A DNA stretch of 64,000 nucleotides, taken from positions 1,797 through 65,796 of the forward strand of contig JAOAJK010000008.1 in NCBI GenBank assembly GCA_026414225.1, given 5' to 3'. Shown here one piece after another: positions 1-64,000 of this stretch. The position numbers and the translations under genes are program-made. The notes below the pieces were generated by a model. It ran no database searches and was not told the DNA's origin. It saw only the letters and a list, made by a program, of their open reading frames with translations. Source of the stretch: Thermoplasmata archaeon. Its GTDB lineage: Archaea; Thermoplasmatota; Thermoplasmata; Lutacidiplasmatales; SKW197. Each line of letters starts with the position of its first letter. Positions within the stretch are counted from its first letter, which is position 1.

Positions 1-699
1 GCACTCGTGGTGCGGGAAGATAAGGTCCATTCCTCCACCATGAATGTCAAAGTTCTCGCCCAGGTATTTGACTGACATCACGGAGCATTCGATGTGCCAG
101 CCAGGTCGCCCATTTCCCCACGGGCTCTCCCAGTAAATTTCACCTTCCTTTGCCTTTTTCCACAATGCAAAATCCCATGGTTCTCGCTTGTCCTCGTTGA
201 TTTCCAGCGTGCGCATGTTTTCAATGTCCTGCTTCGAAAGCTTTCCAAACTCTTTCGCCTTTTTAACACTGAAATAAACGCTTCCGTTGGATTCGTATGC
301 ATAGCCCCCGGCAATGAGCTTCTCTATTGTTGAGATGATATCAGCCATGTGCTTTGTAACCCGCGGATAGTATGTGGCTGGCTTGATTTTCAGCCTGTGC
401 ATGTCCTCAAAGAATGCAGAGATAAATTTCTCGGCGAGTTTTCCGGGTTCAACACCTGTTTCGTTGGCCCTTGCAATTATCTTGTCGTCCACATCCGTGA
501 AGTTCTGGACATAGGTGACCCTGTAGCCAAGAAATTCCAGATACCTTCTTATTATGTCAAAGCAGACATACGAGCGGGCGTGTCCAACATGACAGTAATC
601 GTAAACTGTTGGGCCGCAGACATACATTTTCACACATCCTTTTTCCAGCGGCTCAAACGGCTCAAGTTGCTGGCTCAATGTGTTATAAATTCTGAGCAT
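1..699 (-). CDS. cysS: cysteine--tRNA ligase, N-terminal 233 codons (gene continues past window start)
   Basis: Absent from the ORF track because it is open at the window edge. My minus-strand translation from the ATG at 697-699 reads [44 protein letters not shown]...[14 protein letters not shown]...[14 protein letters not shown]. It has a class-I HIGH-type motif (HVGH) and the CysRS WHIEC motif. Confidence 0.9.
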
Positions 700-1102
700 G
701 CTATCTTGCCCCTTGAGTCCATTGAAATTCTTCCCCGCACATAAAGATTTCTCACGGTTGCGTCTGATTGCATCAGTATTGGATTATTTCAATTTGAAGG
801 AAGAGGGTTCTTCGATTTTATGGAAACGGCGGAGAAAGAGGAGGAAAAAATACTGATTAACTTCAAATGTGTGTATATATTTATAAAAATTACAAAAAAA
901 ACTTTATATACTCCACCAACATTACATTTTTTGGGTAAGAGCAAATGATGAGATGGTTCGCACGGGGTCCATCCACAGATGGCGTTCCGCAACTGCCTGT
1001 GAATGAAAGCGAGTATGGTGGGCCCGTTAGATTGGGTGCAAAAGGGTTGGGGGTCCAAGTGGGCAGCAATGTGTATCCGTTAAATTTGATGAGGGGAGTC
1101 TC

Positions 1103-3457
1103 ATGAGAACTGTCCGAACTCCATATGTGTGCATTCTAATATTCGTTTTGCTTTTTCTCCAGATAAAACCAGATGGCTTCCCATCGGCAGAAAGCGGTTT
1201 TATCCATACCCCTATTTTTACAGCAATCAGGGGACCCATTTTTATAGAAGGAGATAATTTCACTTCAGAAAATGGCGTATCCAGTGGTAGTGGGAGTCCG
1301 GGAGACCCGTAAATCATTGAGAATTGGATAATAGTTTCGAACGGCCAAATGGATCGAGTGAATATAAAAAATGCCACTAAATATTTTATCCTCAGGAATC
1401 TCATTATAAAAGGGGGAAATGGAAATTTTAGTGGAATCTCAATCGCTTTACCATTATCAGAAAATAGAGCATATCAATTTACTATAGAAAACTGCAAAAT
1501 TTCTGAGTACTCCACTGGAGTCCGGGTGCGAAGCGGTTCTGGAGGAATAATCTCACGGAATATAATTGAGAATTGCACTGTAAATGGGATAGACATCGCG
1601 GCTGAGAACTGGACATTATTAGAGAAGAATTCTGTGCACTGGTGCGGTGGTGATGGTATCTGATGTGGTTTTGCAGAAGAGGGGCAGGTAGGAGATTTTA
1701 TTGGAGCTGTGAAAGAAAACATAATTGGTGACAATGGGGGTGCGGAATTTCAGCGATTGCATTCAGAGGCAAAATTGAAAACAACAATATTTTTAACAAC
1801 AGGGGTTATGGAATTGCCGGTCGTGTGGAAGAATGTTATAACAATACCATTATTCGGAACAAAGGAGGTATCTGGAGCGATACATACCCCGGAAGTTATA
1901 TAATCAACAACAGCATTTTCAGCAATACCGAATTTGGAATTAGCATATTCTCCATTCCGCGAAACCATACATGCAACCTTTTAGATAACAACATCTCACA
2001 CAATCCATATGGTATCCTAATTAGAATCTGTCGCGAATGTGTGGGAAAATTACGGAATTAACATCACTGCCTGGAATAACTATTCTAGCGAAGACCTGAA
2101 TATATTTTGGATTTCACGAAATGTGTTTGTTGATAATAAAATCCAGGCATGCCAGAGCGGTTACTCCATAAACAAAGCTTGGAACCTTTCGTGCGAAGGC
2201 AATTACTGGAGCGACTGGCAGGAGCCAGATAATAACTACGATGGAATTGTGGATTTACCTTATGAGATTGCGGGGGATGCCGGTGCCAAGGACTATTCTC
2301 CACTAACCTATATTCCGGCTGCACCGACTGTGCCCCAGGAACTTAATGCAACACCCGGCAATCGATTCGTATGCCTGGAATGGAAGGAACCGGTTTACTG
2401 CGGGGCATCAAACATTACTGGCTACAGGGTTTACAGGGCAACCGAGCCCGACAGGTGGATTTTCGTTGCCCAGACGAAGGAACTCAACTACACGGACGCA
2501 AACCTCACGAATGGTCTCACATATTACTACTATGTCACCGCCCTGAACAGCCATGGAGAGAGCAGGAAATCCGAGACCGTGAATGCAACCCCTGGTGAAA
2601 TACCTGGAATCCCAGAGAATGTGCGGGCCTATAGCTTCGAGAAAAAGGCCGTGTTGCGGTGGGAGATGCCCAATTCTACTGGAGGCCTACCAATCACGGG
2701 TTACACGATCTACAGGAGCACATTTCCGCGCTGGCAAACCCTTTATGTGGATGCGGGTAATGTCACCGAATTTGTGGATGGCTGTGTTGAACCCAACACA
2801 ACCTATTACTACCGCATCGCCGCTGTGAACATCAAGGGTGAGGGGGAGAGATGCGGAGTTGTCAGTGCCACAACATCGGGCTTGAATGTAAGCATGGTTT
2901 TGAACAACCAGGTGCTCGGTCCTGGCGAGAACGCAACGGTTGCCGTGTATGTTGGGCGAAATGCGACCCGTGAGCCGCTCGCTGGTGCGCATGTAGTCCT
3001 GAGCATTGTGAATCTCACGGGCAGTGTGGAGTTGGCGGACGGCTACACGAATGCGAGCGGCATTTTCACCACGAAATTCATTGCGGGCTGTGTCAGGAGC
3101 CACCAAAACGGTTCCATCAGGGCAACGGTGTTTGCAGACAACTACAGCACTGTAACCACGAGCACGGCAATGACTCTGTTGCCTGCCGAGAAAGAAAGCG
3201 CAATGAAACTGATTGTGGAGGCAGGGAGCAAAATTCGCAATGGCCTCTGGAAGGTAAATGTCTATGTTGTTGAGGCAACCACGGGCAAGCCAGTAGAGAA
3301 TGCAGGCGTAGAGGTGAGGTTAAGCACGGGTGCCGTAGCAATGAACCGGAGCGATGCAAGCAGAAGAGCTGTTTTTGAGTTTCTGCTGGATGCAGCGGAC
3401 GCGCCCGTAGTTACGGCTGAGATATCTCAGAAAGAAGAAAAAGTGAGAAAATATTAG
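1103..3457 (+). pseudogene. disrupted secreted parallel beta-helix (NosD/PbH1-like) protein with two fibronectin-III domains and Ig-like C-terminal region
   Basis: Five ORF fragments (1103-1312, 1349-1663, 1709-1903, 1825-2061, 2039-3457) read as one protein. Parts: signal-peptide-like MRTVRTPYVCILIFVLLFL; beta-helix repeats (NCTVNGIDI, NNRGYGIAG, NTEFGISI, HNPYGILI); a GNYWSDW...YDGIVDLPYEI motif; then two FN3 units (ITGYRVYRA..., ITGYTIYRS...TTYYYRIAAVN). Disruptions: in-frame TAA at 1310-1312, in-frame TGA at 1661-1663, and frameshifts near 1742 and 2020-2040. Confidence 0.75.
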
Positions 3458-3478
3458 CGAGACGCCGCCACGGGCCGT

Positions 3479-3754
3479 TTACCTTGCCCCCATTACCCTC
3501 TTCTTTTCCTCCTTTATTGTATCCAGCCACTTTGACATGTGCGAATAGTATGCATACGTGAGCATGCAGGGAAAATCCTTGCAGTCAGTGCAATGCTTCT
3601 TTCCCCGCTTTTCCGCGCAATCCCGTATCGGACACTCGGTTTTTCTCGCCCCACAATAACCTCCCCGGCAGCCCCCGCACCTGCCCCATTTGAAGTAAAC
3701 ACACCAGGAACACACATTCCCGCAGGGATTCAGGTGCTCAAAATCGGATCGCAT
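3479..3754 (-). CDS. Cys-rich DUF3795-like protein
   Basis: 91 aa with the spacing CGNVCSWCVYF..GRCGGC...CPIRDCA...HCTDCKDFPC typical of DUF3795. It overlaps the upstream gene by 17 nt. Confidence 0.6.
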   Translation of the reverse strand: MRSDFEHLNPCGNVCSWCVYFKWGRCGGCRGGYCGARKTECPIRDCAEKRGKKHCTDCKDFPCMLTYAYYSHMSKWLDTIKEEKKRVMGAR

Positions 3755-4835
3755 TCACACCCACTTCTCTGCACCGGCTCATGCAGAGCCCGCAGCCAAA
3801 GCATTTCTCAATGTTGACCCTTGCAACTTTCTCAACAATGTTCAGTGCCTGATACGGGCAGCTCATTGCACAGAGCCCGCACCCGATACATTTTTCTTCG
3901 TCAATTTTGGGCGGCACTGGGTAGGTGCGAAACTCAAGTTTCTGGATGTGTTTTAACGCAAGCCCGCGCATTTCGTCGACGGTTGAATAACCCTTTCTTG
4001 CCATGAATTCCGCAATCTCTCCTGCAATCTTTCCAAACACTTTTGGCCCTTGTAAAATCGCGGCGGTGCACACCCCCACAGCATGGGCACCGGTCATTAT
4101 GAACTCAACTGCATCGTTTCCCGATTCGACGCCGCCGACGCCAATAACTGGCACATTCACGGTTCTCACAATGTCGTAAACACATCTCAGAGCAATTGGT
4201 TTTATTGCGCTTCCAGAAAGCCAGCCATAGAATTCCTTGCTTCCCATGTAGGGCATCCCTGTCTCGATGTCCACACCGAATGTTGGTCCAAATGAATTCA
4301 CAGCGGTTATTGCATCCGCACCGGCACTCACCGCCGCCCTTGCGAATAACTTGATGTCCGGCACATTCGGGGAGAGTTTGATTATCACTGGCAACCCGGT
4401 TTCTTTCGCCGCCTTGATTGCATTTTCCATTGGTTTCGTGTCGCTTCCAAGGTAGTGGGTCGAGAGTTCCAGTGCATCTGCATACGGCTTCACCTTCGGT
4501 GCAAGTTCCGCAATCTGCTCCGCGGTGTAGCCCAAGCTTATTATTAAAGGTAGCTTGGTAGTTCTGGCAATTCTGTATTCTCTTTCAATCCATTGCTCTG
4601 GGGGTAATTCAGACCACAGTTCTGTATTCAAGAATCCAGATTTTGTCTTTGCCATACAGGGTCTCGGCACTTCCGCTGCCTTTACCGATATCGTTTTGGT
4701 AACTATTGCCCCGGCCCCGCCCTTTGCACACTTCAAAATTGCCTCTCCATTCCTTACCGGTGGTCCAGCTGCAGGAATGACCGGGTTCCTGAATTTCAGC
4801 CCTGCAATCTCGACACTTAAATCAATCGCTTTCAT
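3738..4835 (-). CDS. dihydroorotate/dihydropyrimidine dehydrogenase-family flavoprotein (PreA-like) with C-terminal 2x[4Fe-4S] ferredoxin domain
   Basis: TIM-barrel DHOD/DPD signature (LKFRNPVIPAAG, GAGAIVTKT, VIGVGGV). Two CxxCxxCxxxC(P) motifs (CIGCGLCAMSCP, CFGCGLCMSRC). ATGA overlap with the upstream amidohydrolase gene. Confidence 0.8.
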   Translation of the reverse strand: MKAIDLSVEIAGLKFRNPVIPAAGPPVRNGEAILKCAKGGAGAIVTKTISVKAAEVPRPCMAKTKSGFLNTELWSELPPEQWIEREYRIARTTKLPLIISLGYTAEQIAELAPKVKPYADALELSTHYLGSDTKPMENAIKAAKETGLPVIIKLSPNVPDIKLFARAAVSAGADAITAVNSFGPTFGVDIETGMPYMGSKEFYGWLSGSAIKPIALRCVYDIVRTVNVPVIGVGGVESGNDAVEFIMTGAHAVGVCTAAILQGPKVFGKIAGEIAEFMARKGYSTVDEMRGLALKHIQKLEFRTYPVPPKIDEEKCIGCGLCAMSCPYQALNIVEKVARVNIEKCFGCGLCMSRCREVGVNAIRF

Positions 4836-6139
4836 GCATTCACCTTCTCCCAGATTTTCCTCGAGATTTTTATACCTTTCTCCATGAGGCCCTCTTCGTC
4901 CAATCCCTCGAGTTTCCCATCGTTCAGAACAATTTTTCCATTCACGACTACATCCCTGACACCTGCAGCATCAAGTCCGAAGATGAAATGCCAGGGAAAA
5001 TTACCCGGAGTAATCTCCGTATAATTCCTGTAATCGATAAGGATAAAGTCCGCCGCATAGTTTTCTGCAATCTTCCCCAGTTTCACTCCGAAAAATCTCT
5101 CAGCCAGTTCTGCATTGCCGGAAAGCATCCTCCACACAGTGCTAGCAGGCATCTCGCAGGGATCGGCATTTGCAAATTTGTGGAGGATGTGGCAAACCTT
5201 TGCCTCCGTAAACATATCATGGGTGAAACCGTCAGTCCCGAGGTACACTTTCAATCCTCTTTCCAGCATCAACGGAATTTTTGCATATCCAACTGCGTTG
5301 TTCATATTTGATTCTGGACAGTGAATTATGTTCGCACTCACGCCCCCCAGGTTCTCCAGCTCGTTCTCGCTTAAGTGAATGCAGTGCACGCAGAGGGCTC
5401 TTTCATCAAGCAATCCGAATTTCGCGATTCTGGATACCACATCCATGCCGTGGTTTTCCCTTGCCTCCTTCTGATCAACCGTATCCTCAGCCACATGAAT
5501 GTGGATCCCCGCACCCGTGGCATCCTTTACCGCCCGTATCCTCTCGAAGGTCGTATCGGAAACAGTAAAAGAGGCATGGATTCCGATTGTGCCAGAAACC
5601 ATGGGTCCTCGGTTTTTCACAAATCGCTCGTTTTCCCTGATTGCTTCCTCTGCTTTCGCCTCGCCATACCGGTCCGTGATTTCATAACTGAGATTCACCC
5701 TTACTCCAAGCTTTGCCGCCACATCAGCAATTGTGTCGAGAGAGCCAGCAATGAACTGCGGGCTTGCATGGTGGTCAAAATATGTGGTGGTGCCGTGCTT
5801 GACCCCCTCAATGAATGAAACCCAGGCAGAGTATTCCACCGATTCCCTATCCAGCACTGAATCGAGTTTCCACCAGAGGTTTTTGAGGATGTTCGGAAAA
5901 TCTGTGAGAGGTCCTCTTACACTCATTCCCCTTGCAAAGGCGCTGTAGATGTGGGTATGGGCACATACCATGCCGGGCATCAATATTCTGCCCCTGCAAT
6001 CATAGAACTCCACGCCATGCTTCCGCTTGAGTTCAGCCGTGTCGCCCGTTTCAATAATCCTGCCATTCTCGACAAGCACACCAAGATCTCCAGCTATAGA
6101 ACCATCTTCCCTCAGCACCCTTGCATTCCCGAAAAGCAT
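4832..6139 (-). CDS. metal-dependent amidohydrolase/deaminase (SsnA / chlorohydrolase / guanine-cytosine deaminase-like family)
   Basis: 435 aa. HxH (CAHTHIYSA), HIHVAED (HxHxxE), HCIHL and GTDG motifs in the order expected for COG0402-type deaminases. Confidence 0.8.
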   Translation of the reverse strand: MLFGNARVLREDGSIAGDLGVLVENGRIIETGDTAELKRKHGVEFYDCRGRILMPGMVCAHTHIYSAFARGMSVRGPLTDFPNILKNLWWKLDSVLDRESVEYSAWVSFIEGVKHGTTTYFDHHASPQFIAGSLDTIADVAAKLGVRVNLSYEITDRYGEAKAEEAIRENERFVKNRGPMVSGTIGIHASFTVSDTTFERIRAVKDATGAGIHIHVAEDTVDQKEARENHGMDVVSRIAKFGLLDERALCVHCIHLSENELENLGGVSANIIHCPESNMNNAVGYAKIPLMLERGLKVYLGTDGFTHDMFTEAKVCHILHKFANADPCEMPASTVWRMLSGNAELAERFFGVKLGKIAENYAADFILIDYRNYTEITPGNFPWHFIFGLDAAGVRDVVVNGKIVLNDGKLEGLDEEGLMEKGIKISRKIWEKVNA

Positions 6140-6143
6140 GGGC

Positions 6144-6596
6144 TCACTTATCCACGCCTTTCAGTGCCCTTATTTGCTTCACCACACTTTCCACTGCATT
6201 CTTTGCGTTCTCAATCCTGTCCTCCGCCTGCAACCTTGTCATTCCTGGTCCTGAAATTCCGAGACCGACTGGCTTTTCAAATTCGACACTCAAATCCGCA
6301 AGTTTCCTCGCTGCGTTCTGCATTATTATCTGGTCATGGTCAGTTTCTCCCTTTATCACCGCACCTAGCGCAACCACACCATCGATGTCCTTCCGTCTCA
6401 GCAATTTCTTTGCCGCCACCGGCATGTCATACACGCCGGGCATTGTCACAATCTCTGCGATATCCACGCCGAGAAACTCCGCGTGCGCCTTCGCCCTCTC
6501 CAGCATCATCATGGTGATGTCGTAGTTGAACTCGCTCACCACTATTCCAATTCTTATTTTTTCTGCCATTTTCCTTCCTCCTGCCCTGTCCGTCAT
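6144..6596 (-). CDS. ribH: 6,7-dimethyl-8-ribityllumazine synthase
   Basis: IRIGIVVSEFNYDIT...VTMPGVYDMPVAAKKL...DGVVALGAVIKGETDH is the lumazine synthase core. The true start may be the internal ATG at 6569 (MAEKIRIG). Confidence 0.9.
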   Translation of the reverse strand: MTDRAGGRKMAEKIRIGIVVSEFNYDITMMMLERAKAHAEFLGVDIAEIVTMPGVYDMPVAAKKLLRRKDIDGVVALGAVIKGETDHDQIIMQNAARKLADLSVEFEKPVGLGISGPGMTRLQAEDRIENAKNAVESVVKQIRALKGVDK

Positions 6597-6602
6597 CCTT
6601 AC

Positions 6603-7220
6603 CTACCTGTAAATTTCATGGAGTTTTGGTCTCCTTGCATCCCCTTCATCCTTCTCAGTGTCCTCCTCCACAAGCTGCCCTTGCTTCTTTATCGGCCCAA
6701 AAAACTTCTCCGCTTCGCCTATTGCATCAAAAAACATGTTTTCGGCCCACTGGGGAATGATTGAAATGTTGTGGAATACATTTTCCATCACATACGAAAT
6801 GGTCAGGCGCTCGTACTTTTCATAGTATTGCTTGTACTTCCGCTTTATGAGTTTTACTATTTTTTCCCTTATCCTTTCCAGATTCTCTGACTTCACATTT
6901 ATCTTCTTCTTTCTGAGTGTGTCGAGTTCCTCGCCAATCACGAAGTCCGCCAGTCGCTCAATTGAGTCCTCATCAAACTCCCACGGGTTCACATAAACCA
7001 GCTTTGGTTTCACCCTGAGGAGCACATCTAGGAAGTGGGGCCAGTTATCGGGATCAGACAGGGCTGCCTTGGTAAGTTTGTCGATCTCCGGTAGATAGCC
7101 CATTAAATACGGAATTTCCTCCTTTTTCAGGGTTTCCAGAATTTTGGGGTAGATATCTTCAATCAACTCTGGCTGTGTCACCACTTCCCATTTTATCTCT
7201 TTTCTTTCCCCTTTTCTCAT
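6603..7220 (-). CDS. hypothetical protein embedded in riboflavin operon
   Basis: 205-aa ORF with coding-like composition. It lies 4 nt after the ribC stop, and its own stop is 6 nt before the ribH ORF start. I recognise no motif. Confidence 0.6.
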   Translation of the reverse strand: MRKGERKEIKWEVVTQPELIEDIYPKILETLKKEEIPYLMGYLPEIDKLTKAALSDPDNWPHFLDVLLRVKPKLVYVNPWEFDEDSIERLADFVIGEELDTLRKKKINVKSENLERIREKIVKLIKRKYKQYYEKYERLTISYVMENVFHNISIIPQWAENMFFDAIGEAEKFFGPIKKQGQLVEEDTEKDEGDARRPKLHEIYR

Positions 7221-7224
7221 CGTT

Positions 7225-8132
<908 letters not shown>

Positions 8133-8906
8133 TTCGCCATGCCTCTATGATTTCCTTACCCTCAACGAATATTAAATCGTTTTGCTGCGCGTATCTCCAT
8201 GCATCTACCTTTTTCATAGCATAGCCATCATCGGCCATAATTTCGCAGATTGCTGCGGATGGAGCAACACCCGCCATAACCATCAGGGCAGTAGCGAGTT
8301 CGGTGTGCCCCTGCCTTCTGGTAACCAGACCTTTGCTCGCATTCAGCAGCGGCACATGGCCAGGGCTTCTAAAACCTGCCTTCATTGCTCTCAGGGTGTC
8401 TTCCGGGTTGCGGTGACTAAAATAGTCGTTCACGCATCTCCCGAATTCTGAAATTGTGAGAGCCCTATCTCTATCCGTAATCCCTGTAAAGGTTTTCCGG
8501 TGGTTGATGGTAACCGAGAACGAGCTCTTTGCATCGTACGGGATGTCATAGGGCTCAAGGACCTTAAGTATCCGGTAATCGTCCCAGCACCTGGGAAAAA
8601 CATCCGTCAGATATGGGAGACCCACCGCTTCCCAGAATTCTGGGGGCACGGTAACGCAGATTAAACCACCCCCTTCCTTCCGCATCTGCCTCACATGTTC
8701 GGGGGTCACAAACTGGCTGCAGATAACAAAATCGGTCTCGTGCTCCCTCTCGTCAGCATCATACACCAGAACGAATTTACCGCTGGCAACCGCCTCCAGT
8801 GCGTCTTTAAACATTGTGGAGATAGTAAGAGACCGCAGATAAAAAGGTTTGGGAGCGGGAGACAAAAACCGTGTAGCGGAGACCGCACAGTGCAAATACT
8901 CTTGCG

Positions 8907-8920
8907 AAAAATATAAATTG
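8907..8920 (+). promoter_or_regulatory. TATA-like box (aaaaatataaattg) in the ribB / TPR-gene divergent intergenic region
   Basis: AT-rich octamer about 15-30 nt upstream of the 8932/8941 alternative starts. Position only; not tested. Confidence 0.35.
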
Positions 8921-8931
8921 TTTAATTCCAT

Positions 8932-10224
8932 TTGGGTAATGTGGCTGAACCCAATATAATTCGAAATTTGGTTGTGGACACACTTAGAAAAATCGTCGGG
9001 GATACAGGGCAAACCCTTTATGAAAGCGTCTGTGAGACCTATTCTATTAACCCTTCAAATCCAAAATCTGAGGACATTCCGAAGATTGGGAAGGGACTTG
9101 TTGAGGTGCTGAAGCCCTACGGCGAAGATAGGATAAAGATGTTTTTGAAGACGATGAGACAGATCCAGATGATTCTTGACGAAGAAAAAGCAAAGCCGGA
9201 AATCATAGAAGAAATGTTACTTTACATTGGAGACATGTTCCTGGTCATTGGAGATTATAACGAGGCACTTGCCAATTACTTTGAGGCAGCCAACATAGCC
9301 ACAAACACAGGTAATAAGGTCATTCTTGCAAGGGCAATCCGGCGGGTCGGTGATGTTTATGGGGCAAGGGGGGATTATGCATCTGCAATTGCAAAGTACG
9401 AAGAATCTATCGTGTTGTCTGAGTCGACAAACGACATTGATGGAATTGTAGAGTCCATGCGGGAGATTGCAGAGATTGAGTGGAAGCAGGGCAAGTTCAG
9501 GCAGGCAAAGGAGAAGATGAAAAGCGCGGTGGAACTTGCTGAGAAAGCAAAAAATCCGGTTCTGAAATCCAAAATTTTCCTCACATTTTCCAGGATCTAT
9601 CTTTATCAGGGCGAAATTAATGTAGCTCTCCAGTATCTCCAGAACTCCCTTAAAATTTCCAAGGAGTCCAGGGACCCGTTTGAAATCTGCAGAATCTACA
9701 ACACATTCGGAGTGTTTTATTACACCGTTGAGGATTATGCGAAGGCATCTGAGTATTTCCAGGAAACCGTAAATCTCGGGAGGAGCATGGGAGACCTGTT
9801 AATTTACACCTATGGACTGATCAACCTCGGAAGCTGCTACATTAACTTGTCAAAGATTGACGAGGCACAGAAAATGCTGGAGGAGGCAATGAAACTGGTT
9901 TCAAGGTTTGAGAATAAATATGCGCTCGGGATTCTCTATTCTGTTATTGGGAAGCTGCATGCCTCGAAACGTAACTGGGAACTTGCAAAGAAAAACTTTT
10001 CAAATGCAATGACCCTCCTCCAGGATCTCGGACTTGAATTTAACCTGGGATGGACCTATGTATACATCGCAGAGATGTACGCTGAAAAAGGAGAACCCGG
10101 GATTGCAGTTACATATCTGGAGAAAGCGAGAAACATCTTCGAGAAACTGAACAACGCTTACCTTGCGGAAAGATTTGAAAAAAAGGCGAAGGAGATTGCA
10201 AAATCACAGCCCGGAAAGAAATAG
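8932..10224 (+). CDS. tetratricopeptide-repeat (TPR) protein
   Basis: 430 aa. Repeated A..Y.EA/ G.Y..A...YE.S/ ...A..Y...AL TPR units throughout the C-terminal 330 aa. The track start is TTG, so the start is uncertain. Confidence 0.75.
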   Translation: MGNVAEPNIIRNLVVDTLRKIVGDTGQTLYESVCETYSINPSNPKSEDIPKIGKGLVEVLKPYGEDRIKMFLKTMRQIQMILDEEKAKPEIIEEMLLYIGDMFLVIGDYNEALANYFEAANIATNTGNKVILARAIRRVGDVYGARGDYASAIAKYEESIVLSESTNDIDGIVESMREIAEIEWKQGKFRQAKEKMKSAVELAEKAKNPVLKSKIFLTFSRIYLYQGEINVALQYLQNSLKISKESRDPFEICRIYNTFGVFYYTVEDYAKASEYFQETVNLGRSMGDLLIYTYGLINLGSCYINLSKIDEAQKMLEEAMKLVSRFENKYALGILYSVIGKLHASKRNWELAKKNFSNAMTLLQDLGLEFNLGWTYVYIAEMYAEKGEPGIAVTYLEKARNIFEKLNNAYLAERFEKKAKEIAKSQPGKK

Positions 10225-11037
10225 ACCTAGAACAAACACCGCAAACCCGAAGGAATAAAGGGAGAAGAGGTAAAATTTCTTTCCCCTGAGAATCCACATC
10301 AGGAGTTTGAGTGAGAGAAGGCCTACAATAAATGCGGTCAGTCCGCCAATCAGCATTACCTGGATATCTATGGCGCCATTCATCCCGGTAATCTCGCGAA
10401 TTTCCAGAAGAGTAGCGCCGAGAAATGCGGGTAAACTTGCAATGAAACTGAACCTGGCCGCGTCTTCCCGCCTCAGCCCTCTTGCAACCCCTACTGCTAT
10501 TGTAGACCCGGACCTTGAAAGCCCCGAAAATGAAGATAAGCCCTGCATTGTGCCTATTGCCAGGGCATCCCCCAGGTTCATCTGGCTCTGCTTCCTTCCA
10601 CCCTTTCCGAATTTCGTGGAAAGATTCAGCAATCCCTGGATTATGAACGCAATTCCAACCGGTAAAAGGGTTTTGATGTACAGGTCGATGATGTAGAGGT
10701 CAACGATTATTCCAATAATCCCAGTCGGGATTACAGAAAGGAGGAGAAGGGCTGCATACTTTCTCTCAGGCGTTTTTGTTACAGATTTCCTGAGACCGGT
10801 CCCATGCACCACATCTGAAAGAATCGCCAGAAGCGTTTTCAAAATCTTTAGAATCTCCCTCCAAAAAAAAATTGTAATTACTAGCATCGTAGCAAAATGG
10901 AGGCCGATGTTAAAGCTGAAGGGAATCTCCTGTTGTAGCAGATGCTGGGCCACAATGAAATGCCCGGAGCTGCTTATCGGCAGCCACTCTGCAATTCCCT
11001 GAATAATCCCGAGAATCACGGCGGTGAGCCAATCCAT
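10204..11037 (-). CDS. uppP: undecaprenyl-diphosphate phosphatase
   Basis: MDWLTAVILGIIQGIAEWLPISSSGH (BacA/UppP signature), an internal SRSGSTI motif, and multiple TM helices. I trimmed the start to the ATG at 11035-11037. Confidence 0.88.
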   Translation of the reverse strand: MDWLTAVILGIIQGIAEWLPISSSGHFIVAQHLLQQEIPFSFNIGLHFATMLVITIFFWREILKILKTLLAILSDVVHGTGLRKSVTKTPERKYAALLLLSVIPTGIIGIIVDLYIIDLYIKTLLPVGIAFIIQGLLNLSTKFGKGGRKQSQMNLGDALAIGTMQGLSSFSGLSRSGSTIAVGVARGLRREDAARFSFIASLPAFLGATLLEIREITGMNGAIDIQVMLIGGLTAFIVGLLSLKLLMWILRGKKFYLFSLYSFGFAVFVLGLFLSGL

Positions 11038-11327
11038 GGCTGTTGAAAGGTATGGGCTATAATAATGTTTGTTCATGTGAAGGGGTCGCACTCTTTGATG
11101 TGCAAGTATTGTGAGCGTAGATGTGGCATACCACGGAAATGACCGGGGAAACCTTATATACTTCAAAAATGCTATCGTAGATTAGGAGGAAGTCAAATGA
11201 CTGGAGAGGAATGGTACTGGAATGGCTGGAGGGTTGCGAAGAAGGAGAAGAAAGATAAGAAAAAATAAATTCAAAGCCGTTGAGAAATGCCCTTAAATAC
11301 CCTTTCACTATTCCTGTTTTGAATCTC

Positions 11328-12950
11328 ATGAATCCTGCGGTTACTTGGGAGTACGGAGGCACAATAGAAAAAGTAAAGATTTCGAAAGACGGGGAAAAAG
11401 TGTGTTTCTCCAGTGCCGCCGGACTGAACCTCGTACACACCACTGAAAGGGCTGCCTACAAACTCCCTCTCTCTGGCAAATTTTTGTTCAATCTCTCGCC
11501 CGATGGAAACTTTGTGATTGTAGCAACACCCGACGCAGTTATCAGAATGTACAGTGATACCCTCAATATTGTTGGGGAGGGAAAACTCCCTGCGCCGGCT
11601 ACGAGCATATACATCTCGACAGATTCTTCAAAAATAGCGGTGCTGTCCGGCAGAACCGTTTATCTGCTTGACCAGCGACTGAAACTTGCGTGGAGTCAGG
11701 TGCTGCCCGTAAACGGGGTAAAGGTAAAGCTGGATAATGCGGGTTACCACCTTGCCTGCGTGGATGCGGGTAATCTAGTTACTCTCTACGATGCTGCGGG
11801 TAAAACCTGCTTTGCCAGGATGTTCAATTCGAAAATCACAAATCTCTCCCTTGCGAGTGCTTCGGAATACCTGGTTGTTTCCACGCTGGAAGATAGAGTG
11901 TTTCTTATGGATACGAAGGGAAATGTGCTCAATGATCCCCGCTTCGGATCCAGAATTAAGTTTGCAAAAATATCGGCTGATGGAACGCGGTTGATCGTAT
12001 GTTTTCCGCAGGAAGTCCATTACTACACCAGAGATTTCACACCGCTCCAGAAGTTCCCAACGGGGCATGAGCTACACTATTACGATGCCTCAGATAATCT
12101 GGGTTTTGTAGGGGGCGTATCTAGAACTGGGGAAATTCTGGCATTTCACAACGACGGTTTATTCTGGGAGGGAAATCTTCCTGGAGGGGCAGAGGGGATT
12201 CTGGTAACGCCGGGAGGAGAGCGGGCATTCGTTTATTCCAGGACAAGAATTGTGAAATTTGATAACTTGCTGCCCATTCAACGGGGTCTCGAGACCGCCG
12301 TCAGACGGCTGGAGGTATTGAGAGGATACGGATATGGACTCGAGGAAATAGAGAATCTTCTGAAACAGACGAGGAGCAGATTTGCCGCAGGTGATTTTGG
12401 TGCCACACTCAGGTTCTTGGATAATATTGAAAAAGGCATCCAGATGCAGCGAAGCCGTAACAAACCGCAGCTGAGCCTGTTAGGGGTCACGAACGAAAAC
12501 TTCAGGGCAAACGATTGGACAAAGGTGCTCCTCTACATGCTGAACACCGGAAATGCCCATTGCGCAGATGTCCGGGTCGAATACTCCCATAACATACTGA
12601 TGAAGATTAAACCGGTGCCCGTACTGCTCACTGGCGAGCTAACAAAACAGGTGATAGGGCTCAAGCCCCTTTTCTCAGGTATCCAGAAAGTGATTGTCAA
12701 GTTCAGATTCTGGAATTTTGAAGGCAGGGAGTTTGTGGAGGAAGTAGCGTTTGAAATGAGTTCTGGGAGTAAGGCAGAAAATTATGAGAAACCGGTTGCG
12801 GTGATAAAGCATGGAAACTGGGAGGCTGTGTTCAAAAAGGCGCAGGAGCCAGCAGTTCAAGTCCAGAACAAGTGTCCCAACTGCAAGAAAAATATCATGC
12901 CCGAATGGGTGGCATGCCCCTACTGCATGTGGAAATTGAAAAGATGGTGA
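11328..12950 (+). CDS. beta-propeller repeat protein with C-terminal zinc ribbon
   Basis: Recurrent strand-rich repeats (ISKDGEKVCFSS, LSPDGNFVIVAT, ISTDSSKIAVLS, ISADGTRLIVCF). C-terminal CPNCKK...ACPYC. I moved the start to the first ATG; the track uses TTG at 11280. Confidence 0.6.
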   Translation: MNPAVTWEYGGTIEKVKISKDGEKVCFSSAAGLNLVHTTERAAYKLPLSGKFLFNLSPDGNFVIVATPDAVIRMYSDTLNIVGEGKLPAPATSIYISTDSSKIAVLSGRTVYLLDQRLKLAWSQVLPVNGVKVKLDNAGYHLACVDAGNLVTLYDAAGKTCFARMFNSKITNLSLASASEYLVVSTLEDRVFLMDTKGNVLNDPRFGSRIKFAKISADGTRLIVCFPQEVHYYTRDFTPLQKFPTGHELHYYDASDNLGFVGGVSRTGEILAFHNDGLFWEGNLPGGAEGILVTPGGERAFVYSRTRIVKFDNLLPIQRGLETAVRRLEVLRGYGYGLEEIENLLKQTRSRFAAGDFGATLRFLDNIEKGIQMQRSRNKPQLSLLGVTNENFRANDWTKVLLYMLNTGNAHCADVRVEYSHNILMKIKPVPVLLTGELTKQVIGLKPLFSGIQKVIVKFRFWNFEGREFVEEVAFEMSSGSKAENYEKPVAVIKHGNWEAVFKKAQEPAVQVQNKCPNCKKNIMPEWVACPYCMWKLKRW

Positions 12951-12953
12951 AAC

Positions 12954-13193
12954 TCAGAATTTGCCGATCTGGCAAACCTGACACACCGTGCAGGATTGAA
13001 GTCCTGGAAGCTTCTTAACTTTTTCAAACACAATCTTCTGGAGCTCTTTTATATTCTTTGCCTCTATCTTGACCACAATGTCGTACTTTCCGTAGACCTC
13101 GTAAATGTCCTTCACATTCTTGATGCCACTCAGAAGCGCAGGCAGCTTGTGTTCTGATTTTGGCACTGTTTTTATCAGAAGATATGCCAGCAT
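12954..13193 (-). CDS. stand-alone Lrp/AsnC-type ligand-binding (RAM) domain protein
   Basis: 79 aa. The pattern AYLLIKT......V...L..I..V.....V.G.YDIVVKIEA....EL..IV..KV..LPG matches the AsnC C-terminal domain. No HTH is present. Confidence 0.6.
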   Translation of the reverse strand: MLAYLLIKTVPKSEHKLPALLSGIKNVKDIYEVYGKYDIVVKIEAKNIKELQKIVFEKVKKLPGLQSCTVCQVCQIGKF

Positions 13194-13196
13194 TCT

Positions 13197-13499
13197 TCAA
13201 TCTTCCTCTTCTTCCTCTTCCTCACCCTTTTCTTTCTCCACAAAGCTAATCTTCTTCGGGAAGTATTTCAGTATTATCACATCCCCGATTGCCTGAACCC
13301 ATCTGTAGGGAAAGGCAACACCCCGTGAACCTTTCACAAGCACTGGATTTGTCTCTGCGAGAAACAGGCCATCAATTTTTGCTCCCTCTACATCCACCAC
13401 TACATTGTTCACATTTCCAAGCAGTGTCCCATCTGGTGTATATACAGGCAGTCCAATTATATCCGTCATTTCCAACAGCATGTTGATCCCATAAGGCAT
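13197..13499 (-). CDS. PRC-barrel domain protein with poly-Glu tail
   Basis: 100 aa. The pattern IIGLPVYTPDGTLLGNVNNVVVD...KIDGLFL is PRC-barrel-like. The C-terminus is KGEEEEEEED. Confidence 0.6.
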   Translation of the reverse strand: MPYGINMLLEMTDIIGLPVYTPDGTLLGNVNNVVVDVEGAKIDGLFLAETNPVLVKGSRGVAFPYRWVQAIGDVIILKYFPKKISFVEKEKGEEEEEEED

Positions 13500-13509
13500 A
13501 TAAACAAGG

Positions 13510-13521
13510 TTTATTTTATAC
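13510..13521 (+). promoter_or_regulatory. TATA-like box upstream of tRNA-Thr
   Basis: tttattttatac lies about 15-25 nt upstream of the tRNA 5' end. Confidence 0.4.
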
Positions 13522-13534
13522 TTTCTGCCCGGTC

Positions 13535-13606
<72 letters not shown>

Positions 13607-13760
13607 CTATCTTAAACGAAGTTTGCACCCCGAGGACCAGGTTTGGAGGAGTTTGCACAGTAACCATTATATACTCCGTGCGGGTTATATCCTCAGCACA
13701 TTGGGAAGCGGGCAGTGCTCTTTTTTCAATGTGCAAAAAAAGCGAAAAGGAAGTATAGAC

Positions 13761-14192
13761 ATGGAGCAAGAACTGACGAAAGTAAAGGACTTGACACCTG
13801 GCTCAAAGCAGGTAAATGTTTTGGCCAAGGTTGTGAGTGTTGGTGAGCCGAAAGAGATTCCCTCCAGATTTGGAGGAGAGGGACGGAAAGTTGCCGAAGC
13901 CGTTATAGGCGATGAGACAGGCACGATAGTGCTATCGCTCTGGCAGGAGCAGATTGGCACTGTTGCACCTGGAGATGTGGTGCTGATAGGAAATGGTTAC
14001 ATTTCCTTGGTAAGGGGGCACATGCATCTCAATGTTGGCAAATACGGGTCCCTTACAAAGAGCACGGAAAATGTGGGCGAGGTCAACACCAGTGTTGACA
14101 TGAGTGCCCAGGAATATGAGCAGGAAAGAAGGGAATTCCGGGGCAGAAGGAATTTTAACAGAAACCGAGAGAACAATAGACGAAGATTCTAA
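13761..14192 (+). CDS. ssb: single-OB-fold single-stranded DNA-binding protein (Sulfolobus SSB-type) with basic/acidic C-terminal tail
   Basis: MEQELTKVKDLTPGSKQVNVLAKVV...RKVAEAVIGDETGTIVLSLWQEQ parallels Sulfolobus SSB (EAIVGDETGRVKLTLWGK). It has an RG/RN-rich tail. I trimmed the start from the track ORF (13623) to the ATG at 13761. Confidence 0.8.
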   Translation: MEQELTKVKDLTPGSKQVNVLAKVVSVGEPKEIPSRFGGEGRKVAEAVIGDETGTIVLSLWQEQIGTVAPGDVVLIGNGYISLVRGHMHLNVGKYGSLTKSTENVGEVNTSVDMSAQEYEQERREFRGRRNFNRNRENNRRRF

Positions 14193-14195
14193 AAA

Positions 14196-14238
14196 GTTTT
14201 AGTTTGTAAAATAATTTTTTTATTTTTATTTGTTTTAG
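14196..14238 (+). terminator. oligo-T tracts downstream of ssb
   Basis: ttttagtttgtaaaataatttttttatttttatttgtttt. Archaeal intrinsic termination typically occurs at T-runs. Position only. Confidence 0.35.
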
Positions 14239-14260
14239 ATTTAAATTTTGGCGGGTTTTA

Positions 14261-16033
14261 TTGCATTTTAAGGGAAAGAATTTAATACTATGGCGAGATA
14301 AGGATATTGTGCAATTAAATCCATACGCAATAGCTCCGGCTATTTCGGTAGTTTTCCACATAATTTTCTTAGCCTATCTTCTTTACAAAAGCCGTTCTGA
14401 TAGGATTCGGTTTTATTTTTCCATCATTTTTATTTGTGTTATTATCTGGGCGGGTGCAGAGACTGCCATGAAAAGTATGCCAGTTACTGCAGAAACCTAC
14501 AGGAGTGTGTGGTACTATCCCTATGCCATTGCATGCGGGCGGCTGATGAGCGGGAGCGCAATTGCGCTAATAATGGCCGGAATTCTTCTCTCTTTTCAAT
14601 ATCCTGTCAAGAAGATATCGGATAAACAGTTTAGGATTCTCTCTTTTGTCGTTTTAGTTGGTTTCTTAGTTTATATGTATTTCGCTCTTTTCACTCCCCT
14701 TATTGTCAAGGATGTGCTATATTACTGGGCCGGGTATGGTGTAGACAACGGTCCTCTGTTCACTTCATCTACCCCCATTTTGGTCCTGATATTTGTTATC
14801 ATTATTTACAATTTTCTCCACTCCTACCTTCACGCCAGGAGCAAAGTAGAAAAGATGCAGTTGAGATACATGACTGTAGGTGCCTTAATCTTTATTGTTG
14901 GGGTTTCAATTACAGGTTTCCCGGATCTTCCACCAATCTTTGGGATGCCCACTGGTAATTTCTGGATAATCTTTATGGATATATTCTGGCTCTATGCGGC
15001 TGTGAAGTATAAGCTTTTCACTATTGAAGCGGTCGTGGAAGACGGGATCAAGCCCTCTGCAATTCCAAAACAGGAGAACGGTATAGCTCCTGGGGATAGT
15101 GTGCTCGTCAACACCAAAACAGGAAAACGAGGATTTGAAGCTTTTAGGGATGTTGCGGGAAAAATGCCTGGATTGTGCATAACTACGCGACATCCAAGCG
15201 TTGTCCGGACGGAACATAATTTTACGAAGCTTCCGATAATCTGGATTTCGGAAATCACAACAAAAGAAAATGCGATAGAACCGACAAAACTGGAATTTGA
15301 AATTTCCTACCATATTTTTGCGTTTCTTCGTGAGGAGGAAAAGAGGGTTGTCTATCTTGACGACGTGGACTATCTCATAGCCATTAACGGATTTCAAACT
15401 ACATATGAGTTCTGCAAGGCAGTTGCAGATGAAGCTGCAAAGAGAAACTCCGTGTTTATTTTTTCACTTGCAGAGAACATTTATTCGGAGAAGGAACGAA
15501 GCTATTTTGAGTGCATTAAAACTGTAAGGATTATAGAAACTGGGGGAGAAGGTAAAAAGCTTAGCAGTTTTGAATTGGTAAATGGAAAAACTCACCTGGT
15601 GGAGATATCTCCTGAAATGAGGGAAAGCATTAAAACCAGATTGCCAGTAATGCCCACGCTCGCAATTTCCTCAAGCTTTCCGAAAAAGTTTTTGAAAGGG
15701 TTTAGAGATGAAAATAGTGTGGAATGCATCTGGATCACTGAAACATCAGGATATGAAAGAGGATATTCCGCAAAGAAGATGGAATTTGAGGTGAGCCAGG
15801 AAATAATTTCTTTTGTAAGGAGCAACCAAGGGCGAGGGCTTGTATACATAGATGCGGTGCCAGTTTTCCTCCTTTCAAATGGTTTTGGACCTCTGCTAAA
15901 GTTTCTCAAAGATGTCTCCGATGAATGCCATGAATACAAAGCTTCCCTAATCGTGGAGATTCCTCCGAAACTGTTTAACCAGAAAGAGAGAACGCTTGTG
16001 GAGCGACGATTTGATCTTGTATTTTCAGAATAG
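14261..16033 (+). CDS. polytopic membrane protein with two tandem cytoplasmic DUF835-like domains
   Basis: The N-terminal ~260 aa form 7-8 hydrophobic helices. Two repeats of a DUF835-like pattern follow: GDSVLVNT...GLCITTRHPSVVR...LPIIWISE...VVYLDDVDYLIAINGF, then THLVEISP...ECIWITET...LVYIDAVPVFLLSNGF. There is no ATG near the 5' end; candidate starts are TTG 14261 or GTG 14309. Confidence 0.7.
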   Translation: MHFKGKNLILWRDKDIVQLNPYAIAPAISVVFHIIFLAYLLYKSRSDRIRFYFSIIFICVIIWAGAETAMKSMPVTAETYRSVWYYPYAIACGRLMSGSAIALIMAGILLSFQYPVKKISDKQFRILSFVVLVGFLVYMYFALFTPLIVKDVLYYWAGYGVDNGPLFTSSTPILVLIFVIIIYNFLHSYLHARSKVEKMQLRYMTVGALIFIVGVSITGFPDLPPIFGMPTGNFWIIFMDIFWLYAAVKYKLFTIEAVVEDGIKPSAIPKQENGIAPGDSVLVNTKTGKRGFEAFRDVAGKMPGLCITTRHPSVVRTEHNFTKLPIIWISEITTKENAIEPTKLEFEISYHIFAFLREEEKRVVYLDDVDYLIAINGFQTTYEFCKAVADEAAKRNSVFIFSLAENIYSEKERSYFECIKTVRIIETGGEGKKLSSFELVNGKTHLVEISPEMRESIKTRLPVMPTLAISSSFPKKFLKGFRDENSVECIWITETSGYERGYSAKKMEFEVSQEIISFVRSNQGRGLVYIDAVPVFLLSNGFGPLLKFLKDVSDECHEYKASLIVEIPPKLFNQKERTLVERRFDLVFSE

Positions 16034-16037
16034 TTTG

Positions 16038-16114
16038 TGGTAGCGGGGAATGGATTTGAACCATTGATCTACGGGTTATGAGCCCGTCGGGATACCTGAC
16101 TACCCCACCCCGCT
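16038..16114 (-). tRNA. initiator tRNA-Met (anticodon CAU), CCA encoded
   Basis: The reverse complement is AGCGGGGTGGGGTAGTCAGGTATCCCGACGGGCTCATAACCCGTAGATCAATGGTTCAAATCCATTCCCCGCTACCA. It has an A1:U72 end and three consecutive G-C pairs closing the anticodon stem, which are archaeal initiator hallmarks. Confidence 0.9.
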
Positions 16115-16136
16115 GCAGGAAATGTAAAATGAAAGG

Positions 16137-16147
16137 TTATAATAAAA
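16137..16147 (-). promoter_or_regulatory. TATA-like box upstream of initiator tRNA
   Basis: On the minus strand this reads ttttattataa, centred about 28 nt upstream of the tRNA 5' end. Confidence 0.4.
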
Positions 16148-16271
16148 CTTTCCCAATGATACTTTTGACTGATGTGAATGAGTTGATTTTGCGATGCATG
16201 CCAATCCCCCGTAATTGGAGCAAGGTAATTATATATATCCGAAACGCATTTCATGTTCTGCGGGAATTCGC

Positions 16272-16514
16272 ATGGGAAACAGGATATTTGAGATAACTGT
16301 AGAAGAGCTTTCGTTTCTGGGAGATATTCTCTCTATGGGAGTGGTGAAGAAGGGACTGGTTATGGTAGGTGCAACCCCGGACTCGGTGACGAGAGACCAG
16401 ATGCTGCAGGCACTGGACCTCCACATCATTCCCTCAATTAGAAGCTTTGTGAGCCCCGAAAAGGCGAGCCAGGTAAAGCATAATATTCTGAAGAAATTGG
16501 AAGGGGGTAAATGA
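16272..16514 (+). CDS. small hypothetical protein (80 aa)
   Basis: ORF trimmed to the ATG at 16272, with a TATA-like attatatatat about 30 nt upstream. It abuts the next gene. No motif recognised. Confidence 0.4.
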   Translation: MGNRIFEITVEELSFLGDILSMGVVKKGLVMVGATPDSVTRDQMLQALDLHIIPSIRSFVSPEKASQVKHNILKKLEGGK

Positions 16515-16515
16515 T

Positions 16516-17259
16516 TTGTCCACCTCTTCCGTGTTGAGGGATAAGGTGACCGTTGGTTTTATTCTGTTCTTCGTGATAATGGTCGTGCTGGGCACCCTCC
16601 TCCGTGGAGATGGGCAGATCATCTTTAACCAGCTTGCAGGTGCAACCTCGTTGATGCTAGCGGTGGTATTTTGCCTCAGGGCCCACCGGCTCTACGGTTT
16701 CAAAAGCGGAGAGGGCCAGGTCTGGCTGATGTTTTCGTTGGCGCTGGTATTCCTCGCTCTGGGACAGATTGCGGTGATTGCAGGGCTCAAGGGTGGAATG
16801 GTACTCTTCAGAATCGTGGCGATTCCTCTCTATATTTTAGGGTTTGCGAGGAAAATTGGAATTGCGGGCTTCGTGCTGAACGCCCGAAATAGCGCAACGA
16901 CGATGGTTTCCGTGGTCGGGTGGTCCACTGCTGTGTTTTTCATTTCAGTGAAACCCGCGCTCTCCAATGGCTTTGACTACTTTGAGGACGCCTACATGAT
17001 TTTCTCGATTCTTGATATTTTCCTTCTCTTTGGAATGATGTTCATTCTCCAGATGGATGTGACGAGCAACGGCTGGGTGTTGCTTTCGACTGGGCTGGTT
17101 GCAGTGATGCTCGGGGACATTTTCTACATCTACGCAAATCAGAACCTCGGATATTACGACGGCCATCCCTATGACCTGATATGGTACACCGGGCTCCTGA
17201 CAATCGCGTACGCGGCATATTATCAGAGAAAATCCCATCTGGAATTAATCGCCATGTAG
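16516..17259 (+). CDS. polytopic membrane protein, unknown function
   Basis: 247 aa with about 8 hydrophobic segments. TTG start in the track. Confidence 0.55.
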   Translation: MSTSSVLRDKVTVGFILFFVIMVVLGTLLRGDGQIIFNQLAGATSLMLAVVFCLRAHRLYGFKSGEGQVWLMFSLALVFLALGQIAVIAGLKGGMVLFRIVAIPLYILGFARKIGIAGFVLNARNSATTMVSVVGWSTAVFFISVKPALSNGFDYFEDAYMIFSILDIFLLFGMMFILQMDVTSNGWVLLSTGLVAVMLGDIFYIYANQNLGYYDGHPYDLIWYTGLLTIAYAAYYQRKSHLELIAM

Positions 17260-17329
17260 AACCAGGAGATTTCAAGGTTAAACTATAGTTTTAAATAGCC
17301 GAATGCTATGCCTTGCATAGAGGTTTACC

Positions 17330-17821
17330 ATGTTCGGAAAGAAAAGCGCCTTGATCGCAGGACTGGCAGGGATTACAGCGATGCTGGGACTGAGCATGAA
17401 CGCAAGCGCACAGTATGAAACCTTCGGACTGTGCCTGACAGGAACAATGTGCATTCTGCCGATTATCTGGCTGGTGATATGGATACTCATAGCAATCTGG
17501 GTTTACAAGGACGCAGAGAAGCGAGGTATGAGCGGAATACTCTGGCTGATAATCGTGGTAATTTTGGGGCTTATCGGTCTGATAATTTACATTGTTGTCA
17601 GGAAGCCAGAGCAGCCACAGATGCCAGCAGCACCGCCACCTCCGCCACCGCCAGCGTACCAGCAACCACCACCGCCGGCTTACCAGCAGCCGCCGCCTGC
17701 CTACGGGGCACCGCCACCACCGCCACCAGCGGCACCTGGGATGGCACCATGCCCGTACTGCGGCACACCGAATCCTACAACGGCAACCATCTGTCAGAAG
17801 TGCGGTGCAAGGCTAAGGTAA
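17330..17821 (+). CDS. membrane protein: PLD-nuclease N-terminal-like TM pair, Pro-rich PPxY-repeat linker, C-terminal zinc ribbon
   Basis: [39 protein letters not shown] (PLDc_N-like), then [32 protein letters not shown], then CPYCG...CQKCG. Confidence 0.7.
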
Positions 17822-17910
17822 ATAAACAAAAACTTCTTACACCTATTTTTTATTTTGATTGGTTTTTTACCGGGCATCACAAAGCACCGATCTGAACCCG
17901 TTTCAAGTCC

Positions 17911-19272
17911 TCAAATGCTCCTTATTATCTCCTCGATCAACTTCTTGTTTTCCTCGCTGAGCTTCCTCGCCTTCTCCATTGTCTCTGCCTCGGCATACAC
18001 CCTGTAAATTGGCTCTGTTCCTGAGGGTCTGACAAGCACCCAGGCCTTCTCAAACATGATTTTTACACCGTCAGTAGTGTCGACCCTTTCACCCCTGTAA
18101 TGCTCCACGAGTTTTTTCAGTGCCGCCTCCTTCTTTGCATCAGGACATTCCACCTTCGTTTTCACCTGGGCATACTTCGGCAGCGAATCAATGAGCTCTG
18201 ATAGCTTCATTCCCGTCTTTGCCAGCACCTCAACCATTTTCGCGGCCGCCATCCCGCCGTCCCTGCAATACTGGAATTCAGGGAATATCATGCCGCCATT
18301 TTCCTCGCCACCGAAGACCGCGCCGTGCTCAATCATGGCCCTTGCCACAATCGGGGCACCAACCCTCGTGTAAAGCACTTTTCCACCAAACGGCTTGACC
18401 GCATCCTCAAAGCATAGCGAGGTCGCAACCGGCGTCACCACGAGGCCCCCATTCCTGGCTTTTACGGTCTCCCTCGCCATCAGAGCCAGGCTCTTGTCCC
18501 CGAAAATGTATTGCCCCTTCTCGTCTATGAAGATTGTTCTATCCGCATCCCCGTCATGCACCACAGTAAGGTCGGCACCCAGTGCAGAAGCAATCCTGAT
18601 AGTATCTCGCAGATTATCTGGCGTCGGCTCTGACTCATGCCCGGGAAATGTGCCCTGCGGATGTGCGTTAAGGGAGATGACCCTGCAGCCAAGGGTCTCA
18701 AGCAGGTAGGGAGATGTGAACCCTGACGCACCGTTTGAACAATCCAGCAACACCTTCAATTTCGCCTTTCTTATCGCCTCCACATCACATCTGGCGATGA
18801 TACCCTCGATGTAATTCTGGTTTGCCCTGGGATTTTCCACAAGTTTCCCAATCAGGTTCCAGGGTTTTACAGCAAAACGCTTCCCAAAGTAAATCCTCTC
18901 AATTTCCTCCTCCTTCTCCCTCCCGAGCTCCGTGCCATCTGCATCAATGCACTTTATTCCGTTGAACTGTGGGGGATTATGTGACGCCGTGATAATTACG
19001 CCAAAATTTCCGAATCCTGTCTTCACAGCATACTGTATCGCTGGAGAAGGTGCAATCCCCACATCGATGGCATCGCTACCAGTGGAGAGAATACCTGCAA
19101 TCAGCGCACTCTTCAGCATCTCGTTTGAGGTCCTCGGGTCCGTGCCCACAACCACGCTCCCTCTACCCCCAAGAAAGCTTCCTACCGCTCTCCCTATGCC
19201 TGACGCCAGCTCGATGTTCATGTCCTCGTTCACCACACCTCGAATTCCGTTGGTTCCAAACAGCCGCTGCAT
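17911..19272 (-). CDS. phosphoglucosamine/phosphomannomutase family protein (alpha-D-phosphohexomutase)
   Basis: LFGTNGIRG, the active-site loop TASHNPPQFNGIK, the Mg site HDGDADR, and the sugar loop GGEENGG. I trimmed the start to the ATG at 19272; the track uses GTG at 19287. Substrate cannot be told from sequence. Confidence 0.88.
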   Translation of the reverse strand: MQRLFGTNGIRGVVNEDMNIELASGIGRAVGSFLGGRGSVVVGTDPRTSNEMLKSALIAGILSTGSDAIDVGIAPSPAIQYAVKTGFGNFGVIITASHNPPQFNGIKCIDADGTELGREKEEEIERIYFGKRFAVKPWNLIGKLVENPRANQNYIEGIIARCDVEAIRKAKLKVLLDCSNGASGFTSPYLLETLGCRVISLNAHPQGTFPGHESEPTPDNLRDTIRIASALGADLTVVHDGDADRTIFIDEKGQYIFGDKSLALMARETVKARNGGLVVTPVATSLCFEDAVKPFGGKVLYTRVGAPIVARAMIEHGAVFGGEENGGMIFPEFQYCRDGGMAAAKMVEVLAKTGMKLSELIDSLPKYAQVKTKVECPDAKKEAALKKLVEHYRGERVDTTDGVKIMFEKAWVLVRPSGTEPIYRVYAEAETMEKARKLSEENKKLIEEIIRSI

Positions 19273-19303
19273 GTCTATCCCGTCCACCTAACTTTTTTCC
19301 AGA

Positions 19304-20665
19304 TTAAAAGCTTTTCTCTGCGGTTTTTTTAACTGCCAGTTCTGCAGCAATGCAAACGGGGTTCCAGACATCGGCAACTGGTGGGGAGTAGCATGTATCC
19401 AGATGCACCAGGTCGCCCGCACTCAAGCCCCTGTCTATCGCAAGCGAGAGCAAATTCACATAGCCAGTTGCACCTTCCTTTGTGACAACCTGTCCGCCTA
19501 CAAGCCGCAGATTCTCCTTCAAAAACACGAGCTTCAACTTGATCTCACTTGCTCCCGGAAAGTATTCTGCACGGGTCTTCCACGGGACCGCCACGGACAC
19601 CACATCCATTCCGACAGCTTTTGCCTGCCACTCTGTGATGCTGACGGATCCAATCTCTGTGTCAAAGAGGCGCGTCACCGTGGCATTGAGCGTGCCCCTG
19701 TAAACCGCATTTCCACCGGCTGCATTCACCCCCGCGACCTTCCCCTGTCTCACCGCTGAGGTGCCGAGCATGGAAAGCACCGGCTTTCCCGTCACTCTAT
19801 GAATTGACTCTGCACAGTCCCCCGCGGCATAAATTCCCTGCTTGTTTGTTTCCATCCTCTCATTCACCTTTATACCGCCTGCCTCCCCCAGTTCAATTCC
19901 GGCATTCTTTGCGAGTTCGACATCTGGCTTTACGCCTGTTGCGAAGACAAGGACGTCGCAGGGAAATTCCTCACCTTCAACAATGACCTTGCTCACATTT
20001 TCGCCTCCTTCAACTCCGGTCACTTTCTTACCCAGAAGCACTTTAATTCCGTGCTGCTCTAGCTTCTCCTTGACAAGCTTTGCCATGTCATTGTCAAGCA
20101 CGGGTTTGAGGACGGTGTCAAGCAATTCGATGACCCAAACATTGATTCCCGCTTTCTTCAGGGCATAGGCGGTTTCCAGCCCTATCAGTCCCGCACCGAC
20201 GACCACCGCCCTCTTCGCCTGCTTCATCCTGGCACTGATGTTAATCGCGTCCTCAAGGGTCCGGAGCACAAATACTCCCTTTTTATCCACACCGGGAATT
20301 TTCGGCAATACTGGCTTTGCCCCAGTGCAGAGGATGAGGGTATCGTAGCACTCTGAATTTTCCTTCTGGGTTTCATCGATATATGTGATTCTATTTGTTC
20401 CTGGCTCAATGCCAGTGACCCTGCACCTCAACCTTGTTGTGACTTTGATAATTTTGAAGAAGTTATCCTTCTGCGTGATGAGATTTTTTGCATCTGGAAT
20501 TTCTCCATCAATTGTGAACGGGAGCCCGCATCTCGAGTATGGCAGGACCTTCTCATCAGTGAACATCGTAATCTGGATGTCGCGGTTCTCTTTCCTTGCG
20601 TTCATGGCCGCGGAAAGGGCTGCTGCGCCTCCACCCACTATCACCAATTTTTTGGACTGCAACAT
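19304..20665 (-). CDS. FAD-dependent pyridine nucleotide-disulfide oxidoreductase (CoA-disulfide reductase / NADH oxidase family)
   Basis: VIVGGGAAALSAA dinucleotide fold, a single redox Cys in YSRCGLPF, a second GxGxxG (VVVGAGLIGLE), and GDCA. Confidence 0.85.
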   Translation of the reverse strand: MLQSKKLVIVGGGAAALSAAMNARKENRDIQITMFTDEKVLPYSRCGLPFTIDGEIPDAKNLITQKDNFFKIIKVTTRLRCRVTGIEPGTNRITYIDETQKENSECYDTLILCTGAKPVLPKIPGVDKKGVFVLRTLEDAINISARMKQAKRAVVVGAGLIGLETAYALKKAGINVWVIELLDTVLKPVLDNDMAKLVKEKLEQHGIKVLLGKKVTGVEGGENVSKVIVEGEEFPCDVLVFATGVKPDVELAKNAGIELGEAGGIKVNERMETNKQGIYAAGDCAESIHRVTGKPVLSMLGTSAVRQGKVAGVNAAGGNAVYRGTLNATVTRLFDTEIGSVSITEWQAKAVGMDVVSVAVPWKTRAEYFPGASEIKLKLVFLKENLRLVGGQVVTKEGATGYVNLLSLAIDRGLSAGDLVHLDTCYSPPVADVWNPVCIAAELAVKKTAEKSF

Positions 20666-20835
20666 GCAGATAAATAAGGGAAGGGGTAAATAAGGGTAGT
20701 GTGCCCGCGGGCATTACCTGCAAATTACGCTAGCAAATGAAAAAGAAATGGCTCTGGGACATTTGGGGTAACCAAACTCAAACACATGATTGGAAAATCC
20801 AAGGGGAGTATAGAAACCGCTCTAGCAGATGCGAA

Positions 20836-21132
20836 TTAATCGGAACATCGAATTGATAGCGGGTATAACAATTTACTACAACGAATGTAACACAGCCCAG
20901 AACCATCGACAGTAAAGTTGAAGTGTGCCGTGGGAGAGGCATAGTTGCTGATGCCAACCGTTTGCGTGCGGATTGCATTGTCATTCGTGGTTTTCATTGC
21001 GTAAAAGACAGCCGTGTTTTCAACGAGCCCGGTGAGAATCTCGTGGGCAGTTTCTTCGAACTTGTAAGCATATGTGGCGTTGAAGCATCTAACAGGTAGG
21101 GCACCGGTTGGAATCTGTAGTTCCACGCTCAT
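20836..21132 (-). CDS. hypothetical protein (98 aa), translationally coupled to upstream TSP3-repeat ORF
   Basis: ATGA overlap with 21129..22103. No recognisable motif, so possibly not a real gene. Confidence 0.3.
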   Translation of the reverse strand: MSVELQIPTGALPVRCFNATYAYKFEETAHEILTGLVENTAVFYAMKTTNDNAIRTQTVGISNYASPTAHFNFTVDGSGLCYIRCSKLLYPLSIRCSD

Positions 21133-22103
21133 GTTCCCGCTCTGCTTAACCCAGAGCGAGGGAACACTGGATATATGGTTGCATCCTCAACCGGAACAAA
21201 CACAAACTGCTTGATGCTCCCTGCACTCACATTTATGCGGCTCGGGGAGTAGCCATCAGCAATTCTTATCCAGTACCACTTGCCCTTCTCAGCGTTTGAA
21301 ATCGTGTAGGTATGCCTGTCTGAGCTGGAGTTAAGAGCAATCTTGATTTGCCCAGTGCTGTTCGCCCACACACCGAGAAGGTAGTGAGATGTAGGTAGGC
21401 CAGATAGGTCCTTTTCTTCTCCAGCACGCAGTTCTGTTCTGTACCACCACACACCCTCATGCACCTCTTCTTTGTCGCTTAATCCGTCGCCATCGGTGTC
21501 GGCTGCACCTGGATTCGTGAAGTAGCGCCGCCATTCGAGGGAGTCGTTTAGGGCATCGCTGTCGGTATCAGCGGCGAGCGGGCTCGATTCCCACGCATCG
21601 AGCTTGCCGTCGGTGTCGGTATCCTCCTCGGGGTCAAGCAAGCCATCGTTATCGCTGTCGGTATCCCGCATGTTGGCTCTGCCGTCGTTATCGGTATCCA
21701 GCCAGTATAGGGGTTCGTCCCCGTCCTTGATGCCGTCGTTATCGCTGTCGCTGTCGCCCAAATCGCTGGTGCCATCGGCATCGGTATCTCTTATCACATG
21801 GACTTCGCGTCCGCTTACCGTATACTCGGGTCTCCCACATCTGTCCAGGCAGAGGAATGGCAGTGTGAGTTGGACGCTCGTGGCGTTGTAGCGCTCATAA
21901 CCGATATCAATATACCATTTGGACCTACCAGGGTCACCAGGAACCTCCTCATAATGATACGCGATTGCGCTCACCACATTGAAATAGCTGAATTGCGGTG
22001 GCTGAATTTCATGGAGCACTGGGAGTTGCCTGTAGTTTTCGCCCGAAGTACCGAACCGCTCAGAGAGCACCTCTGGAAGTGAATTCACTGCATCTTCACG
22101 CAA
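21129..22103 (-). CDS. thrombospondin type-3-like calcium-binding repeat protein (possibly 5'-truncated remnant)
   Basis: Runs of DTDADGTSDLGDSDSDNDGIKDGDE / DTDNDGRANMRDTDSDNDGLLDPEEDTDTDGKLD / DTDGDGLSDKEE. There is no ATG and no signal peptide at the 5' end: the track start is TTG, and the frame is open only 12 codons further upstream. Confidence 0.55.
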   Translation of the reverse strand: MREDAVNSLPEVLSERFGTSGENYRQLPVLHEIQPPQFSYFNVVSAIAYHYEEVPGDPGRSKWYIDIGYERYNATSVQLTLPFLCLDRCGRPEYTVSGREVHVIRDTDADGTSDLGDSDSDNDGIKDGDEPLYWLDTDNDGRANMRDTDSDNDGLLDPEEDTDTDGKLDAWESSPLAADTDSDALNDSLEWRRYFTNPGAADTDGDGLSDKEEVHEGVWWYRTELRAGEEKDLSGLPTSHYLLGVWANSTGQIKIALNSSSDRHTYTISNAEKGKWYWIRIADGYSPSRINVSAGSIKQFVFVPVEDATIYPVFPRSGLSRAGT

Positions 22104-22365
22104 GTCGTATGGTTCGGAACTATTCTGTGACGCATATTTTTATTATATCTGCTCTCTGCTCCCAGCATCACCGCCTACGGCGCCCAGAACAAAACACTCC
22201 GGACCAAAATGGAAGGGCAAATCTCTTTATCACACCCCATCTGCCCCAGAATATTCACTCTGGCGAAATTACAGTCACTGCAGAGTATCCCTTTGCTACG
22301 ATAAAAATTATCACGGGTTTCATTATAATCCGTCTGGGTTAAGACCATCCAAATCTGGTAAACTC

Positions 22366-23067
22366 CTATTTTCTTCTCTCCAGCGCATACCTCGCTGCTC
22401 CGAGTGCATTCACTATCTGCGGTTCTGGGGGCACAAGCACCTCACTGCTCACAGCTTCCCTGAATGCCTTCACAAACCCCCTGTTCTTTGCGACGCCCCC
22501 TATCAACACCACCTTCGCTGCCGGAGGCACGATCTCAACGACCTTCTTCGCAAATGCGTGGTTGAGTCCAGCAACCACATCCGCGGGTCTTGCACCATTT
22601 GCCAGATGGGAAAGAATCTCGGAGAGAGCAAAAACCGTGCAGGTATTATTGAGGTAAAGGATTTTCCCGTCATCCAGATTTTCAAGCATCTCAAAATCAA
22701 GCCCGAGATAGGCGAGAATAAACTCAAAGAAGGCCCCAGTGCCTGCACTGCACTTGTCGTTGATGTAGAACCTGTTATCCCTCAAATCCACTACCTTGAT
22801 ATCCTGCCCGCCAATGTCCACAACCACCTCACATTCAGGGAAATAATGCCGTGCTCCCACCATTGCCGCTGTGATCTCGGTGATTGTAAATTCGCTTTTA
22901 ACCTGCTTTCTGAAATACCCGGTGGTGCACAGGTTTCGGTTAATGTCGGGTATCAACTCCCTGTTTTTCGCTGTCCTGGTTACTTCCTTTCTAACTATCT
23001 CCTCGCCCTCGATCTCGACAAGTTTTGTGTATGTGCTTCCCAGGTCAAGTCCAATAAACTTCTCCAT
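22366..23067 (-). CDS. BadF/BadG/BcrA/BcrD-type ATPase (2-hydroxyacyl-CoA dehydratase activase-like)
   Basis: GLDLGSTYTK (ASKHA phosphate-1), DIGGQDIK, and the cluster-ligand contexts DKCSAGTGAFFE and TCTVFALSE typical of HgdC/BcrD activases. Confidence 0.8.
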   Translation of the reverse strand: MEKFIGLDLGSTYTKLVEIEGEEIVRKEVTRTAKNRELIPDINRNLCTTGYFRKQVKSEFTITEITAAMVGARHYFPECEVVVDIGGQDIKVVDLRDNRFYINDKCSAGTGAFFEFILAYLGLDFEMLENLDDGKILYLNNTCTVFALSEILSHLANGARPADVVAGLNHAFAKKVVEIVPPAAKVVLIGGVAKNRGFVKAFREAVSSEVLVPPEPQIVNALGAARYALERRK

Positions 23068-23069
23068 AA

Positions 23070-24602
23070 TCAGTGCCTGAAAACCCGCCAGCCAGTAAAC
23101 ACCATCGCCATTCCATACTCGTTCGCTGCATCAATTACCTCTCCATCCCTTATTGAGCCCCCTGGCTGAATCACCGCGGTGATTCCTGCCTTCGCCGCAG
23201 CATCGATACCATCCCTGAACGGGAAAAAGCCATCTGATGCCATCACCGCACCCCTTGCCCTCTCTCCTGCCTTCTCAGCCGCAATTTTCACAGCCATGAC
23301 CCTGCTCGTCTGCCCCGGTCCTATGCCTACGGTTTCATTCTCCCTCGCAAACACAATTCCATTGCTCACCACATGCTTCACGACCTTCCAGCCGAACAGC
23401 ATTGCCGCGATCTCCTCGTTTGTGGGCAAACGCCTGGAAGCGCACTTGAGTTCATTTTCGTCCAGCACCCTTGTATCCCTCTGCTGGATAAGCAACCCTC
23501 CGCCTACCTTCTTCATCTCATAGCCCTTCACTTCCCCGCATTTGCCTGTGCGGAGGACCATGCTCTTCTTTTTAGCAAGAACCTTCAGGGCACCCTCCTC
23601 ATAATCAGGCGCGATTATCGCATCCAGGAAATATTTTCTCATTTTCTGTGCGCACTCCTCCGTCACTGTTGAGTTGAAGGCAACAATGCCACCATACGCG
23701 GACAGCGGGTCACCCCCGATACACCGCATGAATGCAATGCTAGAATTTTCACCCTTTGCAACACTCGACGGATTCGTGTGCTTCACGATTGCACATGCGG
23801 GCTCGCTGAACTCCGTTACGATATTCCAGGCGGCATCAAGGTCAAGGATGTTGTTGTAGGAAAGTTCCTTACCCTGGATTTTCTCAGCGCTGGTGATGCA
23901 GGGAAAATTTACCGATGGCTCTGCGTAAAATGCCGCCTTCTGATGTGGATTTTCGCCATACCTCAAACCAAGTTTCTTTTCGAAAACGGCAATGAATGTA
24001 TCTGGAAATTCCTCGCCTATGAACTTCCTCTGGAAATAGTTATAAATCGCAGCATCGTAGACAGCAGTGGTGCGGAATGCCTCAACTGCAAGTTTCTCAA
24101 GCGTGCCTTCACTCAAACCCCCGTTTTTCTTCAGTTCCTCCAGAACCGGTTGATACTGTTCCTTTCTGGTGACCACGGCTGTATAGCGGTAATTTTTGGC
24201 TGCGGCCCTTATGAGGGATGGGCCCCCTATGTCTATGTTCTCCACCGCATCCACCAGCTTGTGCTCTCCTGCAATTGTTTTTTCAAAGGGGTATAGATTC
24301 ACGCACACCATTTCAATTCTCTGAATGTTGTGGATTTTTAACTGGCCGAGATGTTCTTCTTTATCCTCGGCGAGCACACCTCCAAAGATTGCTGGATGCA
24401 GGGTTTTCACCCTTCCATCGAGAATCTCAGGAAAACCCGTGAGATGGGAAACTTCCTTCACAGCAATTCCCGCATTTCTAAGCAGGGCCGCAGTGCCACC
24501 GGTGCTTATTATTTCCACACCCATCTGTGCAAGTCCCTTTGCAAACTCGGCAATCCCGCTCTTATCTGAAACACTCAGCAACGCACGAGAAATCTTCAGC
24601 AT
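23070..24602 (-). CDS. purH: bifunctional AICAR transformylase / IMP cyclohydrolase
   Basis: RALLSVSDKSGI..FAKGL...GVEIISTGGTA...GFPEILDGRVKTLHPAIFGG in the N-terminal MGS-like domain; C-terminal ...VVSNGIVFA...GIGPGQTSRV... Confidence 0.93.
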   Translation of the reverse strand: MLKISRALLSVSDKSGIAEFAKGLAQMGVEIISTGGTAALLRNAGIAVKEVSHLTGFPEILDGRVKTLHPAIFGGVLAEDKEEHLGQLKIHNIQRIEMVCVNLYPFEKTIAGEHKLVDAVENIDIGGPSLIRAAAKNYRYTAVVTRKEQYQPVLEELKKNGGLSEGTLEKLAVEAFRTTAVYDAAIYNYFQRKFIGEEFPDTFIAVFEKKLGLRYGENPHQKAAFYAEPSVNFPCITSAEKIQGKELSYNNILDLDAAWNIVTEFSEPACAIVKHTNPSSVAKGENSSIAFMRCIGGDPLSAYGGIVAFNSTVTEECAQKMRKYFLDAIIAPDYEEGALKVLAKKKSMVLRTGKCGEVKGYEMKKVGGGLLIQQRDTRVLDENELKCASRRLPTNEEIAAMLFGWKVVKHVVSNGIVFARENETVGIGPGQTSRVMAVKIAAEKAGERARGAVMASDGFFPFRDGIDAAAKAGITAVIQPGGSIRDGEVIDAANEYGMAMVFTGWRVFRH

Positions 24603-24611
24603 TTTTTCACC

Positions 24612-26240
24612 TTACATCTTTTTCGTGTTATCTGGCCCCATACCCTGGCAGTGCATGGGATTACATTGTGTGGCCGGTTTTCTCATCAGATAATTCTCCC
24701 AGCCAGAAAACTTCAGGATTGGCTTGAGGGCTTTCTTTCCATGCACCCATCTGTAGTAAAGGAAGTAAGCAAAGATGCTTCCCAGAAGCATGAACGGCTT
24801 TTTGTTGGGTTCCACCCAGCATTTCACATTGTGTTCCCAGCACCTGGCAATGAATTCCCACTGAAGCTCGTTCAGGTCGCTAAGGTCAGCATGCTTCTCC
24901 CTGTGCAGAATGCAGTCCTCCTCGCTTGTGAAAAGTAGAGGCACATAGAAAATTTTCATATCCTTCAACTTGTCCAGAAGTTCGAGGGTTTTAATTGTAT
25001 CTTCCGGTTTCTCATCAGGCAAACCTGTAATCAGAGTGCCAAGCGGATACATCCTGTTGTCGTTCATAATCTTGATTGCCTGCACCACGACTTCCTGCCA
25101 CTGTTCTGGCTTGTAAGGCAGCATCTTTCCCCGCATGTATTTTTCCATCAGGCGTTCGCTTCCTGTTTCTATCCCTACCTCGACGGTGCAGTAGGGGGTG
25201 TTATTGACATCTCTCCATCTGGACTTTTCAACCAGCAGTGGACAGATTTCTTCCATCATTTTGGGGTCATAGACCACTGGGGCAAGGGAGGCATGGGCAA
25301 TCTGGATAAGTTCAACTCCGGGCGTGTCATGCACCAACTTTATCAGCTTCACAATCGCTTCCCTGTTCGGAAGAAAGCCAGGTTTAGCATGGTAAAGGAA
25401 AACATCGTCTGTCTGGAGCGAAATCATCTTCGTCCCGTTTCTCGCGTTCAGCTGAACTTCCTTCATTATGTGCTCCAGCGGAAAGGAGTGTCGCTGCCGC
25501 ATCGTGGGGGAACAGAACGCACACCCCCTCCCGCAACCCCGCATTATCTCCACAAAACCGTAAAGGGCCGGTTTTTTGATTAACGGGATTGTTTCCGGCT
25601 CTGGTTTTTTGCATGTGACCAGTTTTGGCAGGGGTTCTCCATTCACCGCCTTTCTGAAAAGGGCCACTACCTCCGCTTCCGCCTCACCCATCACAATGGT
25701 ATCCAGTCCCATTTTCTCCTGCAACCCGGCTTTATGCACCTGCCACGCACCACTACCACCAAGAATTTTCTTAACACGATATTTTGAGAAGACAGGATTC
25801 GCAAGGAGGTCCTCAAACTCCGCCGCAGACATTGATTTTCCACTTACAGCCACCAGCCCCGTGTATGTCCTGCTCACAAATCCAATTCCGAGAGGGTCCA
25901 TAGATGTGATTCCCACAACCCTCGTATTCTCTCCGACAAAATGCTCGAGCATCGTGGGATAAACCGTTACCACATTTTCCTCTCCGAACTCCTCGATCAA
26001 CAGCGATTCCACCTTCCTCAATCCGTAGGGTGCAAACTTGGCTGTTCCATCAGGATTGAACGGTGTTGGAGGATACCAGTATTTGCGGAGCATGTCTCTA
26101 GGCACAATTTTCGACGGGAAGCCGCCTGTGAAGGCAATAAAGGCGTTGAGGTTGAAATCGCTCATTTCAATAGCCGAAGCCGTGAGAACAATCTTTTTTC
26201 CACCGGTGCGGCCATGTCCATTGTTTTTCCTGCCCAACAT
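24612..26240 (-). CDS. radical SAM protein with N-terminal B12-binding-like/Rossmann-like domain
   Basis: CX3CX2C in EIMRGCGRGCAFCSP. 542 aa; subfamily not recognised. Confidence 0.75.
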   Translation of the reverse strand: MLGRKNNGHGRTGGKKIVLTASAIEMSDFNLNAFIAFTGGFPSKIVPRDMLRKYWYPPTPFNPDGTAKFAPYGLRKVESLLIEEFGEENVVTVYPTMLEHFVGENTRVVGITSMDPLGIGFVSRTYTGLVAVSGKSMSAAEFEDLLANPVFSKYRVKKILGGSGAWQVHKAGLQEKMGLDTIVMGEAEAEVVALFRKAVNGEPLPKLVTCKKPEPETIPLIKKPALYGFVEIMRGCGRGCAFCSPTMRQRHSFPLEHIMKEVQLNARNGTKMISLQTDDVFLYHAKPGFLPNREAIVKLIKLVHDTPGVELIQIAHASLAPVVYDPKMMEEICPLLVEKSRWRDVNNTPYCTVEVGIETGSERLMEKYMRGKMLPYKPEQWQEVVVQAIKIMNDNRMYPLGTLITGLPDEKPEDTIKTLELLDKLKDMKIFYVPLLFTSEEDCILHREKHADLSDLNELQWEFIARCWEHNVKCWVEPNKKPFMLLGSIFAYFLYYRWVHGKKALKPILKFSGWENYLMRKPATQCNPMHCQGMGPDNTKKM

Positions 26241-26269
26241 CGTCTCGCCAACCTCGGATTACCTCGGGG

Positions 26270-26283
26270 AAATATATAATTTT
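26270..26283 (-). promoter_or_regulatory. TATA-like box for the radical SAM/purH operon
   Basis: aaatatataatttt lies about 30-40 nt upstream of the ATG at 26240. Confidence 0.35.
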
Positions 26284-26301
26284 CCACAATAACTTTGACC
26301 C

Positions 26302-26318
26302 GTAGTTTCGGAAACTAC
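26302..26318. promoter_or_regulatory. perfect 8-1-8 palindrome GTAGTTTC-G-GAAACTAC between divergent promoters
   Basis: Read directly from the sequence. It sits between the two TATA-like boxes of the radical-SAM operon and the wHTH gene, making it a candidate operator. Confidence 0.4.
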
Positions 26319-26326
26319 CTCGCAAC

Positions 26327-26339
26327 TTTTTTATATTAA
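26327..26339 (+). promoter_or_regulatory. TATA-like box for the wHTH regulator gene
   Basis: ttttttatattaa lies about 20-30 nt upstream of the ATG at 26359. Confidence 0.35.
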
Positions 26340-26358
26340 TTTGTTAATTATAGATTGA

Positions 26359-26817
26359 ATGGAGAACCAACAGATTAACCTCCTGCTAGAAGACAAGATT
26401 CTCCTTCATCTCATGGATTTTGCCAAGTACAGGGGCAAATTTGAGAGCCCCAGTGGCGTGACAGTGGTAGGTATAAGCAGGGCTTTGCGGGTCCATCCGA
26501 GAATCCTTCCCCCTATCCTTGATAAACTCAAGTCCGTAAATCTGGTGTGTGAAGAATGGAACTGGGTAGTTGGGTGCAATGCCAAGAAAAAGGTGTATTT
26601 TCTTACTCCCACTGGGATTGCAGAGGCGAAAAGAATTCTTGAAAATCTGAAGAACCGTTCCGTGAGAATAAGGCATGGAAACAGGGAGTTTGATGCGAAG
26701 TTCTGCGATGTAAACTCAATTCTGGGCATGAACATGAGAACCGTGGAGATTCTCTGCTGCATGAGCGATGATGGCTGCATCGACCTCAACATGCGAAACC
26801 GTATGATAAGATTTTAA
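26359..26817 (+). CDS. putative winged-helix DNA-binding protein
   Basis: 152 aa. ILLHLMDF......GVTVVGISRALRV....ILPPILDKLKSVNLV......KKKVYFLTPTGI resembles a MarR/ArsR-like wHTH. Weak, motif-level only. Confidence 0.45.
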   Translation: MENQQINLLLEDKILLHLMDFAKYRGKFESPSGVTVVGISRALRVHPRILPPILDKLKSVNLVCEEWNWVVGCNAKKKVYFLTPTGIAEAKRILENLKNRSVRIRHGNREFDAKFCDVNSILGMNMRTVEILCCMSDDGCIDLNMRNRMIRF

Positions 26818-27281
26818 GCCCCCATGCCCACTTTTGGCTTTTCTTCACCACCTGCACCCATGCCTTCTTTTCGCAGTTCCTGGATTGATGGGATGAGCAT
26901 ACCCAGAATCGTGAGAAAGATAATGGTAATCATTATCATGGAAAAGACCAGCACTGGGGCGTCGAGCTGGACCACCCAGGACCATTCGGGTATCCACGAG
27001 GGGTCTGCAGGATTCCTGTAGGTCATGTTGGCATCCAGGATGTGAATGTCCCCGGGGTTCACAGAGATAAATATGAACATAATCACGATTGCCATTATCA
27101 GCAGGTACAGGTTGGCGCCGAGCGGTTGGGTCCAGTCCTCCTTTCCCCTGGGGTATCGGAGCGAGATGTAAATCAGGCAGGCAAGGATCAGGATTATGAT
27201 TGTCCAGAGCAGTGAGACATTCATCACAATATAGAGGAGCACGAAACCGACGAGCAAAATTATAAACACGATGATTTCCAA
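26814..27281 (-). CDS. small membrane protein (about 4 TM), last gene of the surface-protein/AAA operon
   Basis: 155 aa with hydrophobic helices; its start lies 9 nt after the AAA gene stop. Confidence 0.55.
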   Translation of the reverse strand: MEIIVFIILLVGFVLLYIVMNVSLLWTIIILILACLIYISLRYPRGKEDWTQPLGANLYLLIMAIVIMFIFISVNPGDIHILDANMTYRNPADPSWIPEWSWVVQLDAPVLVFSMIMITIIFLTILGMLIPSIQELRKEGMGAGGEEKPKVGMGA

Positions 27282-27290
27282 GGACTCACC

Positions 27291-30263
27291 TCACCTGGTT
27301 CCATACATGTCCATGAATGTTTTTGCCCACTCAAGGGTTTCAGGTGTGATTGATGAACGGGTCTTTGAAAGGGCTTCAAGCAGATGCTCCATTTTCACTC
27401 CGAAGCCAGCAGCATGGGTTCTACCCCTCTGCTCCGGGCTCACAACAGTGTCCAGATACCTTGTAAATTCCATTTTTGCCCTCGTTTCGGGTCTCTCAAC
27501 CCCATAACCCTCCTCCCTGGCTACCATCTCCCTGATCGCAATCAACTTTGCCTCGTCCACAATTGCGGCAATGTCTGCACCGCTATAGCCCTCTGTGCGG
27601 TGGGCAAGCAATTTGTAGTCAATGTAGCCAACGGTCGGCACATCCTTCAGGTGAATCTTGAAGATGTCCTCCCTCGCTTTCAGATCTGGCTGCGGCACAT
27701 AAAAGATTTTATCAAATCTGCCTGGGCGGAGAAGTGCAGGGTCCAGCAAATGGGGACGGTTGGTTGTGGCTACCACTATTACCCTGTCCTTCGGTCTTAC
27801 GCCATCAAGTTCGGTGAGGAATTGAGATACAGCACGGTTGACTTCGGGTGTCTTCATGCTCTCTTTCGAAGCAAGTGCATCGATTTCATCAAAGAAAAGG
27901 ATGGAGGGGGCATTCTCCCTTGCCCTCGACATCACATCCCTGATTGCTGCCTCACTCTGGCCAGCAAGGGCACTGACAAGCTCTGGACCATTCACGACCT
28001 GTATGGGCACATTAAGTTCATTGCTGGCTGCACGCATGATGTGGGTCTTTCCGCAGCCGGGAGGTCCGAAAAGCAGAATGCCTTTCCCTGTTTTCAGCTT
28101 GAATTGTTCCATCAGTTCGGGTTTTGTCAGCGGAAGCTCCACATACTCTCTTAGCGCCTTCTTCACCTCTTCCAGTCCACCAACATCGTCAAACTTTATC
28201 ACCACCTTCTTCTCGGCTCTCTGCAACTGGTGCATCTTTCTCTCGTAGTCCATCTTCAACTTCTCGTATTCCTCCTTCATGCGCAGGGTGATGCTCGGCT
28301 TGATGTTTGGAAGGACTGTCAGGAAGTCATCCATTGAAATCAGGGAGGGCGTGTTGGTCCTGAGGGACCGTTTCATTGCCAGAATTGCTGCTTCTCTGAC
28401 CAGGTTCGCCAGGTCAGCACCTGAAAACCTTTCAGTTCGTTTTGCAATTTCAGTTAAATCAATATCCGGTGCAGTGGGTTTACCCATCAGATGCACCTTC
28501 AAAATGTCAATTCGCTCCTCAAAGTCCGGCGGAGGCACATAGATTATCTTGTCAAATCTGCCTGGTCGCATCAGAGCAGGGTCAACCATTTCTGGCTTGT
28601 TCGTGGTGCCCACTACAATGACACCGCCCGCCTTATCCAGTCCATCCATTTCCGCCAAAATTATGCTGAGCAACCTTGGAGAAACATCATCTGCAGAGTA
28701 CATATCCCTTCTCTTCGCAATGGCATCAACCTCATCGAGGAAGAGAATACAGGGTTTCCGGTCCTTCGCGGTTTTGAAGAGTTCCGCCACACGGTTTTCA
28801 CTCTCCCCATACCATTTTGACATCAGGTCAGAACATTTCACGCTTATCATTTCCACATGAAGCTCACTTGCGAGGGCTTTCATCAGGAGGGTCTTACCAC
28901 AACCGGGTGGTCCAAAAAGCAGCAATCCTTTGGGGGGCTCAAGCCCGAACTGCTCTGCCACATCCCTCCGGAGCAGGGGGACTATCATTGACTCCCTGAT
29001 GTCCGCCTTCACATCCTTCAAGCCCCCCACCATGTCAAAGGTGGTCTTGCTCAATGCCTTCATCTCCGCAATCCTCGTGCCGACTGCAGTGGCACCGATC
29101 TTGCTGGCAAAGTAACTTGTGAAGATGTCCCTGGAGAGGAGACCTATCGCTGTGGCCAGAAACACTGCAGGGATTATTCCTGGAAGAAGGGTATACGCAA
29201 TCAGCGGATAACTGTAATTTGGATTCATTGCCATTGCAAGCCCGCTCGATGCCATTAGAATTCCAGCCCCTATCATTGAATAAACCACCCAGTTTACCAT
29301 TGTCATCTTTTCCCGGTGCTCTATCAGCAAACTCACTACATAGACAGCCAGTGCCCAGAGAATTATCTCGACGAAGGGCATCAGTGAAAGGCCGAAGTTG
29401 GCAATTGCGGTTTCGAATACACGGTTATCCAGATTTGTGATGTTTGCAAATGCCGCCCCGAAATCAGTCAGCTGGAAATTCGCCAATGCGGGTTTTACCG
29501 CTTCCGTGTGTCCGGCTACGAGGGTCTTCATCCCGGGAGCCAGGGGACCTACGAAGAAACCCAGCACCTGATAATTCCCAAGTGTTACAAACACCGTCAG
29601 TAAAATCGTGCCCACAATTGAGACCGCAAGTCCCAAGATAAGGGAATAGACCATCGCAGCCACCATTGGCACTACGAATGGGAAACCGAGGGGTGCGAGA
29701 AATAGCATGAGATAAACCAGTGCTCCGAATTTCCAGTCGAACAGAGATACGCAAAGCACAAAAATGGAGGCAACGAGAAACACAAAGCCGAGTTCTGGGG
29801 ACTGGTAGCCTATCTCGGCGGTGGTGAAAAATGTGACAAGGATGAGCGAGAGCAGGGGATAACGGAAAGAGATTACACCCACCACAAATGTGATGAATAG
29901 AATCATCCACCAGGGATAGAATGGCATGAACACACTTGAGATGAGCCCGAGTCCGGCAAATGCAAATACTTTCAACCACTGGGGTGATTTTGTTTCACGG
30001 TCTATAAACTCTTTCAATATTTTCTGAAAGGGCTGCTTTTTCTTTTTTTCTTCCTTTGGTTTTTCTTCCGCCACAACCACTTCCTGGGGCACCTGAACAG
30101 GATAGTAACCGCCACCGTAGGTGAAGAAGCCCCCGCCTGGCTGGGGCATCTGCTGCTGGGGATATGCGGGGACAAAGTAGGGTTGCTGGGGAGCACTTTC
30201 CTGCGGGGTCATGCCCCTGTCCTCAGTCCTGCTCCATCTTCTATTTTTTCCCATCATGTGCAT
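27291..30263 (-). CDS. membrane-integrated tandem AAA+ ATPase (Cdc48/VCP-like D1-D2) with P/Q/Y-rich N-terminus and polytopic TM domain replacing the Cdc48 N-domain
   Basis: 990 aa. aa 19-60: PQQPYFVPAYPQQQMPQPGGGFFTYGGGYYPVQVPQ. aa ~96-380: about 9-10 hydrophobic helices. D1: GPPGCGKT (aa 451-458) with ILFLDEVD. D2: GPPGCGKT (aa 733-740) with ILFFDEID. Both modules contain ...TNRP/TNKP..DPALLRPGRFD (SRH). Confidence 0.85.
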   Translation of the reverse strand: MHMMGKNRRWSRTEDRGMTPQESAPQQPYFVPAYPQQQMPQPGGGFFTYGGGYYPVQVPQEVVVAEEKPKEEKKKKQPFQKILKEFIDRETKSPQWLKVFAFAGLGLISSVFMPFYPWWMILFITFVVGVISFRYPLLSLILVTFFTTAEIGYQSPELGFVFLVASIFVLCVSLFDWKFGALVYLMLFLAPLGFPFVVPMVAAMVYSLILGLAVSIVGTILLTVFVTLGNYQVLGFFVGPLAPGMKTLVAGHTEAVKPALANFQLTDFGAAFANITNLDNRVFETAIANFGLSLMPFVEIILWALAVYVVSLLIEHREKMTMVNWVVYSMIGAGILMASSGLAMAMNPNYSYPLIAYTLLPGIIPAVFLATAIGLLSRDIFTSYFASKIGATAVGTRIAEMKALSKTTFDMVGGLKDVKADIRESMIVPLLRRDVAEQFGLEPPKGLLLFGPPGCGKTLLMKALASELHVEMISVKCSDLMSKWYGESENRVAELFKTAKDRKPCILFLDEVDAIAKRRDMYSADDVSPRLLSIILAEMDGLDKAGGVIVVGTTNKPEMVDPALMRPGRFDKIIYVPPPDFEERIDILKVHLMGKPTAPDIDLTEIAKRTERFSGADLANLVREAAILAMKRSLRTNTPSLISMDDFLTVLPNIKPSITLRMKEEYEKLKMDYERKMHQLQRAEKKVVIKFDDVGGLEEVKKALREYVELPLTKPELMEQFKLKTGKGILLFGPPGCGKTHIMRAASNELNVPIQVVNGPELVSALAGQSEAAIRDVMSRARENAPSILFFDEIDALASKESMKTPEVNRAVSQFLTELDGVRPKDRVIVVATTNRPHLLDPALLRPGRFDKIFYVPQPDLKAREDIFKIHLKDVPTVGYIDYKLLAHRTEGYSGADIAAIVDEAKLIAIREMVAREEGYGVERPETRAKMEFTRYLDTVVSPEQRGRTHAAGFGVKMEHLLEALSKTRSSITPETLEWAKTFMDMYGTR

Positions 30264-30268
30264 TCACC

Positions 30269-31957
30269 TCAAACCGTGATTCTTTTTTCCTCCTCTTCTG
30301 TTTTCTTTCTTCTATATCTGAAATACCAGGATATTGGAACCGTAATGCAAGCAATCACCACGAGTGAGATTGCTACAGGTAAATAATTTTCTGAAAACAT
30401 GTTGATTTCCGCATACACTGGTGGCTTATCTGGCTCGTTGAAAAGGAAGGTTATTGTTTTGTTTGACTCATTTGTGAGTTCGTAGAATACAGTTTTGGTA
30501 ATGCCGTTGTAGGTGACCTCCACCGTGTAATTGCCCATGTAGAGCATCTGGAGGTCTGTGCCACCTGTGACATTCGGATAGGCAAAACCCATTACATTGG
30601 TTCTGGTATTGCAATCCCAGGTTTCATTGTAAATTTTAACTTCTGCATCTTTCACATACTTGTAAACCCTGTCATTTCTATCATAATTCAGGACTACAAC
30701 ATAAAACCACGAGAGAGTTTTCCCACCCGGGGTACTTACCGTATAGTTCACCGTGTAGTTGTATTCCTTTGAGACCGTGAGATTGAGGAGGATATCGTAT
30801 GCCTTAATCCTGAACTTTACTGAGATACCTGGCGGAAGGCCATCAATCACATAGTACCAGGTTGTGGAATTTATTCTCTCAAATACATCAACGCCAGTGG
30901 AGGGTTCAAGCCCTTCAGCGGAAAGGGTATACTCTATGTAGGCCGCATAGATGCTCACATTTGAAATTCTTGAAATTATGGTGACATTCACCGGCTCTCC
31001 CGCAGACACGGTAGAATTTGGAGTTTCTATCACATCAGGGGATGTGCGGATAATGATGTTCTGCTCAAATTTGGGATACTGCCATGTATTATTTTTTGAA
31101 ACGGTGTAGGTATAGTTTCTGGATTGCAAACTTCTAGAAGCATCCTTAGAGTCATCGAAAGCCACGATGTAGAAGGTAATCACTGTCTCTGGCAAATACC
31201 CTGGAATTGGAGAGGTCAGCTTCATGGTGAAGGAATCCTCGGGTGCAAAGGGCCAGTTATTGTATTTATATACCTGAGACCCCTCTTTGACGGTAAGGTT
31301 CATGTAGGCGGTGCCAATTTTAATGCCCGACTTGGTTGAGTCAATTGTAATTGAAACGCTGTCGTAGGCGTTGGGTGCAGCACCGTTTATTACATCTGGT
31401 GTTGCAATTACATGTATGCATTTTTCAAATGCCTCCTCCACAGTATTATTGTATGGCCAGGCACCCTGAACTTTATAGTAATAGATGTTAGAGACAAGCG
31501 TTGAAGGGGTGCTGGTGTAGTTGGTGACCTCAATCCTCCACCAGACCTGAGAGCCAGCAGGGAAATATTTTGCATTGTTGATTATGCAGTAACCAGAGTA
31601 ATCATCAATTCTGCGAAAAGAAAAGATGCCGGGGTTCATGTTCGGGATTTTTCTTCCATCCCAGTACAGCGCAGAGGTGATATTTATCACCGCACTGTCC
31701 AGCATCGTGGTGTAGTTCCTTATCCGGACCGTCACATTTATATTCTGGTTCTTCTCGGGCATTAAAGTTCCGGCAGGAGGGATTGCGGGTGAGACCGTAA
31801 ACTCCACAATCTCTTCAAATGTCTGGTTGTTCCACTCCTTTGGTGACACTTTTGGATGGCTGGTGGCAGGGAAGCCATCTGCAGACAACACCACGAGTAT
31901 GTTTGAAGGCAATACCGCCAGAATTAGCAGCAGAATCGCAATTTTTTGCAGGTTCAC
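30269..31957 (-). CDS. tail-anchored cell-surface glycoprotein-like protein, paralog B
   Basis: Signal peptide MNLQKIAILLLILAVLPS; about twenty N-x-S/T sequons by eye; C-terminal TM plus tail RRKKTEEEEKRITV. It shares the GAWPY and YTYTVSKNNTWQYP motifs with the upstream gene. Confidence 0.7.
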   Translation of the reverse strand: MNLQKIAILLLILAVLPSNILVVLSADGFPATSHPKVSPKEWNNQTFEEIVEFTVSPAIPPAGTLMPEKNQNINVTVRIRNYTTMLDSAVINITSALYWDGRKIPNMNPGIFSFRRIDDYSGYCIINNAKYFPAGSQVWWRIEVTNYTSTPSTLVSNIYYYKVQGAWPYNNTVEEAFEKCIHVIATPDVINGAAPNAYDSVSITIDSTKSGIKIGTAYMNLTVKEGSQVYKYNNWPFAPEDSFTMKLTSPIPGYLPETVITFYIVAFDDSKDASRSLQSRNYTYTVSKNNTWQYPKFEQNIIIRTSPDVIETPNSTVSAGEPVNVTIISRISNVSIYAAYIEYTLSAEGLEPSTGVDVFERINSTTWYYVIDGLPPGISVKFRIKAYDILLNLTVSKEYNYTVNYTVSTPGGKTLSWFYVVVLNYDRNDRVYKYVKDAEVKIYNETWDCNTRTNVMGFAYPNVTGGTDLQMLYMGNYTVEVTYNGITKTVFYELTNESNKTITFLFNEPDKPPVYAEINMFSENYLPVAISLVVIACITVPISWYFRYRRKKTEEEEKRITV

Positions 31958-31959
31958 AA

Positions 31960-33819
31960 TTACACCGTAATTCGTTTTTCCTCCTCCTCCGCTTTTTTCC
32001 TTCGCTGGACAAAGTAGTAGATTAAAGGCACGAGGAATATAGTGATACCGATAACTTCTCCCACCATTACAATATAATCCGGCTCAGACACCTCTGCATA
32101 GACAGGCGGTGCCTTCGGGGCATTTAGATAGCAGGTGATCGTGTTGCCCTCACGGAAAACCCGCACCCTTGTTGGTTTACCCGTGAAGTTAATCACGGAC
32201 TCATAAAGGGTCTCGTTATCATCCTGCTCCCTTGTGAGATTGTAGGAGAAATAAATTGTGGTATTATTGTTACTGTCGAGGTAAATTATTATCACATATT
32301 TTTCTCCTACGGTGAGATAATAGGGGGCATACTTGTTCCCGGTCATGTTGGGATATGTATAGCCAGTATAGTCCGTCTGGGTGTGGCACTGCCAGCTATC
32401 ATTCAGAATCGTGATGTTCACGAAGGGTAGGGGTCTCTCCACCTGCTCCTTTATATCCACTACACCTACATAGAAAATTGCTCTGGTTTTGCTTACCGCA
32501 GGTGGTAGCGTTTTCACAGAGTATGTATAGTTTTTTGAGGTGATTGGAGTATTGTTGACATCCCAGGCACGAATGTAGAAGGTAACATTGACACCTTGTG
32601 GCTGTCCTGGTATTATGTAGTAAAATTCAGTGCTCTTTATTCTTATCATCTGGTTTTTTGCCTTAAGTGGAACATTGTGCCATGTGTTGGAGATTGTGTA
32701 ATAAATGTAGGCCACTTTTATCGGAACATCCGAGAACAGGGATTCAATTGTGATATTCACATCGATTCCAATGTCCACCTGCGGTGTCTTGGTGGTGTTT
32801 GCGGTCACATTCTCCGGCTTTGATTTCACCCTGATGTTCTGAGCGAAATTGCTGGGATACTTCCAGGTGCCATTTTTTGATACGGTGTATTCGTAGGTGT
32901 CAGAATAGATTTTGTGATAGAACGGATCCCATGCCACAATCCTAAACATGCATCTGATTTCAGGTTTTGAGTGGTAATATCCTGAAATTCTAGCAGTGGC
33001 ATTCTTTGAGGGCCACTCACCTTCGCCTGGGGAAAAACCCAGATAGAAATCTTCTGTGGTGGAATCCGGATAAACCACTCTGCCCTCAATCGAAGCCCCC
33101 TGCAACTTCACATTTACATCAGGCTTCGTTTCCACATATACATCAACAGGATCTCCAATGTTGGGAGAGGCAGGTGCGAAATAGGCGATGAGGTTTCTAT
33201 CAAACAGGTCCTGGAGGGGCGGCTTATAAGGCCATGCCCCTCCAATCTCAAATGTGTATCTGCTGGATTCCAGATAGTGGGTTATCCAAGTCCCTGTTTG
33301 GGCGTCGTATGTGCAGTTGGAAACTGCGACCCACCAGGTAATTTTGGAACCGGGCTGGAAATTATACTCTCCCCCATCTCCATTCCTCGCCCAGATGACA
33401 ACCTTTACCTTGTATTCGTTCTCGCGGTAGTAGTAAGGTGCAGCATGACCTGAAGAATTGCGATGCCACACGGTGCCATCGCTCTCAGAATACCACTCCG
33501 TGCCATCCCAGAGTACATTGGTCACATTGACCATTGCGGAGGGCTGATATTGCTCGTTGCTGCTCTCAATCTTGTAGGGAGGTCTTGCTTCAATCGTGAT
33601 TGTCACATTTTGTTCTGGCTCTATGTAGGGATGATTGATAACATCTGGTTCTGCATAAATAGTGGCATATTTTTCCAAACTCTCATTTGTGGGCCATAAT
33701 ATGACGGGATTATGTACGCCTGAAACGACTGGTAATGGTTTTCCGTCTCCATGTTGTGCAAATCCTGACGGAGAAAGCATGAACAGAAGTGCAATCAACC
33801 AGCAAACAATCCCTTTCAT
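31960..33819 (-). CDS. tail-anchored cell-surface glycoprotein-like protein, paralog A
   Basis: Signal peptide MKGIVCWLIALLFMLSPSGFA; many N-x-S/T sequons; GGAWPY and YEYTVSKNGTWKYP motifs; C-terminal TM plus tail RRKKAEEEEKRITV. Confidence 0.7.
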   Translation of the reverse strand: MKGIVCWLIALLFMLSPSGFAQHGDGKPLPVVSGVHNPVILWPTNESLEKYATIYAEPDVINHPYIEPEQNVTITIEARPPYKIESSNEQYQPSAMVNVTNVLWDGTEWYSESDGTVWHRNSSGHAAPYYYRENEYKVKVVIWARNGDGGEYNFQPGSKITWWVAVSNCTYDAQTGTWITHYLESSRYTFEIGGAWPYKPPLQDLFDRNLIAYFAPASPNIGDPVDVYVETKPDVNVKLQGASIEGRVVYPDSTTEDFYLGFSPGEGEWPSKNATARISGYYHSKPEIRCMFRIVAWDPFYHKIYSDTYEYTVSKNGTWKYPSNFAQNIRVKSKPENVTANTTKTPQVDIGIDVNITIESLFSDVPIKVAYIYYTISNTWHNVPLKAKNQMIRIKSTEFYYIIPGQPQGVNVTFYIRAWDVNNTPITSKNYTYSVKTLPPAVSKTRAIFYVGVVDIKEQVERPLPFVNITILNDSWQCHTQTDYTGYTYPNMTGNKYAPYYLTVGEKYVIIIYLDSNNNTTIYFSYNLTREQDDNETLYESVINFTGKPTRVRVFREGNTITCYLNAPKAPPVYAEVSEPDYIVMVGEVIGITIFLVPLIYYFVQRRKKAEEEEKRITV

Positions 33820-33836
33820 TCAAATAGAGCATTGGG

Positions 33837-33851
33837 TTTAAATATAAAAAA
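33837..33851 (-). promoter_or_regulatory. TATA-like box for the surface-protein/AAA operon
   Basis: The minus strand reads ttttttatatttaaa, about 20-30 nt upstream of the ATG at 33819 (short or no leader). Confidence 0.4.
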
Positions 33852-34078
33852 GTTGTGGTAAACCTGGCAGTGGGTGTATTATCAAGGGACCTCGCGAACG
33901 CCTGCAGGGAACAGGTAATCCATTAATTGATTTTTCTATCTCCGTCAACAGGCGCCGTGGACTCTTATGCCTTGCGTCCGTTGTTCATCTGGAGCGGGAA
34001 TAACCCCAACGATGAAACTGCCCACAGCAAAATATAAATCCAAGAACCGAATTATGGAAAGCAGAACAAGGTGATTTG

Positions 34079-34783
34079 ATGATGAATGGCTATGTTCATA
34101 CCTATGTCAAGGGTCTAGATGAGCGGATTGAAGGGGGGATACCGAAGGGACATATCGTGCTCATCTGCGGCCCCGCTGGAAGCATGAAATCCTCTTTTAC
34201 ATTTAACATAATGTACAACTATGTACGGGAAAGAAAGGGGAAAGCCCTCTACCTTACACTGGAGCAGAGCCGGGAAAGCTTGATAAAGCAGATGAAGAAA
34301 CTCAACATGGACCCGGACAAGTTTAAGGAGGACATAGCTATTCTTGATATTGCCTGGCTGAGGAAGGAGCTTGAGGAATCCGGCGAGAAATCAATTAACT
34401 GGTTTGATTCGGTGCAGAAACAGCTGGTGAGTTACAGAGAGTTCATAGATTATGACCTTCTTGGTTTTGATTCCCTGGATGCTCTCTACACCCTTTCAGC
34501 AATAGACAATCCGAGGAGTGCGCTTTTCTTCTTCTTTGAAAAACTCAGAAACATGAAAATAACAGCGCTGATCATCTCCGAGATGAGTCCTGAGCGGCTC
34601 CACTTTGGAAAGTATGGTGTTGAGCCATTCCTAGCAGATGGAATAATCCATCTGGACCTTGAAAGAATCGGGAAGACCGTGGGAAGATTCATCAGCATCG
34701 TGAAGATGCGAGAGGTGAAGCATCCCACCGACTATTTTCCGCTGCTTGTTGACAGTGAGGGCTTCAAGATTGTGACAAGGTAA
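34079..34783 (+). CDS. KaiC/RecA-superfamily ATPase-like protein with non-canonical P-loop
   Basis: GLDERIEGGIPKGHIVLICGPAGSMKSSF (Met replaces the Gly before the P-loop Lys), a Walker-B-like LLGFDSLDAL, and ...SIVKMREVKH. KaiC-like single domain. Confidence 0.7.
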   Translation: MMNGYVHTYVKGLDERIEGGIPKGHIVLICGPAGSMKSSFTFNIMYNYVRERKGKALYLTLEQSRESLIKQMKKLNMDPDKFKEDIAILDIAWLRKELEESGEKSINWFDSVQKQLVSYREFIDYDLLGFDSLDALYTLSAIDNPRSALFFFFEKLRNMKITALIISEMSPERLHFGKYGVEPFLADGIIHLDLERIGKTVGRFISIVKMREVKHPTDYFPLLVDSEGFKIVTR

Positions 34784-34787
34784 TCAG

Positions 34788-35444
34788 ATGAACTTTGATG
34801 AATGGGAGCCCATATACCTCAAAATCCTGCAGGATTTTGGATTTTCAAGAGTTGATGATGAGGTTGCAGGGGTAACTCTCTTCAATCTTTTATCGGGAAA
34901 AAATCTTGTAAAACTGACAGAATTTGAAGAGCTCCTTATTGGCAAGGTAGTATGCGTTGTCGGGAATGCTCCGCATACTTTTGAGGCGCTACCAGATGCT
35001 GATGTTTACATTGCTGCAGACGGTGCAGCTAAAAAGATGCTTGAACACGGGACTCTCCCTGCAATAATCACCACCGACCTCGATGGAGATGTGAATGCTC
35101 AGATAAAGGCGAATAATGAAGGCACAATCGTTGTAGTGCATGCCCACGGAGATAACATCCCTCTTCTACAAAAGTATGTGCCCAGATTCAGGGGAAAGAT
35201 CATCGGCTCCACCCAGTCAACCCCTTACACACGTCTCATAAATTTTGGTGGTTTCACGGATGGGGACAGGGCGGTGTGCCTTGCCGCCCATTTCGAAGCG
35301 CGGGAAATCCTGCTCAAAAATTTCGATTTTGAAGATGTTTCTGCCGAAGAACCGGAAGTACGGGAAATAAAATTGAAAAAGCTGAAATGGGCGAAGAAGA
35401 TAATTGAGAACTGCGGGAAAAAGTCAGCGATTAAGTTTGTTTGA
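34788..35444 (+). CDS. mptE: 6-hydroxymethyl-7,8-dihydropterin pyrophosphokinase, archaeal MptE-like (DUF115)
   Basis: VCVVGNAP...AADGAA...ITTDLDGD...VVVHAHGDN...GFTDGDRA matches the MptE/DUF115 pattern. Confidence 0.7.
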   Translation: MNFDEWEPIYLKILQDFGFSRVDDEVAGVTLFNLLSGKNLVKLTEFEELLIGKVVCVVGNAPHTFEALPDADVYIAADGAAKKMLEHGTLPAIITTDLDGDVNAQIKANNEGTIVVVHAHGDNIPLLQKYVPRFRGKIIGSTQSTPYTRLINFGGFTDGDRAVCLAAHFEAREILLKNFDFEDVSAEEPEVREIKLKKLKWAKKIIENCGKKSAIKFV

Positions 35445-35449
35445 AAATC

Positions 35450-36295
35450 TCACTGTTTATTTTCAGTTTCCCCTTTTTTCTCTGTTTCTGGCTGTTTTTC
35501 TTCCTTCTTCTCCTCTTCCTTTCTTAGCAGATACTCTTCCGTGAATATGACCTTCCTGGTCTTAAATCGCTGTTTGATTTCGAGGATTAACCTTGCCTTT
35601 GCGGTAACCCACTTCAAGTCAAGAATCGCCCGCTCTGGCACCTTTATTTTTGCATCGACACCATGCACCTCAACCTCAAACCCTTCGTTGGTGCCGTACA
35701 CCATCTCGATTAGACCCCCAATCTTCTCTGTTTCCGTGTGGAGAGCTTTCTCAACCTTCATTTTGAACTTTACCTTCTTACCTGCATACGGGTGATTGAA
35801 ATCAATTCTTACTCTACCTGCGGTAACTGTAACAATCTTTCCTTCTCTCTGAACACCATTCTCATCCCTTATTGTGATAGTTTTTCCCACTTCGAGGGTT
35901 TCCCTGCCATCTCTGAATTCGGGAAGGTTAAGCACCTGGTTAAGCGGGAAGGTTCTTATCAATTCTGCCTTTCTTTCACCGTAAGCGTCTGCCGGCTCAA
36001 GAACAATTTCGTAGGTCTTACCTGTCTCAGCATTTCTTAAAACCTCCTCCACCTTTGGCAGGAGTTTGGTCCGTCCGAAGCACACAACTTCTGGTTTATA
36101 GTTCATCTCCGGAGAAAAGATCTTCTCCTTCTCTGCCAGCTCCCTGGAAGTAGTCATCACAAGCGTTTCGGTGTTTTCAGCGGTGTACACATACATGTCT
36201 GAGTTTAGGAGGATGAAATCTCCATCCTTGTATTTTTGCGGCTTTTCGGTGCTTGGAGCCTCGGTTTTTGATTCCACAGAAACTTCTTCAGTCAT
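35450..36295 (-). CDS. long-type FKBP peptidyl-prolyl cis-trans isomerase (SlyD-like, with IF insert and C-terminal domain)
   Basis: ...EIVLEPADAYGERKAELI...VTAGRVRIDFNHPYAGKKVKFKMKV... is the FKBP core with a flap insert, followed by an acidic/lysine tail. I trimmed the start to ATG 36295 (alternative 36316); the track ORF overlaps the upstream gene. Confidence 0.75.
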   Translation of the reverse strand: MTEEVSVESKTEAPSTEKPQKYKDGDFILLNSDMYVYTAENTETLVMTTSRELAEKEKIFSPEMNYKPEVVCFGRTKLLPKVEEVLRNAETGKTYEIVLEPADAYGERKAELIRTFPLNQVLNLPEFRDGRETLEVGKTITIRDENGVQREGKIVTVTAGRVRIDFNHPYAGKKVKFKMKVEKALHTETEKIGGLIEMVYGTNEGFEVEVHGVDAKIKVPERAILDLKWVTAKARLILEIKQRFKTRKVIFTEEYLLRKEEEKKEEKQPETEKKGETENKQ

Positions 36296-36350
36296 GGAAA
36301 TCACAACGGCACGCATACACTTTTCCAATATAATTTTATCGCTTCCCCGC

Positions 36351-37214
36351 TCAGTATCCCCTGGATTCAAGCACAATCTTTCCCTGCTGGGTCTCCAGAT
36401 CTGCGGCCACAAGCCTGCACTTGGTGATGAGGAGATAGAAGACCTTGAGCTTTTCCTGACCAAGGGTTTCGTAGTTACCCTGCCCCTTTGCTATAACTAG
36501 ATCAAAATTTTTTAACTTTGAGAGAAATGCTGGAGAACGAAGTTCAAGTTTCCAGTTTTTTATCGGCACCACATCAATGGTTGCATAATCATCAACGCCA
36601 GCAATCCTAGCATCTGACAGCATCGCATCATTAATCCAAGGCCTCTCTTTCACAAAATATGTGATTTCGTGCAAATCTGAAAGCCAGGCAATAATGAATC
36701 TATCAAAAAAAATCTCGCCAGCATTATCACCGAGGAAGCCAATTTTCAGTTTTCCCATTGAAATAATTTTCTCCAGTTTTCTGAGGTTCTGCCAGTATCT
36801 TGCGGATAACACTTTCCTGTCATTGAGGAGTTCATTTATTCTATCCAGATTTTTATTCACGGGGGGACCGTAATCGAGCCAGTTGCCCACAGCACTCAGG
36901 CGGAGGAGGGAATCAAGCGGGTTTGAAGCCTGCACAATCCCGGAGAACCCAATCTTTTTTACGATTTCCTCGGCCTTCCTGTTCATCTCTACCTTCGCTC
37001 CTGCATAAGGGTCTTCGATATCCAGTACTCTGGCAACTATTGAATGAGGAATGCCCGTATTCTCAAAAGGGGATTTTGTGAAGTCCATTTTCTCCATTGC
37101 CCGTGTAGCCCGGAATACCACCTCTCTCTTTGTGTCCTCATCCGCATCATTCAAATCCAGAGCCTCTAGCACCTGTCGGAGATAGCAGACAATGCAATCA
37201 GGATAGGTCTTCAC
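36351..37214 (-). CDS. DUF89 / ARMT1-like damage-control phosphatase family protein
   Basis: N-terminal CxxC (YPDCIVCYLRQ), GDNAGEIFFD, and KGQGNYETL motifs characteristic of DUF89. Confidence 0.75.
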   Translation of the reverse strand: MKTYPDCIVCYLRQVLEALDLNDADEDTKREVVFRATRAMEKMDFTKSPFENTGIPHSIVARVLDIEDPYAGAKVEMNRKAEEIVKKIGFSGIVQASNPLDSLLRLSAVGNWLDYGPPVNKNLDRINELLNDRKVLSARYWQNLRKLEKIISMGKLKIGFLGDNAGEIFFDRFIIAWLSDLHEITYFVKERPWINDAMLSDARIAGVDDYATIDVVPIKNWKLELRSPAFLSKLKNFDLVIAKGQGNYETLGQEKLKVFYLLITKCRLVAADLETQQGKIVLESRGY

Positions 37215-37238
37215 ATCCCGCCATAGACGTCGGTTTAA

Positions 37239-37697
37239 TTAAGTTTTGGAGAGAGTAAAGATGTACCGTACTGGCACCCGTTTTTTCCTGTGGGTCCAGT
37301 ATCCGCATGTAGGGCACTTGTAGCCAATGACTACCTCCGTTCCATTCAATGTCTGGTTCACTATTTTTGTGAGACGGGCATCGCAGACCGGGCAGAGAAA
37401 ATACGGTCTCTTCCCCTCCGATTCTCTCGCCACAATCTGAACCTTTGCAATTCCTGCCTTTATCAACACCTTTCTTAACCTTTTCCCGGATAACCTGTAA
37501 AGGTTGTTATCCCTCTGAAGTTTGCCGAGAATAAGCTTTCTCAGCTTTTCCTGGGAATCCACAGTTCTCCCAGAAAGGTAGAGGTTCACAGCAGCTTCCA
37601 CGATTGTATCGCGGGAAGGCAGGGCATACTTCTTTTCACGGCGTGCCTTCTTTTCCCCCTGTTTTTCGTTTTCCTCCGTGCTCTCTGCTTCGGTCAT
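37239..37697 (-). CDS. hypothetical zinc-ribbon protein with basic/acidic N-terminus
   Basis: CPVCDARL...CPTCGYW four-Cys ribbon; 152 aa. Confidence 0.5.
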   Translation of the reverse strand: MTEAESTEENEKQGEKKARREKKYALPSRDTIVEAAVNLYLSGRTVDSQEKLRKLILGKLQRDNNLYRLSGKRLRKVLIKAGIAKVQIVARESEGKRPYFLCPVCDARLTKIVNQTLNGTEVVIGYKCPTCGYWTHRKKRVPVRYIFTLSKT

Positions 37698-37761
37698 CCC
37701 TACAGGTTAAGCATTCAGAATATTTAAATATCTCCTGTTTAATGGCAATTTTGAGGAAAAC

Positions 37762-38379
37762 TTGATAGCCAAAGAGGAGAATTCCGAGGCAGATGAGCCT
37801 CCAGATAAACTCCGTTTCCCTGACATGCGATTTCTGAAATCAGGTTACTTCTCGATGGTTGTGGAGGAGGTAGTGGGAAAAGGCACTGGCCCAGCCAGAA
37901 GAAAAACCAGAGATTTCTTAACAACCAACGCCCTTGATTTCTTCTGCGTGCCTGTGCTCCTCGAGCGAGCGAAGAAACACGGCATCCCTGTCACAGAGTT
38001 TCACATCACAACCCAGTGTGATTTCAAGCTTCCAGCCATCATCTACCCGATAAACCCTTTCATGTACACCCCGAGAATTGTAAGGGATAGAAAGCGGGTG
38101 AAACAGGCAATGGTTTCCCTTACAAGGAATCATACCTACCCTGTGTGCGTAGAACCATTTCATGGAAAGTTGAGAAAGGAGATTGTGATTTACGGAAGAA
38201 CCAGGAATGAAAAATTTGAGGAAATCGGAGACAAACTCTGGAAAACTTTTAGAATTCCCCTGTTTGTGGCTTACTTCTTTGAAACAAGAAAATGCATCTG
38301 GCTGAGCGGTGCAGTTCCGTTTTCAGATACCTCGAACAGGTTGATTGAAAATTTGAGGAGGAAAAAATGGCGAGAATAG
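37762..38379 (+). CDS. hypothetical protein, possibly the stand-alone N-terminal partner domain of RimK-like ATP-grasp enzymes
   Basis: 205 aa. It overlaps the ATP-grasp gene by 13 nt. Assignment to the RimK-like ATP-grasp N-terminal (RLAN) family is inferred from context only. TTG start in the track. Confidence 0.45.
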   Translation: MIAKEENSEADEPPDKLRFPDMRFLKSGYFSMVVEEVVGKGTGPARRKTRDFLTTNALDFFCVPVLLERAKKHGIPVTEFHITTQCDFKLPAIIYPINPFMYTPRIVRDRKRVKQAMVSLTRNHTYPVCVEPFHGKLRKEIVIYGRTRNEKFEEIGDKLWKTFRIPLFVAYFFETRKCIWLSGAVPFSDTSNRLIENLRRKKWRE

Positions 38380-39242
38380 GGTGTTTCATAGAGCAGGACA
38401 ATCTTACCCATGGGCCACAGCTCTCTGCGCTGGTAAAATTTCATCATGCTGCAATGGAACAGGGACACACCTTCGAGTTCCTCTTCAAGGATGATATTGA
38501 TTTCGTGCCCGAATACGATGCAATCTTCATAAGGGCTACAACGGATCCAAGGAACTCCACCTATGTGGTTTCCCGTCTTGCCGAACTTCATGGATTGAAG
38601 GTTATAGATGATTCGCGGAGCATCTCGGTGTGCTGCAATAAAGTGCACCTTTACATGCTAATGCAGAAGCACAGAATCCCATTTCCAGAAACCTGTTTTC
38701 TTTCAAAGAATGAAATAACAGAAACCACCGCTAAGGAACTGTTTAAGCGCGTTGGGAAGCCCATCGTACTCAAAGCCCCCACAACAAACTTCTCAAAACA
38801 TGTGGAGAAGGTAAATGATGTGAGCAAATTCCTGAAGGTTGCTGGGATCTATTTCAGGAGGAGTGATATCATAGTTGCCCAGGAGTATGTAGAGTCCCCC
38901 TACGACTGGAGGGTTGGGGTCCTTAACGGGCATGTGATTTTCGGTGCAAAGTATCACATGGTAAATGGATACTGGAAGATAAGAAGAACATCCCGTGGAA
39001 AAGTCCTCTGGGGAAACATAGACGCAGTGAATGTACACCAGATTCCGGATAAAGTCAAAAGGGTGGCACTCCGGGCTGCCAATATGGTGGGCAAGGGTTT
39101 GTATGGGGTGGACATAAAGGTGAAAAACGGAAACATTTTTGTGATAGAGGTGAATGATAACCCTTCAATCGACGCTGGCTATGAGGATGCTGCAAACCCC
39201 GAAATCTATTCCAAGATTATCAGTTACCTTGCGGCACGGTGA
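38367..39242 (+). CDS. RimK-family ATP-grasp ligase
   Basis: DAIFIRATT...N.VH.Y....H.IP.PET...GKPIVLKAP...VAQEYVES..DWRVGVLNGHVIFGAKY...GLYGVDIKVKNGNIFVIEVNDNPS shows the ATP-grasp fold order. Confidence 0.8.
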   Translation: MARIGCFIEQDNLTHGPQLSALVKFHHAAMEQGHTFEFLFKDDIDFVPEYDAIFIRATTDPRNSTYVVSRLAELHGLKVIDDSRSISVCCNKVHLYMLMQKHRIPFPETCFLSKNEITETTAKELFKRVGKPIVLKAPTTNFSKHVEKVNDVSKFLKVAGIYFRRSDIIVAQEYVESPYDWRVGVLNGHVIFGAKYHMVNGYWKIRRTSRGKVLWGNIDAVNVHQIPDKVKRVALRAANMVGKGLYGVDIKVKNGNIFVIEVNDNPSIDAGYEDAANPEIYSKIISYLAAR

Positions 39243-39246
39243 TGTG

Positions 39247-39693
39247 ATGGTTACCATCCGAATGGCGAAAAAGGAAGACATCAGCGGGATTCTAGCAGTT
39301 GAAAGGGAAAGTTTCGAGGAGTATCTGCGGTACTCCCCTGCAGAAATGCGGTACCTCCTTTTTGAAGCAAATTCTGAGGGATGGGTAGCTGAAATGGACG
39401 GTAAAATCGCGGGCTACTATATTCTGCTTTTCAGAAAGAATGCGAGAGTGGCAAGGTTGTATTCAATTGCTGTGGCTGAGGAGTGGCGGGGGAAGGGAAT
39501 AGGGAGAGCTTTGCTCCAGCATGCAGAGAAAAGAGCAATTGAAAGGGGCTGCAGTGCAATGCACCTGGAGGTAAAAACCACTAACTGCAGTGCGATTGAC
39601 CTTTACACAAAAAACGGGTATAGCCAGGTTGAGATTCTGCCAGATTACTACAAAAAAGGGGTCCACGGAATAAGAATGGAAAAGCGGCTATAG
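39247..39693 (+). CDS. GNAT-family N-acetyltransferase (RimI-like)
   Basis: RLYSIAVAEEWRGKGIGRALL (the acetyl-CoA motif A Q/RxxGxG/A) and ...AIDLYTKNGY. I trimmed the start to the ATG at 39247. Confidence 0.8.
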   Translation: MVTIRMAKKEDISGILAVERESFEEYLRYSPAEMRYLLFEANSEGWVAEMDGKIAGYYILLFRKNARVARLYSIAVAEEWRGKGIGRALLQHAEKRAIERGCSAMHLEVKTTNCSAIDLYTKNGYSQVEILPDYYKKGVHGIRMEKRL

Positions 39694-39729
39694 TTAGTTT
39701 TTTATGGGTGCATTCCATCCATCCTCTGC

Positions 39730-40611
39730 ATGTCCTCGCCCAACAACCCCCAGCAACCACCTACACAGCAGAACCCCCAGACGATCTACGGGTACAACTA
39801 TTATTATCCTTCCTACCCATACTACCAGTACTACCCATACTTTTACAGCTACCCTGCATATCCATCTCCGAAATACTACTACGAAATTACAAAATATGCT
39901 CCACCGTTTGCACCTCCCGGGAAGAAACAGAATCCACAGATACTCAAACTTGCCTGGGTTCTCATAGCATTGCTCGCTGCGGTTAACCTTGTTACTGGGG
40001 GATTCATGCTCTTTGCTGCCTACGACGAAAATCACGAGCACACTGCAATTTTAAAAGGCACAATTACGGATGCCAACGGCACAATGCCCCTTGCAGATGT
40101 GAAAATCACCGTTTCGGGTACTAACCTCTCAGCGCACTCTGACACTAATGGAAGCTTTGAGCTTCCCGTTACCACGGGAGTCCATTGTCTGGTATTTGAA
40201 AAACCGGATTATCAGACAATAAACGGTACCGTGGTTGTGGGAAAATATCTCGACAACCAGCTCAGCGTGGAGATGCAGAAAGGAAATGAATCTCAGAACC
40301 AGACATTGACTTCATTCCAGACAATCGATGACTATATAGCAAATCTGATGGTATCCAGCACCCTCTCCGTGTTTACGGGCGGTTTTGCATTGATAGGAGC
40401 GTTCCACATAAGGAGGGCAAAATTCAGAAGCATGGGAATTGGCTCAGGAGTTCTCGGCATTTTTTCGCTATTTATTCTTTCTGGGATTTCGCTTATTTTC
40501 ATGGTTCCCGCCATGATAAGCACCATTCTAGGTTTCGCAATCCTCGTAACAATGTACCTCTCTTCAGAGATGTTTCTCTCCCAGCCGGTAACCGCAACTG
40601 GTGCAGATTGA
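39730..40611 (+). CDS. membrane protein with extreme Tyr/Pro-rich N-terminus and carboxypeptidase-regulatory-like (Ig-like) domain
   Basis: aa 20-56: YGYNYYYPSYPYYQYYPYFYSYPAYPSPKYYYEITKY. A TM helix follows, then LKGTITDANGTMPLADVKITVSGTNLSAHSDTNGSFEL (CarboxypepD_reg-like), then 3 C-terminal TM helices. Confidence 0.65.
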   Translation: MSSPNNPQQPPTQQNPQTIYGYNYYYPSYPYYQYYPYFYSYPAYPSPKYYYEITKYAPPFAPPGKKQNPQILKLAWVLIALLAAVNLVTGGFMLFAAYDENHEHTAILKGTITDANGTMPLADVKITVSGTNLSAHSDTNGSFELPVTTGVHCLVFEKPDYQTINGTVVVGKYLDNQLSVEMQKGNESQNQTLTSFQTIDDYIANLMVSSTLSVFTGGFALIGAFHIRRAKFRSMGIGSGVLGIFSLFILSGISLIFMVPAMISTILGFAILVTMYLSSEMFLSQPVTATGAD

Positions 40612-41988
40612 ACCAGAAACTTCAAAACCACAGCTAGAACAGATACACGGTTTTGTAGCCACTTCGCTCACCGCGGGCCCTTGCATTTCTGGTTCCACAC
40701 TCCTCTCTCCATTCGCCTTTACCATATTCTCCACACCCACCTTCGGTTCCTCCACTGTTGTGGTCGCATCCCGCTCTCCTTCCATGCCCACGGCTGTCCC
40801 GGCATCGCTTGAATCCTGTTCTTCCGTTTCTGGTTCTGCCTCACTAGAAAAAATCCCGGCTCCGATTTCAGCAATATTCTCGTCTTTCTGCTCCGCGATA
40901 ATTTCCGAAGCCCTGGCACATCGTTCACACACAATTTCTTCAGGACTCTTTCTTTCATGGCACACAGGGCAGATTGTCTCTTCCTCCGAAACTGGCTCTA
41001 CCTGTCTTTCTTTCTTCTCCGTCTCCATCTTTGGCGCCGGTCTCGGGGGTGCGTAGTCCATCACTCCACCAAAACTCTCAAATCTGGGGATATAGGTTAC
41101 AGATGGCGGTTTCCCAGTTTTCTCCAGATACCCATACTTCACACAAACCTCGAGCGAACCCTCTGCCATCTTTTCAGAAAGGCCGTAGGCATTGGCAATA
41201 TCGAACACGGAAACCCCTCTGGTTTCGAACACGGTTTCCAGCACCTTTTTTGGATGCTCACCTATGTCCGCGGTGGCAAGTGTCTTGTCCAGGTAGTAAT
41301 ACTGCTTCGGATGCCTGAAGATTCTCGCGGATACAGGGAACTTGCCAGCTCTGAAATTTGCAATGAGTGCATCGTTTGTGATATCAATGTCGTAGGTGAA
41401 CCTGAAATGTTTGGTGTAGGCACAGACCCTCAGGACGAGTGGCAATACTCCGAATTTTTTTGTAAATTTCAGAAAGTCCTCGAACAGAAACAGATCAAAT
41501 GTAAATGGGTACTTCCTGTCCATATCGCCGCGGAGGGACTGGGAGCGGATGGATTCAGGGTAGAAGAAGTCAAGAAAATAAAATCTGAACATGGCTTCTT
41601 CCTCAACTGGCTCCAGGTTTTCCATATTCCATCTCTTGAATGAGTAGGGGTCAAAGGCACACGCAAGGGTCAGTTTTCCATATCCTCCTTTCTTTATGTT
41701 CATTTCCACTGTAGGCACATCGTATTCCCAGTTCTCGTTTATCTTCGGTTTCACAAAATAAATCTGAAAATTCTCAAAGTTAGAGGTTTCAAACAGGAGG
41801 TCCATAAAAGAGTCGTATTTTTTTCCATCCACGATATACCTCACCTTTGCCAGAAAGATTCTTTCCCTTCCTGCATAGGAAAATAGTTTTGACTGAAGGG
41901 TTTTCTTTGCATGCATATCTACCTCTTCCGGTGGCGAAAAGGTCTCGATGAATGCAAGCATCAGATTTTCATTTCCCATTTCTCTCAT
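40564..41988 (-). CDS. hypothetical protein with wHTH-like segment and two C-terminal zinc ribbons
   Basis: 474 aa. ...VFDIANAYGLSEKMAEGSLEVCVKYGYLEK (wHTH-like), CPVCH...CERC and CSSCG...CTSCG. Its 3' end overlaps the convergent gene by 48 nt. Confidence 0.55.
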   Translation of the reverse strand: MREMGNENLMLAFIETFSPPEEVDMHAKKTLQSKLFSYAGRERIFLAKVRYIVDGKKYDSFMDLLFETSNFENFQIYFVKPKINENWEYDVPTVEMNIKKGGYGKLTLACAFDPYSFKRWNMENLEPVEEEAMFRFYFLDFFYPESIRSQSLRGDMDRKYPFTFDLFLFEDFLKFTKKFGVLPLVLRVCAYTKHFRFTYDIDITNDALIANFRAGKFPVSARIFRHPKQYYYLDKTLATADIGEHPKKVLETVFETRGVSVFDIANAYGLSEKMAEGSLEVCVKYGYLEKTGKPPSVTYIPRFESFGGVMDYAPPRPAPKMETEKKERQVEPVSEEETICPVCHERKSPEEIVCERCARASEIIAEQKDENIAEIGAGIFSSEAEPETEEQDSSDAGTAVGMEGERDATTTVEEPKVGVENMVKANGERSVEPEMQGPAVSEVATKPCICSSCGFEVSGSICTSCGYRLGEKHL

Positions 41989-42104
41989 CCGTGCCTAATG
42001 CCTTCGTGGTTTTAATCTTTTCTGCCTCTCCGACTGGGTCTCCACATAGAAATCCATAGTAAGCTTCAAATACTTTGCTACCATCAACCCTGTTGGTGAT
42101 GTGA

Positions 42105-42572
42105 ATGGGAACACCTCCTCAATCTGGATATATGCCGCCTCCACCACCCCAGCCAATGCAGCCAATACCACCAGCAAGACCGCAGGCACAGTATCCACCA
42201 GCAGCTCAACCGCTTCCCCCTCGGGAAGAAATTCCTGCCTTCGTGAGCAACAAACTCCTCGTGCTCTTCGTGTTCATCGGAATGGTATTGCTGGCAGTAG
42301 GGGCGATGATGATACATGCCGCTCCAGAGATTACCAACAAGGACTACTCGATCTACAATGCCCAAGACCAGGCAAAGATCAGGGCTGCAGATCAGCGACT
42401 TCAGTTAACAATAACGAATGTCGGGCACATCCTGGCAGATGCGGGGGCTTTGTTGCTGATAGCCTTCCTGCTACTGGCTGCGTTGCTCCGCACGGACTGG
42501 AGCGATACGGTGAGATTCGGGCTCTTCCTCGCAGTCGGGCTCTTCCTCCTGGGCTTCGCATTTGCAATCTGA
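42105..42572 (+). CDS. small membrane protein with Pro/Gln-rich N-terminus
   Basis: MGTPPQSGYMPPPPPQPMQPIPPARPQAQYPPAAQPLPP followed by 3 hydrophobic helices. Confidence 0.55.
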   Translation: MGTPPQSGYMPPPPPQPMQPIPPARPQAQYPPAAQPLPPREEIPAFVSNKLLVLFVFIGMVLLAVGAMMIHAAPEITNKDYSIYNAQDQAKIRAADQRLQLTITNVGHILADAGALLLIAFLLLAALLRTDWSDTVRFGLFLAVGLFLLGFAFAI

Positions 42573-42579
42573 GGCGTGC

Positions 42580-42990
42580 ATGCCCCTGGATAATCAAAAA
42601 CTAATCTTCTTTTCCGCAATTTTTGTAGTTTTTGTAGCCGTGGCTGTAACCGTGGGAAAAGCCACATACACCCCATCAACTTCTGGAGTCATGAGTCCCG
42701 CCCAGCTCTGGAATGCCATAGAACAGGGAAAGATACAAAACGAGAGTTATCTGGTGGTGGAAGGAATTATAGAATCCGTGGATACTGTTTACGCTGGCAC
42801 CGTGCCTATATACAACCTCACCTATTTCAAGGGCTGCGATGCGCCGTTCCTGTGGGGAATTCATGACGAATCCCCAACCGACTATATCAATAGAAGGGTG
42901 ACAGTGGTTGTTGGTGTGATGTATCTCGGAGAGATGGCACAGGGCTATGGGAAGGACGGCTGGGTTGCGGTAATCGGGGAAATTCTTTAG
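42580..42990 (+). CDS. N-terminally anchored small protein, unknown function
   Basis: MPLDNQKLIFFSAIFVVFVAVAVTV signal anchor. I trimmed the start from the track TTG at 42562 to the ATG. Confidence 0.5.
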   Translation: MPLDNQKLIFFSAIFVVFVAVAVTVGKATYTPSTSGVMSPAQLWNAIEQGKIQNESYLVVEGIIESVDTVYAGTVPIYNLTYFKGCDAPFLWGIHDESPTDYINRRVTVVVGVMYLGEMAQGYGKDGWVAVIGEIL

Positions 42991-42994
42991 CTGG

Positions 42995-44278
42995 CTATCC
43001 GTAGTTTTCTGGCCTTGATTTCATGAATTCACGAAGAAGGGAAGTGGCATAGGTGCCCTTCGGGAGCGAGAAACGGAAGCGCACGCCTTTCTCTTCCACA
43101 ATCCACTCAAAATTTTTTGGCTGAACAAAAAATCCCCTTCGTGTGCCCTTCGAAGAGACTTCTGGAATTTCTGGAATGATAAAATCTACGGGTGCAAGGT
43201 GTTCCTCCTCTATCACCTCCCGTTCAATCTCGCCTGGCTCTCCTTCAGCAAACACGGGTTCAGCCCCGAAAACGATTCCAGAGACAACGCACTTTCCCTG
43301 CTTCCATTTCTCTGAAACCGTGGAATAATTGGACGCCCGGACAGGAATGTGTTGCTCTTCCTGAGCAATTCCATTTTTTACAGGCAGGACGATGTCCCCT
43401 ATTTCCAGGGTATTGCCTCCAAACCTCTTGATTCGCCTGCTCAAAATCCGGTTAAATAGGAAGGATTGATACGCATGAACAAACATCATCAGGAGATTTT
43501 TGGGGAGGACACGCAGGGCACCTGCATAATCTCCCGGATGCTCCGCAAGTTTCTGGGCAATTGCCCTTTCAAACAACATTGAATCGGGCATCTCCTTTGC
43601 AGCCGTGAGAAAATCAAGGGTTTCTGCAAGTTTCTCCCTCACCTGTCTGGTTTGCTCTGCCTCTTCCTCCAGTGGATTTGCAATGTAGGTGATTACTGCT
43701 TCCTCTAGCCTGCCCCTTACAATTTCTCTCCCGACAATGTGGGTTACTGGCCTGTAAACTCCGAAGCGCTGGATTCCGAAGAAATTTGGAAATCCTCTGT
43801 TTTTAAGGATTTCTTCGTAAATCTGGGAAACTCTCTTTTCGATTTCCGATGCTTCTGGTTGTCTTACGAGGATGTTAAAGGTATTTTCAATCACATCTCC
43901 AATCTCAATCTGCTTGTTTGTTCTGAACATCTCCAGAATCTCCACATCCTTCAGATTAATTTTCTTAACGAGTTCCGGTGGGGCGTCAAACCAGAAATAG
44001 CGTTCAGCAATCGCCCTTTTGTCCTTGGTGCCAGCAAAACCGATACGTTTTCTGCTGATGTGCATTGCCCTTGAAAACTCTCTCACAAGTTTATTCGTCT
44101 CCCAGTTGCAGGTGCGAATCCTCGCAATTGTGTATCTCCCATTCTCCACAACCTCTGGCAATTTCGCAGTTTCCACAACAACAAAATCTTCTGGCTTTAC
44201 CTTCAGAAGACCCCCGATTCCCGGCAGGTTCCCCGTAAGAAAACATTCTATTCCTATTTCCCTCTCATCCTTCAACAT
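42995..44278 (-). CDS. truD: tRNA pseudouridine(13) synthase TruD/Pus7 family
   Basis: GIGGLLKVKPEDFVVVE at the N-terminus; the catalytic-Asp motif IGFAGTKDKRAI; FPNFFGIQRFG. Confidence 0.88.
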   Translation of the reverse strand: MLKDEREIGIECFLTGNLPGIGGLLKVKPEDFVVVETAKLPEVVENGRYTIARIRTCNWETNKLVREFSRAMHISRKRIGFAGTKDKRAIAERYFWFDAPPELVKKINLKDVEILEMFRTNKQIEIGDVIENTFNILVRQPEASEIEKRVSQIYEEILKNRGFPNFFGIQRFGVYRPVTHIVGREIVRGRLEEAVITYIANPLEEEAEQTRQVREKLAETLDFLTAAKEMPDSMLFERAIAQKLAEHPGDYAGALRVLPKNLLMMFVHAYQSFLFNRILSRRIKRFGGNTLEIGDIVLPVKNGIAQEEQHIPVRASNYSTVSEKWKQGKCVVSGIVFGAEPVFAEGEPGEIEREVIEEEHLAPVDFIIPEIPEVSSKGTRRGFFVQPKNFEWIVEEKGVRFRFSLPKGTYATSLLREFMKSRPENYG

Positions 44279-44280
44279 CT

Positions 44281-46854
44281 TTACCTTATGTGGTCAAGCG
44301 AGAATGACCCAATGCTTATCTTGTTCTTTGAGAAGTTATACTGGATCCATGCCCTTGACTGGACATCACAGATACCCTTCACACTCAAATAGGTTTTCAG
44401 CTGCTCAAGCTTGAACTCAATCGAACCGTCCATCATGTGTCCAAGCATCTGGATGTCCGATTCACTGTGCATCCCCGTCTCGATCGTGTAGAGGGCAACC
44501 GCCCTATCTCTCTTTCTTTTACCGCAGAAGGGCTGAAGGAACTTGAACACTGATGCAGTGTCTAGATAGGCAATAATTGTGGAGATTGACTCAAAGGTGA
44601 GGCGGTAATACTTGTGTTTCTTCTTGAACTCCTTCGCAATAGTATCAACTGCCTCCGCGATTCCCTTCGTGTCGGTGGGTTCATCGATGTAGATTGCATT
44701 GGGGTTGTTTGTTTCCTCGCCCATGCTCTTTGAATAGGCATCTACATATCTCACAAGACCTATTTTCTCATACTCTTCAAAACTGGGTACTATGAATCTC
44801 AATTCCTCAACAAGGGTTGGAATTGACTTATCGGTAATCACAAAGATGCCGGGCACACCTTTCTTTAAACCTTCCGCCATAAATAAATTCATGAGGACTT
44901 CCTTTCCAACATGTGGAGGACCATTTATGAGCACATTTGACCCGAAGGGAAAGCCCCCGTAAAGCAAATCATCAAGCCTTGTTACCCCGGACTTCACCTT
45001 CTCCTGCTTTATCTCCTGCTCCCTCTCTGCCTCCTTCATCTCGATTTCCTCAGCCACAAGCCCCCTCTCTTTAAGCCGCAATTCTTCCGATTTTGCCTGG
45101 AGATACCGTTCTCTCGCCCTCAGTTCCTCCTCTTTCTTTGCAATCTCCGCCTCCAGGTCCTCAAGCCGTCGCTTTGCCTCAATCGTCCGCGTGTCCTGAA
45201 TTTCTGCTCGCATCGCTGCAAGCTTCTTAAGTTCTTCCTGGAGTTTCTCTTCCCTATACCTTATGTCTTCCTCCCTTCTGTTGTATTCTTCTTCCTTGAA
45301 TGCCAGAGTATCCTTCAACTTCCGCATCTCCTCTTCTTTGAAACGAATTTCTTCCCGCAATCTTCCAATTTCTGCCTCTTTTAGAGCCAGTTCCTTTTCC
45401 TTCGCAGTGAGTTCCTGGATCTTCTTATTAAGGGTCTCTTCAATCTCTGGCACGGATTTCATCCTGAGTTCAAGGGCCTCCTGCTCCAGCTTTCTTTCAA
45501 TCCGCAGGTTCTGGTTCTCCTGCTCCAGTTCTATGATTCTTCTCTGGAGGGCACTTTCCTTTTCCACAAACTCCTTTTCCTTCGCTATGAGTTCCTCTTC
45601 CATCCTGGCACGGATTTCCGCTGAGGCCCCGTTTGTCATTGCGGTTGCGGATGCTTCCCTCAGTTCTGCAATTGTCTTGTTGAGGGCTTCTATTTCCTTC
45701 TCCTTCGTTGCAATCAAACCCTCGAGTTCTGCCACTCGCATTTCCATCTTCTTGTATGCCTGGGCGTCCTTCGGCAGTGACTGGATTCCCTTTTCCAGTG
45801 CCTCCTTGAGTTTGGCAATCTCCTCTTCCCTGCTCTTAAGCACAGAAGCAAGTGCTTCCTTCTCTCTCAGTTCATTTTCAAGCCGTTTTTTAACCGAGTT
45901 CAACTCCGCATCCTTCGCCTTTGCCTGCTGCGCCTTCACATACTTTATTATTGCGACCGTGCCCTTCTTCACATGGTCCAGTTCTTCCTCCATCTGTTTT
46001 CTTTTCTTCACCTCTTCCTGAAGTTGCTTGCTCATCACAGCGGTTTCCTCAATGAGCTTCATCGGGTCAAATGCACCTGACCTCACCCTATCCATGTATT
46101 TTCCCATAATTTCCTTCATTGACTCAATCTCGGCTTTCATTTTTGCAATTTCTTCTTCTTTCTGGCTAAGGAGTTTTTCCTTCTCGGCAAGCTGAACTCC
46201 CACCGCATCAAGTCCGTGTGTTGAGATTTTTTCTGCAACCGCCACCGCTGCCTTCTCTTCCTCCAGCCACTCACCCAGTGCGGTTTCATCACCCTCCAGC
46301 CATTTCTTCAAACTTTCAACTTTCTTTACATTTTCCTTCTCGGATATGGACGGCAATGCCGATTTTTTCTCCTTCCCGACCTCCCCAAAAACCTTGGTTT
46401 CGCTCTCTCCAGTAAGCCATTTTTCGAGGGCATCGTCGCTTTTCGTGGCTCCAGCTATCTCTCTAGTTTCCGCAGTTTTTGATTGTGCAGTGGTTTTGGT
46501 CTCCGGTTCTTCAGTTTTTTCTGATAATTTGCGCTTTACAGCTGCGGCCTCCTCTTTCGTCAAGCCGGTAGCAACGAGTTCATCCTCAAGGGCATCCTTC
46601 AGTTCGTCAACTGTGTCAAAACCATTCTCCACAAGCAACTCTGCCTTCATTCTCGGGAGCCCTAACACTTCCACAAATGTGTTTATTGCTTCCTCTCGCT
46701 GGACTTTAGCTCCAGAGGTTTTTCCAGCCATTCCCTTAAGGGCGGTGCCACAGTTCGGGCAGGTGCTGGCGCTATCACTAACACTCCTACCACAAACCGG
46801 ACACACGATTTTTGTGGTTTCAATTGTTCCAATTATCTTCGGCTTCTTGGTCAT
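44281..46854 (-). CDS. zinc-ribbon / HhH-like / ~450-aa coiled-coil protein ending in a KaiC/RecA-like domain with non-canonical Walker A
   Basis: CPVCG...CPNCG at aa 18-36. The central region is E/K/L/A heptad-rich. C-terminal 235 aa: LDDLLYGGFPFGSNVLINGPPHVGKEVL (GKE instead of GK[ST]) and ...YYRLTFESIS (Glu where the Walker B Asp is expected). Confidence 0.75.
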   Translation of the reverse strand: MTKKPKIIGTIETTKIVCPVCGRSVSDSASTCPNCGTALKGMAGKTSGAKVQREEAINTFVEVLGLPRMKAELLVENGFDTVDELKDALEDELVATGLTKEEAAAVKRKLSEKTEEPETKTTAQSKTAETREIAGATKSDDALEKWLTGESETKVFGEVGKEKKSALPSISEKENVKKVESLKKWLEGDETALGEWLEEEKAAVAVAEKISTHGLDAVGVQLAEKEKLLSQKEEEIAKMKAEIESMKEIMGKYMDRVRSGAFDPMKLIEETAVMSKQLQEEVKKRKQMEEELDHVKKGTVAIIKYVKAQQAKAKDAELNSVKKRLENELREKEALASVLKSREEEIAKLKEALEKGIQSLPKDAQAYKKMEMRVAELEGLIATKEKEIEALNKTIAELREASATAMTNGASAEIRARMEEELIAKEKEFVEKESALQRRIIELEQENQNLRIERKLEQEALELRMKSVPEIEETLNKKIQELTAKEKELALKEAEIGRLREEIRFKEEEMRKLKDTLAFKEEEYNRREEDIRYREEKLQEELKKLAAMRAEIQDTRTIEAKRRLEDLEAEIAKKEEELRARERYLQAKSEELRLKERGLVAEEIEMKEAEREQEIKQEKVKSGVTRLDDLLYGGFPFGSNVLINGPPHVGKEVLMNLFMAEGLKKGVPGIFVITDKSIPTLVEELRFIVPSFEEYEKIGLVRYVDAYSKSMGEETNNPNAIYIDEPTDTKGIAEAVDTIAKEFKKKHKYYRLTFESISTIIAYLDTASVFKFLQPFCGKRKRDRAVALYTIETGMHSESDIQMLGHMMDGSIEFKLEQLKTYLSVKGICDVQSRAWIQYNFSKNKISIGSFSLDHIR

Positions 46855-46875
46855 GCTTTCTTACCGTGAGCCATT

Positions 46876-48162
46876 TTACAGTATAAATTTTTCTGGTTCT
46901 ACGTTTCTGTGCTTCAACCCGAGGGTCGCCACCTCGAATTTTCTGTTACCATACAGTTCTGCCTCTTTCCTGCCAGCATACAGGGCTGCAGTTATGCGCC
47001 CCGCCGCGTCTGCCTTCATTATACCTGAGCCGCTTGAACCTACTGCAATTATAACATTATGCGTTTCAAATATGTAAGGGTTTGCATCGAGGGTGTTCAT
47101 GTCGTAAAGCCCTGCCCACTTATTCGCTGCCTTTAAACCGTCAAACATTGGCATGTATTTCCGGAGCACCTGATAGATGTTGTAATCATAGTATTCATCT
47201 GTAGCCTTTGGGTCTTCTTCAAACAGATAGGGCGCCCCGAAGTGCTCGTGCCCGGATGCCCACACACTTCCTTCAATTCTATCCACCCTTATGTAAATTG
47301 CTGCCTTCGGAAAGATTGTGAATGGCAGAGCATTGAATTGATTGAAACCCTCCACCTTCATCAGCGGCGCCAGTTTCTGGCTCCTGAGCACAAACATCTG
47401 ACGTTTAACTGATTTAATCATGCAGTCAATTCCAACAGGGTCAAGAATATTGGGTGCCCAGGAATTTGCAGCAATTATGACTTTATCCGCATTTACCGTT
47501 TTCCCGCTCTTTAACCTGACACCTGTAATCTCTACATCCTGCCAGATTAGGGGTTCACACTCGAGTCCGAGCTTCTCCCTTGGCTCCAACAGCGGCATCG
47601 CCACCTCGGTATTATAAATCACCTGACCTCCCATTTTCTTGAACTCGGTTTCGTAGAACCTCGTGAGTTTATCTGCATCCACAAAGCCACACTTCACACC
47701 GAAAACCCCTTTTTCTATCGACTCAAGTCCCATCATCCGAGCTTCCTCGTCGGCCGGGTCGATATCCGTGTTCAGATAGGGCATTATCTTTTTCAGCTCC
47801 TCCTTCTCATAGAATTTCAATTTCACACCGTTGTGCTGCATTTTGGCTAGCACATCCTTATTTCTCTCAAGCTGCGAATGGCTCATAAGCCAGAGATAGC
47901 CCGCCTGCTCCAGCCCGATGTCGTGGCCCTGCCTGTGAATGTCTAGATAGAAATCCACGCTCGTATCAGCGAGCAGAAAATTTGTCTTGGAGGAGAACAC
48001 ATTCCTGAAGGCACCCGCACTCTTCGCCGTGTTTCCCTGACCACAGGTCGGAAATTTCTCAAAAATGGTTACCTTCTTGCCTGGATTTTCCTTCAGAATG
48101 TGATACCCTATTGCGACCCCGAATATCCCTGCCCCAACGATTACAATATCCTGCTTTTCCAT
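46876..48162 (-). CDS. FAD-dependent oxidoreductase (DAO family)
   Basis: DIVIVGAGIFGVAIGYHI dinucleotide fold with EKF... 428 aa; substrate unknown. Confidence 0.75.
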   Translation of the reverse strand: MEKQDIVIVGAGIFGVAIGYHILKENPGKKVTIFEKFPTCGQGNTAKSAGAFRNVFSSKTNFLLADTSVDFYLDIHRQGHDIGLEQAGYLWLMSHSQLERNKDVLAKMQHNGVKLKFYEKEELKKIMPYLNTDIDPADEEARMMGLESIEKGVFGVKCGFVDADKLTRFYETEFKKMGGQVIYNTEVAMPLLEPREKLGLECEPLIWQDVEITGVRLKSGKTVNADKVIIAANSWAPNILDPVGIDCMIKSVKRQMFVLRSQKLAPLMKVEGFNQFNALPFTIFPKAAIYIRVDRIEGSVWASGHEHFGAPYLFEEDPKATDEYYDYNIYQVLRKYMPMFDGLKAANKWAGLYDMNTLDANPYIFETHNVIIAVGSSGSGIMKADAAGRITAALYAGRKEAELYGNRKFEVATLGLKHRNVEPEKFIL

Positions 48163-48278
48163 GAACCGCTGAATATGTGGATATATTTTAATTTTTTTGG
48201 AAACGCAAAGGGACTTTTCCCTCCATCAACCACAGAAATGGTTATAACTTCCAACGGTATTCATCGCACGGTGAGACC

Positions 48279-49094
48279 ATGTTCTACTTTGGACCTGCAG
48301 GGATTCCGGCAAGGTGCAAGGGTTATGAGGAAGCATTTGACTACTTGAGACAACTGGGGTTGAATGCAATGGAACTGGAATTTGTAAGGGGTGCAAGAAT
48401 GAGTTTGGACAGGGCAACGGAAGTTGGAGAACAGGCAGAAAAACAGGGGATAAGGCTTTCTGCCCACGCCCCCTACTTCATCAACCTGAACTCGAAGGAA
48501 AAGGAAAAGGTTGAGAAAAGCATTGCCCACATCGTGAAAACTGCCCAGGTCGCGTCCGCCGCCCGTGCGTCGCCTGTCGTGGTCCATGCGGGTTATTACT
48601 CGGGTAAAAAGCCACCAGAGGCAACGGAAATCATCACAGCAAACCTTGAGCGGTGCATCGAAGAGATCGAGGAAGGTGGCGCTAACAACACGATTATAGG
48701 GCTTGAGACGATGGGAAGGGTCAGTGCCTGGGGAACGCTTGACGAAATCCTGGAGGTTTGCAGCCGCTTCAAAAATGTGGTGCCAGTGGTTGACTTTGCC
48801 CACATGTATGCGAGAACCAACGGACAAATCAGGAACGAGGAAGGGTTTGAGGAAATTGTGAGAAAATTCGAAACAGGTGGATATCCGTTCATGCATGTGC
48901 ACATGAGCAGCATTGCCTACACCGCAAAAGGGGAGAGGATGCATCTTTCAATGGAACAATCCTCTGAGCCGGATTTCAGGATAATTGCAAGGGTGCTGAA
49001 AAAACGCAGATATCCAATCACAATAATTTCTGAAAGCCCGGTGCTTGAATTGGATGCCCTTAAAATGAAAAAAATAGTTGAGGAAACACCATGA
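48279..49094 (+). CDS. AP-endonuclease-2 / xylose-isomerase-like TIM-barrel protein (endonuclease IV-related)
   Basis: G..AMELEF...SAHAPYFINL...VVVHAGYY...IGLETMG...DFAHMYAR...HVHMS metal-ligand pattern. Confidence 0.7.
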   Translation: MFYFGPAGIPARCKGYEEAFDYLRQLGLNAMELEFVRGARMSLDRATEVGEQAEKQGIRLSAHAPYFINLNSKEKEKVEKSIAHIVKTAQVASAARASPVVVHAGYYSGKKPPEATEIITANLERCIEEIEEGGANNTIIGLETMGRVSAWGTLDEILEVCSRFKNVVPVVDFAHMYARTNGQIRNEEGFEEIVRKFETGGYPFMHVHMSSIAYTAKGERMHLSMEQSSEPDFRIIARVLKKRRYPITIISESPVLELDALKMKKIVEETP

Positions 49095-50218
49095 AAATTT
49101 TGCAGGTGGCACCGTACTTTCACCCGCATGTCGGCGGTGTGGAATCCCATGTGTTTGCCCTATCCAGGGGGCTGGTGGAGCTCGGGCATGAGGTGAAGGT
49201 TCTCACCGCAAACCACACAAATAAACTGCCCACAGAAGAAAAATTTGAAGGACTTGAAATTATAAGGGTGCCAACGCTCGCAAACCTGTTCAACACCCCG
49301 ATAAATCCCTCAATTTTTTTCAAAGTGAGAAAATTAGATTTTGAAGTGGCCCATCTGCATTTCCCACCACCCCTCGCCTCCTTCTTCGCTGCCCTCTCGC
49401 TTGTGAAACTGAAAAAACCCTATGTGCTTACCTATCACTGTGATGTGGAGCTACCAGTGCCACTGGGCAACCTGATCGTTGAAGTATACAGAAACACGAT
49501 GGGAAGATACACCGTGGAGCATGCCTCGAAAATCATCGTGCATACAAAAACCTACCAGGCGACCTCAAGAAGCATCTGGAATCTGGAGCCAGTGATAATC
49601 CCCTCTGCCGTGGATACCCAGCGGTTCTCACCAGAACGATTTTCGCCCGAGTTAAAGAAAAGGTATGGAACCTTCAGAATTGTGCTGTTTGTGGGGCGGC
49701 TGGTTTACCAGAAAGGTGTGAGTTTCCTGATTGATGCATTCCAGTATCTCCCGAACAACGTTTTGTTGCTCATCGTTGGGGATGGGCCTGAAATGGAAAA
49801 CCTCAAAAAACTCGCGAAAATTCGCAATCTGGAACATAGGGTCATCTTCCTTGGCAGAATTTCGCATTTTGAACTCCCTTCCTATTTTGCGACTTGCGAT
49901 GTATTCGTGCTTCCCTCAGTTTCCCGGCTTGAAGCGTTCGGGCTCGTGATCGTTGAAGCAATGGCCTCCGGGAAGCCAGTTGTGGTTGCAGACATTCCGG
50001 GCGTGAATGAGGTGATTGAGGATGGCAGGGAGGGTTTGCTCTGCAAACCGATGAACCCTGAGGACCTGGCTGAAAAGATAAAAAGATTACTTGAAAATCC
50101 AGATCTGGCTAGGAGGCTCGGAGAAAACGGTAGGAAGACCGCCCTTGAAAAATATGAGTGGAGAAAAATTGCAAAGGATGTTGAAAGGGTTTATATGGAG
50201 GTTCTGAGAGCTCAGTGA
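49091..50218 (+). CDS. GT4-family (GT-B) glycosyltransferase
   Basis: MKILQVAPYFHPHVGGVESHV and EAFGLVIVEAMASGKPVVVADIPG (the E-x7-E region). ATGA overlap with the upstream gene. Confidence 0.85.
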   Translation: MKILQVAPYFHPHVGGVESHVFALSRGLVELGHEVKVLTANHTNKLPTEEKFEGLEIIRVPTLANLFNTPINPSIFFKVRKLDFEVAHLHFPPPLASFFAALSLVKLKKPYVLTYHCDVELPVPLGNLIVEVYRNTMGRYTVEHASKIIVHTKTYQATSRSIWNLEPVIIPSAVDTQRFSPERFSPELKKRYGTFRIVLFVGRLVYQKGVSFLIDAFQYLPNNVLLLIVGDGPEMENLKKLAKIRNLEHRVIFLGRISHFELPSYFATCDVFVLPSVSRLEAFGLVIVEAMASGKPVVVADIPGVNEVIEDGREGLLCKPMNPEDLAEKIKRLLENPDLARRLGENGRKTALEKYEWRKIAKDVERVYMEVLRAQ

Positions 50219-51078
50219 ATCTCCTTCACCGCAAGAATTTCCGTGCGGAACCCTGAGAACGAAGAGAGGAGCACCTTCTCCCTGGCAAACGCACCTGTTT
50301 CCTCAATGTATTTTGCAAAATGTTCCACACTGAACAGCTCTTTCTCCGGAACCTTGACTGAAACGAAAGCGGCTCTGGATGGAGAGACCTCTATGTCATT
50401 TAATGCCTGGAGCAAGCTTGTGCCCATTCCCAGGTCTGCCCTTCCCTTCACCGGATGTTTCTTCAGCATCTCGATACTCTTCCCAGTGAATCCATTTACC
50501 ACATGTTCCACCAGTGCATCAGCCATCTGATTTGCTATCTTCACCACCTTCATGAATCTCGTCTCATGGGAAAGGTCTGCAATCAACTGATTGTCAATAA
50601 GCCAGATATTGCCACCGCTCAGATAGTCAATCGCCTTATTCAGATCAAAATTACCTTCAAAGCAAAATGGGGCGTAGCCTATCACCAGCACAAGTTTGTG
50701 TTCGTAAATTTCCTTCAATGCCTTTGCAACTCCCATTCCTGTTCTTCCCCGGAGGGCAGTGATAACCACAATTACATCTGGTTCCCCTACTGCCTCTGTA
50801 ATCTTTTTGTAGTTGGCTACGCATAGGTGGTAAACATCCTCGCTGGTGTATTCCTCAAGGTTCTGCTCCGAGAGATAGATACGGTGCTGGGCGGCAGCAC
50901 TCAGCAAACTCCCACCGAGAGTGAGATTAATTGCCACCTTCTTTATTCTTGGCGTCTCAATTTTTATCTCCCTGAGTGTGTTGATGCCTGCACCACCACA
51001 ACCCACAACGCAGAGGTCAATCGGAGATGGATTTTCATCAAACATTTTTATCACATTCATCTTCTCACCCCCGTTCAT
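50212..51078 (-). CDS. degenerate FtsZ/tubulin-like protein lacking the canonical GGGTG[ST]G signature
   Basis: The T1-like VVGCGGAGINT is retained. The T4 position reads ITALRGRTGMG instead of AGMGGGTGTG. There is a PFCFEG-like T5 motif, and no NxDxxD T7 motif is visible. Its start lies 8 nt after the ftsZ stop. Confidence 0.6.
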   Translation of the reverse strand: MNGGEKMNVIKMFDENPSPIDLCVVGCGGAGINTLREIKIETPRIKKVAINLTLGGSLLSAAAQHRIYLSEQNLEEYTSEDVYHLCVANYKKITEAVGEPDVIVVITALRGRTGMGVAKALKEIYEHKLVLVIGYAPFCFEGNFDLNKAIDYLSGGNIWLIDNQLIADLSHETRFMKVVKIANQMADALVEHVVNGFTGKSIEMLKKHPVKGRADLGMGTSLLQALNDIEVSPSRAAFVSVKVPEKELFSVEHFAKYIEETGAFAREKVLLSSFSGFRTEILAVKEIH

Positions 51079-51086
51079 TGGACCAC

Positions 51087-52136
51087 CTACCTTGTAAGTT
51101 CAACCACCCCAGGCATGACCTCGTATATTCCTTCAGGTTCCAGCGGCACCAGTGACCTGACACCCACTGCAATTGCCATCACCCTGATACTTCCCTCGCA
51201 CTCCGGCAAAATTCTTGCTCCGAAGATTATGTTTGCATCATCACTGAAACGGGAGGCAATTCCCTCAATGACTGTGTTAGCATTCCTCAGCGTGAGCTTC
51301 GTTCCGCCTGTAATATGGATTATTGCAGCCCTTGCACCCGTGTAGTCGACATCCAGGAATGGATTGTTGAGGGCATCTTCCACAATTTTCTCGGGCTCCT
51401 CCTCAGAGCCCTCTCCATAGAGGAGCGTACTCATGTTGCCATCCGCATAAGAAAAGATTGTCCTCAGGTCTGCATAGTCGATGTTGATTAGTGAGGGAAG
51501 GGTGAGCGTATCAGTTACACCTGAAATCATCTCAGCAATCACCTGGTCCATCACCCCAAAGGCATGTTCAAGCGGAAGTGTCGGGGCAATATCCAGGAGT
51601 TTGTTGTTGTCCAGCACAATCAAGCAGTCGGAGAATCTCCGCATGGCCGCAATTCCCTTTTTTGCTGTCGGGATCCTTCCCTTTTCATACCTGAACGGCG
51701 AAGTTGCCACAGAAATCACAATCGCTCCTGCCTCCTTCGCAATCTCCGCTACAACTGGGGCTGCACCCGTGCCTGTGCCACCACCCATCCCGGCAATCAC
51801 AAATGCGATGTGGGTACCTCTGAACGCTGTTTCAAGTTCTCGCCTTGAAAGTTCCGCGGCATGTGCACCTATTTCAGGCAGTCCTCCAGCGCCGTTGCCC
51901 CGCGTCAGGTGTCCCCCGAGCAAAATCTTCTTCCTTGCATGGATTGATTTGAGATGCACATAGTCGGTGTTGATAGCGATAGAATCAATGTTCTTTACGC
52001 CCAGTTTCTGGAGGTGGTGTAAACTGTTGCACCCCGCACCGCCAACCCCTACAACCTTTATGTTTATCTCTGGTTTTGGCATGGGATACTCCTTTTCGAA
52101 TTCTTCCGCATCTTTTATTATTGAGTTTATTGTCAT
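51087..52136 (-). CDS. ftsZ: cell division GTPase FtsZ
   Basis: VVGVGGAGCNS, GAGG.PEIG, AGMGGGTGTGAAPVVAEIAKE, PFRYEG-type PFRYEKG, and INIDYADLRT (T7). Confidence 0.92.
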   Translation of the reverse strand: MTINSIIKDAEEFEKEYPMPKPEINIKVVGVGGAGCNSLHHLQKLGVKNIDSIAINTDYVHLKSIHARKKILLGGHLTRGNGAGGLPEIGAHAAELSRRELETAFRGTHIAFVIAGMGGGTGTGAAPVVAEIAKEAGAIVISVATSPFRYEKGRIPTAKKGIAAMRRFSDCLIVLDNNKLLDIAPTLPLEHAFGVMDQVIAEMISGVTDTLTLPSLINIDYADLRTIFSYADGNMSTLLYGEGSEEEPEKIVEDALNNPFLDVDYTGARAAIIHITGGTKLTLRNANTVIEGIASRFSDDANIIFGARILPECEGSIRVMAIAVGVRSLVPLEPEGIYEVMPGVVELTR

Positions 52137-52176
52137 GGTCCCACCCCTTCTGGTTTTTAATCGGACGGTCTGGCAT

Positions 52177-52515
52177 TTACTGGCTTTTTACGGTGGCAAT
52201 CTCCTTCAGCTTTTTCTCCAGGTAGTCCCTGATTGCGTTTCTTATCGCCTCCTCGATGCTCACGGCGTCCATTCCTTCGCTTATCATCGCCTCAAGTTTC
52301 AGTGCAAGGCTTTTCGGGAGAGCCAGTGTCACCATCGTGATGTTTTCAGGAGGCAGCTGTTTCTGGATGTAGTCGTCGAGGGCACGGCGGATTACCTCCG
52401 AGAGATTTTTCTCGTTATTCTTTTTCTGGATTTGCTCCAGTTTCTGGAGATACTCCAGAGGCAACCTCACCGTTATTCTTGCGGTCTCTTCTGCCATCAT
52501 ACCACCGTCAGCCAT
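52177..52515 (-). CDS. tandem ribbon-helix-helix (CopG-like) protein
   Basis: Two RHH units: ITVRLPLEYLQKLEQI...NLSEVIRRALDDYI and VTLALPKSLALKLEAMI...SIEEAIRNAIRDYL. The gene lies 40 nt upstream of ftsZ. Confidence 0.65.
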   Translation of the reverse strand: MADGGMMAEETARITVRLPLEYLQKLEQIQKKNNEKNLSEVIRRALDDYIQKQLPPENITMVTLALPKSLALKLEAMISEGMDAVSIEEAIRNAIRDYLEKKLKEIATVKSQ

Positions 52516-52590
52516 TTGCCTTCATTTTGTCCGACAAATAGACATACATTTGGAAGTATATAAACCTTTGCAGGGAGCGATTTTTATTAA

Positions 52591-52860
52591 TTATCTAATA
52601 TATTTTGATATATATAATTCTGTTCTTTTATTTATCGAAATTCCTGCCTTTTTCAGGTCATCCAGACACCGCTGCATCGTGGTTTTCTCAGGAAAGATCA
52701 CATAGTATGAATCAGTTCCAACAACCCTCAGCACGAGGATTTTCAGTCCTTTTTCCAGTATCACCTTGTCCATGCTTGCCTTGTATGCCACAAAAGGCAT
52801 TATGTTCTCTGGTACACCCGGATATGTGAGAACGCTCACAACCTCAGCAAAATGTTCCAT
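52591..52860 (-). CDS. small hypothetical protein (89 aa)
   Basis: ORF only; no motif recognised. Confidence 0.35.
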   Translation of the reverse strand: MEHFAEVVSVLTYPGVPENIMPFVAYKASMDKVILEKGLKILVLRVVGTDSYYVIFPEKTTMQRCLDDLKKAGISINKRTELYISKYIR

Positions 52861-52978
52861 GCAATGGTATAGACCCTCCGAGATTTAGATTTTTCCAACG
52901 ATGCATTTGCAGATAGGAAAAAGATATTAAAGCGGGAGAACTTATAGGTAACCAACCGTTCAGCATGATGGTGGAAAA

Positions 52979-53548
52979 ATGACTGAAATTACAGAGGGCT
53001 TCTGTAGGGCAGGCGTACTGCAAACGGACCTGGAGTACATTAAAAAGAAAAAGGGAAATGAAGGACTGAATAAACTGGATAAAGTTTTGAAAGGGATGGG
53101 GATATCGCTCCCTAATATCCAGAGCATGCGGTCCCGCGACAATGTACCTCTCTGGATGAGATGCAAATTCCTAGATGCATGTCTGGAAGTGTTCGACGGT
53201 AACATTGAAAAGATAAGAGAGATGGGTAGAGAGGCCCCCAAGGCATCAATGCTGATAAAGATGCTGTATCCATTTCATCTCAGCCCGAATTATGCCCTGA
53301 CACATGCATCCCGAGTGTGGCGGGACCACTATTCTGCTGGAGAACTTGTGATTCTAGAAAGTTCATCCTGCCATGCCCTGCTTGCCCTGAAAAATTTCAG
53401 GACCACAAAGTTGATGTGCATCTTCTTTGCGGGTGCGTTCGTGGGCGTGGGCGACCTTACCAAGGCAAAAAATCTGGTTTGCACTGAAGTAAAATGTGTG
53501 AATGAGGGTCATGAATGGTGTGAGTATGCTTTTAAGTGGGACATCTGA
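52979..53548 (+). CDS. V4R-like (4-vinyl-reductase / DUF2378-like) small-molecule-binding domain protein, copy 1
   Basis: 189 aa. The C-terminal LMCIFFAGAFVGVGDL...VCTEVKCVNEGHEWCEYAFKW matches the V4R ending (E.kC...Gd..CeF). Confidence 0.6.
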   Translation: MTEITEGFCRAGVLQTDLEYIKKKKGNEGLNKLDKVLKGMGISLPNIQSMRSRDNVPLWMRCKFLDACLEVFDGNIEKIREMGREAPKASMLIKMLYPFHLSPNYALTHASRVWRDHYSAGELVILESSSCHALLALKNFRTTKLMCIFFAGAFVGVGDLTKAKNLVCTEVKCVNEGHEWCEYAFKWDI

Positions 53549-53645
53549 TTTTTTTATAATGCTAGAAATCAAGCACCGAACTGAGAAAGATTATTAAAGC
53601 AGGAAGGAATACAGGGTTACAACAGCTCAAAATGCCGGTGGAGAT

Positions 53646-54215
53646 ATGGTGGAAATTACAGAGGGCTGGTGCAAAGCAGGTTTATTTCACGCAAATCTGG
53701 AATACATAAAGAAGAAAAGAGGGGGCGAGGGCCTCCACCGTCTAGATAAGAAACTTGGTGAACTGGGAATTTCCCTAACTCAAATCAGAACGATGCGGAC
53801 CCATGACCATGTGCCCCTCAGTGTTAGGGCAAAATTCCTGGACGCCTGTCTGGATGTATTTGACGGAAACCTGGAGAGAATAAAGGAAATGGGCAGAGAG
53901 GCACCCCGTGTGTCGTCGCTGATAAAGATGATTCTACCTTACTTTCTCACAATCAACTATACACTGAAACACGCCCCAGGCCTCTGGAAGGAGCATTACT
54001 CCGTGGGTGAACTCGTGGTTCTTGAAAATGAACCAGATCATGCACGGCTCGCTCTGAAAAATTTCAGGTCCACTAGGTTGATGTGCGTTTATTTCACAGG
54101 GTATTTTGTTGGCGTGGGTGACCTGTGCAAGGCGAAGAACATGGTCTGCACAGAAGTAAAGTGTGTTCATGACGGGGATGACTGGTGCGAGTATGCTTTT
54201 AAGTGGGATGTTTGA
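53646..54215 (+). CDS. V4R-like small-molecule-binding domain protein, copy 2 (tandem paralog)
   Basis: 189 aa, collinear with copy 1 along its full length (ITEG.C.AG......LEYIKKK.G.EGL..LDK...FLDACL.VFDGN.E.I.EMGREAP...). Confidence 0.6.
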   Translation: MVEITEGWCKAGLFHANLEYIKKKRGGEGLHRLDKKLGELGISLTQIRTMRTHDHVPLSVRAKFLDACLDVFDGNLERIKEMGREAPRVSSLIKMILPYFLTINYTLKHAPGLWKEHYSVGELVVLENEPDHARLALKNFRSTRLMCVYFTGYFVGVGDLCKAKNMVCTEVKCVHDGDDWCEYAFKWDV

Positions 54216-54227
54216 TTGTGCAGATGT

Positions 54228-56786
54228 TTAGTTTCGCAATCTTTCAATCTCCCTCGCTACCTTTTTCTGCATAATTTTGTTCCCGCTCTGCTGGAAATAT
54301 CCTCTCACCTCTCCCAGCAACTTCGCCGCCTCCTCCTTCTTCCCCCAGTCAATATACAGCTGGGCCAGCTCAAATTTAACATTGTTTATACTTTCTGGCA
54401 ATTCAATCTCTGAGTACATCCGCAGTGACGCGAGATACCTTTTCTCCGATTCTGGATAATTACCTGCGTAACGAAAAACCTCAGCCATACCCGCTAACGC
54501 ATCAGCAATAAAATCCTGGCTGCCTGTCTCTTCAGCCGCATCCACAGCTCGCTGGGCGAGCTCCATTGCCTTATCAATCTTTCCCTGGCTTGCAAGGCAT
54601 GTGGATATGCTGTTTAAGATTGCCGAAACCATCTTCTTATCGTCTATTTCTGCAGCAATTTCGTATGCCCTCTGATAATACTCAAGTGCGGCCCCAGGAT
54701 CCTCCACCTTCTGGTAAACACTCCCAATGTTGAAGAGGGCAAGGGCAGTGCTTCCCTTCTCACCAGTTCTTTCTGCAATCTCAAGATACTTCTTAAAAAA
54801 TTCGATGGTCTTTTCCGGTTCCTCGCAGATGCGATAGTAAATAACCCCGATATTGTTGTAAACGCTAGCAACACCATCGAGGTCTCCGATTTCCTCGTAA
54901 ATTTTCTTTGAAATTTCAAAAAATTCCATGGCTTTCTGATACTCGCCCAGGTCGTCATAAACCCCGCCAAGATTGTGGTACGAGCCGGCAATCCCTTTCT
55001 TGAGATTGTACTTCTTCCTGATTTCGAGAGAACGCTCCAGGTAATCAATCGCCTCCCTTATTTTTCCAATGTACCACAAGGCAACACCCATTCTGTTATA
55101 TACCTCTCCCATTGCAATCTCATCACCCGCTTTTTCTGATAAACCTATGCTCTCCCTGTAATTTTCTACCGCCTTGATGAACTCACCCTTCGTTTCATAC
55201 ACCCAGCCCTTATTCCGCAAAATCTCACTTCTCAGGCAATATGCATCTGGCTCTGCCTCATCTTCTGCCCTCTCCAGGTGCGCCATACTCTCGGCAAAAT
55301 CTCCCTTTTTAAGATACGGCAGACCCAATTTCATCAGAAATCTTGCCCTCTCGTTTCTTTCAAGTGGCAACCGCAGAACCTCCTCGAGAACCTGGATCTC
55401 CCTGTCATACTCTGCCAGTATGTAATAACAATCCGCAAGCATATCATAAACCTTCAGGGTCTCCTCTCTCAATTCGCTGCTCGCCCCCAGAACCTCAAGC
55501 CCCTTTTTTGCATCCAGCAACTCCTTCAGGCATTCCGCAATTGCGAAATTTCTAAGGGTAAACTCTGCAGAGATTCTCTTGAACTTAACCCCATTCCTTA
55601 TTTCTCCGCCCAGCAGGTAATGCCTGCCAATCTCTCCAGCATATTTTGGATTTCCCCCATAAATTTGCTCCAGCACTGCAGCCGCTCTCGCATGGAGAAT
55701 TCGCTTCCTTGTGCCTATGATTTCACCGTAAACGACCTCATAAACAGGGTTGTGGACGAATCTGTAGACCTCATCCCCTTTTTCGGATTCCTCAAGATAA
55801 TCGATAGCAATCAACTTATCGAGAATATCCAGCAATTTATTTTCCTCGATATCCACAAGTTTTTTCATTACCCTGTACTCAAACTCCCTTCCGAGGATTG
55901 CACAGGTCTTCAGTACCTTCTTTGTCTCTTCATCCAGTTTTGCAAATCTGTACAGAATCATCGTCTTTATGGTTTCTGGCAGCTCAATCTTTTCAATCTC
56001 CAGTGCCCCCAGATTCTTTCCGCTGCTGAAAAATCCCTGTTCCAGGAGGACTTTTCCCATCTCCTGAACAAACAGGGGATTGCCCTCGGTTCTCCTATAA
56101 ATTTCTTTCACAATTTTGTCGGGCAGATTTCCTGCACCAGTAATTGCATTCAATATCTCTGCCACACCTCCTTCAGCCAACGGCCTGAGCTCAATCGTTT
56201 CTGCAACCCGTTCGATGTTTATGTTCTGCACTGTTTTCGTAAACTGATTTACCTGGCCAGTTCTCATACTTTCAATCTGGTATGCAATCACAGCAACGAG
56301 GGACAGCCTTCTCACATTCCTGGCTAGATAGTGAACAAACCCCAAAGTGCCTGAATCCGCCCATTGAAAATCATCGAGGGCAAGAAGAACTGGCTTTGTT
56401 CTCATGATGCGTTCAAACGCCCGCAAATAATTTTCAAAGATTCTGTTTTGCTCCCTGAACGGATTCGCAGAATACAGCGGGGTCTGTTCAATCCCTGATA
56501 GCCCAATTGGTAGATAGGTGGACTCATTCTCCTTCGAAATTCTCGTCAGTGCATCATCTAATGGGAGAAACGGGCTGCTTTTTTCATCAATGCAATTTCC
56601 AGAAAGGACTGCGAAGCCCGTATCTCTGGCAACGCTGCAAATCTCCTGAACTAGCCGGGTTTTTCCGATACCCGAAGCCCCTGTAATAAAATAGATTCTT
56701 CCCCTCCCTGACCTTGCATCGTCCATTCCAGTTCTGATAGTTTCCATTTCTTTTTCTCTTCCAAAGAGAGGAAGGTCCATGGACAC
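54228..56786 (-). CDS. STAND-like AAA (AAA_16-type) NTPase with C-terminal TPR array
   Basis: LFGREKEMETI...YFITGASGIGKTRL (Walker A), VLLALDDFQWAD (Walker B), then a wHTH-like linker and about 10 TPR units of 40 aa. Confidence 0.8.
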   Translation of the reverse strand: MSMDLPLFGREKEMETIRTGMDDARSGRGRIYFITGASGIGKTRLVQEICSVARDTGFAVLSGNCIDEKSSPFLPLDDALTRISKENESTYLPIGLSGIEQTPLYSANPFREQNRIFENYLRAFERIMRTKPVLLALDDFQWADSGTLGFVHYLARNVRRLSLVAVIAYQIESMRTGQVNQFTKTVQNINIERVAETIELRPLAEGGVAEILNAITGAGNLPDKIVKEIYRRTEGNPLFVQEMGKVLLEQGFFSSGKNLGALEIEKIELPETIKTMILYRFAKLDEETKKVLKTCAILGREFEYRVMKKLVDIEENKLLDILDKLIAIDYLEESEKGDEVYRFVHNPVYEVVYGEIIGTRKRILHARAAAVLEQIYGGNPKYAGEIGRHYLLGGEIRNGVKFKRISAEFTLRNFAIAECLKELLDAKKGLEVLGASSELREETLKVYDMLADCYYILAEYDREIQVLEEVLRLPLERNERARFLMKLGLPYLKKGDFAESMAHLERAEDEAEPDAYCLRSEILRNKGWVYETKGEFIKAVENYRESIGLSEKAGDEIAMGEVYNRMGVALWYIGKIREAIDYLERSLEIRKKYNLKKGIAGSYHNLGGVYDDLGEYQKAMEFFEISKKIYEEIGDLDGVASVYNNIGVIYYRICEEPEKTIEFFKKYLEIAERTGEKGSTALALFNIGSVYQKVEDPGAALEYYQRAYEIAAEIDDKKMVSAILNSISTCLASQGKIDKAMELAQRAVDAAEETGSQDFIADALAGMAEVFRYAGNYPESEKRYLASLRMYSEIELPESINNVKFELAQLYIDWGKKEEAAKLLGEVRGYFQQSGNKIMQKKVAREIERLRN

Positions 56787-56833
56787 AGGAACACCTTGAA
56801 TTAGAAATAGATTTTCCTGGTGGAAAAGGGCTT

Positions 56834-57808
56834 TTAGGATTTCTTTGTGAATACATCCGGGTTAACTATCTGGTCTGGTGTTTCCCCCTTCAACGCCTTC
56901 ACAAGCTGGGTTGCGGCCATGATTGCCATGTTTGTCCTTGTCCTGGTGGTTGCGCTTCCGATGTGGGGGGCAAGCACAACATTTTCCATCTCATACAGCT
57001 CCTCCGTAACTGCTGGCTCAAATTCATATACATCCAGTGCAGCACCTGCAATCACACCCTCCTTCAGGCATCGCACGAGGGCTTTTTCATCCACGCACTG
57101 CCCTCTAGCCGTGTTTATCAGGTAAGCGGACTTTTTCATCATTCTGAGGCGACGCTCGTCCATCAGGTGATAGGTATCACGGGTCAACGGGATATGGAGG
57201 GTCACAAAGTCCGACTCACGCACCAGATCGTCAATTTCAAGCTTTATTCCACCCATCTCCTCAATCTCTCTATTTGGCTTCCTGCTCGCATAAAGGATTT
57301 CCATTCCAAAACCTTTTGCCCTTCTGGCCACTGCAGTCCCGATCTTGCCAGCCCCTATAATTCCTACCGTGCTTCCGTGGACATCGGTCCCGAGCAGGAG
57401 TGTGGGTGCCCAGCCAGTAAACGCTCGCCTTCGCATCAATCTATCTCCTTCAGGAATCCGTCTTGCCACAGCGAGAAGCAACCCGAATGCCAGGTCTGCG
57501 GTGGTTTCCGTCAGTGCCGAGGGTGCGTTGGTGACAACAATTCCCTTTTTCGTGGCATGGGCGACATCGATATGGTTCACGCCAGCAGAATAGGTGGAGA
57601 TTGCCCTGAGCTTAGCGCACGCGTCCATCACCTCGGCATCGATTGTATCTGTAAGGAGACAGAGCAGACCCTCTTTGTCCCTCGCGCCGGCAATTATCTC
57701 TGCTTTGGTAGGAATCCGCTCTTCTGGGAAAACCTCAACCTTGCACTCTTTCTCAAGAATTTCCATGCCCTCTTCCGGAATTTTTCTTGTAACAAACACA
57801 TTATACAT
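56834..57808 (-). CDS. gyaR: glyoxylate/hydroxypyruvate reductase (D-2-hydroxyacid dehydrogenase family)
   Basis: GIIGAGKIGTAVARRAKGFGM NAD fold; INTARG...ALDVYE.EP...APHIGSAT catalytic R/E/H pattern. Confidence 0.85.
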   Translation of the reverse strand: MYNVFVTRKIPEEGMEILEKECKVEVFPEERIPTKAEIIAGARDKEGLLCLLTDTIDAEVMDACAKLRAISTYSAGVNHIDVAHATKKGIVVTNAPSALTETTADLAFGLLLAVARRIPEGDRLMRRRAFTGWAPTLLLGTDVHGSTVGIIGAGKIGTAVARRAKGFGMEILYASRKPNREIEEMGGIKLEIDDLVRESDFVTLHIPLTRDTYHLMDERRLRMMKKSAYLINTARGQCVDEKALVRCLKEGVIAGAALDVYEFEPAVTEELYEMENVVLAPHIGSATTRTRTNMAIMAATQLVKALKGETPDQIVNPDVFTKKS

Positions 57809-57850
57809 GAAAACAGGTAAGGAATATGGGTATAACAGGGTTTTGGTTGA

Positions 57851-60800
57851 CTATGGTTTTCCGTTCTGTCTGCCCGAGAGTTGAGAGTGCTGGAGCAGTT
57901 CTGCAAATTTATCAGACCATGTGCCAGTGTTTTTTTCACTGGAGATTTTGAGGGCTTTTCCGAGGTAATCCATCGCCTTTTCTACATTGCCAGGTTTCTG
58001 CTGTTTCAGCAACATCAAACAGTACTCGTAACATGTCTTCGCAAACTCGAGGAGCATATTCATTTTCCAGTAGAGAGAAAGGGCTTTTTCAAATGCTGCC
58101 TCTGCATCCTCAAACAACCCTTCCTCCCTCCTAACTATTCCCAGTGTCCTGCGATACTCCGCCTCCAAACTTTCCGAACCGATTTCAGAGACAATTGTTC
58201 CCGCCTTGCCCACACACTCCAGAGCTTTTTCCAGTTTCTGCTGCTTGGCTAGAACTTCCGCAAGGCCATTGAACCCGACGCACAGCAGTTCCTTAGAACC
58301 AGATTTTTCAGCAATTCCGAGGGCTTTCTCGTAGTAGGTTTTTGCCTCCTCCATTTTGTTCATTCTTTTACAAAGATTGCCCAGGTTTATGTAAGAAAGG
58401 GAAAGCCCATAACTATCGCCGATATTTTCCCGCAAAACCACACTCCGTGTGAGATACCTTTCGGCATTCCCGAAATCCCATTTTTCCATATAAATGCTGC
58501 CCAGTGCATTATATATGAGCGCCACACCGTGAGTGTCACCTATCCTCTCCTTTATTACCAGTCCCTTTTCATAAAACCGAAGTGCCTGGTCCAAGTCACC
58601 CTTATCAAAATGCACACTTCCGATATTTATGTAAGAAAGCCCGATTCCGTAGGTGTCACCGATTTTTTTCGCGATTTCCATGCTCTTCTCAAAGTTTTTG
58701 AGGGCAAGATCCAGTTCCCCTTTTCCGTAGTACACAATACCCAGGTTATTAGAGGACTTGCCAATTCCCTCTATATCATTTATGTCTTCAGAAATCTCCA
58801 ATGACTGGGTAAGAAGGTTTATTGCTTCCTTATCATCCCCGAGGTACATCCTGATAGTCCCCATTCTCCGGTAAATCAGTCCAATTTCTTTTTTGTTTTC
58901 GTCCCGCCTGCACATTTCAAGAGCTTTTTCTAATTTCTCGAGGGCCCTATCATACTCACCCTTTCGCATATAGACCAGTCCCTCAAACGAAAGGATTATA
59001 CTCATCTCCCTGGATTCTCCTGCAACCAGTTCCTCTGCCTTTGTGCAGAAGTTCATCGCCTCATCAAATCTACCCATCTTTTCATACACTTCTCCAATTC
59101 TCCTGTGGAGCACCCCTAACTTTTTCAAATCTGGGAGTTGGATTCGTTTGAGCTCTTCAATAGCTTCTGAAAAACATGCTATCGCGTTTTCATAATTTCC
59201 GTTGAGACCGTGAATTTCACCGAGTTTCTCCAGGCACTCTACATATCGGTCCCGCTGTTTTTCTTTCTCAATACATTCAATAGCGTGCCTGTAAAAACTT
59301 GCTGCTTCCCTCACCGCAAAATTTTCCAGGGCCCTGTTTCCAGCTGCGAGGAGATGGGGCAGTGCCCTCTCTTTCAACCCTGCGGAATAATAATGGATTC
59401 CAAGCATGGGTGCCACTGCATCCAGGTTTCCCCTGTGCTGCTCCTCGATATAACTGGCAATCAGTCCATGATACTCCTTTCGAAGTTCGGGATTCAGCGA
59501 TTCATAGATTGTTTCCCGTATTTTCGTATGGTCAAACCGGTACTGGTCACCGGCAGGATGAATCAGTTTATACTCCCTCTCAAGGGTGTTCAGCATCTTG
59601 AGCACAGTTATCCTGGGCATCCCGGCAACATGTTCAATTGTTTTTGAATGAAAGTGCTCGCCTTCCACCGCCGCTATTTCGAGAATGTCTCTGTGCGCCT
59701 CTTCCAGATGGTTGATTCTGTATTCTATTACACTCTGGACTTTTTCGGGAATCTTGATTTTGTTGATATCCAGCGGTTTTTCAAGAATGTATTGTTGCTG
59801 GTTATCGTCGTAAAATATGACCCTCTCCTCAAGGAGCAATTTAAAAACTTCCAGTATGAACAGGGGATTACCCTCGGTTTCCCTGTATATTGTATCCAGA
59901 AAACTCTCTTCGAGATATTTGATTTTCCCGAAATGTGCCTCCAGAAGCAGGAGGGTCTCTTCCTTTGTAAACCTGGATAATTCTATTTTCTTCACCAGTC
60001 CCTCCCTGTCCATCAAGCGAATCGTTTCTGCGAGAGGATGGGGTTTTCCATCCCAACCGGTTGTGATGTCTTCAGTCCTGTATGTGCCTATCAGGAGAAC
60101 AGGCAAATTTCTGAGATTTCTGGCAAGGTAGTGAATCAGGGCGAGCGTGGATGGGTCTGCCCACTGCAAGTCGTCGATGAAAAGAAACAGAGGATTCCTT
60201 TTGGCTTCCCTCCTTAACCCCGAAAGAATGTTCTCGTATATCCTGTTAAGCTTGAGTTTAGGATCATCCAGTTCTTTCGAATAATCAATTCCATCGTACT
60301 TGCCAGAACCTACCATTGATTTTAAAATTTCATCAATTCTCTGCACCTTCTCTACATCCCCACGCCAGTTTTTGAGAACCTCGCCAAATTCTTTTTCTAC
60401 CTCCCTGTGGACTTCTTCCATGTCCTCCTTCAAAAATTCATCCGGTTCCCCGCGAACTATCGCCACAAGGTTCACGGCTTGACCCTTGTTTATCAATATT
60501 GTCCAGTCGCCATATCCTAACCTGTTGAGGGCGTGGTGTTCTTCAGTTTCCTTTTTATCCAGCATTGACAGGGTGTCCCTGACAAAGTTGTTAACCGCGG
60601 TTATCATCCCTGCAAAGATGTCTGAATCCAGCGAGGAAATTGCCCGCTCATACTTCGATACCAGAAGTCCTGCGTCATTCATGAAATATGCACATTCCAG
60701 TTTGGGCGGGGGTTTGTCTACCACCAGAGATTCCAGCCCTGCGGTTCGTAATGCCTCTCTCACAGACATGTAGGGTACAATTGCGTCCTTTACACAGTAA

Positions 60801-60994
60801 CCCGCCAGCACTTTGTAGTTTTTTGCCACGGCGTACTCGGTTAGCTTGCTGACAAGGGTGGTCTTTCCGATTCCGGCCTCACCACCGATAAGCACACAGC
60901 CCGCCTCCCCAGTCAAGGCTGCATCTACATATTGCTTGAGCAAGATGTGCTCTTTCTCACGGGCGACAAACACTGCGCTCATGGTCTGAAACAT
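57851..60994 (-). CDS. STAND-like AAA NTPase + TPR array, with ~140-aa insertion between Walker A and Walker B
   Basis: FVAREKEHILL...LIGGEAGIGKTTL, an insertion (ECAYFMNDAGLLVSKYE...IFAGMITAVNNFVRDTL...WTILINKGQAVNLVAIVRGEP...), LFLFIDDLQWAD, then a long TPR array. Confidence 0.8.
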   Translation of the reverse strand: MFQTMSAVFVAREKEHILLKQYVDAALTGEAGCVLIGGEAGIGKTTLVSKLTEYAVAKNYKVLAGYCVKDAIVPYMSVREALRTAGLESLVVDKPPPKLECAYFMNDAGLLVSKYERAISSLDSDIFAGMITAVNNFVRDTLSMLDKKETEEHHALNRLGYGDWTILINKGQAVNLVAIVRGEPDEFLKEDMEEVHREVEKEFGEVLKNWRGDVEKVQRIDEILKSMVGSGKYDGIDYSKELDDPKLKLNRIYENILSGLRREAKRNPLFLFIDDLQWADPSTLALIHYLARNLRNLPVLLIGTYRTEDITTGWDGKPHPLAETIRLMDREGLVKKIELSRFTKEETLLLLEAHFGKIKYLEESFLDTIYRETEGNPLFILEVFKLLLEERVIFYDDNQQQYILEKPLDINKIKIPEKVQSVIEYRINHLEEAHRDILEIAAVEGEHFHSKTIEHVAGMPRITVLKMLNTLEREYKLIHPAGDQYRFDHTKIRETIYESLNPELRKEYHGLIASYIEEQHRGNLDAVAPMLGIHYYSAGLKERALPHLLAAGNRALENFAVREAASFYRHAIECIEKEKQRDRYVECLEKLGEIHGLNGNYENAIACFSEAIEELKRIQLPDLKKLGVLHRRIGEVYEKMGRFDEAMNFCTKAEELVAGESREMSIILSFEGLVYMRKGEYDRALEKLEKALEMCRRDENKKEIGLIYRRMGTIRMYLGDDKEAINLLTQSLEISEDINDIEGIGKSSNNLGIVYYGKGELDLALKNFEKSMEIAKKIGDTYGIGLSYINIGSVHFDKGDLDQALRFYEKGLVIKERIGDTHGVALIYNALGSIYMEKWDFGNAERYLTRSVVLRENIGDSYGLSLSYINLGNLCKRMNKMEEAKTYYEKALGIAEKSGSKELLCVGFNGLAEVLAKQQKLEKALECVGKAGTIVSEIGSESLEAEYRRTLGIVRREEGLFEDAEAAFEKALSLYWKMNMLLEFAKTCYEYCLMLLKQQKPGNVEKAMDYLGKALKISSEKNTGTWSDKFAELLQHSQLSGRQNGKP

Positions 60995-61065
60995 AATCGC
61001 TTGCCTGTATAATAATCTTTATGCTGTCAACAATCCTTAAATATCCGCACCATTTATAATCCTGA

Positions 61066-63714
61066 ATGACCCGCAATCCTCTATTTCTGGTTGATAGGGA
61101 GCAGGAGCTTGCATTTTTAAGGCAGGTAATGGAGGAGGGAAAGATAGGTAGAGGCCACACCGTACTTATTACAGGGGATGTTGGCATCGGCAAAACAAGG
61201 CTCGTGGAAGAGTTTATGGATATCTGCCAAAAAGAGGGTTTTGCAGTTCTACCTTCAATCTGTATCGGAAATAACCAGCCAGCATTCCTGCCTGTGGGGA
61301 CTGCACTTCAGACCTATGCGAAGAAGGTTCGTGAGCGACCTGATATGTATGTCCCGATCGGTCTGGCAGGTTTTCAAAGTTTAGAGATTGAAACATCCAA
61401 CCCTGCTGAGGTGGTAAAGGAACGGACAAGAATGCTGGAGTATCTACTTCACCAGTTTGCTGCAATTGCAAAACAGCAGCCAGTGCTTTTTGTGATTGAT
61501 GACCTACATCTTGCCGACTCTGCAACGCTTGCATTCTTCCATTATCTTGCAAGAAATATAAGGAATGAGAGAATTATTGCAGTTGGTACTTTCGTTGAGG
61601 AGTTTGCCAGTACCGAAAATATTTTTGCAAACACCTTGAAGAACATGAACATTGAACGCCTGCCGGCCATCTTGAAACTCGCGAATTTGGGCGAAAAAGA
61701 GATTAACCAAATTGTTGAACAGATGGGATTTGGAGAAACTGAGGAATTGGCTAAATACCTCAATGAAAGAACCTCAGGAAACCCATTGTTCATAATTGAG
61801 TTTCTGGCAGCAACCAAGAACACGGGATTGACGGAGATAGAGGCAATTAAAAAAATGTCACTTCCAGAGAATGTCAAGGACATCGTAAGATTTCGTGTAT
61901 CCAAACTGCCGGAAAGAACGAGGAAGGTTCTTGCCACATGTGCGGTGCTGGGAAGGATATTCGAGTATGGGGTCCTCAGTGCGCTTGCAGGGCTGCAGGA
62001 GGAGGAGTTGCTGGATTCGATTGAGGAACTGATTTCGCAGAATTTCCTGGTTGAAACGGAGGAATTTGAGGAAGGGTATAAGTTCGTAAGCAACACTGCC
62101 CACGAAGTGATATATGCTGATATAACGGGTGTGCGGAGAAGGATACTCCATCAGAAAGCTGCAGAGGTAATCGAGAAACTGCACGGGACGGATGAGCGTT
62201 TTTGGAGCGGACTTGCAAGACATTACAGGGAAGGTGGAAACAAAACCAAGTTTCTGGAGTATGCAGTAAAAGCTGGGCGCAGTGCCGCAAGTAGATTTGC
62301 AAATGCTGAGGCAATTGCCCATCTCAAAGGGGCTTTGGAGGTTTTGGACGAAACGCCGGATAACCTTCAAAAGAGGATTGAAGTTATGTGGGAACTTGCG
62401 GAGGTCCTGGAACTGGAAGGGAGGTACGGGGAAGCGCTGGAAATGCTGGATAAAAGAATCATGGTCACGGCAACAAACAATCCGTTTGAAACTGGGAAAA
62501 GTCATAGAAAAAAATCGGAAATTTCCATTTACAGGGGAGATTACGACCGTGCCTTGGCCGAGTGCGAAAGGGCCGAACAGTTTCTTACAGAATTGACAGA
62601 TGCGAAATTGGAACTTGCAAGGGTTTGGAGTGCAAAGGGAATGGTATATGAGCGAAAAGGGGACTATGTAAAGGGAATCGAGTGGCAGAACAGGGCGCTG
62701 GGGGTGTTTGAGAAAATAAACGCAGAAAAGGATGTCGGAAGTGCCCTCAACAAAATCGGCCTTTGTCTCTGGTATTTAGGGGAGTGTGATAAAGCCCTCG
62801 AACAATATCAAAAATCCCTTGCGATCCGTGAAAAAATAAAAGATTTGCGTGGAATTGCGATGTCATATAACAATATCGGACTAGTCAATGATACCAAGGG
62901 AAATCATGAGAAGGCATTGGGTTACTATGAGAAGAGCCTTGGTATCTGCGAGAAGATTGGTGATGTTTGGGGCATTGCAATCTCCTACAACAACATTGGG
63001 TTAATCTACTCCAGTATGGGGGACTATGATAAAGCATTGAGATACTATGAAAAGAGCATCGGTATCTGCGAAAAGATTGGCGATGTTTGGGGCATTGCTC
63101 TGGTGTGCAACAACATAGGCGCACTCTACGGAAGGAAGGGGGATTATGAGAAAGCACTGGAATATTGCGAGAAAAGTCTTGGGATCTACAAAAAAATAGG
63201 TGATGTTATGGGCATCGCTAGAGCATACGCAGAAATCGCCCTGATACATGAGGCGAAAGGGGACTATGAATTGGCACTAAAATCCTCTCAAGAAACTATT
63301 GCACTCGGAAAACAGATTCAGAATAATGAAATGATTGCCACAGGATTTGTGCAAGTTTGTGAGATATACCTGTCCAAATCCGAGATTGGCCCTGCAAAGG
63401 AGCATCTGAAAGAGGGGAAGAAACATCTGGGAGAACATTGCGATAAAAAATTAATCGCGTATTCCGATTATGTAGAAGGTAAACTTCTGGCAGCAGAGAG
63501 ACGCGAAGAGGAAGCCAGGAAAATTTTGAAAACTGCAATAAAAATGTATGATGAGATTAAATCCCATGACACTGAATATTACATGGCACTGTTTGAGATT
63601 GGCAGAATTGAGCGTGATGTGGAAACTTTAAAAAAATCGCTTGCGTTTTTCGAGAAAATCGGGAACAGGATTTGGGTTGAAAGGGTCAAAGATGTGCTGG
63701 AAAATCTGGGATGA
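61066..63714 (+). CDS. STAND-like AAA NTPase + TPR array
   Basis: LVDREQELAFL...LITGDVGIGKTRL, VLFVIDDLHLAD, and a TPR array with near-identical 40-aa units (YYEKSLGICEKIGDVWGIAISYNNIG / YYEKSIGICEKIGDVWGIALVCNNIG). Confidence 0.8.
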   Translation: MTRNPLFLVDREQELAFLRQVMEEGKIGRGHTVLITGDVGIGKTRLVEEFMDICQKEGFAVLPSICIGNNQPAFLPVGTALQTYAKKVRERPDMYVPIGLAGFQSLEIETSNPAEVVKERTRMLEYLLHQFAAIAKQQPVLFVIDDLHLADSATLAFFHYLARNIRNERIIAVGTFVEEFASTENIFANTLKNMNIERLPAILKLANLGEKEINQIVEQMGFGETEELAKYLNERTSGNPLFIIEFLAATKNTGLTEIEAIKKMSLPENVKDIVRFRVSKLPERTRKVLATCAVLGRIFEYGVLSALAGLQEEELLDSIEELISQNFLVETEEFEEGYKFVSNTAHEVIYADITGVRRRILHQKAAEVIEKLHGTDERFWSGLARHYREGGNKTKFLEYAVKAGRSAASRFANAEAIAHLKGALEVLDETPDNLQKRIEVMWELAEVLELEGRYGEALEMLDKRIMVTATNNPFETGKSHRKKSEISIYRGDYDRALAECERAEQFLTELTDAKLELARVWSAKGMVYERKGDYVKGIEWQNRALGVFEKINAEKDVGSALNKIGLCLWYLGECDKALEQYQKSLAIREKIKDLRGIAMSYNNIGLVNDTKGNHEKALGYYEKSLGICEKIGDVWGIAISYNNIGLIYSSMGDYDKALRYYEKSIGICEKIGDVWGIALVCNNIGALYGRKGDYEKALEYCEKSLGIYKKIGDVMGIARAYAEIALIHEAKGDYELALKSSQETIALGKQIQNNEMIATGFVQVCEIYLSKSEIGPAKEHLKEGKKHLGEHCDKKLIAYSDYVEGKLLAAERREEEARKILKTAIKMYDEIKSHDTEYYMALFEIGRIERDVETLKKSLAFFEKIGNRIWVERVKDVLENLG
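62700..63300 (+). repeat. 120-bp in-frame tandem repeats encoding 40-aa TPR units
   Basis: 62941-63000 vs 63061-63120 align at period exactly 120, with only 2 mismatches in the first 38 nt. Flanking units are progressively more diverged. Confidence 0.7.
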
Positions 63715-63778
63715 GAGATAAACGGATAAAACGAAAATCTCTTTACTCCCTTTTGTTTGTGTGGGGCCGAGGGGAAAA

Positions 63779-64000
63779 ATGAAACTCACCAGCACAGCAA
63801 TTTCAGTTCTGGAGAAAAGGTATCTAGCAAAGGATGAAAACGGCAAAATCACCGAAACGCCCGACCAGATGTTCAGAAGGGTAGCCCGCGCGATTGCTGG
63901 TGCAGAGCTGAACTATGGAACACCCGGGGAGCGCATAAAGAACCTGGAGGAAGAATTTTACAGGATGATGAGCGAGCTTGAATTCCTGCCAAACAGCCCC
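63779..64000 (+). CDS. nrdJ: ribonucleotide reductase, class II-like (adenosylcobalamin-dependent), N-terminal 74 codons; continues past window end
   Basis: Not in the track because it is open-ended. MKLTSTAISVLEKRYLAKDENGKITETPDQMFRRVARAIA...EEFYRMMSELEFLPNSP is the typical RNR N-terminal pattern (vlekRYL...E.p..mf.RVA...f.PnsP). Confidence 0.7.
   Translation, partial: MKLTSTAISVLEKRYLAKDENGKITETPDQMFRRVARAIAGAELNYGTPGERIKNLEEEFYRMMSELEFLPNSP

Follow-up and report, generated by a model that had tools for sequence, protein, structure and literature searches.

Which kind of machine, if any, do two glycoprotein paralogs, a membrane-bound ATPase and a small membrane protein form when their genes are packed together in an archaeal genome? 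This question is raised by four ORFs (g1-g2-g3-g4) on the minus strand of the window, a 64,000-nucleotide stretch of a contig from an uncultured Thermoplasmata archaeon. The four ORFs are separated by intergenic gaps of 2, 5 and 9 nt, and a regex scan of positions 26700-33950 found TTTATATT as the sole TATA-like motif on the minus strand. The ORFs and the motif scan thus reproduced the layout proposed in the first-pass annotation, namely four minus-strand genes behind a single TATA-like box. Shine-Dalgarno-like sequences are located upstream of g3 (GAGGTGA) and of g4 (GGTGAGGTGA). The unit comprises the following features:

33841-33848, minus strand: TATA-like box, about 28 nt 5' of the g1 ATG (regex scan)
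31960-33819, minus strand: g1, surface glycoprotein paralog 1, 619 amino acids (ORF, hydropathy, paralogy, sequons)
30269-31957, minus strand: g2, surface glycoprotein paralog 2, 562 amino acids (ORF, hydropathy, paralogy, sequons)
27291-30263, minus strand: g3, membrane-anchored double-AAA ATPase, 990 amino acids (ORF, Pfam, AlphaFold2)
26814-27281, minus strand: g4, small membrane protein, 155 amino acids (ORF, hydrophobic stretches)

Gene products and their linkage

The g1 and g2 proteins are paralogs that align along their entire length with 30% identity (E 2e-54), and each has an N-terminal hydrophobic signal-like segment and a single C-terminal transmembrane (TM) segment. In g1, a signal peptide (amino acids 1-22) is followed by an all-beta ectodomain, a TM anchor (581-605) and a cytoplasmic tail, and g2 likewise consists of a signal peptide, a beta-sandwich ectodomain, a TM anchor (522-547) and a cytoplasmic tail. 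Both proteins contain 21 N-x-S/T sequons, compared with 5.8 (g1) and 7.2 (g2) in composition-preserving shuffles (z = 7.1 and 5.7, respectively). Hydropathy and shuffles therefore support the earlier view of two sequon-rich proteins with a signal peptide and one C-terminal TM helix.

Scans with Pfam, NCBIfam and PADLOC gave nothing usable for g1, g2 and g4, and a glycoprotein alignment profile returned nothing below E 0.1 from the PDB sequences. The AlphaFold2 model of g2 is all-beta with one C-terminal helix and of low confidence (pLDDT 59.7), since the available alignment was shallow; a word-filtered search of a large protein collection gave 2 proteins for g2 and 6 for a 30-sequence profile. 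Using this low-confidence model, Foldseek retrieved tandem Ig/FN3/MG-like proteins, which are generic beta-sandwiches and do not indicate a function. Neither g1 nor g2 matches a Pfam or NCBIfam model that would place it among sortase-type or S-layer proteins (PGF-CTERM and similar), and beyond the basic cluster, the g1/g2 tail continues with an additional conserved acidic/basic segment.

The hydrophobic stretches of g4 fit about four TM helices, as had been proposed, and the protein has a conserved (K/R)YP..DW loop. All low-GC clades, and Natronoplasma as well (E 3.6e-24), have a g4 homolog directly 3' of the ATPase gene; between the two kinds of downstream small membrane protein, homology is undetectable (hhalign probability 0.65%). 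At the other end of the unit, the first gene is a g1 ortholog in the high-GC clade as well as in Natronoplasma (E 4e-100) and the closest relative.

The first-pass annotation had named as a point against a functional unit that the ATPase might occur mostly without adjacent surface-protein genes. The opposite was found: among the related loci with upstream sequence (n = 38, 36 distinct ATPases), a g1/g2 homolog is adjacent or fused to the ATPase in all 38. In 34 of these it lies directly 5' of the ATPase gene on the same strand with an overlapping or 1-20 nt junction, while the remaining 4 (L018, L019, L022, L023) contain an in-frame g1/g2-ATPase fusion. The genes that flank the unit in the window are housekeeping genes (PurH, radical SAM, KaiC-like, MptE-like), and none of them is a conserved neighbor, which indicates that the four-gene unit is autonomous. 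The unit was seen solely in uncultured Thermoplasmatota, and no cultured host was found in genome scans. In agreement with the initial statement that no described system has this composition, literature searches returned no description of the module, the nearest mention being the Sulfolobus MBA. As the parts are together or fused in every relative examined, they probably constitute an undescribed membrane machine.

That the four genes are chance neighbors, belong to a mobile or defense island, or owe the joining of TM and AAA regions to an assembly artefact is effectively refuted. The defense-island explanation draws on PADLOC IetA models, which match g3 with E 6e-76. However, the matches are confined to the generic AAA core, an IetS-like partner is missing, and the score of g3 with the NCBIfam IteA model is 236 against a cut-off of 510, so that the locus is not an Iet system (IetA plus the subtilisin-like protease IetS). 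Moreover, PADLOC has no matches for g1, g2 and g4, no relative of the unit was detected in 2.9 million viral contigs, and both the housekeeping nature of the flanking genes and the invariable linkage speak against an island or chance. As for an assembly chimera, which the first reading had considered, more than 110 independent protein clusters (NCBI, JGI, ENA, Logan) contain the TM-AAA junction and span 91-100% of g3.

The ATPase and its membrane domain

The g3 protein was divided into four regions:

30033-30263, minus strand: amino acids 1-77, putatively cytoplasmic low-complexity N-terminus rich in Q, P, G and Y, then a K/E-rich stretch (composition)
29061-30032, minus strand: amino acids 78-401, about 9-10 helices forming a polytopic membrane domain, and a linker helix (AlphaFold2)
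28248-29060, minus strand: D1 AAA domain (Pfam, motif mapping)
27294-28223, minus strand: D2 AAA domain (Pfam, motif mapping)

Pfam identified two units of AAA plus AAA_lid_3 (PF00004, E 8e-85; PF17862, E 7e-29; two stretches each), and with Walker A and B motifs, the second region of homology, Arg fingers and the lid, g3 belongs to the classical AAA clade. Cdc48, p97 and VAT of Thermoplasma acidophilum have the same two classical-clade AAA domains with AAA_lid_3, and VAT is the best solved-structure match (E 1e-132), which substantiates the original designation of g3 as Cdc48-like. Unlike Cdc48 and VAT, g3 has no N-terminal double-psi-barrel substrate/adaptor domain (no Pfam match to CDC48_N or CDC48_2) and a novel membrane domain instead, the pore loop of its D2 lacks aromatic residues, the g3 family can do without D2, and its C-terminus is not of the HbYX type. 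Its score with the NCBIfam CDC48 model TIGR01243 is 550.9 bits, below the cut-off of 802.65.

D1 contains the Walker A motif GPPGCGKT (amino acid 451), the pore loop KWYG (483-486), the Walker B residues DE (510-511) and the Arg fingers R566 and R569, none of which varies among the 116 family members or in any of the fused and short forms. The closest solved domain to D1 is the D2 ring of VAT/p97, which is the main threading ring of these proteins. D2 of g3 has an intact Walker A (amino acid 733) and Walker B (792-793) and a non-aromatic pore loop (SALAGQSE), while in most other lineages D2 is absent or devoid of Walker and pore-loop residues, and family members with a single AAA domain exist (e.g., P0123). 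The description as a D1-D2 ATPase is accordingly correct for g3 itself but does not capture the core of the family, whose conserved motor, as judged from these sequences, is D1.

N-terminal of D1, multiple hydrophobic segments are present, and the AlphaFold2 model of the membrane domain shows about 9-10 helices (pLDDT 86, pTM 0.83). The family alignment of this domain (A4) contains the motifs PFYPWW, AYQxPEFG and FDW(K/R)FG. Searches with the model by Foldseek gave no match in the PDB (best E 0.54, TM < 0.2) or in BFVD, Pfam had no match for 13 membrane domains of the family, and just 32 representative clusters among 1.84 billion proteins matched the domain. Model and searches together confirm that a polytopic membrane domain replaces the Cdc48 N-domain, and the predicted fold of this domain is so far unmatched. 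The last TM helix ends near amino acid 380 and Walker A begins at 451; hence, the ring must sit near the membrane. Hydropathy and the positive-inside rule gave no single topology for g3, and the helix count clashes with the parity needed for both ends to be cytoplasmic. In homologs, the position of amino acids 1-77 is occupied by zinc ribbons or TM-ectodomain-TM inserts.

Surface proteins as subunits or clients

In the four fused loci and in 14 protein clusters, signal peptide, ectodomain, anchor helix, membrane domain and AAA region form a single polypeptide, and such fusions make up 15 of the about 22 full-length representative clusters that contain the membrane domain. Since ectodomain and anchor helix here constitute the N-terminus of the ATPase, the fusions argue that g1 and g2 are probably fixed extracellular subunits and not merely substrates. 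The earlier suggestion that the co-encoded surface proteins are clients of the ATPase is thus weakened insofar as many lineages translate these segments as part of the ATPase, which makes a role as mere substrates unlikely.

The cytoplasmic tails, which bear most directly on a client role, are located as follows:

31963-32004, minus strand: g1 cytoplasmic tail RRKKAEEEEKRITV-COOH (best-conserved segment in both paralog groups)
30272-30316, minus strand: g2 cytoplasmic tail RRKKTEEEEKRITV-COOH (sequence)

If g1 and g2 were clients, the ATPase would grip their cytoplasmic C-termini and extract, recycle or quality-control them in the manner of Msp1 or FtsH, a reading that we consider rather unlikely. 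It would account for the ending (K/R)R(I/V)T(L/V)-COOH, which in two clades is conserved better than any other part of g1/g2 and is present in 22 of 22 sequences of the two-paralog clades, as well as for the higher mean pairwise identity of the tails (57%) than of the ectodomains (30%) in the g1/g2 paralog groups. The C-terminus is free and partly hydrophobic, like C-terminal tags for AAA+ pores, of which ssrA-type degrons are the known example, and D1 retains a membrane-facing aromatic pore loop. In the fused forms, however, the equivalent of the tail is an internal linker into the ATPase membrane domain and therefore cannot be a free degron. In addition, the Natronoplasma orthologs and the single-gene clades are devoid of the motif while the unit is otherwise unchanged, and a dedicated substrate that is co-translated in fixed order with its own unfoldase would be unusual. 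A relation between the tail motif and clades with an intact D2 did not hold, as the Natronoplasma unit has an intact D2 and no motif.

Extracellular domains are also attached to the motor by another route. ATPases of the high-GC clade have one or two TM-ectodomain-TM inserts of their own, and the coupling of extracellular domains to the motor is therefore recurrent. In this clade, the unit sits in same-strand clusters of genes for signal-peptide, C-terminally anchored proteins with PKD, CarboxypepD_reg and PEGA domains.

Persistent coupling through subunits, fusions or inserts and the location among surface-protein gene clusters would also be expected of a force transmitter without threading, in which ring motion is passed through the membrane domain and the anchor helices to the extracellular beta-sandwich domains. 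Such a device could serve the assembly or remodeling of a surface coat, adhesion or the shaping of a wall-less cell by the mechanotransmission principle of FtsEX or MacB, and the resemblance of the ectodomains to tandem Ig/FN3-like adhesin modules, as seen in the low-confidence model, would fit. We nevertheless regard this as doubtful, as the invariant KWYG and Arg fingers of D1 are a signature of polypeptide threading and not of signaling alone, and no classical AAA protein is known to work in this mode.

A candidate dislocase and its relation to known machines

Our preferred reading, held tentatively, is that the four genes encode one membrane-spanning AAA+ dislocase or remodeler of membrane-anchored envelope proteins. 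Here, g3 would be a hexamer that forms a ring of the Cdc48/VAT type right under the membrane, held there by the polytopic domain, with g1 and g2 as permanent extracellular subunits, each connected via one anchor helix and a short cytoplasmic tail, and g4 as a small accessory membrane subunit. The glycosylated ectodomains might act as an outward-facing receptor or crown, and the aromatic pore loops of D1 would face the membrane. In double-ring AAA unfoldases of solved structure, substrate passes through the N-terminal ring first and the C-terminal ring second; by this precedent, polypeptide would be drawn in at the membrane side and moved toward the cytoplasm, which would make the machine FtsH-like or Cdc48-ERAD-like.

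Against a dislocase, g3 has no protease domain (no Peptidase_M41 among the best 25 of 53 matching Pfam families, and no HExxH motif), and its C-terminus (...MYGTR, in the family ...YGTR(x)) is not the canonical HbYX motif (hydrophobic residue, Tyr, any residue, COOH) by which ATPases dock to the 20S proteasome, the Tyr being 4-5 residues from the end. Dragging folded, glycosylated ectodomains across the membrane would be costly. The conserved tail motif, furthermore, is clade-specific, and confidence in the g2 model is low.

In the quality control of membrane proteins, a central part is played by membrane-bound AAA+ unfoldases, among them FtsH, Msp1 and Cdc48-ERAD. To our knowledge, FtsH is not known in archaea and little is known about how archaea remove or remodel surface-anchored glycoproteins, for which the unit is a concrete, conserved candidate. 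It joins a Cdc48/VAT-derived motor to a membrane domain unmatched among solved structures, its lasting partnership with extracellular glycoprotein domains is repeatedly backed by natural gene fusions, and the evolutionary series from double to single ring marks D1 as the essential motor. Should the dislocase interpretation prove true, no earlier prokaryotic machine would have been shown to link a receptor outside the cell with a Cdc48-type puller in the cytoplasm; should it prove false, the membrane fold and the AAA+ architecture would both still be new and call for an explanation.

The architecture of g3 resembles that of FtsH in that a membrane-anchored classical AAA ring lies near the bilayer with the TM domain directly before D1, and the match to the NCBIfam FtsH model begins at the last TM helix and continues through D1 (g3 residues 355-635). 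Extracytoplasmic domains stand between or beside the TM helices in both, here contributed by g1/g2, by fusion or by inserts, and some members of the g3 family have an FtsH-like TM-ectodomain-TM N-terminus or, as in P0123, one AAA domain. FtsH itself carries a C-terminal M41 zinc metalloprotease domain, which g3 does not have, and spans the membrane with 2 helices, compared with 9-10 in g3. In addition, g3 is accompanied by separate glycoprotein subunits and contains two AAA domains, and it scores 475.6 bits with TIGR01241 (cut-off 600). Msp1/ATAD1 and Pex1/Pex6 are likewise membrane classical AAA rings whose aromatic pore loops could pull proteins by a cytoplasmic end, and the short exposed cytoplasmic C-termini of g1/g2 would fit such extraction. 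However, Msp1 is built with a single TM helix and a single AAA domain, and the proteins it acts on are neither co-encoded with it nor fused to it; the partners here, g1 and g2, are surface proteins of type I topology with a large extracellular part.

The combination of non-cytoplasmic domain, polytopic membrane segments and Cdc48-type motor is also that of ERAD (Cdc48-Hrd1), although the unit has no homology to Hrd1, Der1 or Yos9 and its motor is covalently membrane-bound. A more specific proposal, to which we give little credence at present, is that the unit is the prokaryotic counterpart of ERAD, in which an extracellular glycoprotein receptor, a new-fold membrane conduit and a Cdc48-type motor, combined in one unit, would recognize surface (glyco)proteins on the outside and draw them back through the cytoplasmic membrane to be recycled. 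Such an ERAD-like unit would have evolved independently of eukaryotic Hrd1 in Thermoplasmatota other than Thermoplasmatales.

The same parts might instead work in the outward direction, with the ring pushing unfolded surface proteins through a channel in the membrane domain. AAA+ rings are coupled to a membrane pore or basket in PTEX (HSP101-EXP2-PTEX150) of Plasmodium, where HSP101 feeds EXP2, and in Bcs1, which moves the Rieske protein. The unit does bring together the parts for this, namely a ring ATPase, a large and novel membrane domain and an extracellular crown, and neighboring genes code for many secreted, anchored proteins. We consider export or insertion very improbable all the same. 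The membrane domain of g3 is on the N-terminal, i.e., entry side of D1, so that the C-terminal ring, where the substrate exits, points away from the membrane, whereas in PTEX and Bcs1, which differ in ATPase clade or architecture, the pore is on the exit side. The membrane-distal D2 ring has no aromatic pore loop and is degenerate or missing in other lineages, g1, g2 and the neighboring proteins have ordinary signal peptides, which suggests export by Sec, and no sequence or fold similarity of g3 to PTEX or Bcs1 was detected.

Among archaeal proteins, MBA ("membrane-bound AAA") of Sulfolobus solfataricus is a membrane-bound classical AAA protein in a separate archaeal AAA cluster (PMC3493965). 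Serek-Heuberger and colleagues reportedly described MBA proteins in 2009 as crenarchaeal, with one AAA domain, no more than two TM segments and neither a polytopic domain nor linked glycoprotein genes, and it is in these reported features that g3 differs from them. Thermoplasmata are described as being without PAN (PMC3493965). With the PAN models, g3 scores 477 for TIGR01242 (cut-off 500) and 502.9 bits for NF003069 (cut-off 500), the latter only by summing two AAA domains, and its N-terminus is a membrane domain, compared with the coiled coil, OB domain and single AAA domain of PAN.

Gene layout and transcription signals

The unit comprises four open reading frames and one promoter-like motif:

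31960-33819, minus strand: g1, surface glycoprotein, 619 aa
30269-31957, minus strand: g2, paralogous surface glycoprotein, 562 aa
27291-30263, minus strand: g3, membrane-domain double-AAA ATPase, 990 aa
26814-27281, minus strand: g4, small membrane protein, 155 aa
33841-33848, minus strand: TATA-like motif TTTATATT, ~28 nt upstream of the g1 ATG

The four minus-strand genes, the gaps of 2, 5 and 9 nt (g1-g2, g2-g3 and g3-g4, respectively) and the single upstream TATA-like box were all found as claimed in the first-pass annotation, the box being the only such motif on this strand in a scan of positions 26700-33950. GAGGTGA lies upstream of g3 and GGTGAGGTGA upstream of g4. Such a layout is expected where the first gene is leaderless or has a short leader and the internal genes use ribosome-binding sites, and it suggests that g1 to g4 are co-transcribed.

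On the plus strand, a 152-aa ORF without a Pfam match (26359-26817) is convergent with g4, with an overlap of 4 nt at the g4 stop codon; this ORF is also present in the closest relative (locus L051, 8815-9273), and no homolog was found among loci L001-L036. Two genes run divergently from g1 (34076-35444, plus strand). One encodes a KaiC-like ATPase with a single domain (PF06745, E = 3e-43), the other an MptE-like 6-hydroxymethylpterin diphosphokinase. L015 and L027 likewise have a KaiC-like gene less than 7 kb from the unit, perhaps by coincidence. Rfam matched nothing in the window apart from two tRNA genes, at 13535-13606 (plus strand) and 16041-16114 (minus strand).

Membrane domain and AAA motor of g3

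In g3, a hydrophobic region is followed by two AAA plus AAA_lid_3 units identified with Pfam (first and second AAA domains, D1 and D2), and its best relatives among solved structures were VAT, p97 and Cdc48, in keeping with its earlier description as a Cdc48-like D1-D2 ATPase. Uncultured Thermoplasmata supply more than 110 protein clusters that span 91-100% of g3, membrane region included; the junction between TM helices and AAA domains is therefore real, and an assembly chimera is excluded. Since a HMMER scan of residues 60-420 against 1.84 billion representative proteins matched only 32 clusters, the family is small. The AlphaFold2 model of these residues, built on 48 sequences, was confident (pLDDT 86, pTM 0.83) and contained ~9-10 helices plus a linker helix leading into D1, which agrees with the suggestion that ~9-10 TM helices replace the N-domain. 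Foldseek searches with the model retrieved nothing similar from PDB (best E = 0.54, TM-scores < 0.2) or BFVD, and the membrane domains of 13 members had no match in Pfam. The aromatic/polar motifs PFYPWW, AYQxPEFG and FDW(K/R)FG of this domain are invariant or nearly so. Given the AAA domains downstream and the N-terminal zinc ribbons of some homologs, both of its ends are probably cytoplasmic; the modelled helix count does not fit the parity that this requires.

The N-terminus of the ATPase varies. In Candidatus Natronoplasma and relatives (P0107-P0109; L053, 3781-7041) it consists of zinc ribbons (DZR, Zn_ribbon_3), which lie in the cytoplasm, and a linker rich in Pro and Glu; in the window protein this position is taken by a low-complexity stretch rich in Q/P/G/Y (30033-30263). 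The ATPases of the high-GC soil clade (P0006, P0068 and P0087; e.g. L001-L014) are longer (~1200-1350 aa), with one or two additional N-terminal TM-ectodomain-TM inserts of ~160 aa (conserved motifs such as YLTLDAxADAT and QPYP; no Pfam match). The window protein does not share this arrangement, which resembles that of FtsH.

Among 116 family members, Walker A, Walker B, the KWYG pore loop and the Arg fingers of D1 are invariant, the Walker motifs and Arg fingers of D2 are retained but its pore loop is non-aromatic (SALAGQSE), and the C-terminus reads YGTR(x), not HbYX. In clades other than the window, high-GC and Natronoplasma ones, the Walker A threonine and Walker B glutamate of D2 are gone, in a few forms together with the Walker A lysine, and several forms (e.g. 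P0123 and P0150) have no D2 at all. D1 is unchanged in all lineages whatever the state of D2, so that the conserved core consists of ectodomain, membrane domain and one AAA ring. The closest match to D1 of g3, taken alone, is the D2 ring of VAT/p97. With the last TM helix ending at about residue 380 and Walker A starting at residue 451, the AAA ring must be near the membrane; the alignment to the NCBIfam FtsH model runs from this helix into D1. Neither a protease domain nor HExxH was found in g3. In L026 (10243-12676; long-read MAG contig, MFD00008.bin.2.157) the ATPase gene is broken into at least four ORF pieces, reflecting either a pseudogene or assembly frameshift errors.

Glycoprotein partners, linkage and fusion

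g1 and g2 are 30% identical over a full-length alignment (E = 2e-54), each with a hydrophobic signal-like segment at the N-terminus and a single C-terminal TM segment. Both contain 21 N-x-S/T sequons, while shuffles gave 5.8 and 7.2 (z = 7.1 and 5.7, respectively), an enrichment also seen across the family; the alignment, hydropathy segments and sequon counts thus support their description as sequon-rich, signal-peptide paralogs with one C-terminal TM helix. No match to g1, g2 or g4 was found in Pfam, NCBIfam or PADLOC. The shared glycoprotein core comprises two copies of a ~100-aa beta module, which is found again in further anchored surface proteins of archaea (P0125, P0126), a prealbumin/CarboxypepD_reg-like module, a stalk, the anchor helix and a tail, with ~190 extra N-terminal residues in the two-paralog clades. 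The AF2 model of g2 was all-beta and of low confidence, and since its Foldseek matches were generic tandem Ig/FN3/MG-like proteins, no function was drawn from them.

Two genome scans and three contig look-ups yielded 38 loci (36 distinct ATPases) with the membrane-domain ATPase and upstream sequence. In all 38, a g1/g2 homolog either directly precedes the ATPase gene on the same strand or forms one protein with the ATPase; the concern that the family might occur mostly without adjacent surface-protein genes was thus not borne out. Three architectures were observed. In the first, two paralogs precede the ATPase and a small protein (window, GCA_038872375.1, Candidatus Natronoplasma and the high-GC soil clade, which includes Candidatus Lutacidiplasma). 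GCA_038872375.1, the closest relative, has a 90% identical ATPase and shares the four-gene set and the downstream neighbours, and the Natronoplasma orthologs of g1, g2 and g4 matched with E values of 4e-100, 1e-104 and 4e-24, respectively. In the second, found in MAGs labelled Methanomassiliicoccales (e.g. UBA147 and UBA280) and related MAGs, one shorter glycoprotein is followed by the ATPase and a g4-type protein. The third (L018, L019, L022, L023 and 14 protein clusters) joins signal peptide, ~350-aa ectodomain, anchor helix, short basic linker, membrane domain and AAA in one reading frame, and such fusions account for 15 of the ~22 full-length representative clusters.

As ectodomain and anchor are fused to the ATPase in most representative lineages, there is strong evidence that the glycoproteins would belong permanently, as subunits, to a single complex that includes the ATPase. 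The first-pass annotation had proposed that the ATPase may extract, remodel or quality-control the co-encoded surface proteins via their cytoplasmic tails; their partnership stands, and the natural fusions argue against their being mere clients. That g1 and g2 are the actual clients, held by their tails, is unlikely in view of these fusions. In the window and high-GC clades the tail is the most conserved part of both paralogs (mean pairwise identity 57% vs. 30% for the ectodomain) and ends in (K/R)R(I/V)T(L/V)-COOH. This motif is weak in fusions and absent from single-gene clades and the Natronoplasma orthologs, and therefore has no universal role in the mechanism.

A fragment with an ATPase 76% identical to g3 and a g4 homolog (L020, contig CAILMU010000178.1) is filed as 'Candidatus Micrarchaeota', probably a binning error, and the match in L025 (Micrarchaeia) is limited to the AAA part. 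Two fused proteins (P0120, aa 1321-1353; P0132, C-terminus) end in a proline-rich linker and then a SAP domain (PF02037, E = 6e-8). SAP is commonly associated with binding to nucleic acids, and its presence in an AAA protein of the membrane was unexpected.

Possible mode of action, known systems and surroundings

In solved Cdc48, VAT and FtsH complexes, the polypeptide is pulled in from the N-terminal (entry) side. The invariant aromatic pore loop of D1 lies by the membrane on this side, which argues for a pull from the membrane towards the cytoplasm. A polypeptide would be drawn from the membrane side into the cytoplasm through the D1 pore, and the extracellular glycoprotein crown would serve as receptor. 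By analogy, the unit may tentatively be regarded as an FtsH-like or ERAD-like dislocase/remodeller that acts on envelope proteins and is equipped with this extracellular crown as its receptor. However, neither a protease nor a proteasome-docking motif in g3 explains the fate of any extracted protein. A force transmitter that acts outside the cell and does not thread its substrate is rather doubtful, and a device for outward export appears very improbable.

g3 is a member of the classical AAA clade, with AAA domains of Cdc48/VAT-type derivation. Unlike Cdc48/VAT, it has neither the N-domain nor HbYX and scores under the curated cut-off; nor does it have the defining features of PAN, or those of FtsH, whose protease it lacks. 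The only described archaeal membrane-bound AAA group found was the Sulfolobus MBA cluster (PMC3493965). No description of the unit itself was found in the literature searched. The MBA proteins reportedly combine just one AAA domain with one or two TM segments. The unit can be viewed as a membrane-anchored AAA+ unfoldase in which the novel membrane fold and the fixed extracellular glycoprotein partner are new.

The flanking genes in the window (PurH, radical SAM, KaiC-like, MptE-like, FKBP) are not conserved beside the unit in other loci; it is thus autonomous. No mobile element is evident at its site, viral contigs contained no relative, and an origin by chance or from a defence island is scarcely credible. 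In the high-GC clade the unit belongs to a longer run of same-strand genes whose products have signal peptides, C-terminal anchors and PKD, CarboxypepD_reg and PEGA domains. The UBA147-like clade has an extra anchored, proline-rich protein of ~440 aa upstream (L015, 7404-8717; L017, 7623-8948; equivalents in L016, L024, L027 and L028), with a signal peptide, a poly-proline stretch, a C-terminal anchor with basic tail and no Pfam match.

g4 has ~4 TM helices, and in all low-GC clades and Natronoplasma a g4-type gene follows the ATPase with gaps of up to ~20 nt, its products sharing a conserved (K/R)YP..DW loop. In the high-GC clade this position is occupied by another protein, which has two TM helices, a PSFEVYRP motif and no detectable homology to g4 (hhalign probability 0.65%). 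In L009 (12798-16904), L010 (12795-16910) and L014 (12795-16913), this 2-TM protein shares a continuous reading frame with a surface protein of >1300 aa encoded downstream; either fusion has occurred here as well, or the ORF has been drawn too long in high-GC DNA.

Follow-up and report, generated by a model that had tools for sequence, protein, structure and literature searches.

Cdc48/p97-type unfoldases are regarded as soluble enzymes that reach membranes through adaptors, and the membrane AAA proteins known to us have a single ring and only one or two anchors. A 64,000-nucleotide stretch of DNA from a Thermoplasmata archaeon (the window, to which all coordinates refer) encodes a naturally occurring Cdc48-like double ring that a large conserved domain embeds in the membrane, and the question was what such an ATPase does and with which partners. 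The minus strand from 27291 to 30263 was found to be a single unbroken ORF of 990 aa, as the preliminary description of this DNA had reported. The product begins with a P/Q/Y/G-rich head, continues with a K/E patch and a membrane domain of ~9–10 helices, and ends in two complete classical AAA modules. The earlier reading of a tandem AAA protein with its N-domain replaced by a polytopic membrane domain and a low-complexity head was borne out by Pfam/NCBIfam, hydropathy, structure prediction and a PDB search. The composition count agreed with a P/Q/Y-rich head at aa 19–60 followed by a Lys/Glu patch; the 42 residues of the head contain 9 P, 9 Q, 6 G and 5 Y (P and Q 21% each as against 6% and 1.5% in the remaining protein), and EVVVAEEKPKEEKKKKQ follows directly. 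The domain search proposed there returned AAA twice (282 bits) and AAA_lid_3 twice in Pfam. CDC48_N, whose absence was to be checked, and CDC48_2 were not found, aa 1–78 being of low complexity and the following region hydrophobic and helical. More than 110 full-length relatives with 46–90% identity were recovered, each covering at least 91% of the ATPase including the membrane domain, and on this basis the gene is taken as real. With the Shine-Dalgarno-like GAGGTGA abutting the first ATG, translation may in fact begin at Met3 or Met4, a difference of only 2–3 residues. The features of the locus are collected in Table 1.

Table 1. Features of the ATPase gene and its operon in window coordinates, listed from the promoter side.
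Feature	Coordinates	Strand	Evidence
TATA-like box TTTATATTTAAA, 18–29 nt upstream of gene A start	33837..33848	-	read from sequence
Surface glycoprotein A, 619 aa	31960..33819	-	ORF, paralogue comparison
Surface glycoprotein B, 562 aa, 2 nt past gene A	30269..31957	-	ORF, AF2, Foldseek
TM-AAA-AAA protein, 990 aa, 5 nt past gene B	27291..30263	-	ORF, Pfam/NCBIfam, hydropathy, AF2, relatives, PDB search
P/Q/Y/G-rich low-complexity head, aa 19–60, predicted cytoplasmic	30084..30209	-	composition
Lys/Glu-rich patch, aa 61–80, running into an amphipathic pre-membrane helix	30024..30083	-	hydropathy, AF2, composition
Polytopic membrane domain, aa 95–381, ~9–10 helices	29121..29981	-	hydropathy, alignment, AF2
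Linker helix, aa 382–403, from last TM helix to D1; invariant Y384, G395, R397	29055..29120	-	AF2, alignment
AAA module D1 and lid, aa 408–680; Walker A GPPGCGKT 451, Walker B ILFLDE 506, RPGRF 566	28224..29042	-	Pfam, motifs
D1 pore loop 1, K483-W-Y-G486	28806..28817	-	motif comparison
AAA module D2 and lid, aa 689–990; Walker A GPPGCGKT 733, Walker B ILFFDE 788, RPGRF 846	27294..28199	-	Pfam, motifs
D2 pore loop 1, A765-L-A-G768, without aromatic	27960..27971	-	motif comparison
Small membrane protein, 155 aa, ~4 TM helices, tail ...GMGAGGEEKPKVGMGA, 9 nt past ATPase gene	26814..27281	-	ORF, neighbours

The closest solved relatives of the ATPase are VAT, which gave the best PDB sequence match (E = 3e-133), and p97/Cdc48, both substrate-threading unfoldases. 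With Thermoplasma acidophilum VAT (5G4F, 5VC7) and p97 it shares tandem classical-clade AAA modules with AAA_lid_3, and Walker A/B and arginine motifs that are intact in both modules, whereas the double-psi-barrel N-domain of those proteins is replaced by the head and the 290-aa membrane domain, the aromatic pore loop occurs in D1 only, the C-terminal tail and HbYX are missing, and membrane and surface partners are obligate. Both modules are nearer to VAT D2 than to VAT D1, D1 scoring 267 bits against the former and 182 bits against the latter. The earlier suggestion that both rings look competent held for the nucleotide-binding motifs of D1 and D2, but an aromatic pore loop is present in D1 only (KWYG, as against ALAG in D2). 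Among 42 family members examined, the Walker A and the pore loop MS[KR]WYGESE of D1 were invariant in all 42 and its Walker B was recognised in 41, whereas D2 has lost the aromatic pore loop in one subfamily (subfamily 1) and, being degenerate there, its Walker motifs in the other (subfamily 2). This retention in D1 and loss in D2 indicated that D1, the membrane-adjacent ring, is the conserved engine.

Automatic annotation would suggest a common Cdc48/VAT or PAN paralogue, for which the membrane is no more than an anchoring site and which supplies the 20S proteasome. The strong similarity to VAT/p97 is in line with this, as are the name “transitional endoplasmic reticulum ATPase” carried by relatives in their sources and a score just over the cut-off of an NCBIfam PAN model (NF003069, 502.9 bits against 500). 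However, that score passes only as a sum over the two modules, the second PAN model remained below its threshold (TIGR01242, 477 bits against 500), and the ATPase has no OB domain, no coiled-coil region and no HbYX. The CDC48 model TIGR01243 gave 550.9 bits, below its cut-off of 802.65, with no CDC48 N-domain to accompany it. In archaeal Cdc48, a C-terminal HbYX motif with penultimate Tyr/Phe docks the 20S proteasome (PMC3493965). Here the C-terminus (...FMDMYGTR) comes straight after the last lid helix of D2, leaving no C-terminal tail at all; 113 of 115 relatives end in YG[TQ]R plus 0–1 residues, and a penultimate Y/F was found in none of the 115. A 290-aa domain with invariant motifs and obligate partners, moreover, far exceeds what a tether needs, and we regard such a paralogue as most improbable.

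Scarcely credible is an Iet-type ATPase of anti-phage defence, to which the PADLOC IetA models (E = 6e-76) and the NCBIfam IteA model (NF042959, 236.3 bits) pointed. The former matched generic AAA modules only and the latter fell far below its cut-off of 510; no PADLOC model matched the neighbouring genes, there is no IetS-like protease partner among them, and the synteny with housekeeping-type surface genes is stable across the phylum.

When membrane-bound AAA systems were compared, the likeness to FtsH, Yme1 and m-AAA lay in an N-terminal membrane anchor that sets the AAA entry face at the membrane and in an extracytoplasmic domain within the complex. This likeness in anchor position, with the membrane domain joined to D1 by one linker helix, is a functional resemblance only. 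FtsH has 1–2 TM helices, one ring and an M41 zinc protease, as against ~9–10 helices, two rings and no protease here; the FtsH model TIGR01241 scored 475.6 bits, below its cut-off of 600, Peptidase_M41 was absent among the best 25 of 41 Pfam matches, and D2 reaches the C-terminus and leaves no room for a protease. FtsH is presumed to be an analogue in function, namely in membrane-protein extraction. Similarly, Cdc48 with Hrd1/Derlin (ERAD) and Msp1/ATAD1 are AAA motors extracting membrane proteins, and ERAD has a cooperating polytopic component, but that component is separate and of known fold (rhomboid-like Derlin, Hrd1), whereas the present one is part of the motor polypeptide, and there is no link to a ubiquitin system. 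The Ycf2-FtsHi motor and Bcs1 are likewise membrane-embedded AAA assemblies that move proteins across or out of the membrane, yet they differ in clade, partner set and membrane part. The Sulfolobus MBA proteins of Crenarchaeota differ in having one AAA module and a pair of TM helices on either side of a small external domain. Compared by description only, they are alike in being archaeal AAA proteins with transmembrane segments and an extracytoplasmic part. In an archaeal census, MBA is the only group termed “membrane-bound AAA” (PMC3493965, citing Serek-Heuberger et al, 2009).

The membrane domain was examined by hydropathy and structure prediction. Kyte-Doolittle windows of 19 residues reached values of at least 1.6 at aa 97–381 only, the maximum in the AAA part being 1.22, and AlphaFold2 with a 57-sequence alignment gave ~9–10 long helices in the membrane region (pLDDT 86.6, pTM 0.84), in agreement with the hydrophobic helices noted earlier. 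A loop of ~60 aa at aa 230–293 is probably extracellular. The domain contains two sequons, N274 and N349, whose loops lie outside when counted back from the AAA part, and the three architectures found in the family all place its start in the cytoplasm. A helix count of 9 clashes with the even number of crossings demanded by an N-in/C-in topology, so that one of the helices has to be re-entrant or interfacial. The conserved motifs of the domain are PFYP (114–117), YQ (153–154), DW (176–177) and TxGN (227–230). No Pfam family matched aa 79–407 in any of 12 members (E ≤ 1), and profile searching of the PDB with the domain was likewise negative. Foldseek returned no significant match in the PDB (best E = 1.5) or in BFVD, a Ycf2-FtsHi subunit being matched at E = 5.7 and TM 0.13, which is not significant. 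The search for transporter-like or insertase-like folds that the preliminary description had called for was thus negative, and Foldseek did not match the domain to Hrd1, Derlin/rhomboid, YidC or any other known channel for dislocation. As far as Foldseek can detect, a rhomboid/Derlin, insertase or transporter identity was rejected. A word-indexed search with the N-terminal 407 aa gave nothing, which reflects a limit of the index; an exhaustive HMMER search of 1.84 billion proteins then found the domain in only 31 clusters (50% identity), the long members of which carry it immediately N-terminal of the AAA Walker A. By these searches, the membrane domain defines a new domain family, for whose confidently predicted model no similar fold was found. 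No other name or characterised function was found for the family either: in the databases the names of relatives go no further than “AAA family ATPase” or “transitional ER ATPase”, and literature searches yielded no description of it, only the unrelated Sulfolobus MBA proteins having surfaced.

The ATPase gene stands third in an operon of four, A-B-ATPase-small membrane protein, with gaps of 2, 5 and 9 nt. Among these genes a TATA-like box precedes gene A only, and from its sequence and position it is the probable archaeal promoter of the operon. The only sequencing run holding the locus in a search for RNA evidence was DNA from a hot-spring metagenome. Protein A has a signal peptide, 21 N-glycosylation sequons, a beta-rich ectodomain, a C-terminal TM anchor and the cytoplasmic tail ...RRKKAEEEEKRITV-COOH. 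Protein B likewise has a signal peptide and 21 sequons, followed by four Ig/FN3-like beta-sandwich domains, a TM anchor and the tail ...RRKKTEEEEKRITV-COOH, and the two are paralogous (30% identity, E = 1e-53). Although no Pfam family was found for B, its AF2 model, built with an alignment of subfamily-2 proteins carrying a homologous ectodomain, reached a pLDDT of 76.9 overall and 85–95 over aa 180–510 and was matched by Foldseek to tandem FN3/Ig ectodomains (E ~1e-8). Homologues of B were taken from fetched loci, a word-indexed search having given only B itself and one relative.

The ATPases of the subfamily-1 loci compared are only 52–65% identical; nonetheless, the order A-B-ATPase is kept in all 16 distinct loci with enough upstream sequence (17/17 with the duplicate L004). 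Of the 41 loci with sequence downstream of the ATPase gene, 32, from both subfamilies, have a homologue of the small protein as the next gene. The A/B-ATPase core is kept across Thermoplasmatota MAGs, and among the relatives and loci compared the family was found in Thermoplasmatota only. The present ATPase shows the features by which this family was defined, that is PFYP, YQ, DW and TxGN directly N-terminal of a D1 with MS[KR]WYGESE, and the operon of the window has the A/B-type Ig-like surface proteins and the small 4-TM protein. The ATPase is thus not a singleton and belongs to a family spread over uncultured Thermoplasmatota. Within the window no second family member, no vWA partner and no other AAA protein was present.

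The ATPases of subfamily 2 themselves begin with ~400 aa that are homologous to A/B (hmmsearch E = 1e-60 to 1e-88), and their layout runs from an A/B-like ectodomain through a TM anchor and a charged linker to the membrane domain and then AAA. Since the ectodomain is fused to the ATPase here, it is a built-in subunit and not a substrate, and for the same reason the surface proteins and the ATPase very probably form one complex. The fusion variant shows that the ATPase and its extracellular partners belong together, and these partners are genetically obligate. The conserved operon and the fusion to a surface glycoprotein are the most informative feature of the locus and were absent from the preliminary description. 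The neighbours in subfamily 2 are a signal-anchored vWA protein that carries a MIDAS and giant Ig-repeat proteins (Big_7/Big_13), and other loci have PKD or CarboxypepD_reg proteins. The possibility that the vWA partner is a diverged A/B paralogue was rejected (hhalign probability 2%).

The operon products look like a cell-envelope machine of uncultured Thermoplasmata archaea that has not been described before. We tentatively favour, at somewhat less than an even chance, a reading in which the ATPase is the motor subunit of a Thermoplasmatota-specific envelope-spanning complex that works as a protease-less, FtsH- or ERAD-like dislocase and pulls envelope proteins into the cytoplasm. By analogy with classical AAA proteins, the ATPase would be a hexamer with two stacked cytoplasmic rings, and its six polytopic membrane domains would hold the N-terminal face of D1 against the membrane. 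A and B, type-I membrane proteins whose cytoplasmic tails are conserved, would be stoichiometric partners, as would the small 4-TM protein; together they would build a crown outside the cell and contribute to the ring in the membrane. ATP hydrolysis in D1 (KWYG) would then draw a polypeptide inwards, from the membrane to the cytoplasm, in the manner of FtsH and the Cdc48-ERAD retrotranslocon, the direction of pulling being taken from other AAA translocases, and D2 may serve as an auxiliary or stabilising ring. The substrates of such a dislocase or unfoldase would be membrane or surface proteins. To our knowledge, archaea have no FtsH. Thermoplasmata also lack PAN (PMC3493965). If a dislocase, the complex would be an archaeal counterpart to FtsH and ERAD in a lineage without FtsH and PAN, and a single-polypeptide model for motor-channel coupling. 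Against the dislocase, the ATPase has no protease domain or HbYX, which leaves no hint of the route by which extracted substrates would be degraded, and neither large glycosylated adhesin-like ectodomains nor a position in a surface-gene cluster is an obvious requirement of general quality control. The lack of a Foldseek match to known dislocation channels and the odd helix count also speak against it.

These glycosylated ectodomains and the surface-gene context fit equally well a dedicated role of the ATPase with its own partners. The motor could grip the conserved tails of A/B, vWA or the small protein and retract, release, turn over or re-tension adhesins, which would amount to inside-out force transduction or regulated shedding and not to general quality control. 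The tails of A and B are conserved at the extreme C-terminus (...EEKR[IV]T[VL]) while ectodomain identity is only 21–31%, which argues for this role, and the vWA protein (...LGYTxNER) and the small protein (...VGVGA) also have conserved tails. The strict linkage to surface proteins of the Ig/FN3, vWA and giant Big_7/Big_13 types, and the presence in some genomes of two paralogous systems, each with its own partner set, point in the same direction. On the other hand, in subfamily 2 the A/B-like ectodomain is within the ATPase polypeptide, so at least that copy is not a threaded substrate, the tails vary by clade (...QERSLVK and ...GLAEGG in the halophilic clade), and gripping of the tails is putative. 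On balance we consider this role rather unlikely. If the motor did act on its adhesin-like partners, cytoplasmic ATP would be coupled to the archaeal cell surface in a new way.

Import of polypeptides was also considered, with the Ig/vWA crown capturing them outside the cell or in the envelope and D1 drawing them into the cytoplasm, through a channel that the membrane domains would form, for nutrition or recycling. The D1 pore loop faces the membrane, the ectodomains are of a ligand-binding type including the MIDAS vWA, and a secreted sedolisin-like peptidase adjoins the operon in the loci L003/L004, all of which would suit an importer. The membrane domain, however, matches no channel or transporter fold by Foldseek, the peptidase is a neighbour in one clade only, and we know of no ATP-driven protein import of this kind in prokaryotes. 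The importer is wholly speculative and very unlikely. A broader proposal, that the four products are a new ATP-driven envelope machine in which the motor is coupled via the novel-fold membrane domain to an adhesin-like crown and either transmits force outward, so as to retract, release or remodel the S-layer or surface proteins, or imports polypeptides, appears doubtful; neither activity is known to us for any prokaryotic AAA protein. Whether the complex is a dislocase or a dedicated surface machine, the locus defines both an operon and a membrane domain family that are new, and it offers concrete constructs for biochemistry and cryo-EM.

The head preceding the membrane domain varied in length and sequence among the relatives, whose heads are P-rich and in some cases have extra inserts or zinc ribbons.

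The window ATPase was classed as an unfoldase of the Cdc48 type whose membrane domain and obligate partner set are both new and which has a natural fusion variant. The preliminary description had raised the possibility that the family was already characterised under another name; no description of a Thermoplasmatota TM-AAA-AAA family was found in the literature searched. The MBA proteins of Sulfolobus have a single ring and two TM helices. In the census of Forouzan et al. (PMC3493965), no other archaeal group goes by the name “membrane-bound AAA”.

The uninterrupted reading frame proposed for the ATPase is a real gene, and the coordinates proposed for its head and membrane part were correct. 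Composition bore out the low-complexity head (aa 19–60; 21% Pro, 21% Gln, 14% Gly and 12% Tyr, against 2–6% each outside it), which is directly followed by the Lys/Glu patch EVVVAEEKPKEEKKKKQ. The first ATG is immediately adjoined by a Shine-Dalgarno-like GAGGTGA, so that the true start may be Met3 or Met4. No RNA run with the window locus was found; the locus occurred only in a hot-spring metagenome DNA run. Pfam recognised the two expected AAA modules, D1 and D2, as two AAA and two AAA_lid_3 domains.

Features of the window and motifs of the window ATPase (nt, window positions; aa, ATPase residues)
Feature	Position	Strand	Length or motif
PurH (AICARFT/IMPCHase)	23070–24602 nt	-	
B12-binding-type radical SAM protein	24612–26240 nt	-	
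Convergent ORF	26359–26817 nt	+	152 aa
Small membrane protein (operon gene 4)	26814–27281 nt	-	155 aa
ATPase (operon gene 3)	27291–30263 nt	-	990 aa
Surface glycoprotein B (operon gene 2)	30269–31957 nt	-	562 aa
Surface glycoprotein A (operon gene 1)	31960–33819 nt	-	619 aa
KaiC-like ATPase	34076–34783 nt	+	235 aa
KaiC/DUF7504 protein	44281–46854 nt	-	857 aa
STAND-like protein	54228–56786 nt	-	852 aa
STAND-like protein	57851–60994 nt	-	1047 aa
STAND-like protein	61066–63714 nt	+	882 aa
Walker A, D1	aa 451		GPPGCGKT
Walker B, D1	aa 506		ILFLDE
Arginine motif, D1	aa 566		RPGRF
Walker A, D2	aa 733		GPPGCGKT
Walker B, D2	aa 788		ILFFDE
Arginine motif, D2	aa 846		RPGRF

In a PDB sequence search, the closest solved relatives of the ATPase part were Thermoplasma VAT (E = 3e-133), then p97/Cdc48 and then the AFG2/SPATA5 type. 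Taken alone, both modules scored higher against VAT D2 (267 bits for D1 and 214 for D2) than against VAT D1 (182 and 186 bits, respectively), and they are 47% identical to each other. The NCBIfam scores fell under the CDC48 (550.9 vs 802.65) and FtsH (475.6 vs 600) cut-offs and passed that of one PAN subfamily (502.9 vs 500) only by summing the two modules; automatic annotation could therefore give the protein a wrong name. The C-terminus (...FMDMYGTR) lies directly behind the last lid helix, and YG[TQ]R plus 0–1 residues ends 113 of 115 relatives, and none of the 115 has Tyr or Phe at the last position but one, as in an HbYX motif. Beside these scores and termini, a merely tethered Cdc48 or PAN appeared very unlikely.

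Hydropathy windows above 1.6 occurred only within aa 97–381, in agreement with the membrane region described earlier, and no Pfam family matched aa 79–407. AlphaFold2 modelling of aa 79–420, using an alignment with 56 homologues, gave a confident model (pLDDT 86.6, pTM 0.84). In it, an amphipathic helix precedes about nine long hydrophobic ones, and a linker helix leads on into D1; the loop at aa 230–293 is partly disordered and carries two short helices. The Foldseek comparison suggested in the preliminary description returned no resembling structure in PDB (best E = 1.5, TM ≤0.2) or BFVD, and no PDB sequence matched the domain profile. When 1.84 billion representative proteins were searched exhaustively with HMMER, the domain turned up in only 31 clusters; in the long ones (roughly 880–1400 aa) it lies just N-terminal of the AAA Walker A, and the shorter matches look like fragments. 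The invariant or nearly invariant residues of the domain and linker (P94, PFYP 114–117, YQ 153–154, DW 176–177, TxGN 227–230, G235, Y384, G395 and R397) cluster at helix ends. Protease-like motifs are absent. As the domain start is cytoplasmic in all architectures seen and the AAA part is necessarily so, the number of crossings should be even, and one of the nine helices would thus be re-entrant or interfacial. Within the domain, sequons occur only at N274 and N349, both in loops that are outside when counted back from the AAA part.

Thermoplasmata or Thermoplasmatota MAGs were the source of all of the more than 110 full-length relatives (46–90% identity, at least 91% query coverage), whose names did not go beyond “AAA family ATPase” or “transitional ER ATPase”. 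The membrane-domain alignment, run against GTDB genomes at one per species, yielded 44 loci, none from a cultured strain; 39 were labelled Thermoplasmata, Thermoplasmatota, Thermoplasmatales or Methanomassiliicoccales and five only Methanobacteriota archaeon. Two subfamilies were distinguished, and three MAGs carry both (L007+L032, L011+L034 and L048+L039). Subfamily 1, to which the window ATPase belongs, has a YGTRx terminus, keeps the nucleotide motifs of D2 intact and shows a D2 pore loop of ALAG, SLVG or GFAG. Subfamily 2 is mostly about 1290–1430 aa long, with shorter forms of about 1010–1070 aa in the L038 and EX4484-6 (L042–L044) lineages, and its D2 is degenerate (e.g. GPKGCQKL, VFTEIE) or unrecognisable. 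The D1 Walker A and pore loop MS[KR]WYGESE were invariant in all 42 members examined, and the D1 Walker B was recognised in 41.

Most subfamily-1 relatives are 1100–1250 aa long and carry, behind the P-rich head and ahead of the membrane domain, an extra TM, an external domain of ~170 aa and a second TM (aa ~110–310 in P0006, ~120–330 in L037), an insert absent from the window ATPase. In members of the halophilic clade, zinc ribbons (Zn_ribbon_3, DZR) replace the P/Q-rich sequence of the cytoplasmic head (P0107 of Candidatus Natronoplasma, aa 14–104; P0108; P0109). The ATPase genes of L037 and L041, on high-GC MAG contigs, show apparent frameshifts, with spurious long Arg/Pro-rich frames crossing the membrane domain; these are probably assembly errors and not pseudogenisation.

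The ATPase gene lies in an operon of four co-directional genes with gaps of 2, 5 and 9 nt and a TATA-like box 18–29 nt ahead of the first. Genes A and B encode paralogues that share 30% identity. Both proteins have a signal peptide and a C-terminal TM anchor, contain 21 N-glycosylation sequons apiece and finish with the same residues, EEEEKRITV; neither matched a Pfam family. The model of B, confident at domain level (pLDDT 85–95 for aa 180–510), is built of four beta-sandwich domains, with a long helix at the C-terminal end, and matched tandem FN3/Ig ectodomains and adhesin repeats generically (E about 1e-8). The A-B-ATPase order was kept in all 16 distinct subfamily-1 loci with enough upstream sequence (17 of 17 with the duplicate L004), despite divergence to 52–65% identity in the ATPases and 21–31% in A/B. 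The tail ...EEKR[IV]T[VL] is retained in most clades and differs in the halophilic one. The small membrane protein follows the ATPase in 32 of 41 loci with sequence there, across both subfamilies, and another small membrane protein replaces it in one acid-soil clade. In that clade (L005, L012–L015, L021, L030, L037 and L045, including Ca. Lutacidiplasma) the usual 4-TM protein was undetectable downstream of the ATPase gene, where the different small membrane ORF and a PKD-domain surface protein of ~1250 aa are found.

Subfamily 2 has no separate A/B genes. The C-terminal two-thirds of A/B instead have their homologue in the first roughly 400 aa of the subfamily-2 ATPase (hmmsearch E = 1e-60 to 1e-88), and this polypeptide runs from signal peptide through beta domains, TM anchor, charged linker and membrane domain to the AAA modules, which is the gene order of subfamily 1. 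This Rosetta-stone fusion strongly supports A/B as physical subunits of the ATPase complex rather than its substrates. Upstream lies a signal-anchored vWA protein (Pfam VWA, 49–60 bits), its stop overlapping or abutting the ATPase start (18-nt overlap to 13-nt gap) and its tail ...LGYTxNER conserved in most subfamily-2 loci, and ahead of it a giant protein, at least 1750 aa long, with Big_7/Big_13 repeats. The giant protein of L032 (L032:1-5319) ends in a helix-hairpin-helix/RNA_pol_A_CTD-like domain (aa 1671–1736), an odd appendage for such a surface protein. In other clades, PKD, CarboxypepD_reg or sedolisin-like surface proteins adjoin the module. The adhesin-like ectodomains, the cytoplasmic tails conserved on every partner and the surface-gene context speak for a dedicated machine acting on its own surface partners, a reading which we regard as somewhat unlikely and which fits nearly as well as the one ranked first, that of a dislocase.

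In classical AAA translocases, the substrate enters at the N-terminal ring face and is moved by aromatic pore loops. The N-terminal face of D1 would be pressed against the membrane, and this orientation, together with an invariant pore loop and nucleotide motifs in D1 alone, suggests that the motor would draw polypeptides inwards, from the membrane side to the cytoplasm. Because FtsH and Cdc48 at the ERAD retrotranslocon share this pulling geometry, a dislocase that has no protease and acts on membrane or surface proteins was tentatively ranked first, as a possible role. PAN is absent from Thermoplasmata (PMC3493965). FtsH itself is, to our knowledge, absent from archaea. Polypeptide import seemed quite improbable, and an Iet-like defence function scarcely credible.

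Downstream of the operon on the same strand, the PurH and radical SAM genes form a neighbourhood shared only with the 90%-identical relative L001 and are outside the conserved module. The 152-aa ORF, without a Pfam match, overlaps the end of the convergent small membrane gene by 4 nt; among the relatives, only the closest two, L001 and L002, share it. The KaiC-like ATPase gene is divergent, 256 nt upstream of the operon. In the 857-aa protein the KaiC/DUF7504 domain is confined to the last roughly 240 aa, the first 600 being unannotated. The three large STAND-like paralogues, with an N-terminal AAA_16 NTPase and long TPR arrays, form a cluster towards the window's 3′ end.

What the first reader, a model, noticed from the sequence alone, without database searches (positions are those of the whole stretch)
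52979..63714. Cluster of three paralogous effector-less STAND/TPR NTPases next to the V4R-like pair
Within 10.7 kb there are three large proteins (852, 1047 and 882 aa) that start directly with an AAA_16-type NTPase (GxxGIGKT; hhhhDD.QWAD/HLAD), followed by a wHTH-like linker and long 40-aa-period TPR arrays. They lack the N-terminal effector domains of antiviral Avs-type STANDs and the C-terminal LuxR HTH of MalT-type regulators. Two of them are divergently arranged across a 71-bp AT-rich spacer (60995-65). The third abuts the V4R-like pair (12 nt between the convergent stops). gyaR is the only housekeeping gene embedded. The arrangement suggests a ligand-sensing (V4R) plus oligomerising-switch (STAND) signalling or defence island of unknown output.
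Basis: partly seen in the sequence, partly recalled or inferred. Interest (0 to 1): 0.65.

Follow-up and report, generated by a model that had tools for sequence, protein, structure and literature searches.

The report
Effector-less STAND-TPR ATPase paralogue cluster
Three related switch-type ATPases with long TPR tails do sit beside two small sensor-fold proteins in this hot-spring archaeon, but the grouping looks like a local rearrangement, and the one new feature is a GTPase-regulator (Roadblock/longin) domain spliced into the middle ATPase.

Summary
Three ORFs (852, 1047 and 882 aa) start directly with an AAA_16 P-loop NTPase and end in 40-aa-period TPR arrays. None has an N- or C-terminal effector domain. 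They are 29-39% identical paralogues. The V4R-like pair, the 12-nt convergent gap and the 71-bp divergent spacer are as described.

No defence-system model matches. Synteny with the closest relative ends exactly at the V4R/STAND junction. That relative keeps three V4R-like genes and has no STAND beside them; its copy of the 1047-aa gene lies about 55 kb away.

One related contig does place a V4R-like gene 4 kb from a homologue of the 852-aa gene. A loose link therefore cannot be excluded.

Its predicted fold matches Roadblock/LC7/longin structures. This insert-bearing family is widespread in Thermoplasmatota, and in 5 of 10 loci it is adjacent to a 291-aa Ras-like GTPase gene. No such gene occurs in this window.

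The V4R-like proteins have an H-NOX/V4R fold with a V4R-type zinc motif.

Most likely these are cytoplasmic signalling switches. The middle one is probably coupled to a small GTPase.

The parts
52979..53548 (+). V1: 189-aa stand-alone H-NOX/V4R-fold protein with a Cys147/Glu170/Cys173/Cys181 zinc-type motif
   Evidence: ORF. Pfam V4R E 2.9e-4, below the cut-off. 32 of 48 family members hit V4R. AF2 pLDDT 95.5. Foldseek gives H-NOX at TM ~0.70, then PoxR, MopR, MJ1460 and TRAPPC3. The motif aligns to the MopR zinc region.
53646..54215 (+). V2: 189-aa paralogue of V1 (65% identity)
   Evidence: It is conserved with V1 in the closest relative, which has a third copy.
54216..54227 (.). 12-nt gap between the convergent stops of V2 and S1; also the synteny breakpoint against the closest relative
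   Evidence: Sequence. The blastn alignment with L001 ends at 54211-54217.
54228..56786 (-). S1: 852-aa AAA_16 NTPase (about 55527-56786) plus a TPR array (about 54231-55526); no insert and no effector domain
   Evidence: The closest homologue is P0004 at 49%. An S1-like gene in L095 is 43% identical.
56834..57808 (-). D-2-hydroxyacid dehydrogenase, glyoxylate-reductase-like (gyaR-like); lies between S2 and S1 on the same strand with 42- and 47-nt gaps
   Evidence: Pfam 2-Hacid_dh_C E 2.5e-61. NCBIfam PRK13243 scores 377.6 bits, below the 455 cut-off.
57851..60994 (-). S2: 1047-aa AAA_16 NTPase with an inserted domain, followed by a TPR array (about 57854-59315)
   Evidence: More than 100 homologues share 38-45% identity over 99% of the NTPase+insert region, mostly in Thermoplasmatota.
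60287..60721 (-). Roadblock/LC7/longin-fold insertion in S2 (residues ~92-236), between Walker A (60860-60883) and Walker B (60155-60190)
   Evidence: The alignment shows the insert is absent from S1 and S3 and conserved in the family. AF2 pLDDT 85, topology bb-a-bbb-a-a. The top 50 Foldseek PDB hits are all Roadblock, LAMTOR, MglB, longin or TRAPP. No Pfam hit.
60995..61065 (.). 71-bp AT-rich divergent spacer between S2 and S3, with TATA-like runs about 20-26 nt from each start codon (inferred leaderless archaeal promoters)
   Evidence: Sequence. The promoter reading is inference only.
61066..63714 (+). S3: 882-aa AAA_16 NTPase (about 61066-62355) plus a TPR array; closest paralogue of S1
   Evidence: 39% identity to the S1 NTPase module. 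A stop codon lies immediately upstream of the ATG.
62906..63156 (+). 120-bp tandem repeat (2.1 copies, 78% match) encoding near-identical 40-aa TPR units of S3

Best explanation
S1, S2 and S3 are lineage-specific paralogues of the AAA_16 (MalT/AfsR-related) branch of STAND NTPases. Each has a P-loop NTPase module followed by a TPR sensor array and has no built-in output domain.

By analogy with solved STANDs, each would rest as an ADP-bound, autoinhibited monomer. Binding of a ligand or partner to the TPR array would allow ATP exchange and oligomerisation. With no effector domain, the oligomer would act as a scaffold for proteins supplied in trans.

S2 differs from S1 and S3. It belongs to a conserved Thermoplasmatota family with a Roadblock/longin-fold domain inserted in the loop between Walker A and Walker B. 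Roadblock and longin domains are the classic partners of small GTPases. The family is often encoded next to a Ras-like GTPase. I therefore infer that S2-type proteins couple the STAND switch to a small GTPase, as its input or as its regulator.

V1 and V2 are stand-alone H-NOX/V4R-fold zinc-site ligand binders. They belong to a different synteny block and were brought next to S1 by a rearrangement.

Shown: the architecture, the fold of the insert and of V1, the family distribution, the gene neighbourhoods and the synteny break. Inferred: oligomerisation, GTPase coupling and signalling role.
For: Architecture and motifs. Homologues of the S1 NTPase module include bacterial AAA_16 proteins fused to adenylate cyclase, SARP/BTAD, Trans_reg_C, HTH and GerE output domains, which are signalling proteins. 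The best NCBIfam hit is the AAA_16-TPR part of the TOMM kinase/cyclase fusion. A profile of the module gives the archaeal STAND PH0952 as its best solved relative (PMC6468293).

Insert: conserved across the family and absent from S1 and S3. Confident model. The top 50 structural matches all belong to the Roadblock/longin superfamily. JGI names two homologues 'Roadblock/LC7/MglB'.

GTPase link: a 291-aa Ras/Arf/Roc-type gene lies next to the S2-family gene, on the same strand, in L009, L010, L012, L091 and L094. That is 5 of 10 distinct loci.

No conserved V4R module. No defence signal. Housekeeping surroundings.
Against: No Ras-like GTPase gene lies in the 64-kb window, nor beside the S2 orthologues of the two closest relatives. 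Coupling in this organism is therefore unproven.

The Roadblock call rests on a predicted structure. The sequence profile reaches a Roadblock chain only at E 0.18, and Pfam finds nothing.

The helical and winged-helix parts of the NTPase module were not verified structurally. The match to PH0952 is weak (E 1.7e-5) and partial.

No expression or biochemical data exist; only one DNA run holds this sequence. The L095 contig shows that S1-like and V4R-like genes can recur near each other.
Confidence: 0.6

Rival explanations
1. V1 and V2 sense a small molecule and pass the signal to one or more adjacent STAND-TPR proteins, most likely S1, by binding the TPR array. Together they form one sensing and switching module.
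For: V2 and S1 stops are 12 nt apart. A related contig, L095, has a V4R-like gene 4 kb from an S1-like gene in the same convergent orientation. Given how rare both families are, I estimate this as roughly a 1-in-100 chance event per genome. Distant bacterial members of the V4R-like family lie inside signalling operons with HAMP/Cache, PAS histidine kinase and response regulators. This resembles stand-alone H-NOX proteins, which regulate neighbouring kinases (established knowledge).
Against: The genes converge, so they are not co-transcribed. Synteny with the closest relative breaks exactly at the junction. That relative keeps three V4R-like genes with no STAND within 10 kb. In L095 three housekeeping genes separate the pair. 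No V4R-like gene lies near S2-family genes in nine other loci.
Confidence: 0.15
2. An antiviral or conflict system. The STAND-TPR proteins recognise viral proteins through fast-evolving TPR arrays, as Avs proteins do, and trigger an effector encoded elsewhere.
For: STAND NTPases with repeat sensors are a common defence architecture (established knowledge). The paralogues are clustered and expanded; L094 has 3-4 copies. S1 and the V4R-like genes diverge much faster (42-43% identity) than neighbouring housekeeping genes (69-86%) in the L095 comparison. S3 has recently duplicated TPR units. There are weak PADLOC P-loop matches to mad8 and BrxD.
Against: There is no effector domain and no Avs model hit. 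The PADLOC hits are generic TPR or short P-loop matches. No BREX partners, integrase or mobile-element genes are nearby. The S2 family keeps a stable architecture and 38-45% identity across Thermoplasmatota, with housekeeping or GTPase neighbours.
Confidence: 0.1
3. Non-switching TPR scaffolds or decaying duplicates. S1 and S3 are recent, lineage-restricted copies with little or no function, and the clustering only reflects tandem duplication.
For: S1 and S3 are each other's closest relatives. Very few close homologues were found for S1; S3 was not searched for homologues. The S2 orthologue in the nearest relative is called as three fragments in several MAGs.
Against: All three ORFs are intact over 850-1050 codons with canonical Walker A and B motifs. 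S1 and S3 are only 34-39% identical, so they are old duplicates kept open for a long time.
Confidence: 0.1

Closest known systems
MalT / AfsR / GutR-type AAA_16 STAND regulators and AAA_16-TPR adenylate cyclases (Pfam AAA_16 + TPR_MalT; TIGR03903 TOMM kinase/cyclase fusion)
   Same: N-terminal-type P-loop module with GxxGxGKT and hhhhDD motifs, then a helical linker and a TPR sensor. TPR_MalT scores above its cut-off in all three proteins. The best NCBIfam matches are to the AAA_16-TPR part of TIGR03903 and to AfsR. Homologues carry cyclase, SARP, OmpR-type or LuxR output domains.
   Different: There is no output domain at all: no LuxR/GerE, SARP, cyclase or kinase. All curated family scores are far below their cut-offs. 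The host is an archaeon.
PH0952 of Pyrococcus horikoshii (PDB 6MFV), an archaeal STAND with a TPR sensor (PMC6468293)
   Same: It is the best solved relative of the S1/S3 NTPase profile. It is an archaeal NTPase-arm-TPR protein, and it provides the autoinhibition model in which the NTPase domain is clamped by the arm and the TPR sensor.
   Different: [quoted passage not shown] The match is weak (E 1.7e-5) and covers only part of the module. PH0952 has no Roadblock-type insertion.
MglB / Roadblock-LC7 / LAMTOR / longin GTPase regulators
   Same: The S2 insert has the same fold. S2-family genes often sit next to a Ras-like GTPase gene, as mglB does with mglA (PMC4316618).
   Different: Here the domain is an insertion inside a STAND NTPase, not a free-standing dimeric protein. 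Its strand and helix order is longin-like (bb-a-bbb-a-a). It has no significant sequence match to Pfam Robl_LC7. GAP or GEF activity is untested.
V4R domains (XylR/DmpR/MopR/PoxR sensors, MJ1460), H-NOX domains, and TRAPPC3/Bet3
   Same: The predicted V1 fold matches H-NOX over its full length and V4R/TRAPPC3 over the core. The Cys-Glu-Cys-Cys/His motif aligns with the MopR zinc region. Zinc sites are described for PoxR and Thor-TRAPPC3 (PMC10933270).
   Different: No conserved proximal histidine or YxSxR motif, so heme binding as in H-NOX is unlikely (and direct reading). V1 and V2 are stand-alone proteins, not fused to a sigma-54 activator. The Pfam V4R score is below its cut-off.
Avs-type antiviral STAND NTPases
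   Same: STAND NTPase plus a C-terminal TPR-like sensor.
   Different: No N-terminal effector, no PADLOC Avs hit and no defence-island context.

Membership tests
STAND NTPases (AAA_16 / MalT-related branch) | P-loop NTPase with Walker A and Walker B (hhhhDD) motifs | tested here: met
   AAA_16 E 4e-23, 3e-23 and 7e-21. Motifs located.
STAND NTPases (AAA_16 / MalT-related branch) | Complete NOD: NTPase domain + helical domain + winged-helix domain | tested here: inconclusive
   The ~250-residue linker is conserved with AAA_16 STAND homologues, and TIGR03903 aligns over residues 95-419 of S1. The profile reaches PH0952 only at E 1.7e-5 and only partially. No structure of the module was predicted.
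STAND NTPases (AAA_16 / MalT-related branch) | C-terminal repeat sensor domain | tested here: met
   TPR_12 E 1e-53 to 1e-63. TPR_MalT scores 46.5, 96.2 and 51.9 bits against a cut-off of 45. 40-aa periodicity.
STAND NTPases (AAA_16 / MalT-related branch) | At least one terminal effector domain (usual, not universal) | tested here: not met
   No domain lies N-terminal of Walker A (residues 36-38), and the frames cannot be extended. Nothing follows the TPR array.
MalT/LuxR-type transcription activators | C-terminal LuxR/GerE helix-turn-helix | tested here: not met
   No GerE hit in Pfam. The AbsR2 NCBIfam hits score 25-28 bits against a cut-off of 850.
Avs antiviral STANDs / known defence systems | Match to a defence-system protein model, plus an effector domain | tested here: not met
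   PADLOC gives only generic TPR models and weak P-loop matches to mad8, BrxD and PDC candidates.
BREX BrxC/BrxD ATPase | Full-length BrxC_BrxD match and BREX partner genes | tested here: not met
   The Pfam BrxC_BrxD match covers residues 9-62 only, at 24 bits. No BREX genes are among the neighbours.
Roadblock/LC7/longin superfamily (S2 insert) | Alpha/beta sandwich fold: a five-stranded sheet flanked by helices | tested here: met
   AF2 pLDDT 85. All top 50 Foldseek hits belong to the superfamily, with E ~1e-4 and target-normalised TM-scores of about 0.45-0.69.
Roadblock/LC7/longin superfamily (S2 insert) | Significant sequence match to the family profile | tested here: not met
   No Pfam hit even at E 10. 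The profile against PDB reaches dynein Roadblock only at E 0.18.
Roadblock/LC7/longin superfamily (S2 insert) | Association with a small GTPase | tested here: inconclusive
   An adjacent Ras-like GTPase gene occurs in 5 of 10 homologous loci. None occurs in this window. Binding is untested.
V4R domain | Pfam V4R match at the gathering score | tested here: not met
   21.3 and 22.3 bits against a cut-off of 31. However, 32 of 48 family members match at E<=0.01, the best at 4.6e-9.
V4R domain | V4R/TRAPPC3 fold with a Cys/Glu/His zinc site | tested here: met
   Foldseek matches to PoxR, MopR, MJ1460 and TRAPPC3. C147, E170 and C173 are nearly invariant and align to the MopR zinc region. Metal binding itself is untested.
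H-NOX (heme-NO/oxygen binding) | Proximal histidine and YxSxR heme-propionate motif | tested here: not met
   The fold matches best (TM ~0.70). No histidine is conserved across the 48-member alignment, and V1 reads H117-Y-S-A-G-E with no arginine.
Glyoxylate reductase GyaR (NCBIfam PRK13243) | Score at or above the curated equivalog cut-off | tested here: not met
   377.6 bits against 455. The protein is safely a D-2-hydroxyacid dehydrogenase, but its substrate is not assigned.

The most novel reading that the evidence does not exclude
S2 and its Thermoplasmatota relatives form an undescribed class of STAND switch. A Roadblock/longin domain is inserted in the Walker A-Walker B loop. In PH0952, MalT and APAF1 this region makes the autoinhibitory contact with the sensor.

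In this reading the inserted domain docks a Ras-like small GTPase. The GTPase's nucleotide state would then gate STAND opening and oligomerisation, or the STAND would act as the GTPase's regulator.

This would be a direct wiring of a small GTPase to a STAND ATPase in a non-Asgard archaeon. A more speculative extension is that the adjacent V4R (Bet3-fold) proteins join the longin-like insert in a TRAPP-like GTPase-regulating assembly. I rate that extension at no more than 0.05.
Probability: 0.35. Interest if true: 0.7.

Novelty: new variant of a known kind. Interest (0 to 1): 0.5.

Why it matters
Effector-less AAA_16-TPR proteins are very common in genomes, and none has a known function.

The S2 family offers a concrete lead: a GTPase-regulator fold built into the ATPase, often with a Ras-like GTPase gene next door. 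If the coupling is real, it links two major classes of molecular switch (STAND ATPases and small GTPases) in archaea outside the Asgard group. Roadblock, longin, V4R and GTPase parts have mostly been discussed in Asgard archaea, in connection with eukaryote origins. It would also give a testable output for a STAND that lacks an effector domain.

The cluster itself, as originally described, is an ordinary lineage-specific arrangement. It should not be annotated as a defence island.

Tried and rejected
- Pfam on the isolated insert at E<=10 gave no domain. A sequence profile of the insert against PDB gave only a non-significant Roadblock hit. The fold had to be established by prediction and Foldseek.
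- phmmer of full-length S2 and of the S1 NTPase module against PDB returned only TPR proteins or generic P-loops. Only a nine-sequence profile reached PH0952.
- The genome-contig scan was largely wasted. The tool picked the generic [IL][ED]DLQWAD Walker-B pattern, so only three true S2-family loci were returned.
- Exact-sequence look-ups of S3, S2 and the gyaR-like protein found nothing on record. The ~3.9 kb of the contig beyond the window could not be read.
- The bacterial-type promoter and terminator scan was at chance level and does not apply to archaea.
- No RNA run holds this sequence, so expression could not be examined.
- BREX membership was rejected: it rests on a 54-residue P-loop match.
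- An H-NOX heme sensor was rejected: the heme-ligating residues are missing.
- A mis-assembly at the V2/S1 junction was rejected: a single independent contig spans it.
The full S2 NTPase module was therefore not modelled, and the placement of the insert relative to the initiator-specific motif is inferred from sequence only.

Full report
**Source and setting**

The window comes from a Thermoplasmata archaeon MAG. The V4R-like protein's only close database relative is labelled 'Thermoplasmata archaeon'. The single public run that holds this DNA is a hot-spring metagenome. Genes upstream of the finding are housekeeping: TruD, a KaiC-like ATPase, a DAO oxidoreductase, an AP endonuclease, a GT4 glycosyltransferase, two FtsZ/tubulin-like genes, an RHH protein and a DUF749 ORF.

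**1. The observation**

The 852-aa (S1), 1047-aa (S2) and 882-aa (S3) proteins each begin with Pfam AAA_16 (E 4e-23, 3e-23 and 7e-21). Each continues into strong TPR_12 arrays (E 4e-63, 1e-60 and 6e-53), with TPR_MalT above its gathering score. None has a GerE/LuxR or any effector domain.

- Walker A reads GASGIGKT, GEAGIGKT and GDVGIGKT, starting at residues 36-38.
- Walker B reads VLLALDDFQWAD, LFLFIDDLQWAD and VLFVIDDLHLAD.
- The open frames run only 25, 8 and 0 codons upstream of the starts, so a missed N-terminal domain is excluded.
- The TPR arrays have a 40-residue period in all three.
- S3 contains a 120-bp DNA tandem repeat.
- The three proteins are genuine paralogues: 29-34% identity over nearly the full length. 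S1 and S3 are closest to each other, at 39% in the NTPase module.
- The 12-nt gap between the V2 and S1 stops and the 71-bp AT-rich divergent spacer are read directly.
- An independent assembly of the same run has one 8.3-kb contig at even depth spanning the FtsZ-like gene, V1, V2, S1, gyaR and the start of S2. The arrangement is not a chimera.

**2. The V4R-like pair**

V1 and V2 (65% identical) hit Pfam V4R below its cut-off. An exhaustive profile search found 550 cluster representatives at E<=1e-3, nearly all ~200-aa stand-alone proteins. Of 48 aligned members, 32 match V4R, the best at E 4.6e-9.

The AF2 model of V1 is very confident (pLDDT 95.5). Its best structural matches are full-length H-NOX domains (TM ~0.70). 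These are followed by the V4R sensors PoxR and MopR, the V4R protein MJ1460, and TRAPPC3/Bet3.

C147, E170 and C173 are nearly invariant. They align with the Cys/Glu/Cys region of MopR. Zinc sites of this kind are described for PoxR and an Asgard TRAPPC3 (PMC10933270). No histidine is conserved and there is no YxSxR motif, so heme binding as in H-NOX is unlikely.

In distant, low-GC bacterial members the gene lies inside signalling operons. One has FIST, HAMP/sCache, a PAS histidine kinase and two response regulators. Another has PAS plus an Fe-hydrogenase-like gene. The family therefore looks like a stand-alone ligand-sensing accessory of signalling systems.

**3.

S2 aligns with S1 and S3 except for ~145 extra residues (about 92-236) between the Walker A and Walker B segments.

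A search with the S2 N-terminal 573 residues returned more than 100 proteins that are 38-45% identical over 99% of the query, insert included. Where the hits are named, almost all are from Thermoplasmata, Methanomassiliicoccales and other Thermoplasmatota; one is from Hermodarchaeota. JGI labels two of them 'Roadblock/LC7/MglB'.

Pfam finds nothing in the insert, and a sequence profile reaches a dynein Roadblock chain only at E 0.18. An AF2 model from 24 family sequences is confident (pLDDT 85), with topology bb-a-bbb-a-a. All 50 best Foldseek matches in the PDB are Roadblock/LC7, LAMTOR, MglB, longin or TRAPP longin-type subunits.

From sequence, the insert lies in the connection after the second strand of the NTPase core. 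This is the region that holds the initiator-specific helices, which contact the TPR sensor in autoinhibited PH0952 (PMC6468293). This placement is an inference; the S2 NTPase module itself was not modelled.

**4. Gene neighbourhoods**

S2 family:
- A 291-aa Ras/Arf/Roc-type GTPase gene lies directly beside the S2-family gene on the same strand in five loci: CP070726, CP070767, a JGI contig, a Methanomassiliicoccales MAG and CP070672. The last holds three to four S2-like copies, two of them followed by GTPase genes.
- Five other loci lack it: this window, two close relatives, L013 and L092.
- HMM and tblastn searches find no such GTPase anywhere in the 64-kb window.
- Insert-less AAA_16-TPR paralogues also sit next to S2-like genes in L010 and L091. 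Clustering of such paralogues therefore recurs.

V4R link:
- The closest relative (~81% nt identity) is collinear with the window from 46028 to 54211, and collinearity stops exactly at the V2 stop.
- That relative has three tandem V4R-like genes followed by CitG, Metallophos and ABC genes.
- Its S2 orthologue (79% identity) lies ~55 kb away between cobA and an aminotransferase gene. It is called as three fragments.
- A second relative's S2 orthologue also sits among housekeeping genes.
- The V4R-like HMM hits nothing in nine S2-family loci.

Counter-example:
- Contig L095 comes from an organism whose housekeeping proteins are 69-86% identical to the window's.
- It carries a V4R-like gene (42% identity) 4 kb from an S1-like gene. 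That gene is 43% identical to S1 and 69% identical to S1's best database hit.
- The two converge as in the window, but a radical-SAM gene, purH and a BcrAD-type ATPase gene lie between them.
- The 3' side of the other S1-like gene (L099) is cut off by the contig end.

**5. Family placement of the NTPase module**

Homologues of the S1 module are at most 33% identical, apart from one at 49%. They include bacterial AAA_16 proteins fused to adenylate cyclase, SARP/BTAD, OmpR-type, HTH_3 or GerE domains.

The best NCBIfam matches are the AAA_16-TPR portion of the TOMM kinase/cyclase fusion and AfsR, all far below their cut-offs. A nine-sequence profile picks the archaeal STAND PH0952 as the best solved relative (E 1.7e-5, partial). 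PH0952 has an ArsR-like effector that is absent here.

PADLOC returns only generic TPR models and weak P-loop matches.

**6. Mechanism**

The best-supported reading is that S1-S3 are cytoplasmic STAND-type switches. Each would be an ADP-bound closed monomer that opens when the TPR sensor is engaged, then exchanges ATP and oligomerises. With no output domain, they must recruit partners in trans.

For S2-type proteins the Roadblock/longin insert and the frequent GTPase neighbour point to a small GTPase as that partner. The architecture, folds, distributions and neighbourhoods are shown. Oligomerisation, GTPase binding and any signalling output are inferred.

S2, the gyaR-like gene and S1 share a strand with 42- and 47-nt gaps, so they may be co-transcribed. 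That arrangement is not conserved. The gyaR-like gene scores below the glyoxylate-reductase cut-off.

**7. Novelty and verdict**

Full-text searches found no paper that joins 'STAND NTPase' with Roadblock. None describes Roadblock-GTPase systems in Thermoplasmatota. The main survey of prokaryotic Ras-like GTPases does not mention TPR or STAND partners. This is absence of evidence within the searchable library only.

The cluster as described is an ordinary, lineage-specific arrangement of a common but uncharacterised protein type. It is not a defence island, and it is not demonstrably a V4R-STAND module.

The Roadblock/longin-inserted STAND family and its GTPase neighbour make a new variant of a known kind and are worth follow-up. 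Overall interest is 0.5.

Noticed in passing
window 46028-54211 versus L001 (GCA_038874435.1): The window is collinear with the closest relative at ~81% nt identity up to exactly the V2 stop codon. The relative has an extra ~3-kb NosD/beta-helix gene at the point matching window ~50205, and a third V4R-like paralogue (43% identical to V2) after V2.
   Followed up: yes
L005 9823-12970, also L006 and L007: The S2 orthologue of the closest relative (79% identity) is called as three consecutive ORFs (73 or 56, 433, and 548 or 580 aa) in several MAGs. This suggests frameshifts or a pseudogene, whereas S2 in the window is intact.
   Followed up: partly
L009 11199-12074; L010 7045-7920; L091 9034-9909; L012 ~5689-6585; L094 12966-13841: A conserved 291-aa Ras/Arf/Roc-type GTPase lies next to S2-family genes. 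It has G1 GDSAVGKT, G4 NKSD and G3 DILGRE, with Arg where Ras has the catalytic Gln. It also has a ~120-aa C-terminal extension of unknown fold.
   Followed up: partly
L091 5604-7001 (-): A 465-aa protein with no Pfam hit contains two domains that match the HMM of the S2 insert (E 2e-23). It lies ~2 kb upstream of the GTPase/S2-like gene pair.
   Followed up: no
L094 (CP070672) 10001-21557: Local expansion: three S2-like genes plus a fragment, all carrying the insert, lie within 12 kb. Two are followed by Ras-like GTPase genes or fragments.
   Followed up: partly
L096 7092-12544; L097 4462-7073: Distant (~30% identity) V4R-like genes on low-GC contigs (one, L096, also carries a bacterial-type DNA polymerase III delta gene) are embedded in signalling operons. 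L096 has FIST, HAMP/sCache, a PAS histidine kinase and two response regulators. L097 has PAS and an Fe-hydrogenase-like gene.
   Followed up: partly
window 50212-52860 (-): A conserved minus-strand block diverges from V1: DUF749 (89 aa), an RHH/CopG protein (112 aa), an FtsZ (349 aa) and a second, weakly tubulin-like protein (288 aa). The relative keeps this block next to its V4R-like genes, so it is the only conserved neighbour of the pair.
   Followed up: partly
window 62906-63156 and Logan contig ends at 58460 and ~62963-63069: Near-identical 40-aa TPR units in S3 form a 120-bp tandem repeat (78% match), which indicates recent internal duplication. Breaks in the independent assembly fall inside the TPR arrays of S2 and S3.
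   Followed up: yes
window 44281-46854 (-): An 857-aa protein with an N-terminal zinc ribbon and a C-terminal KaiC/DUF7504 ATPase domain. It is conserved in the relative and its function is unknown.
   Followed up: no
L095 9992-16537 versus window 22366-26240: In L095 the radical-SAM, purH and BcrAD genes (86%, 75% and 69% identical to the window's copies) lie between the V4R-like and S1-like genes. In the window the same trio is 30 kb away. The V4R-like and S1-like genes diverge far faster (42-43%) than these neighbours.
   Followed up: partly
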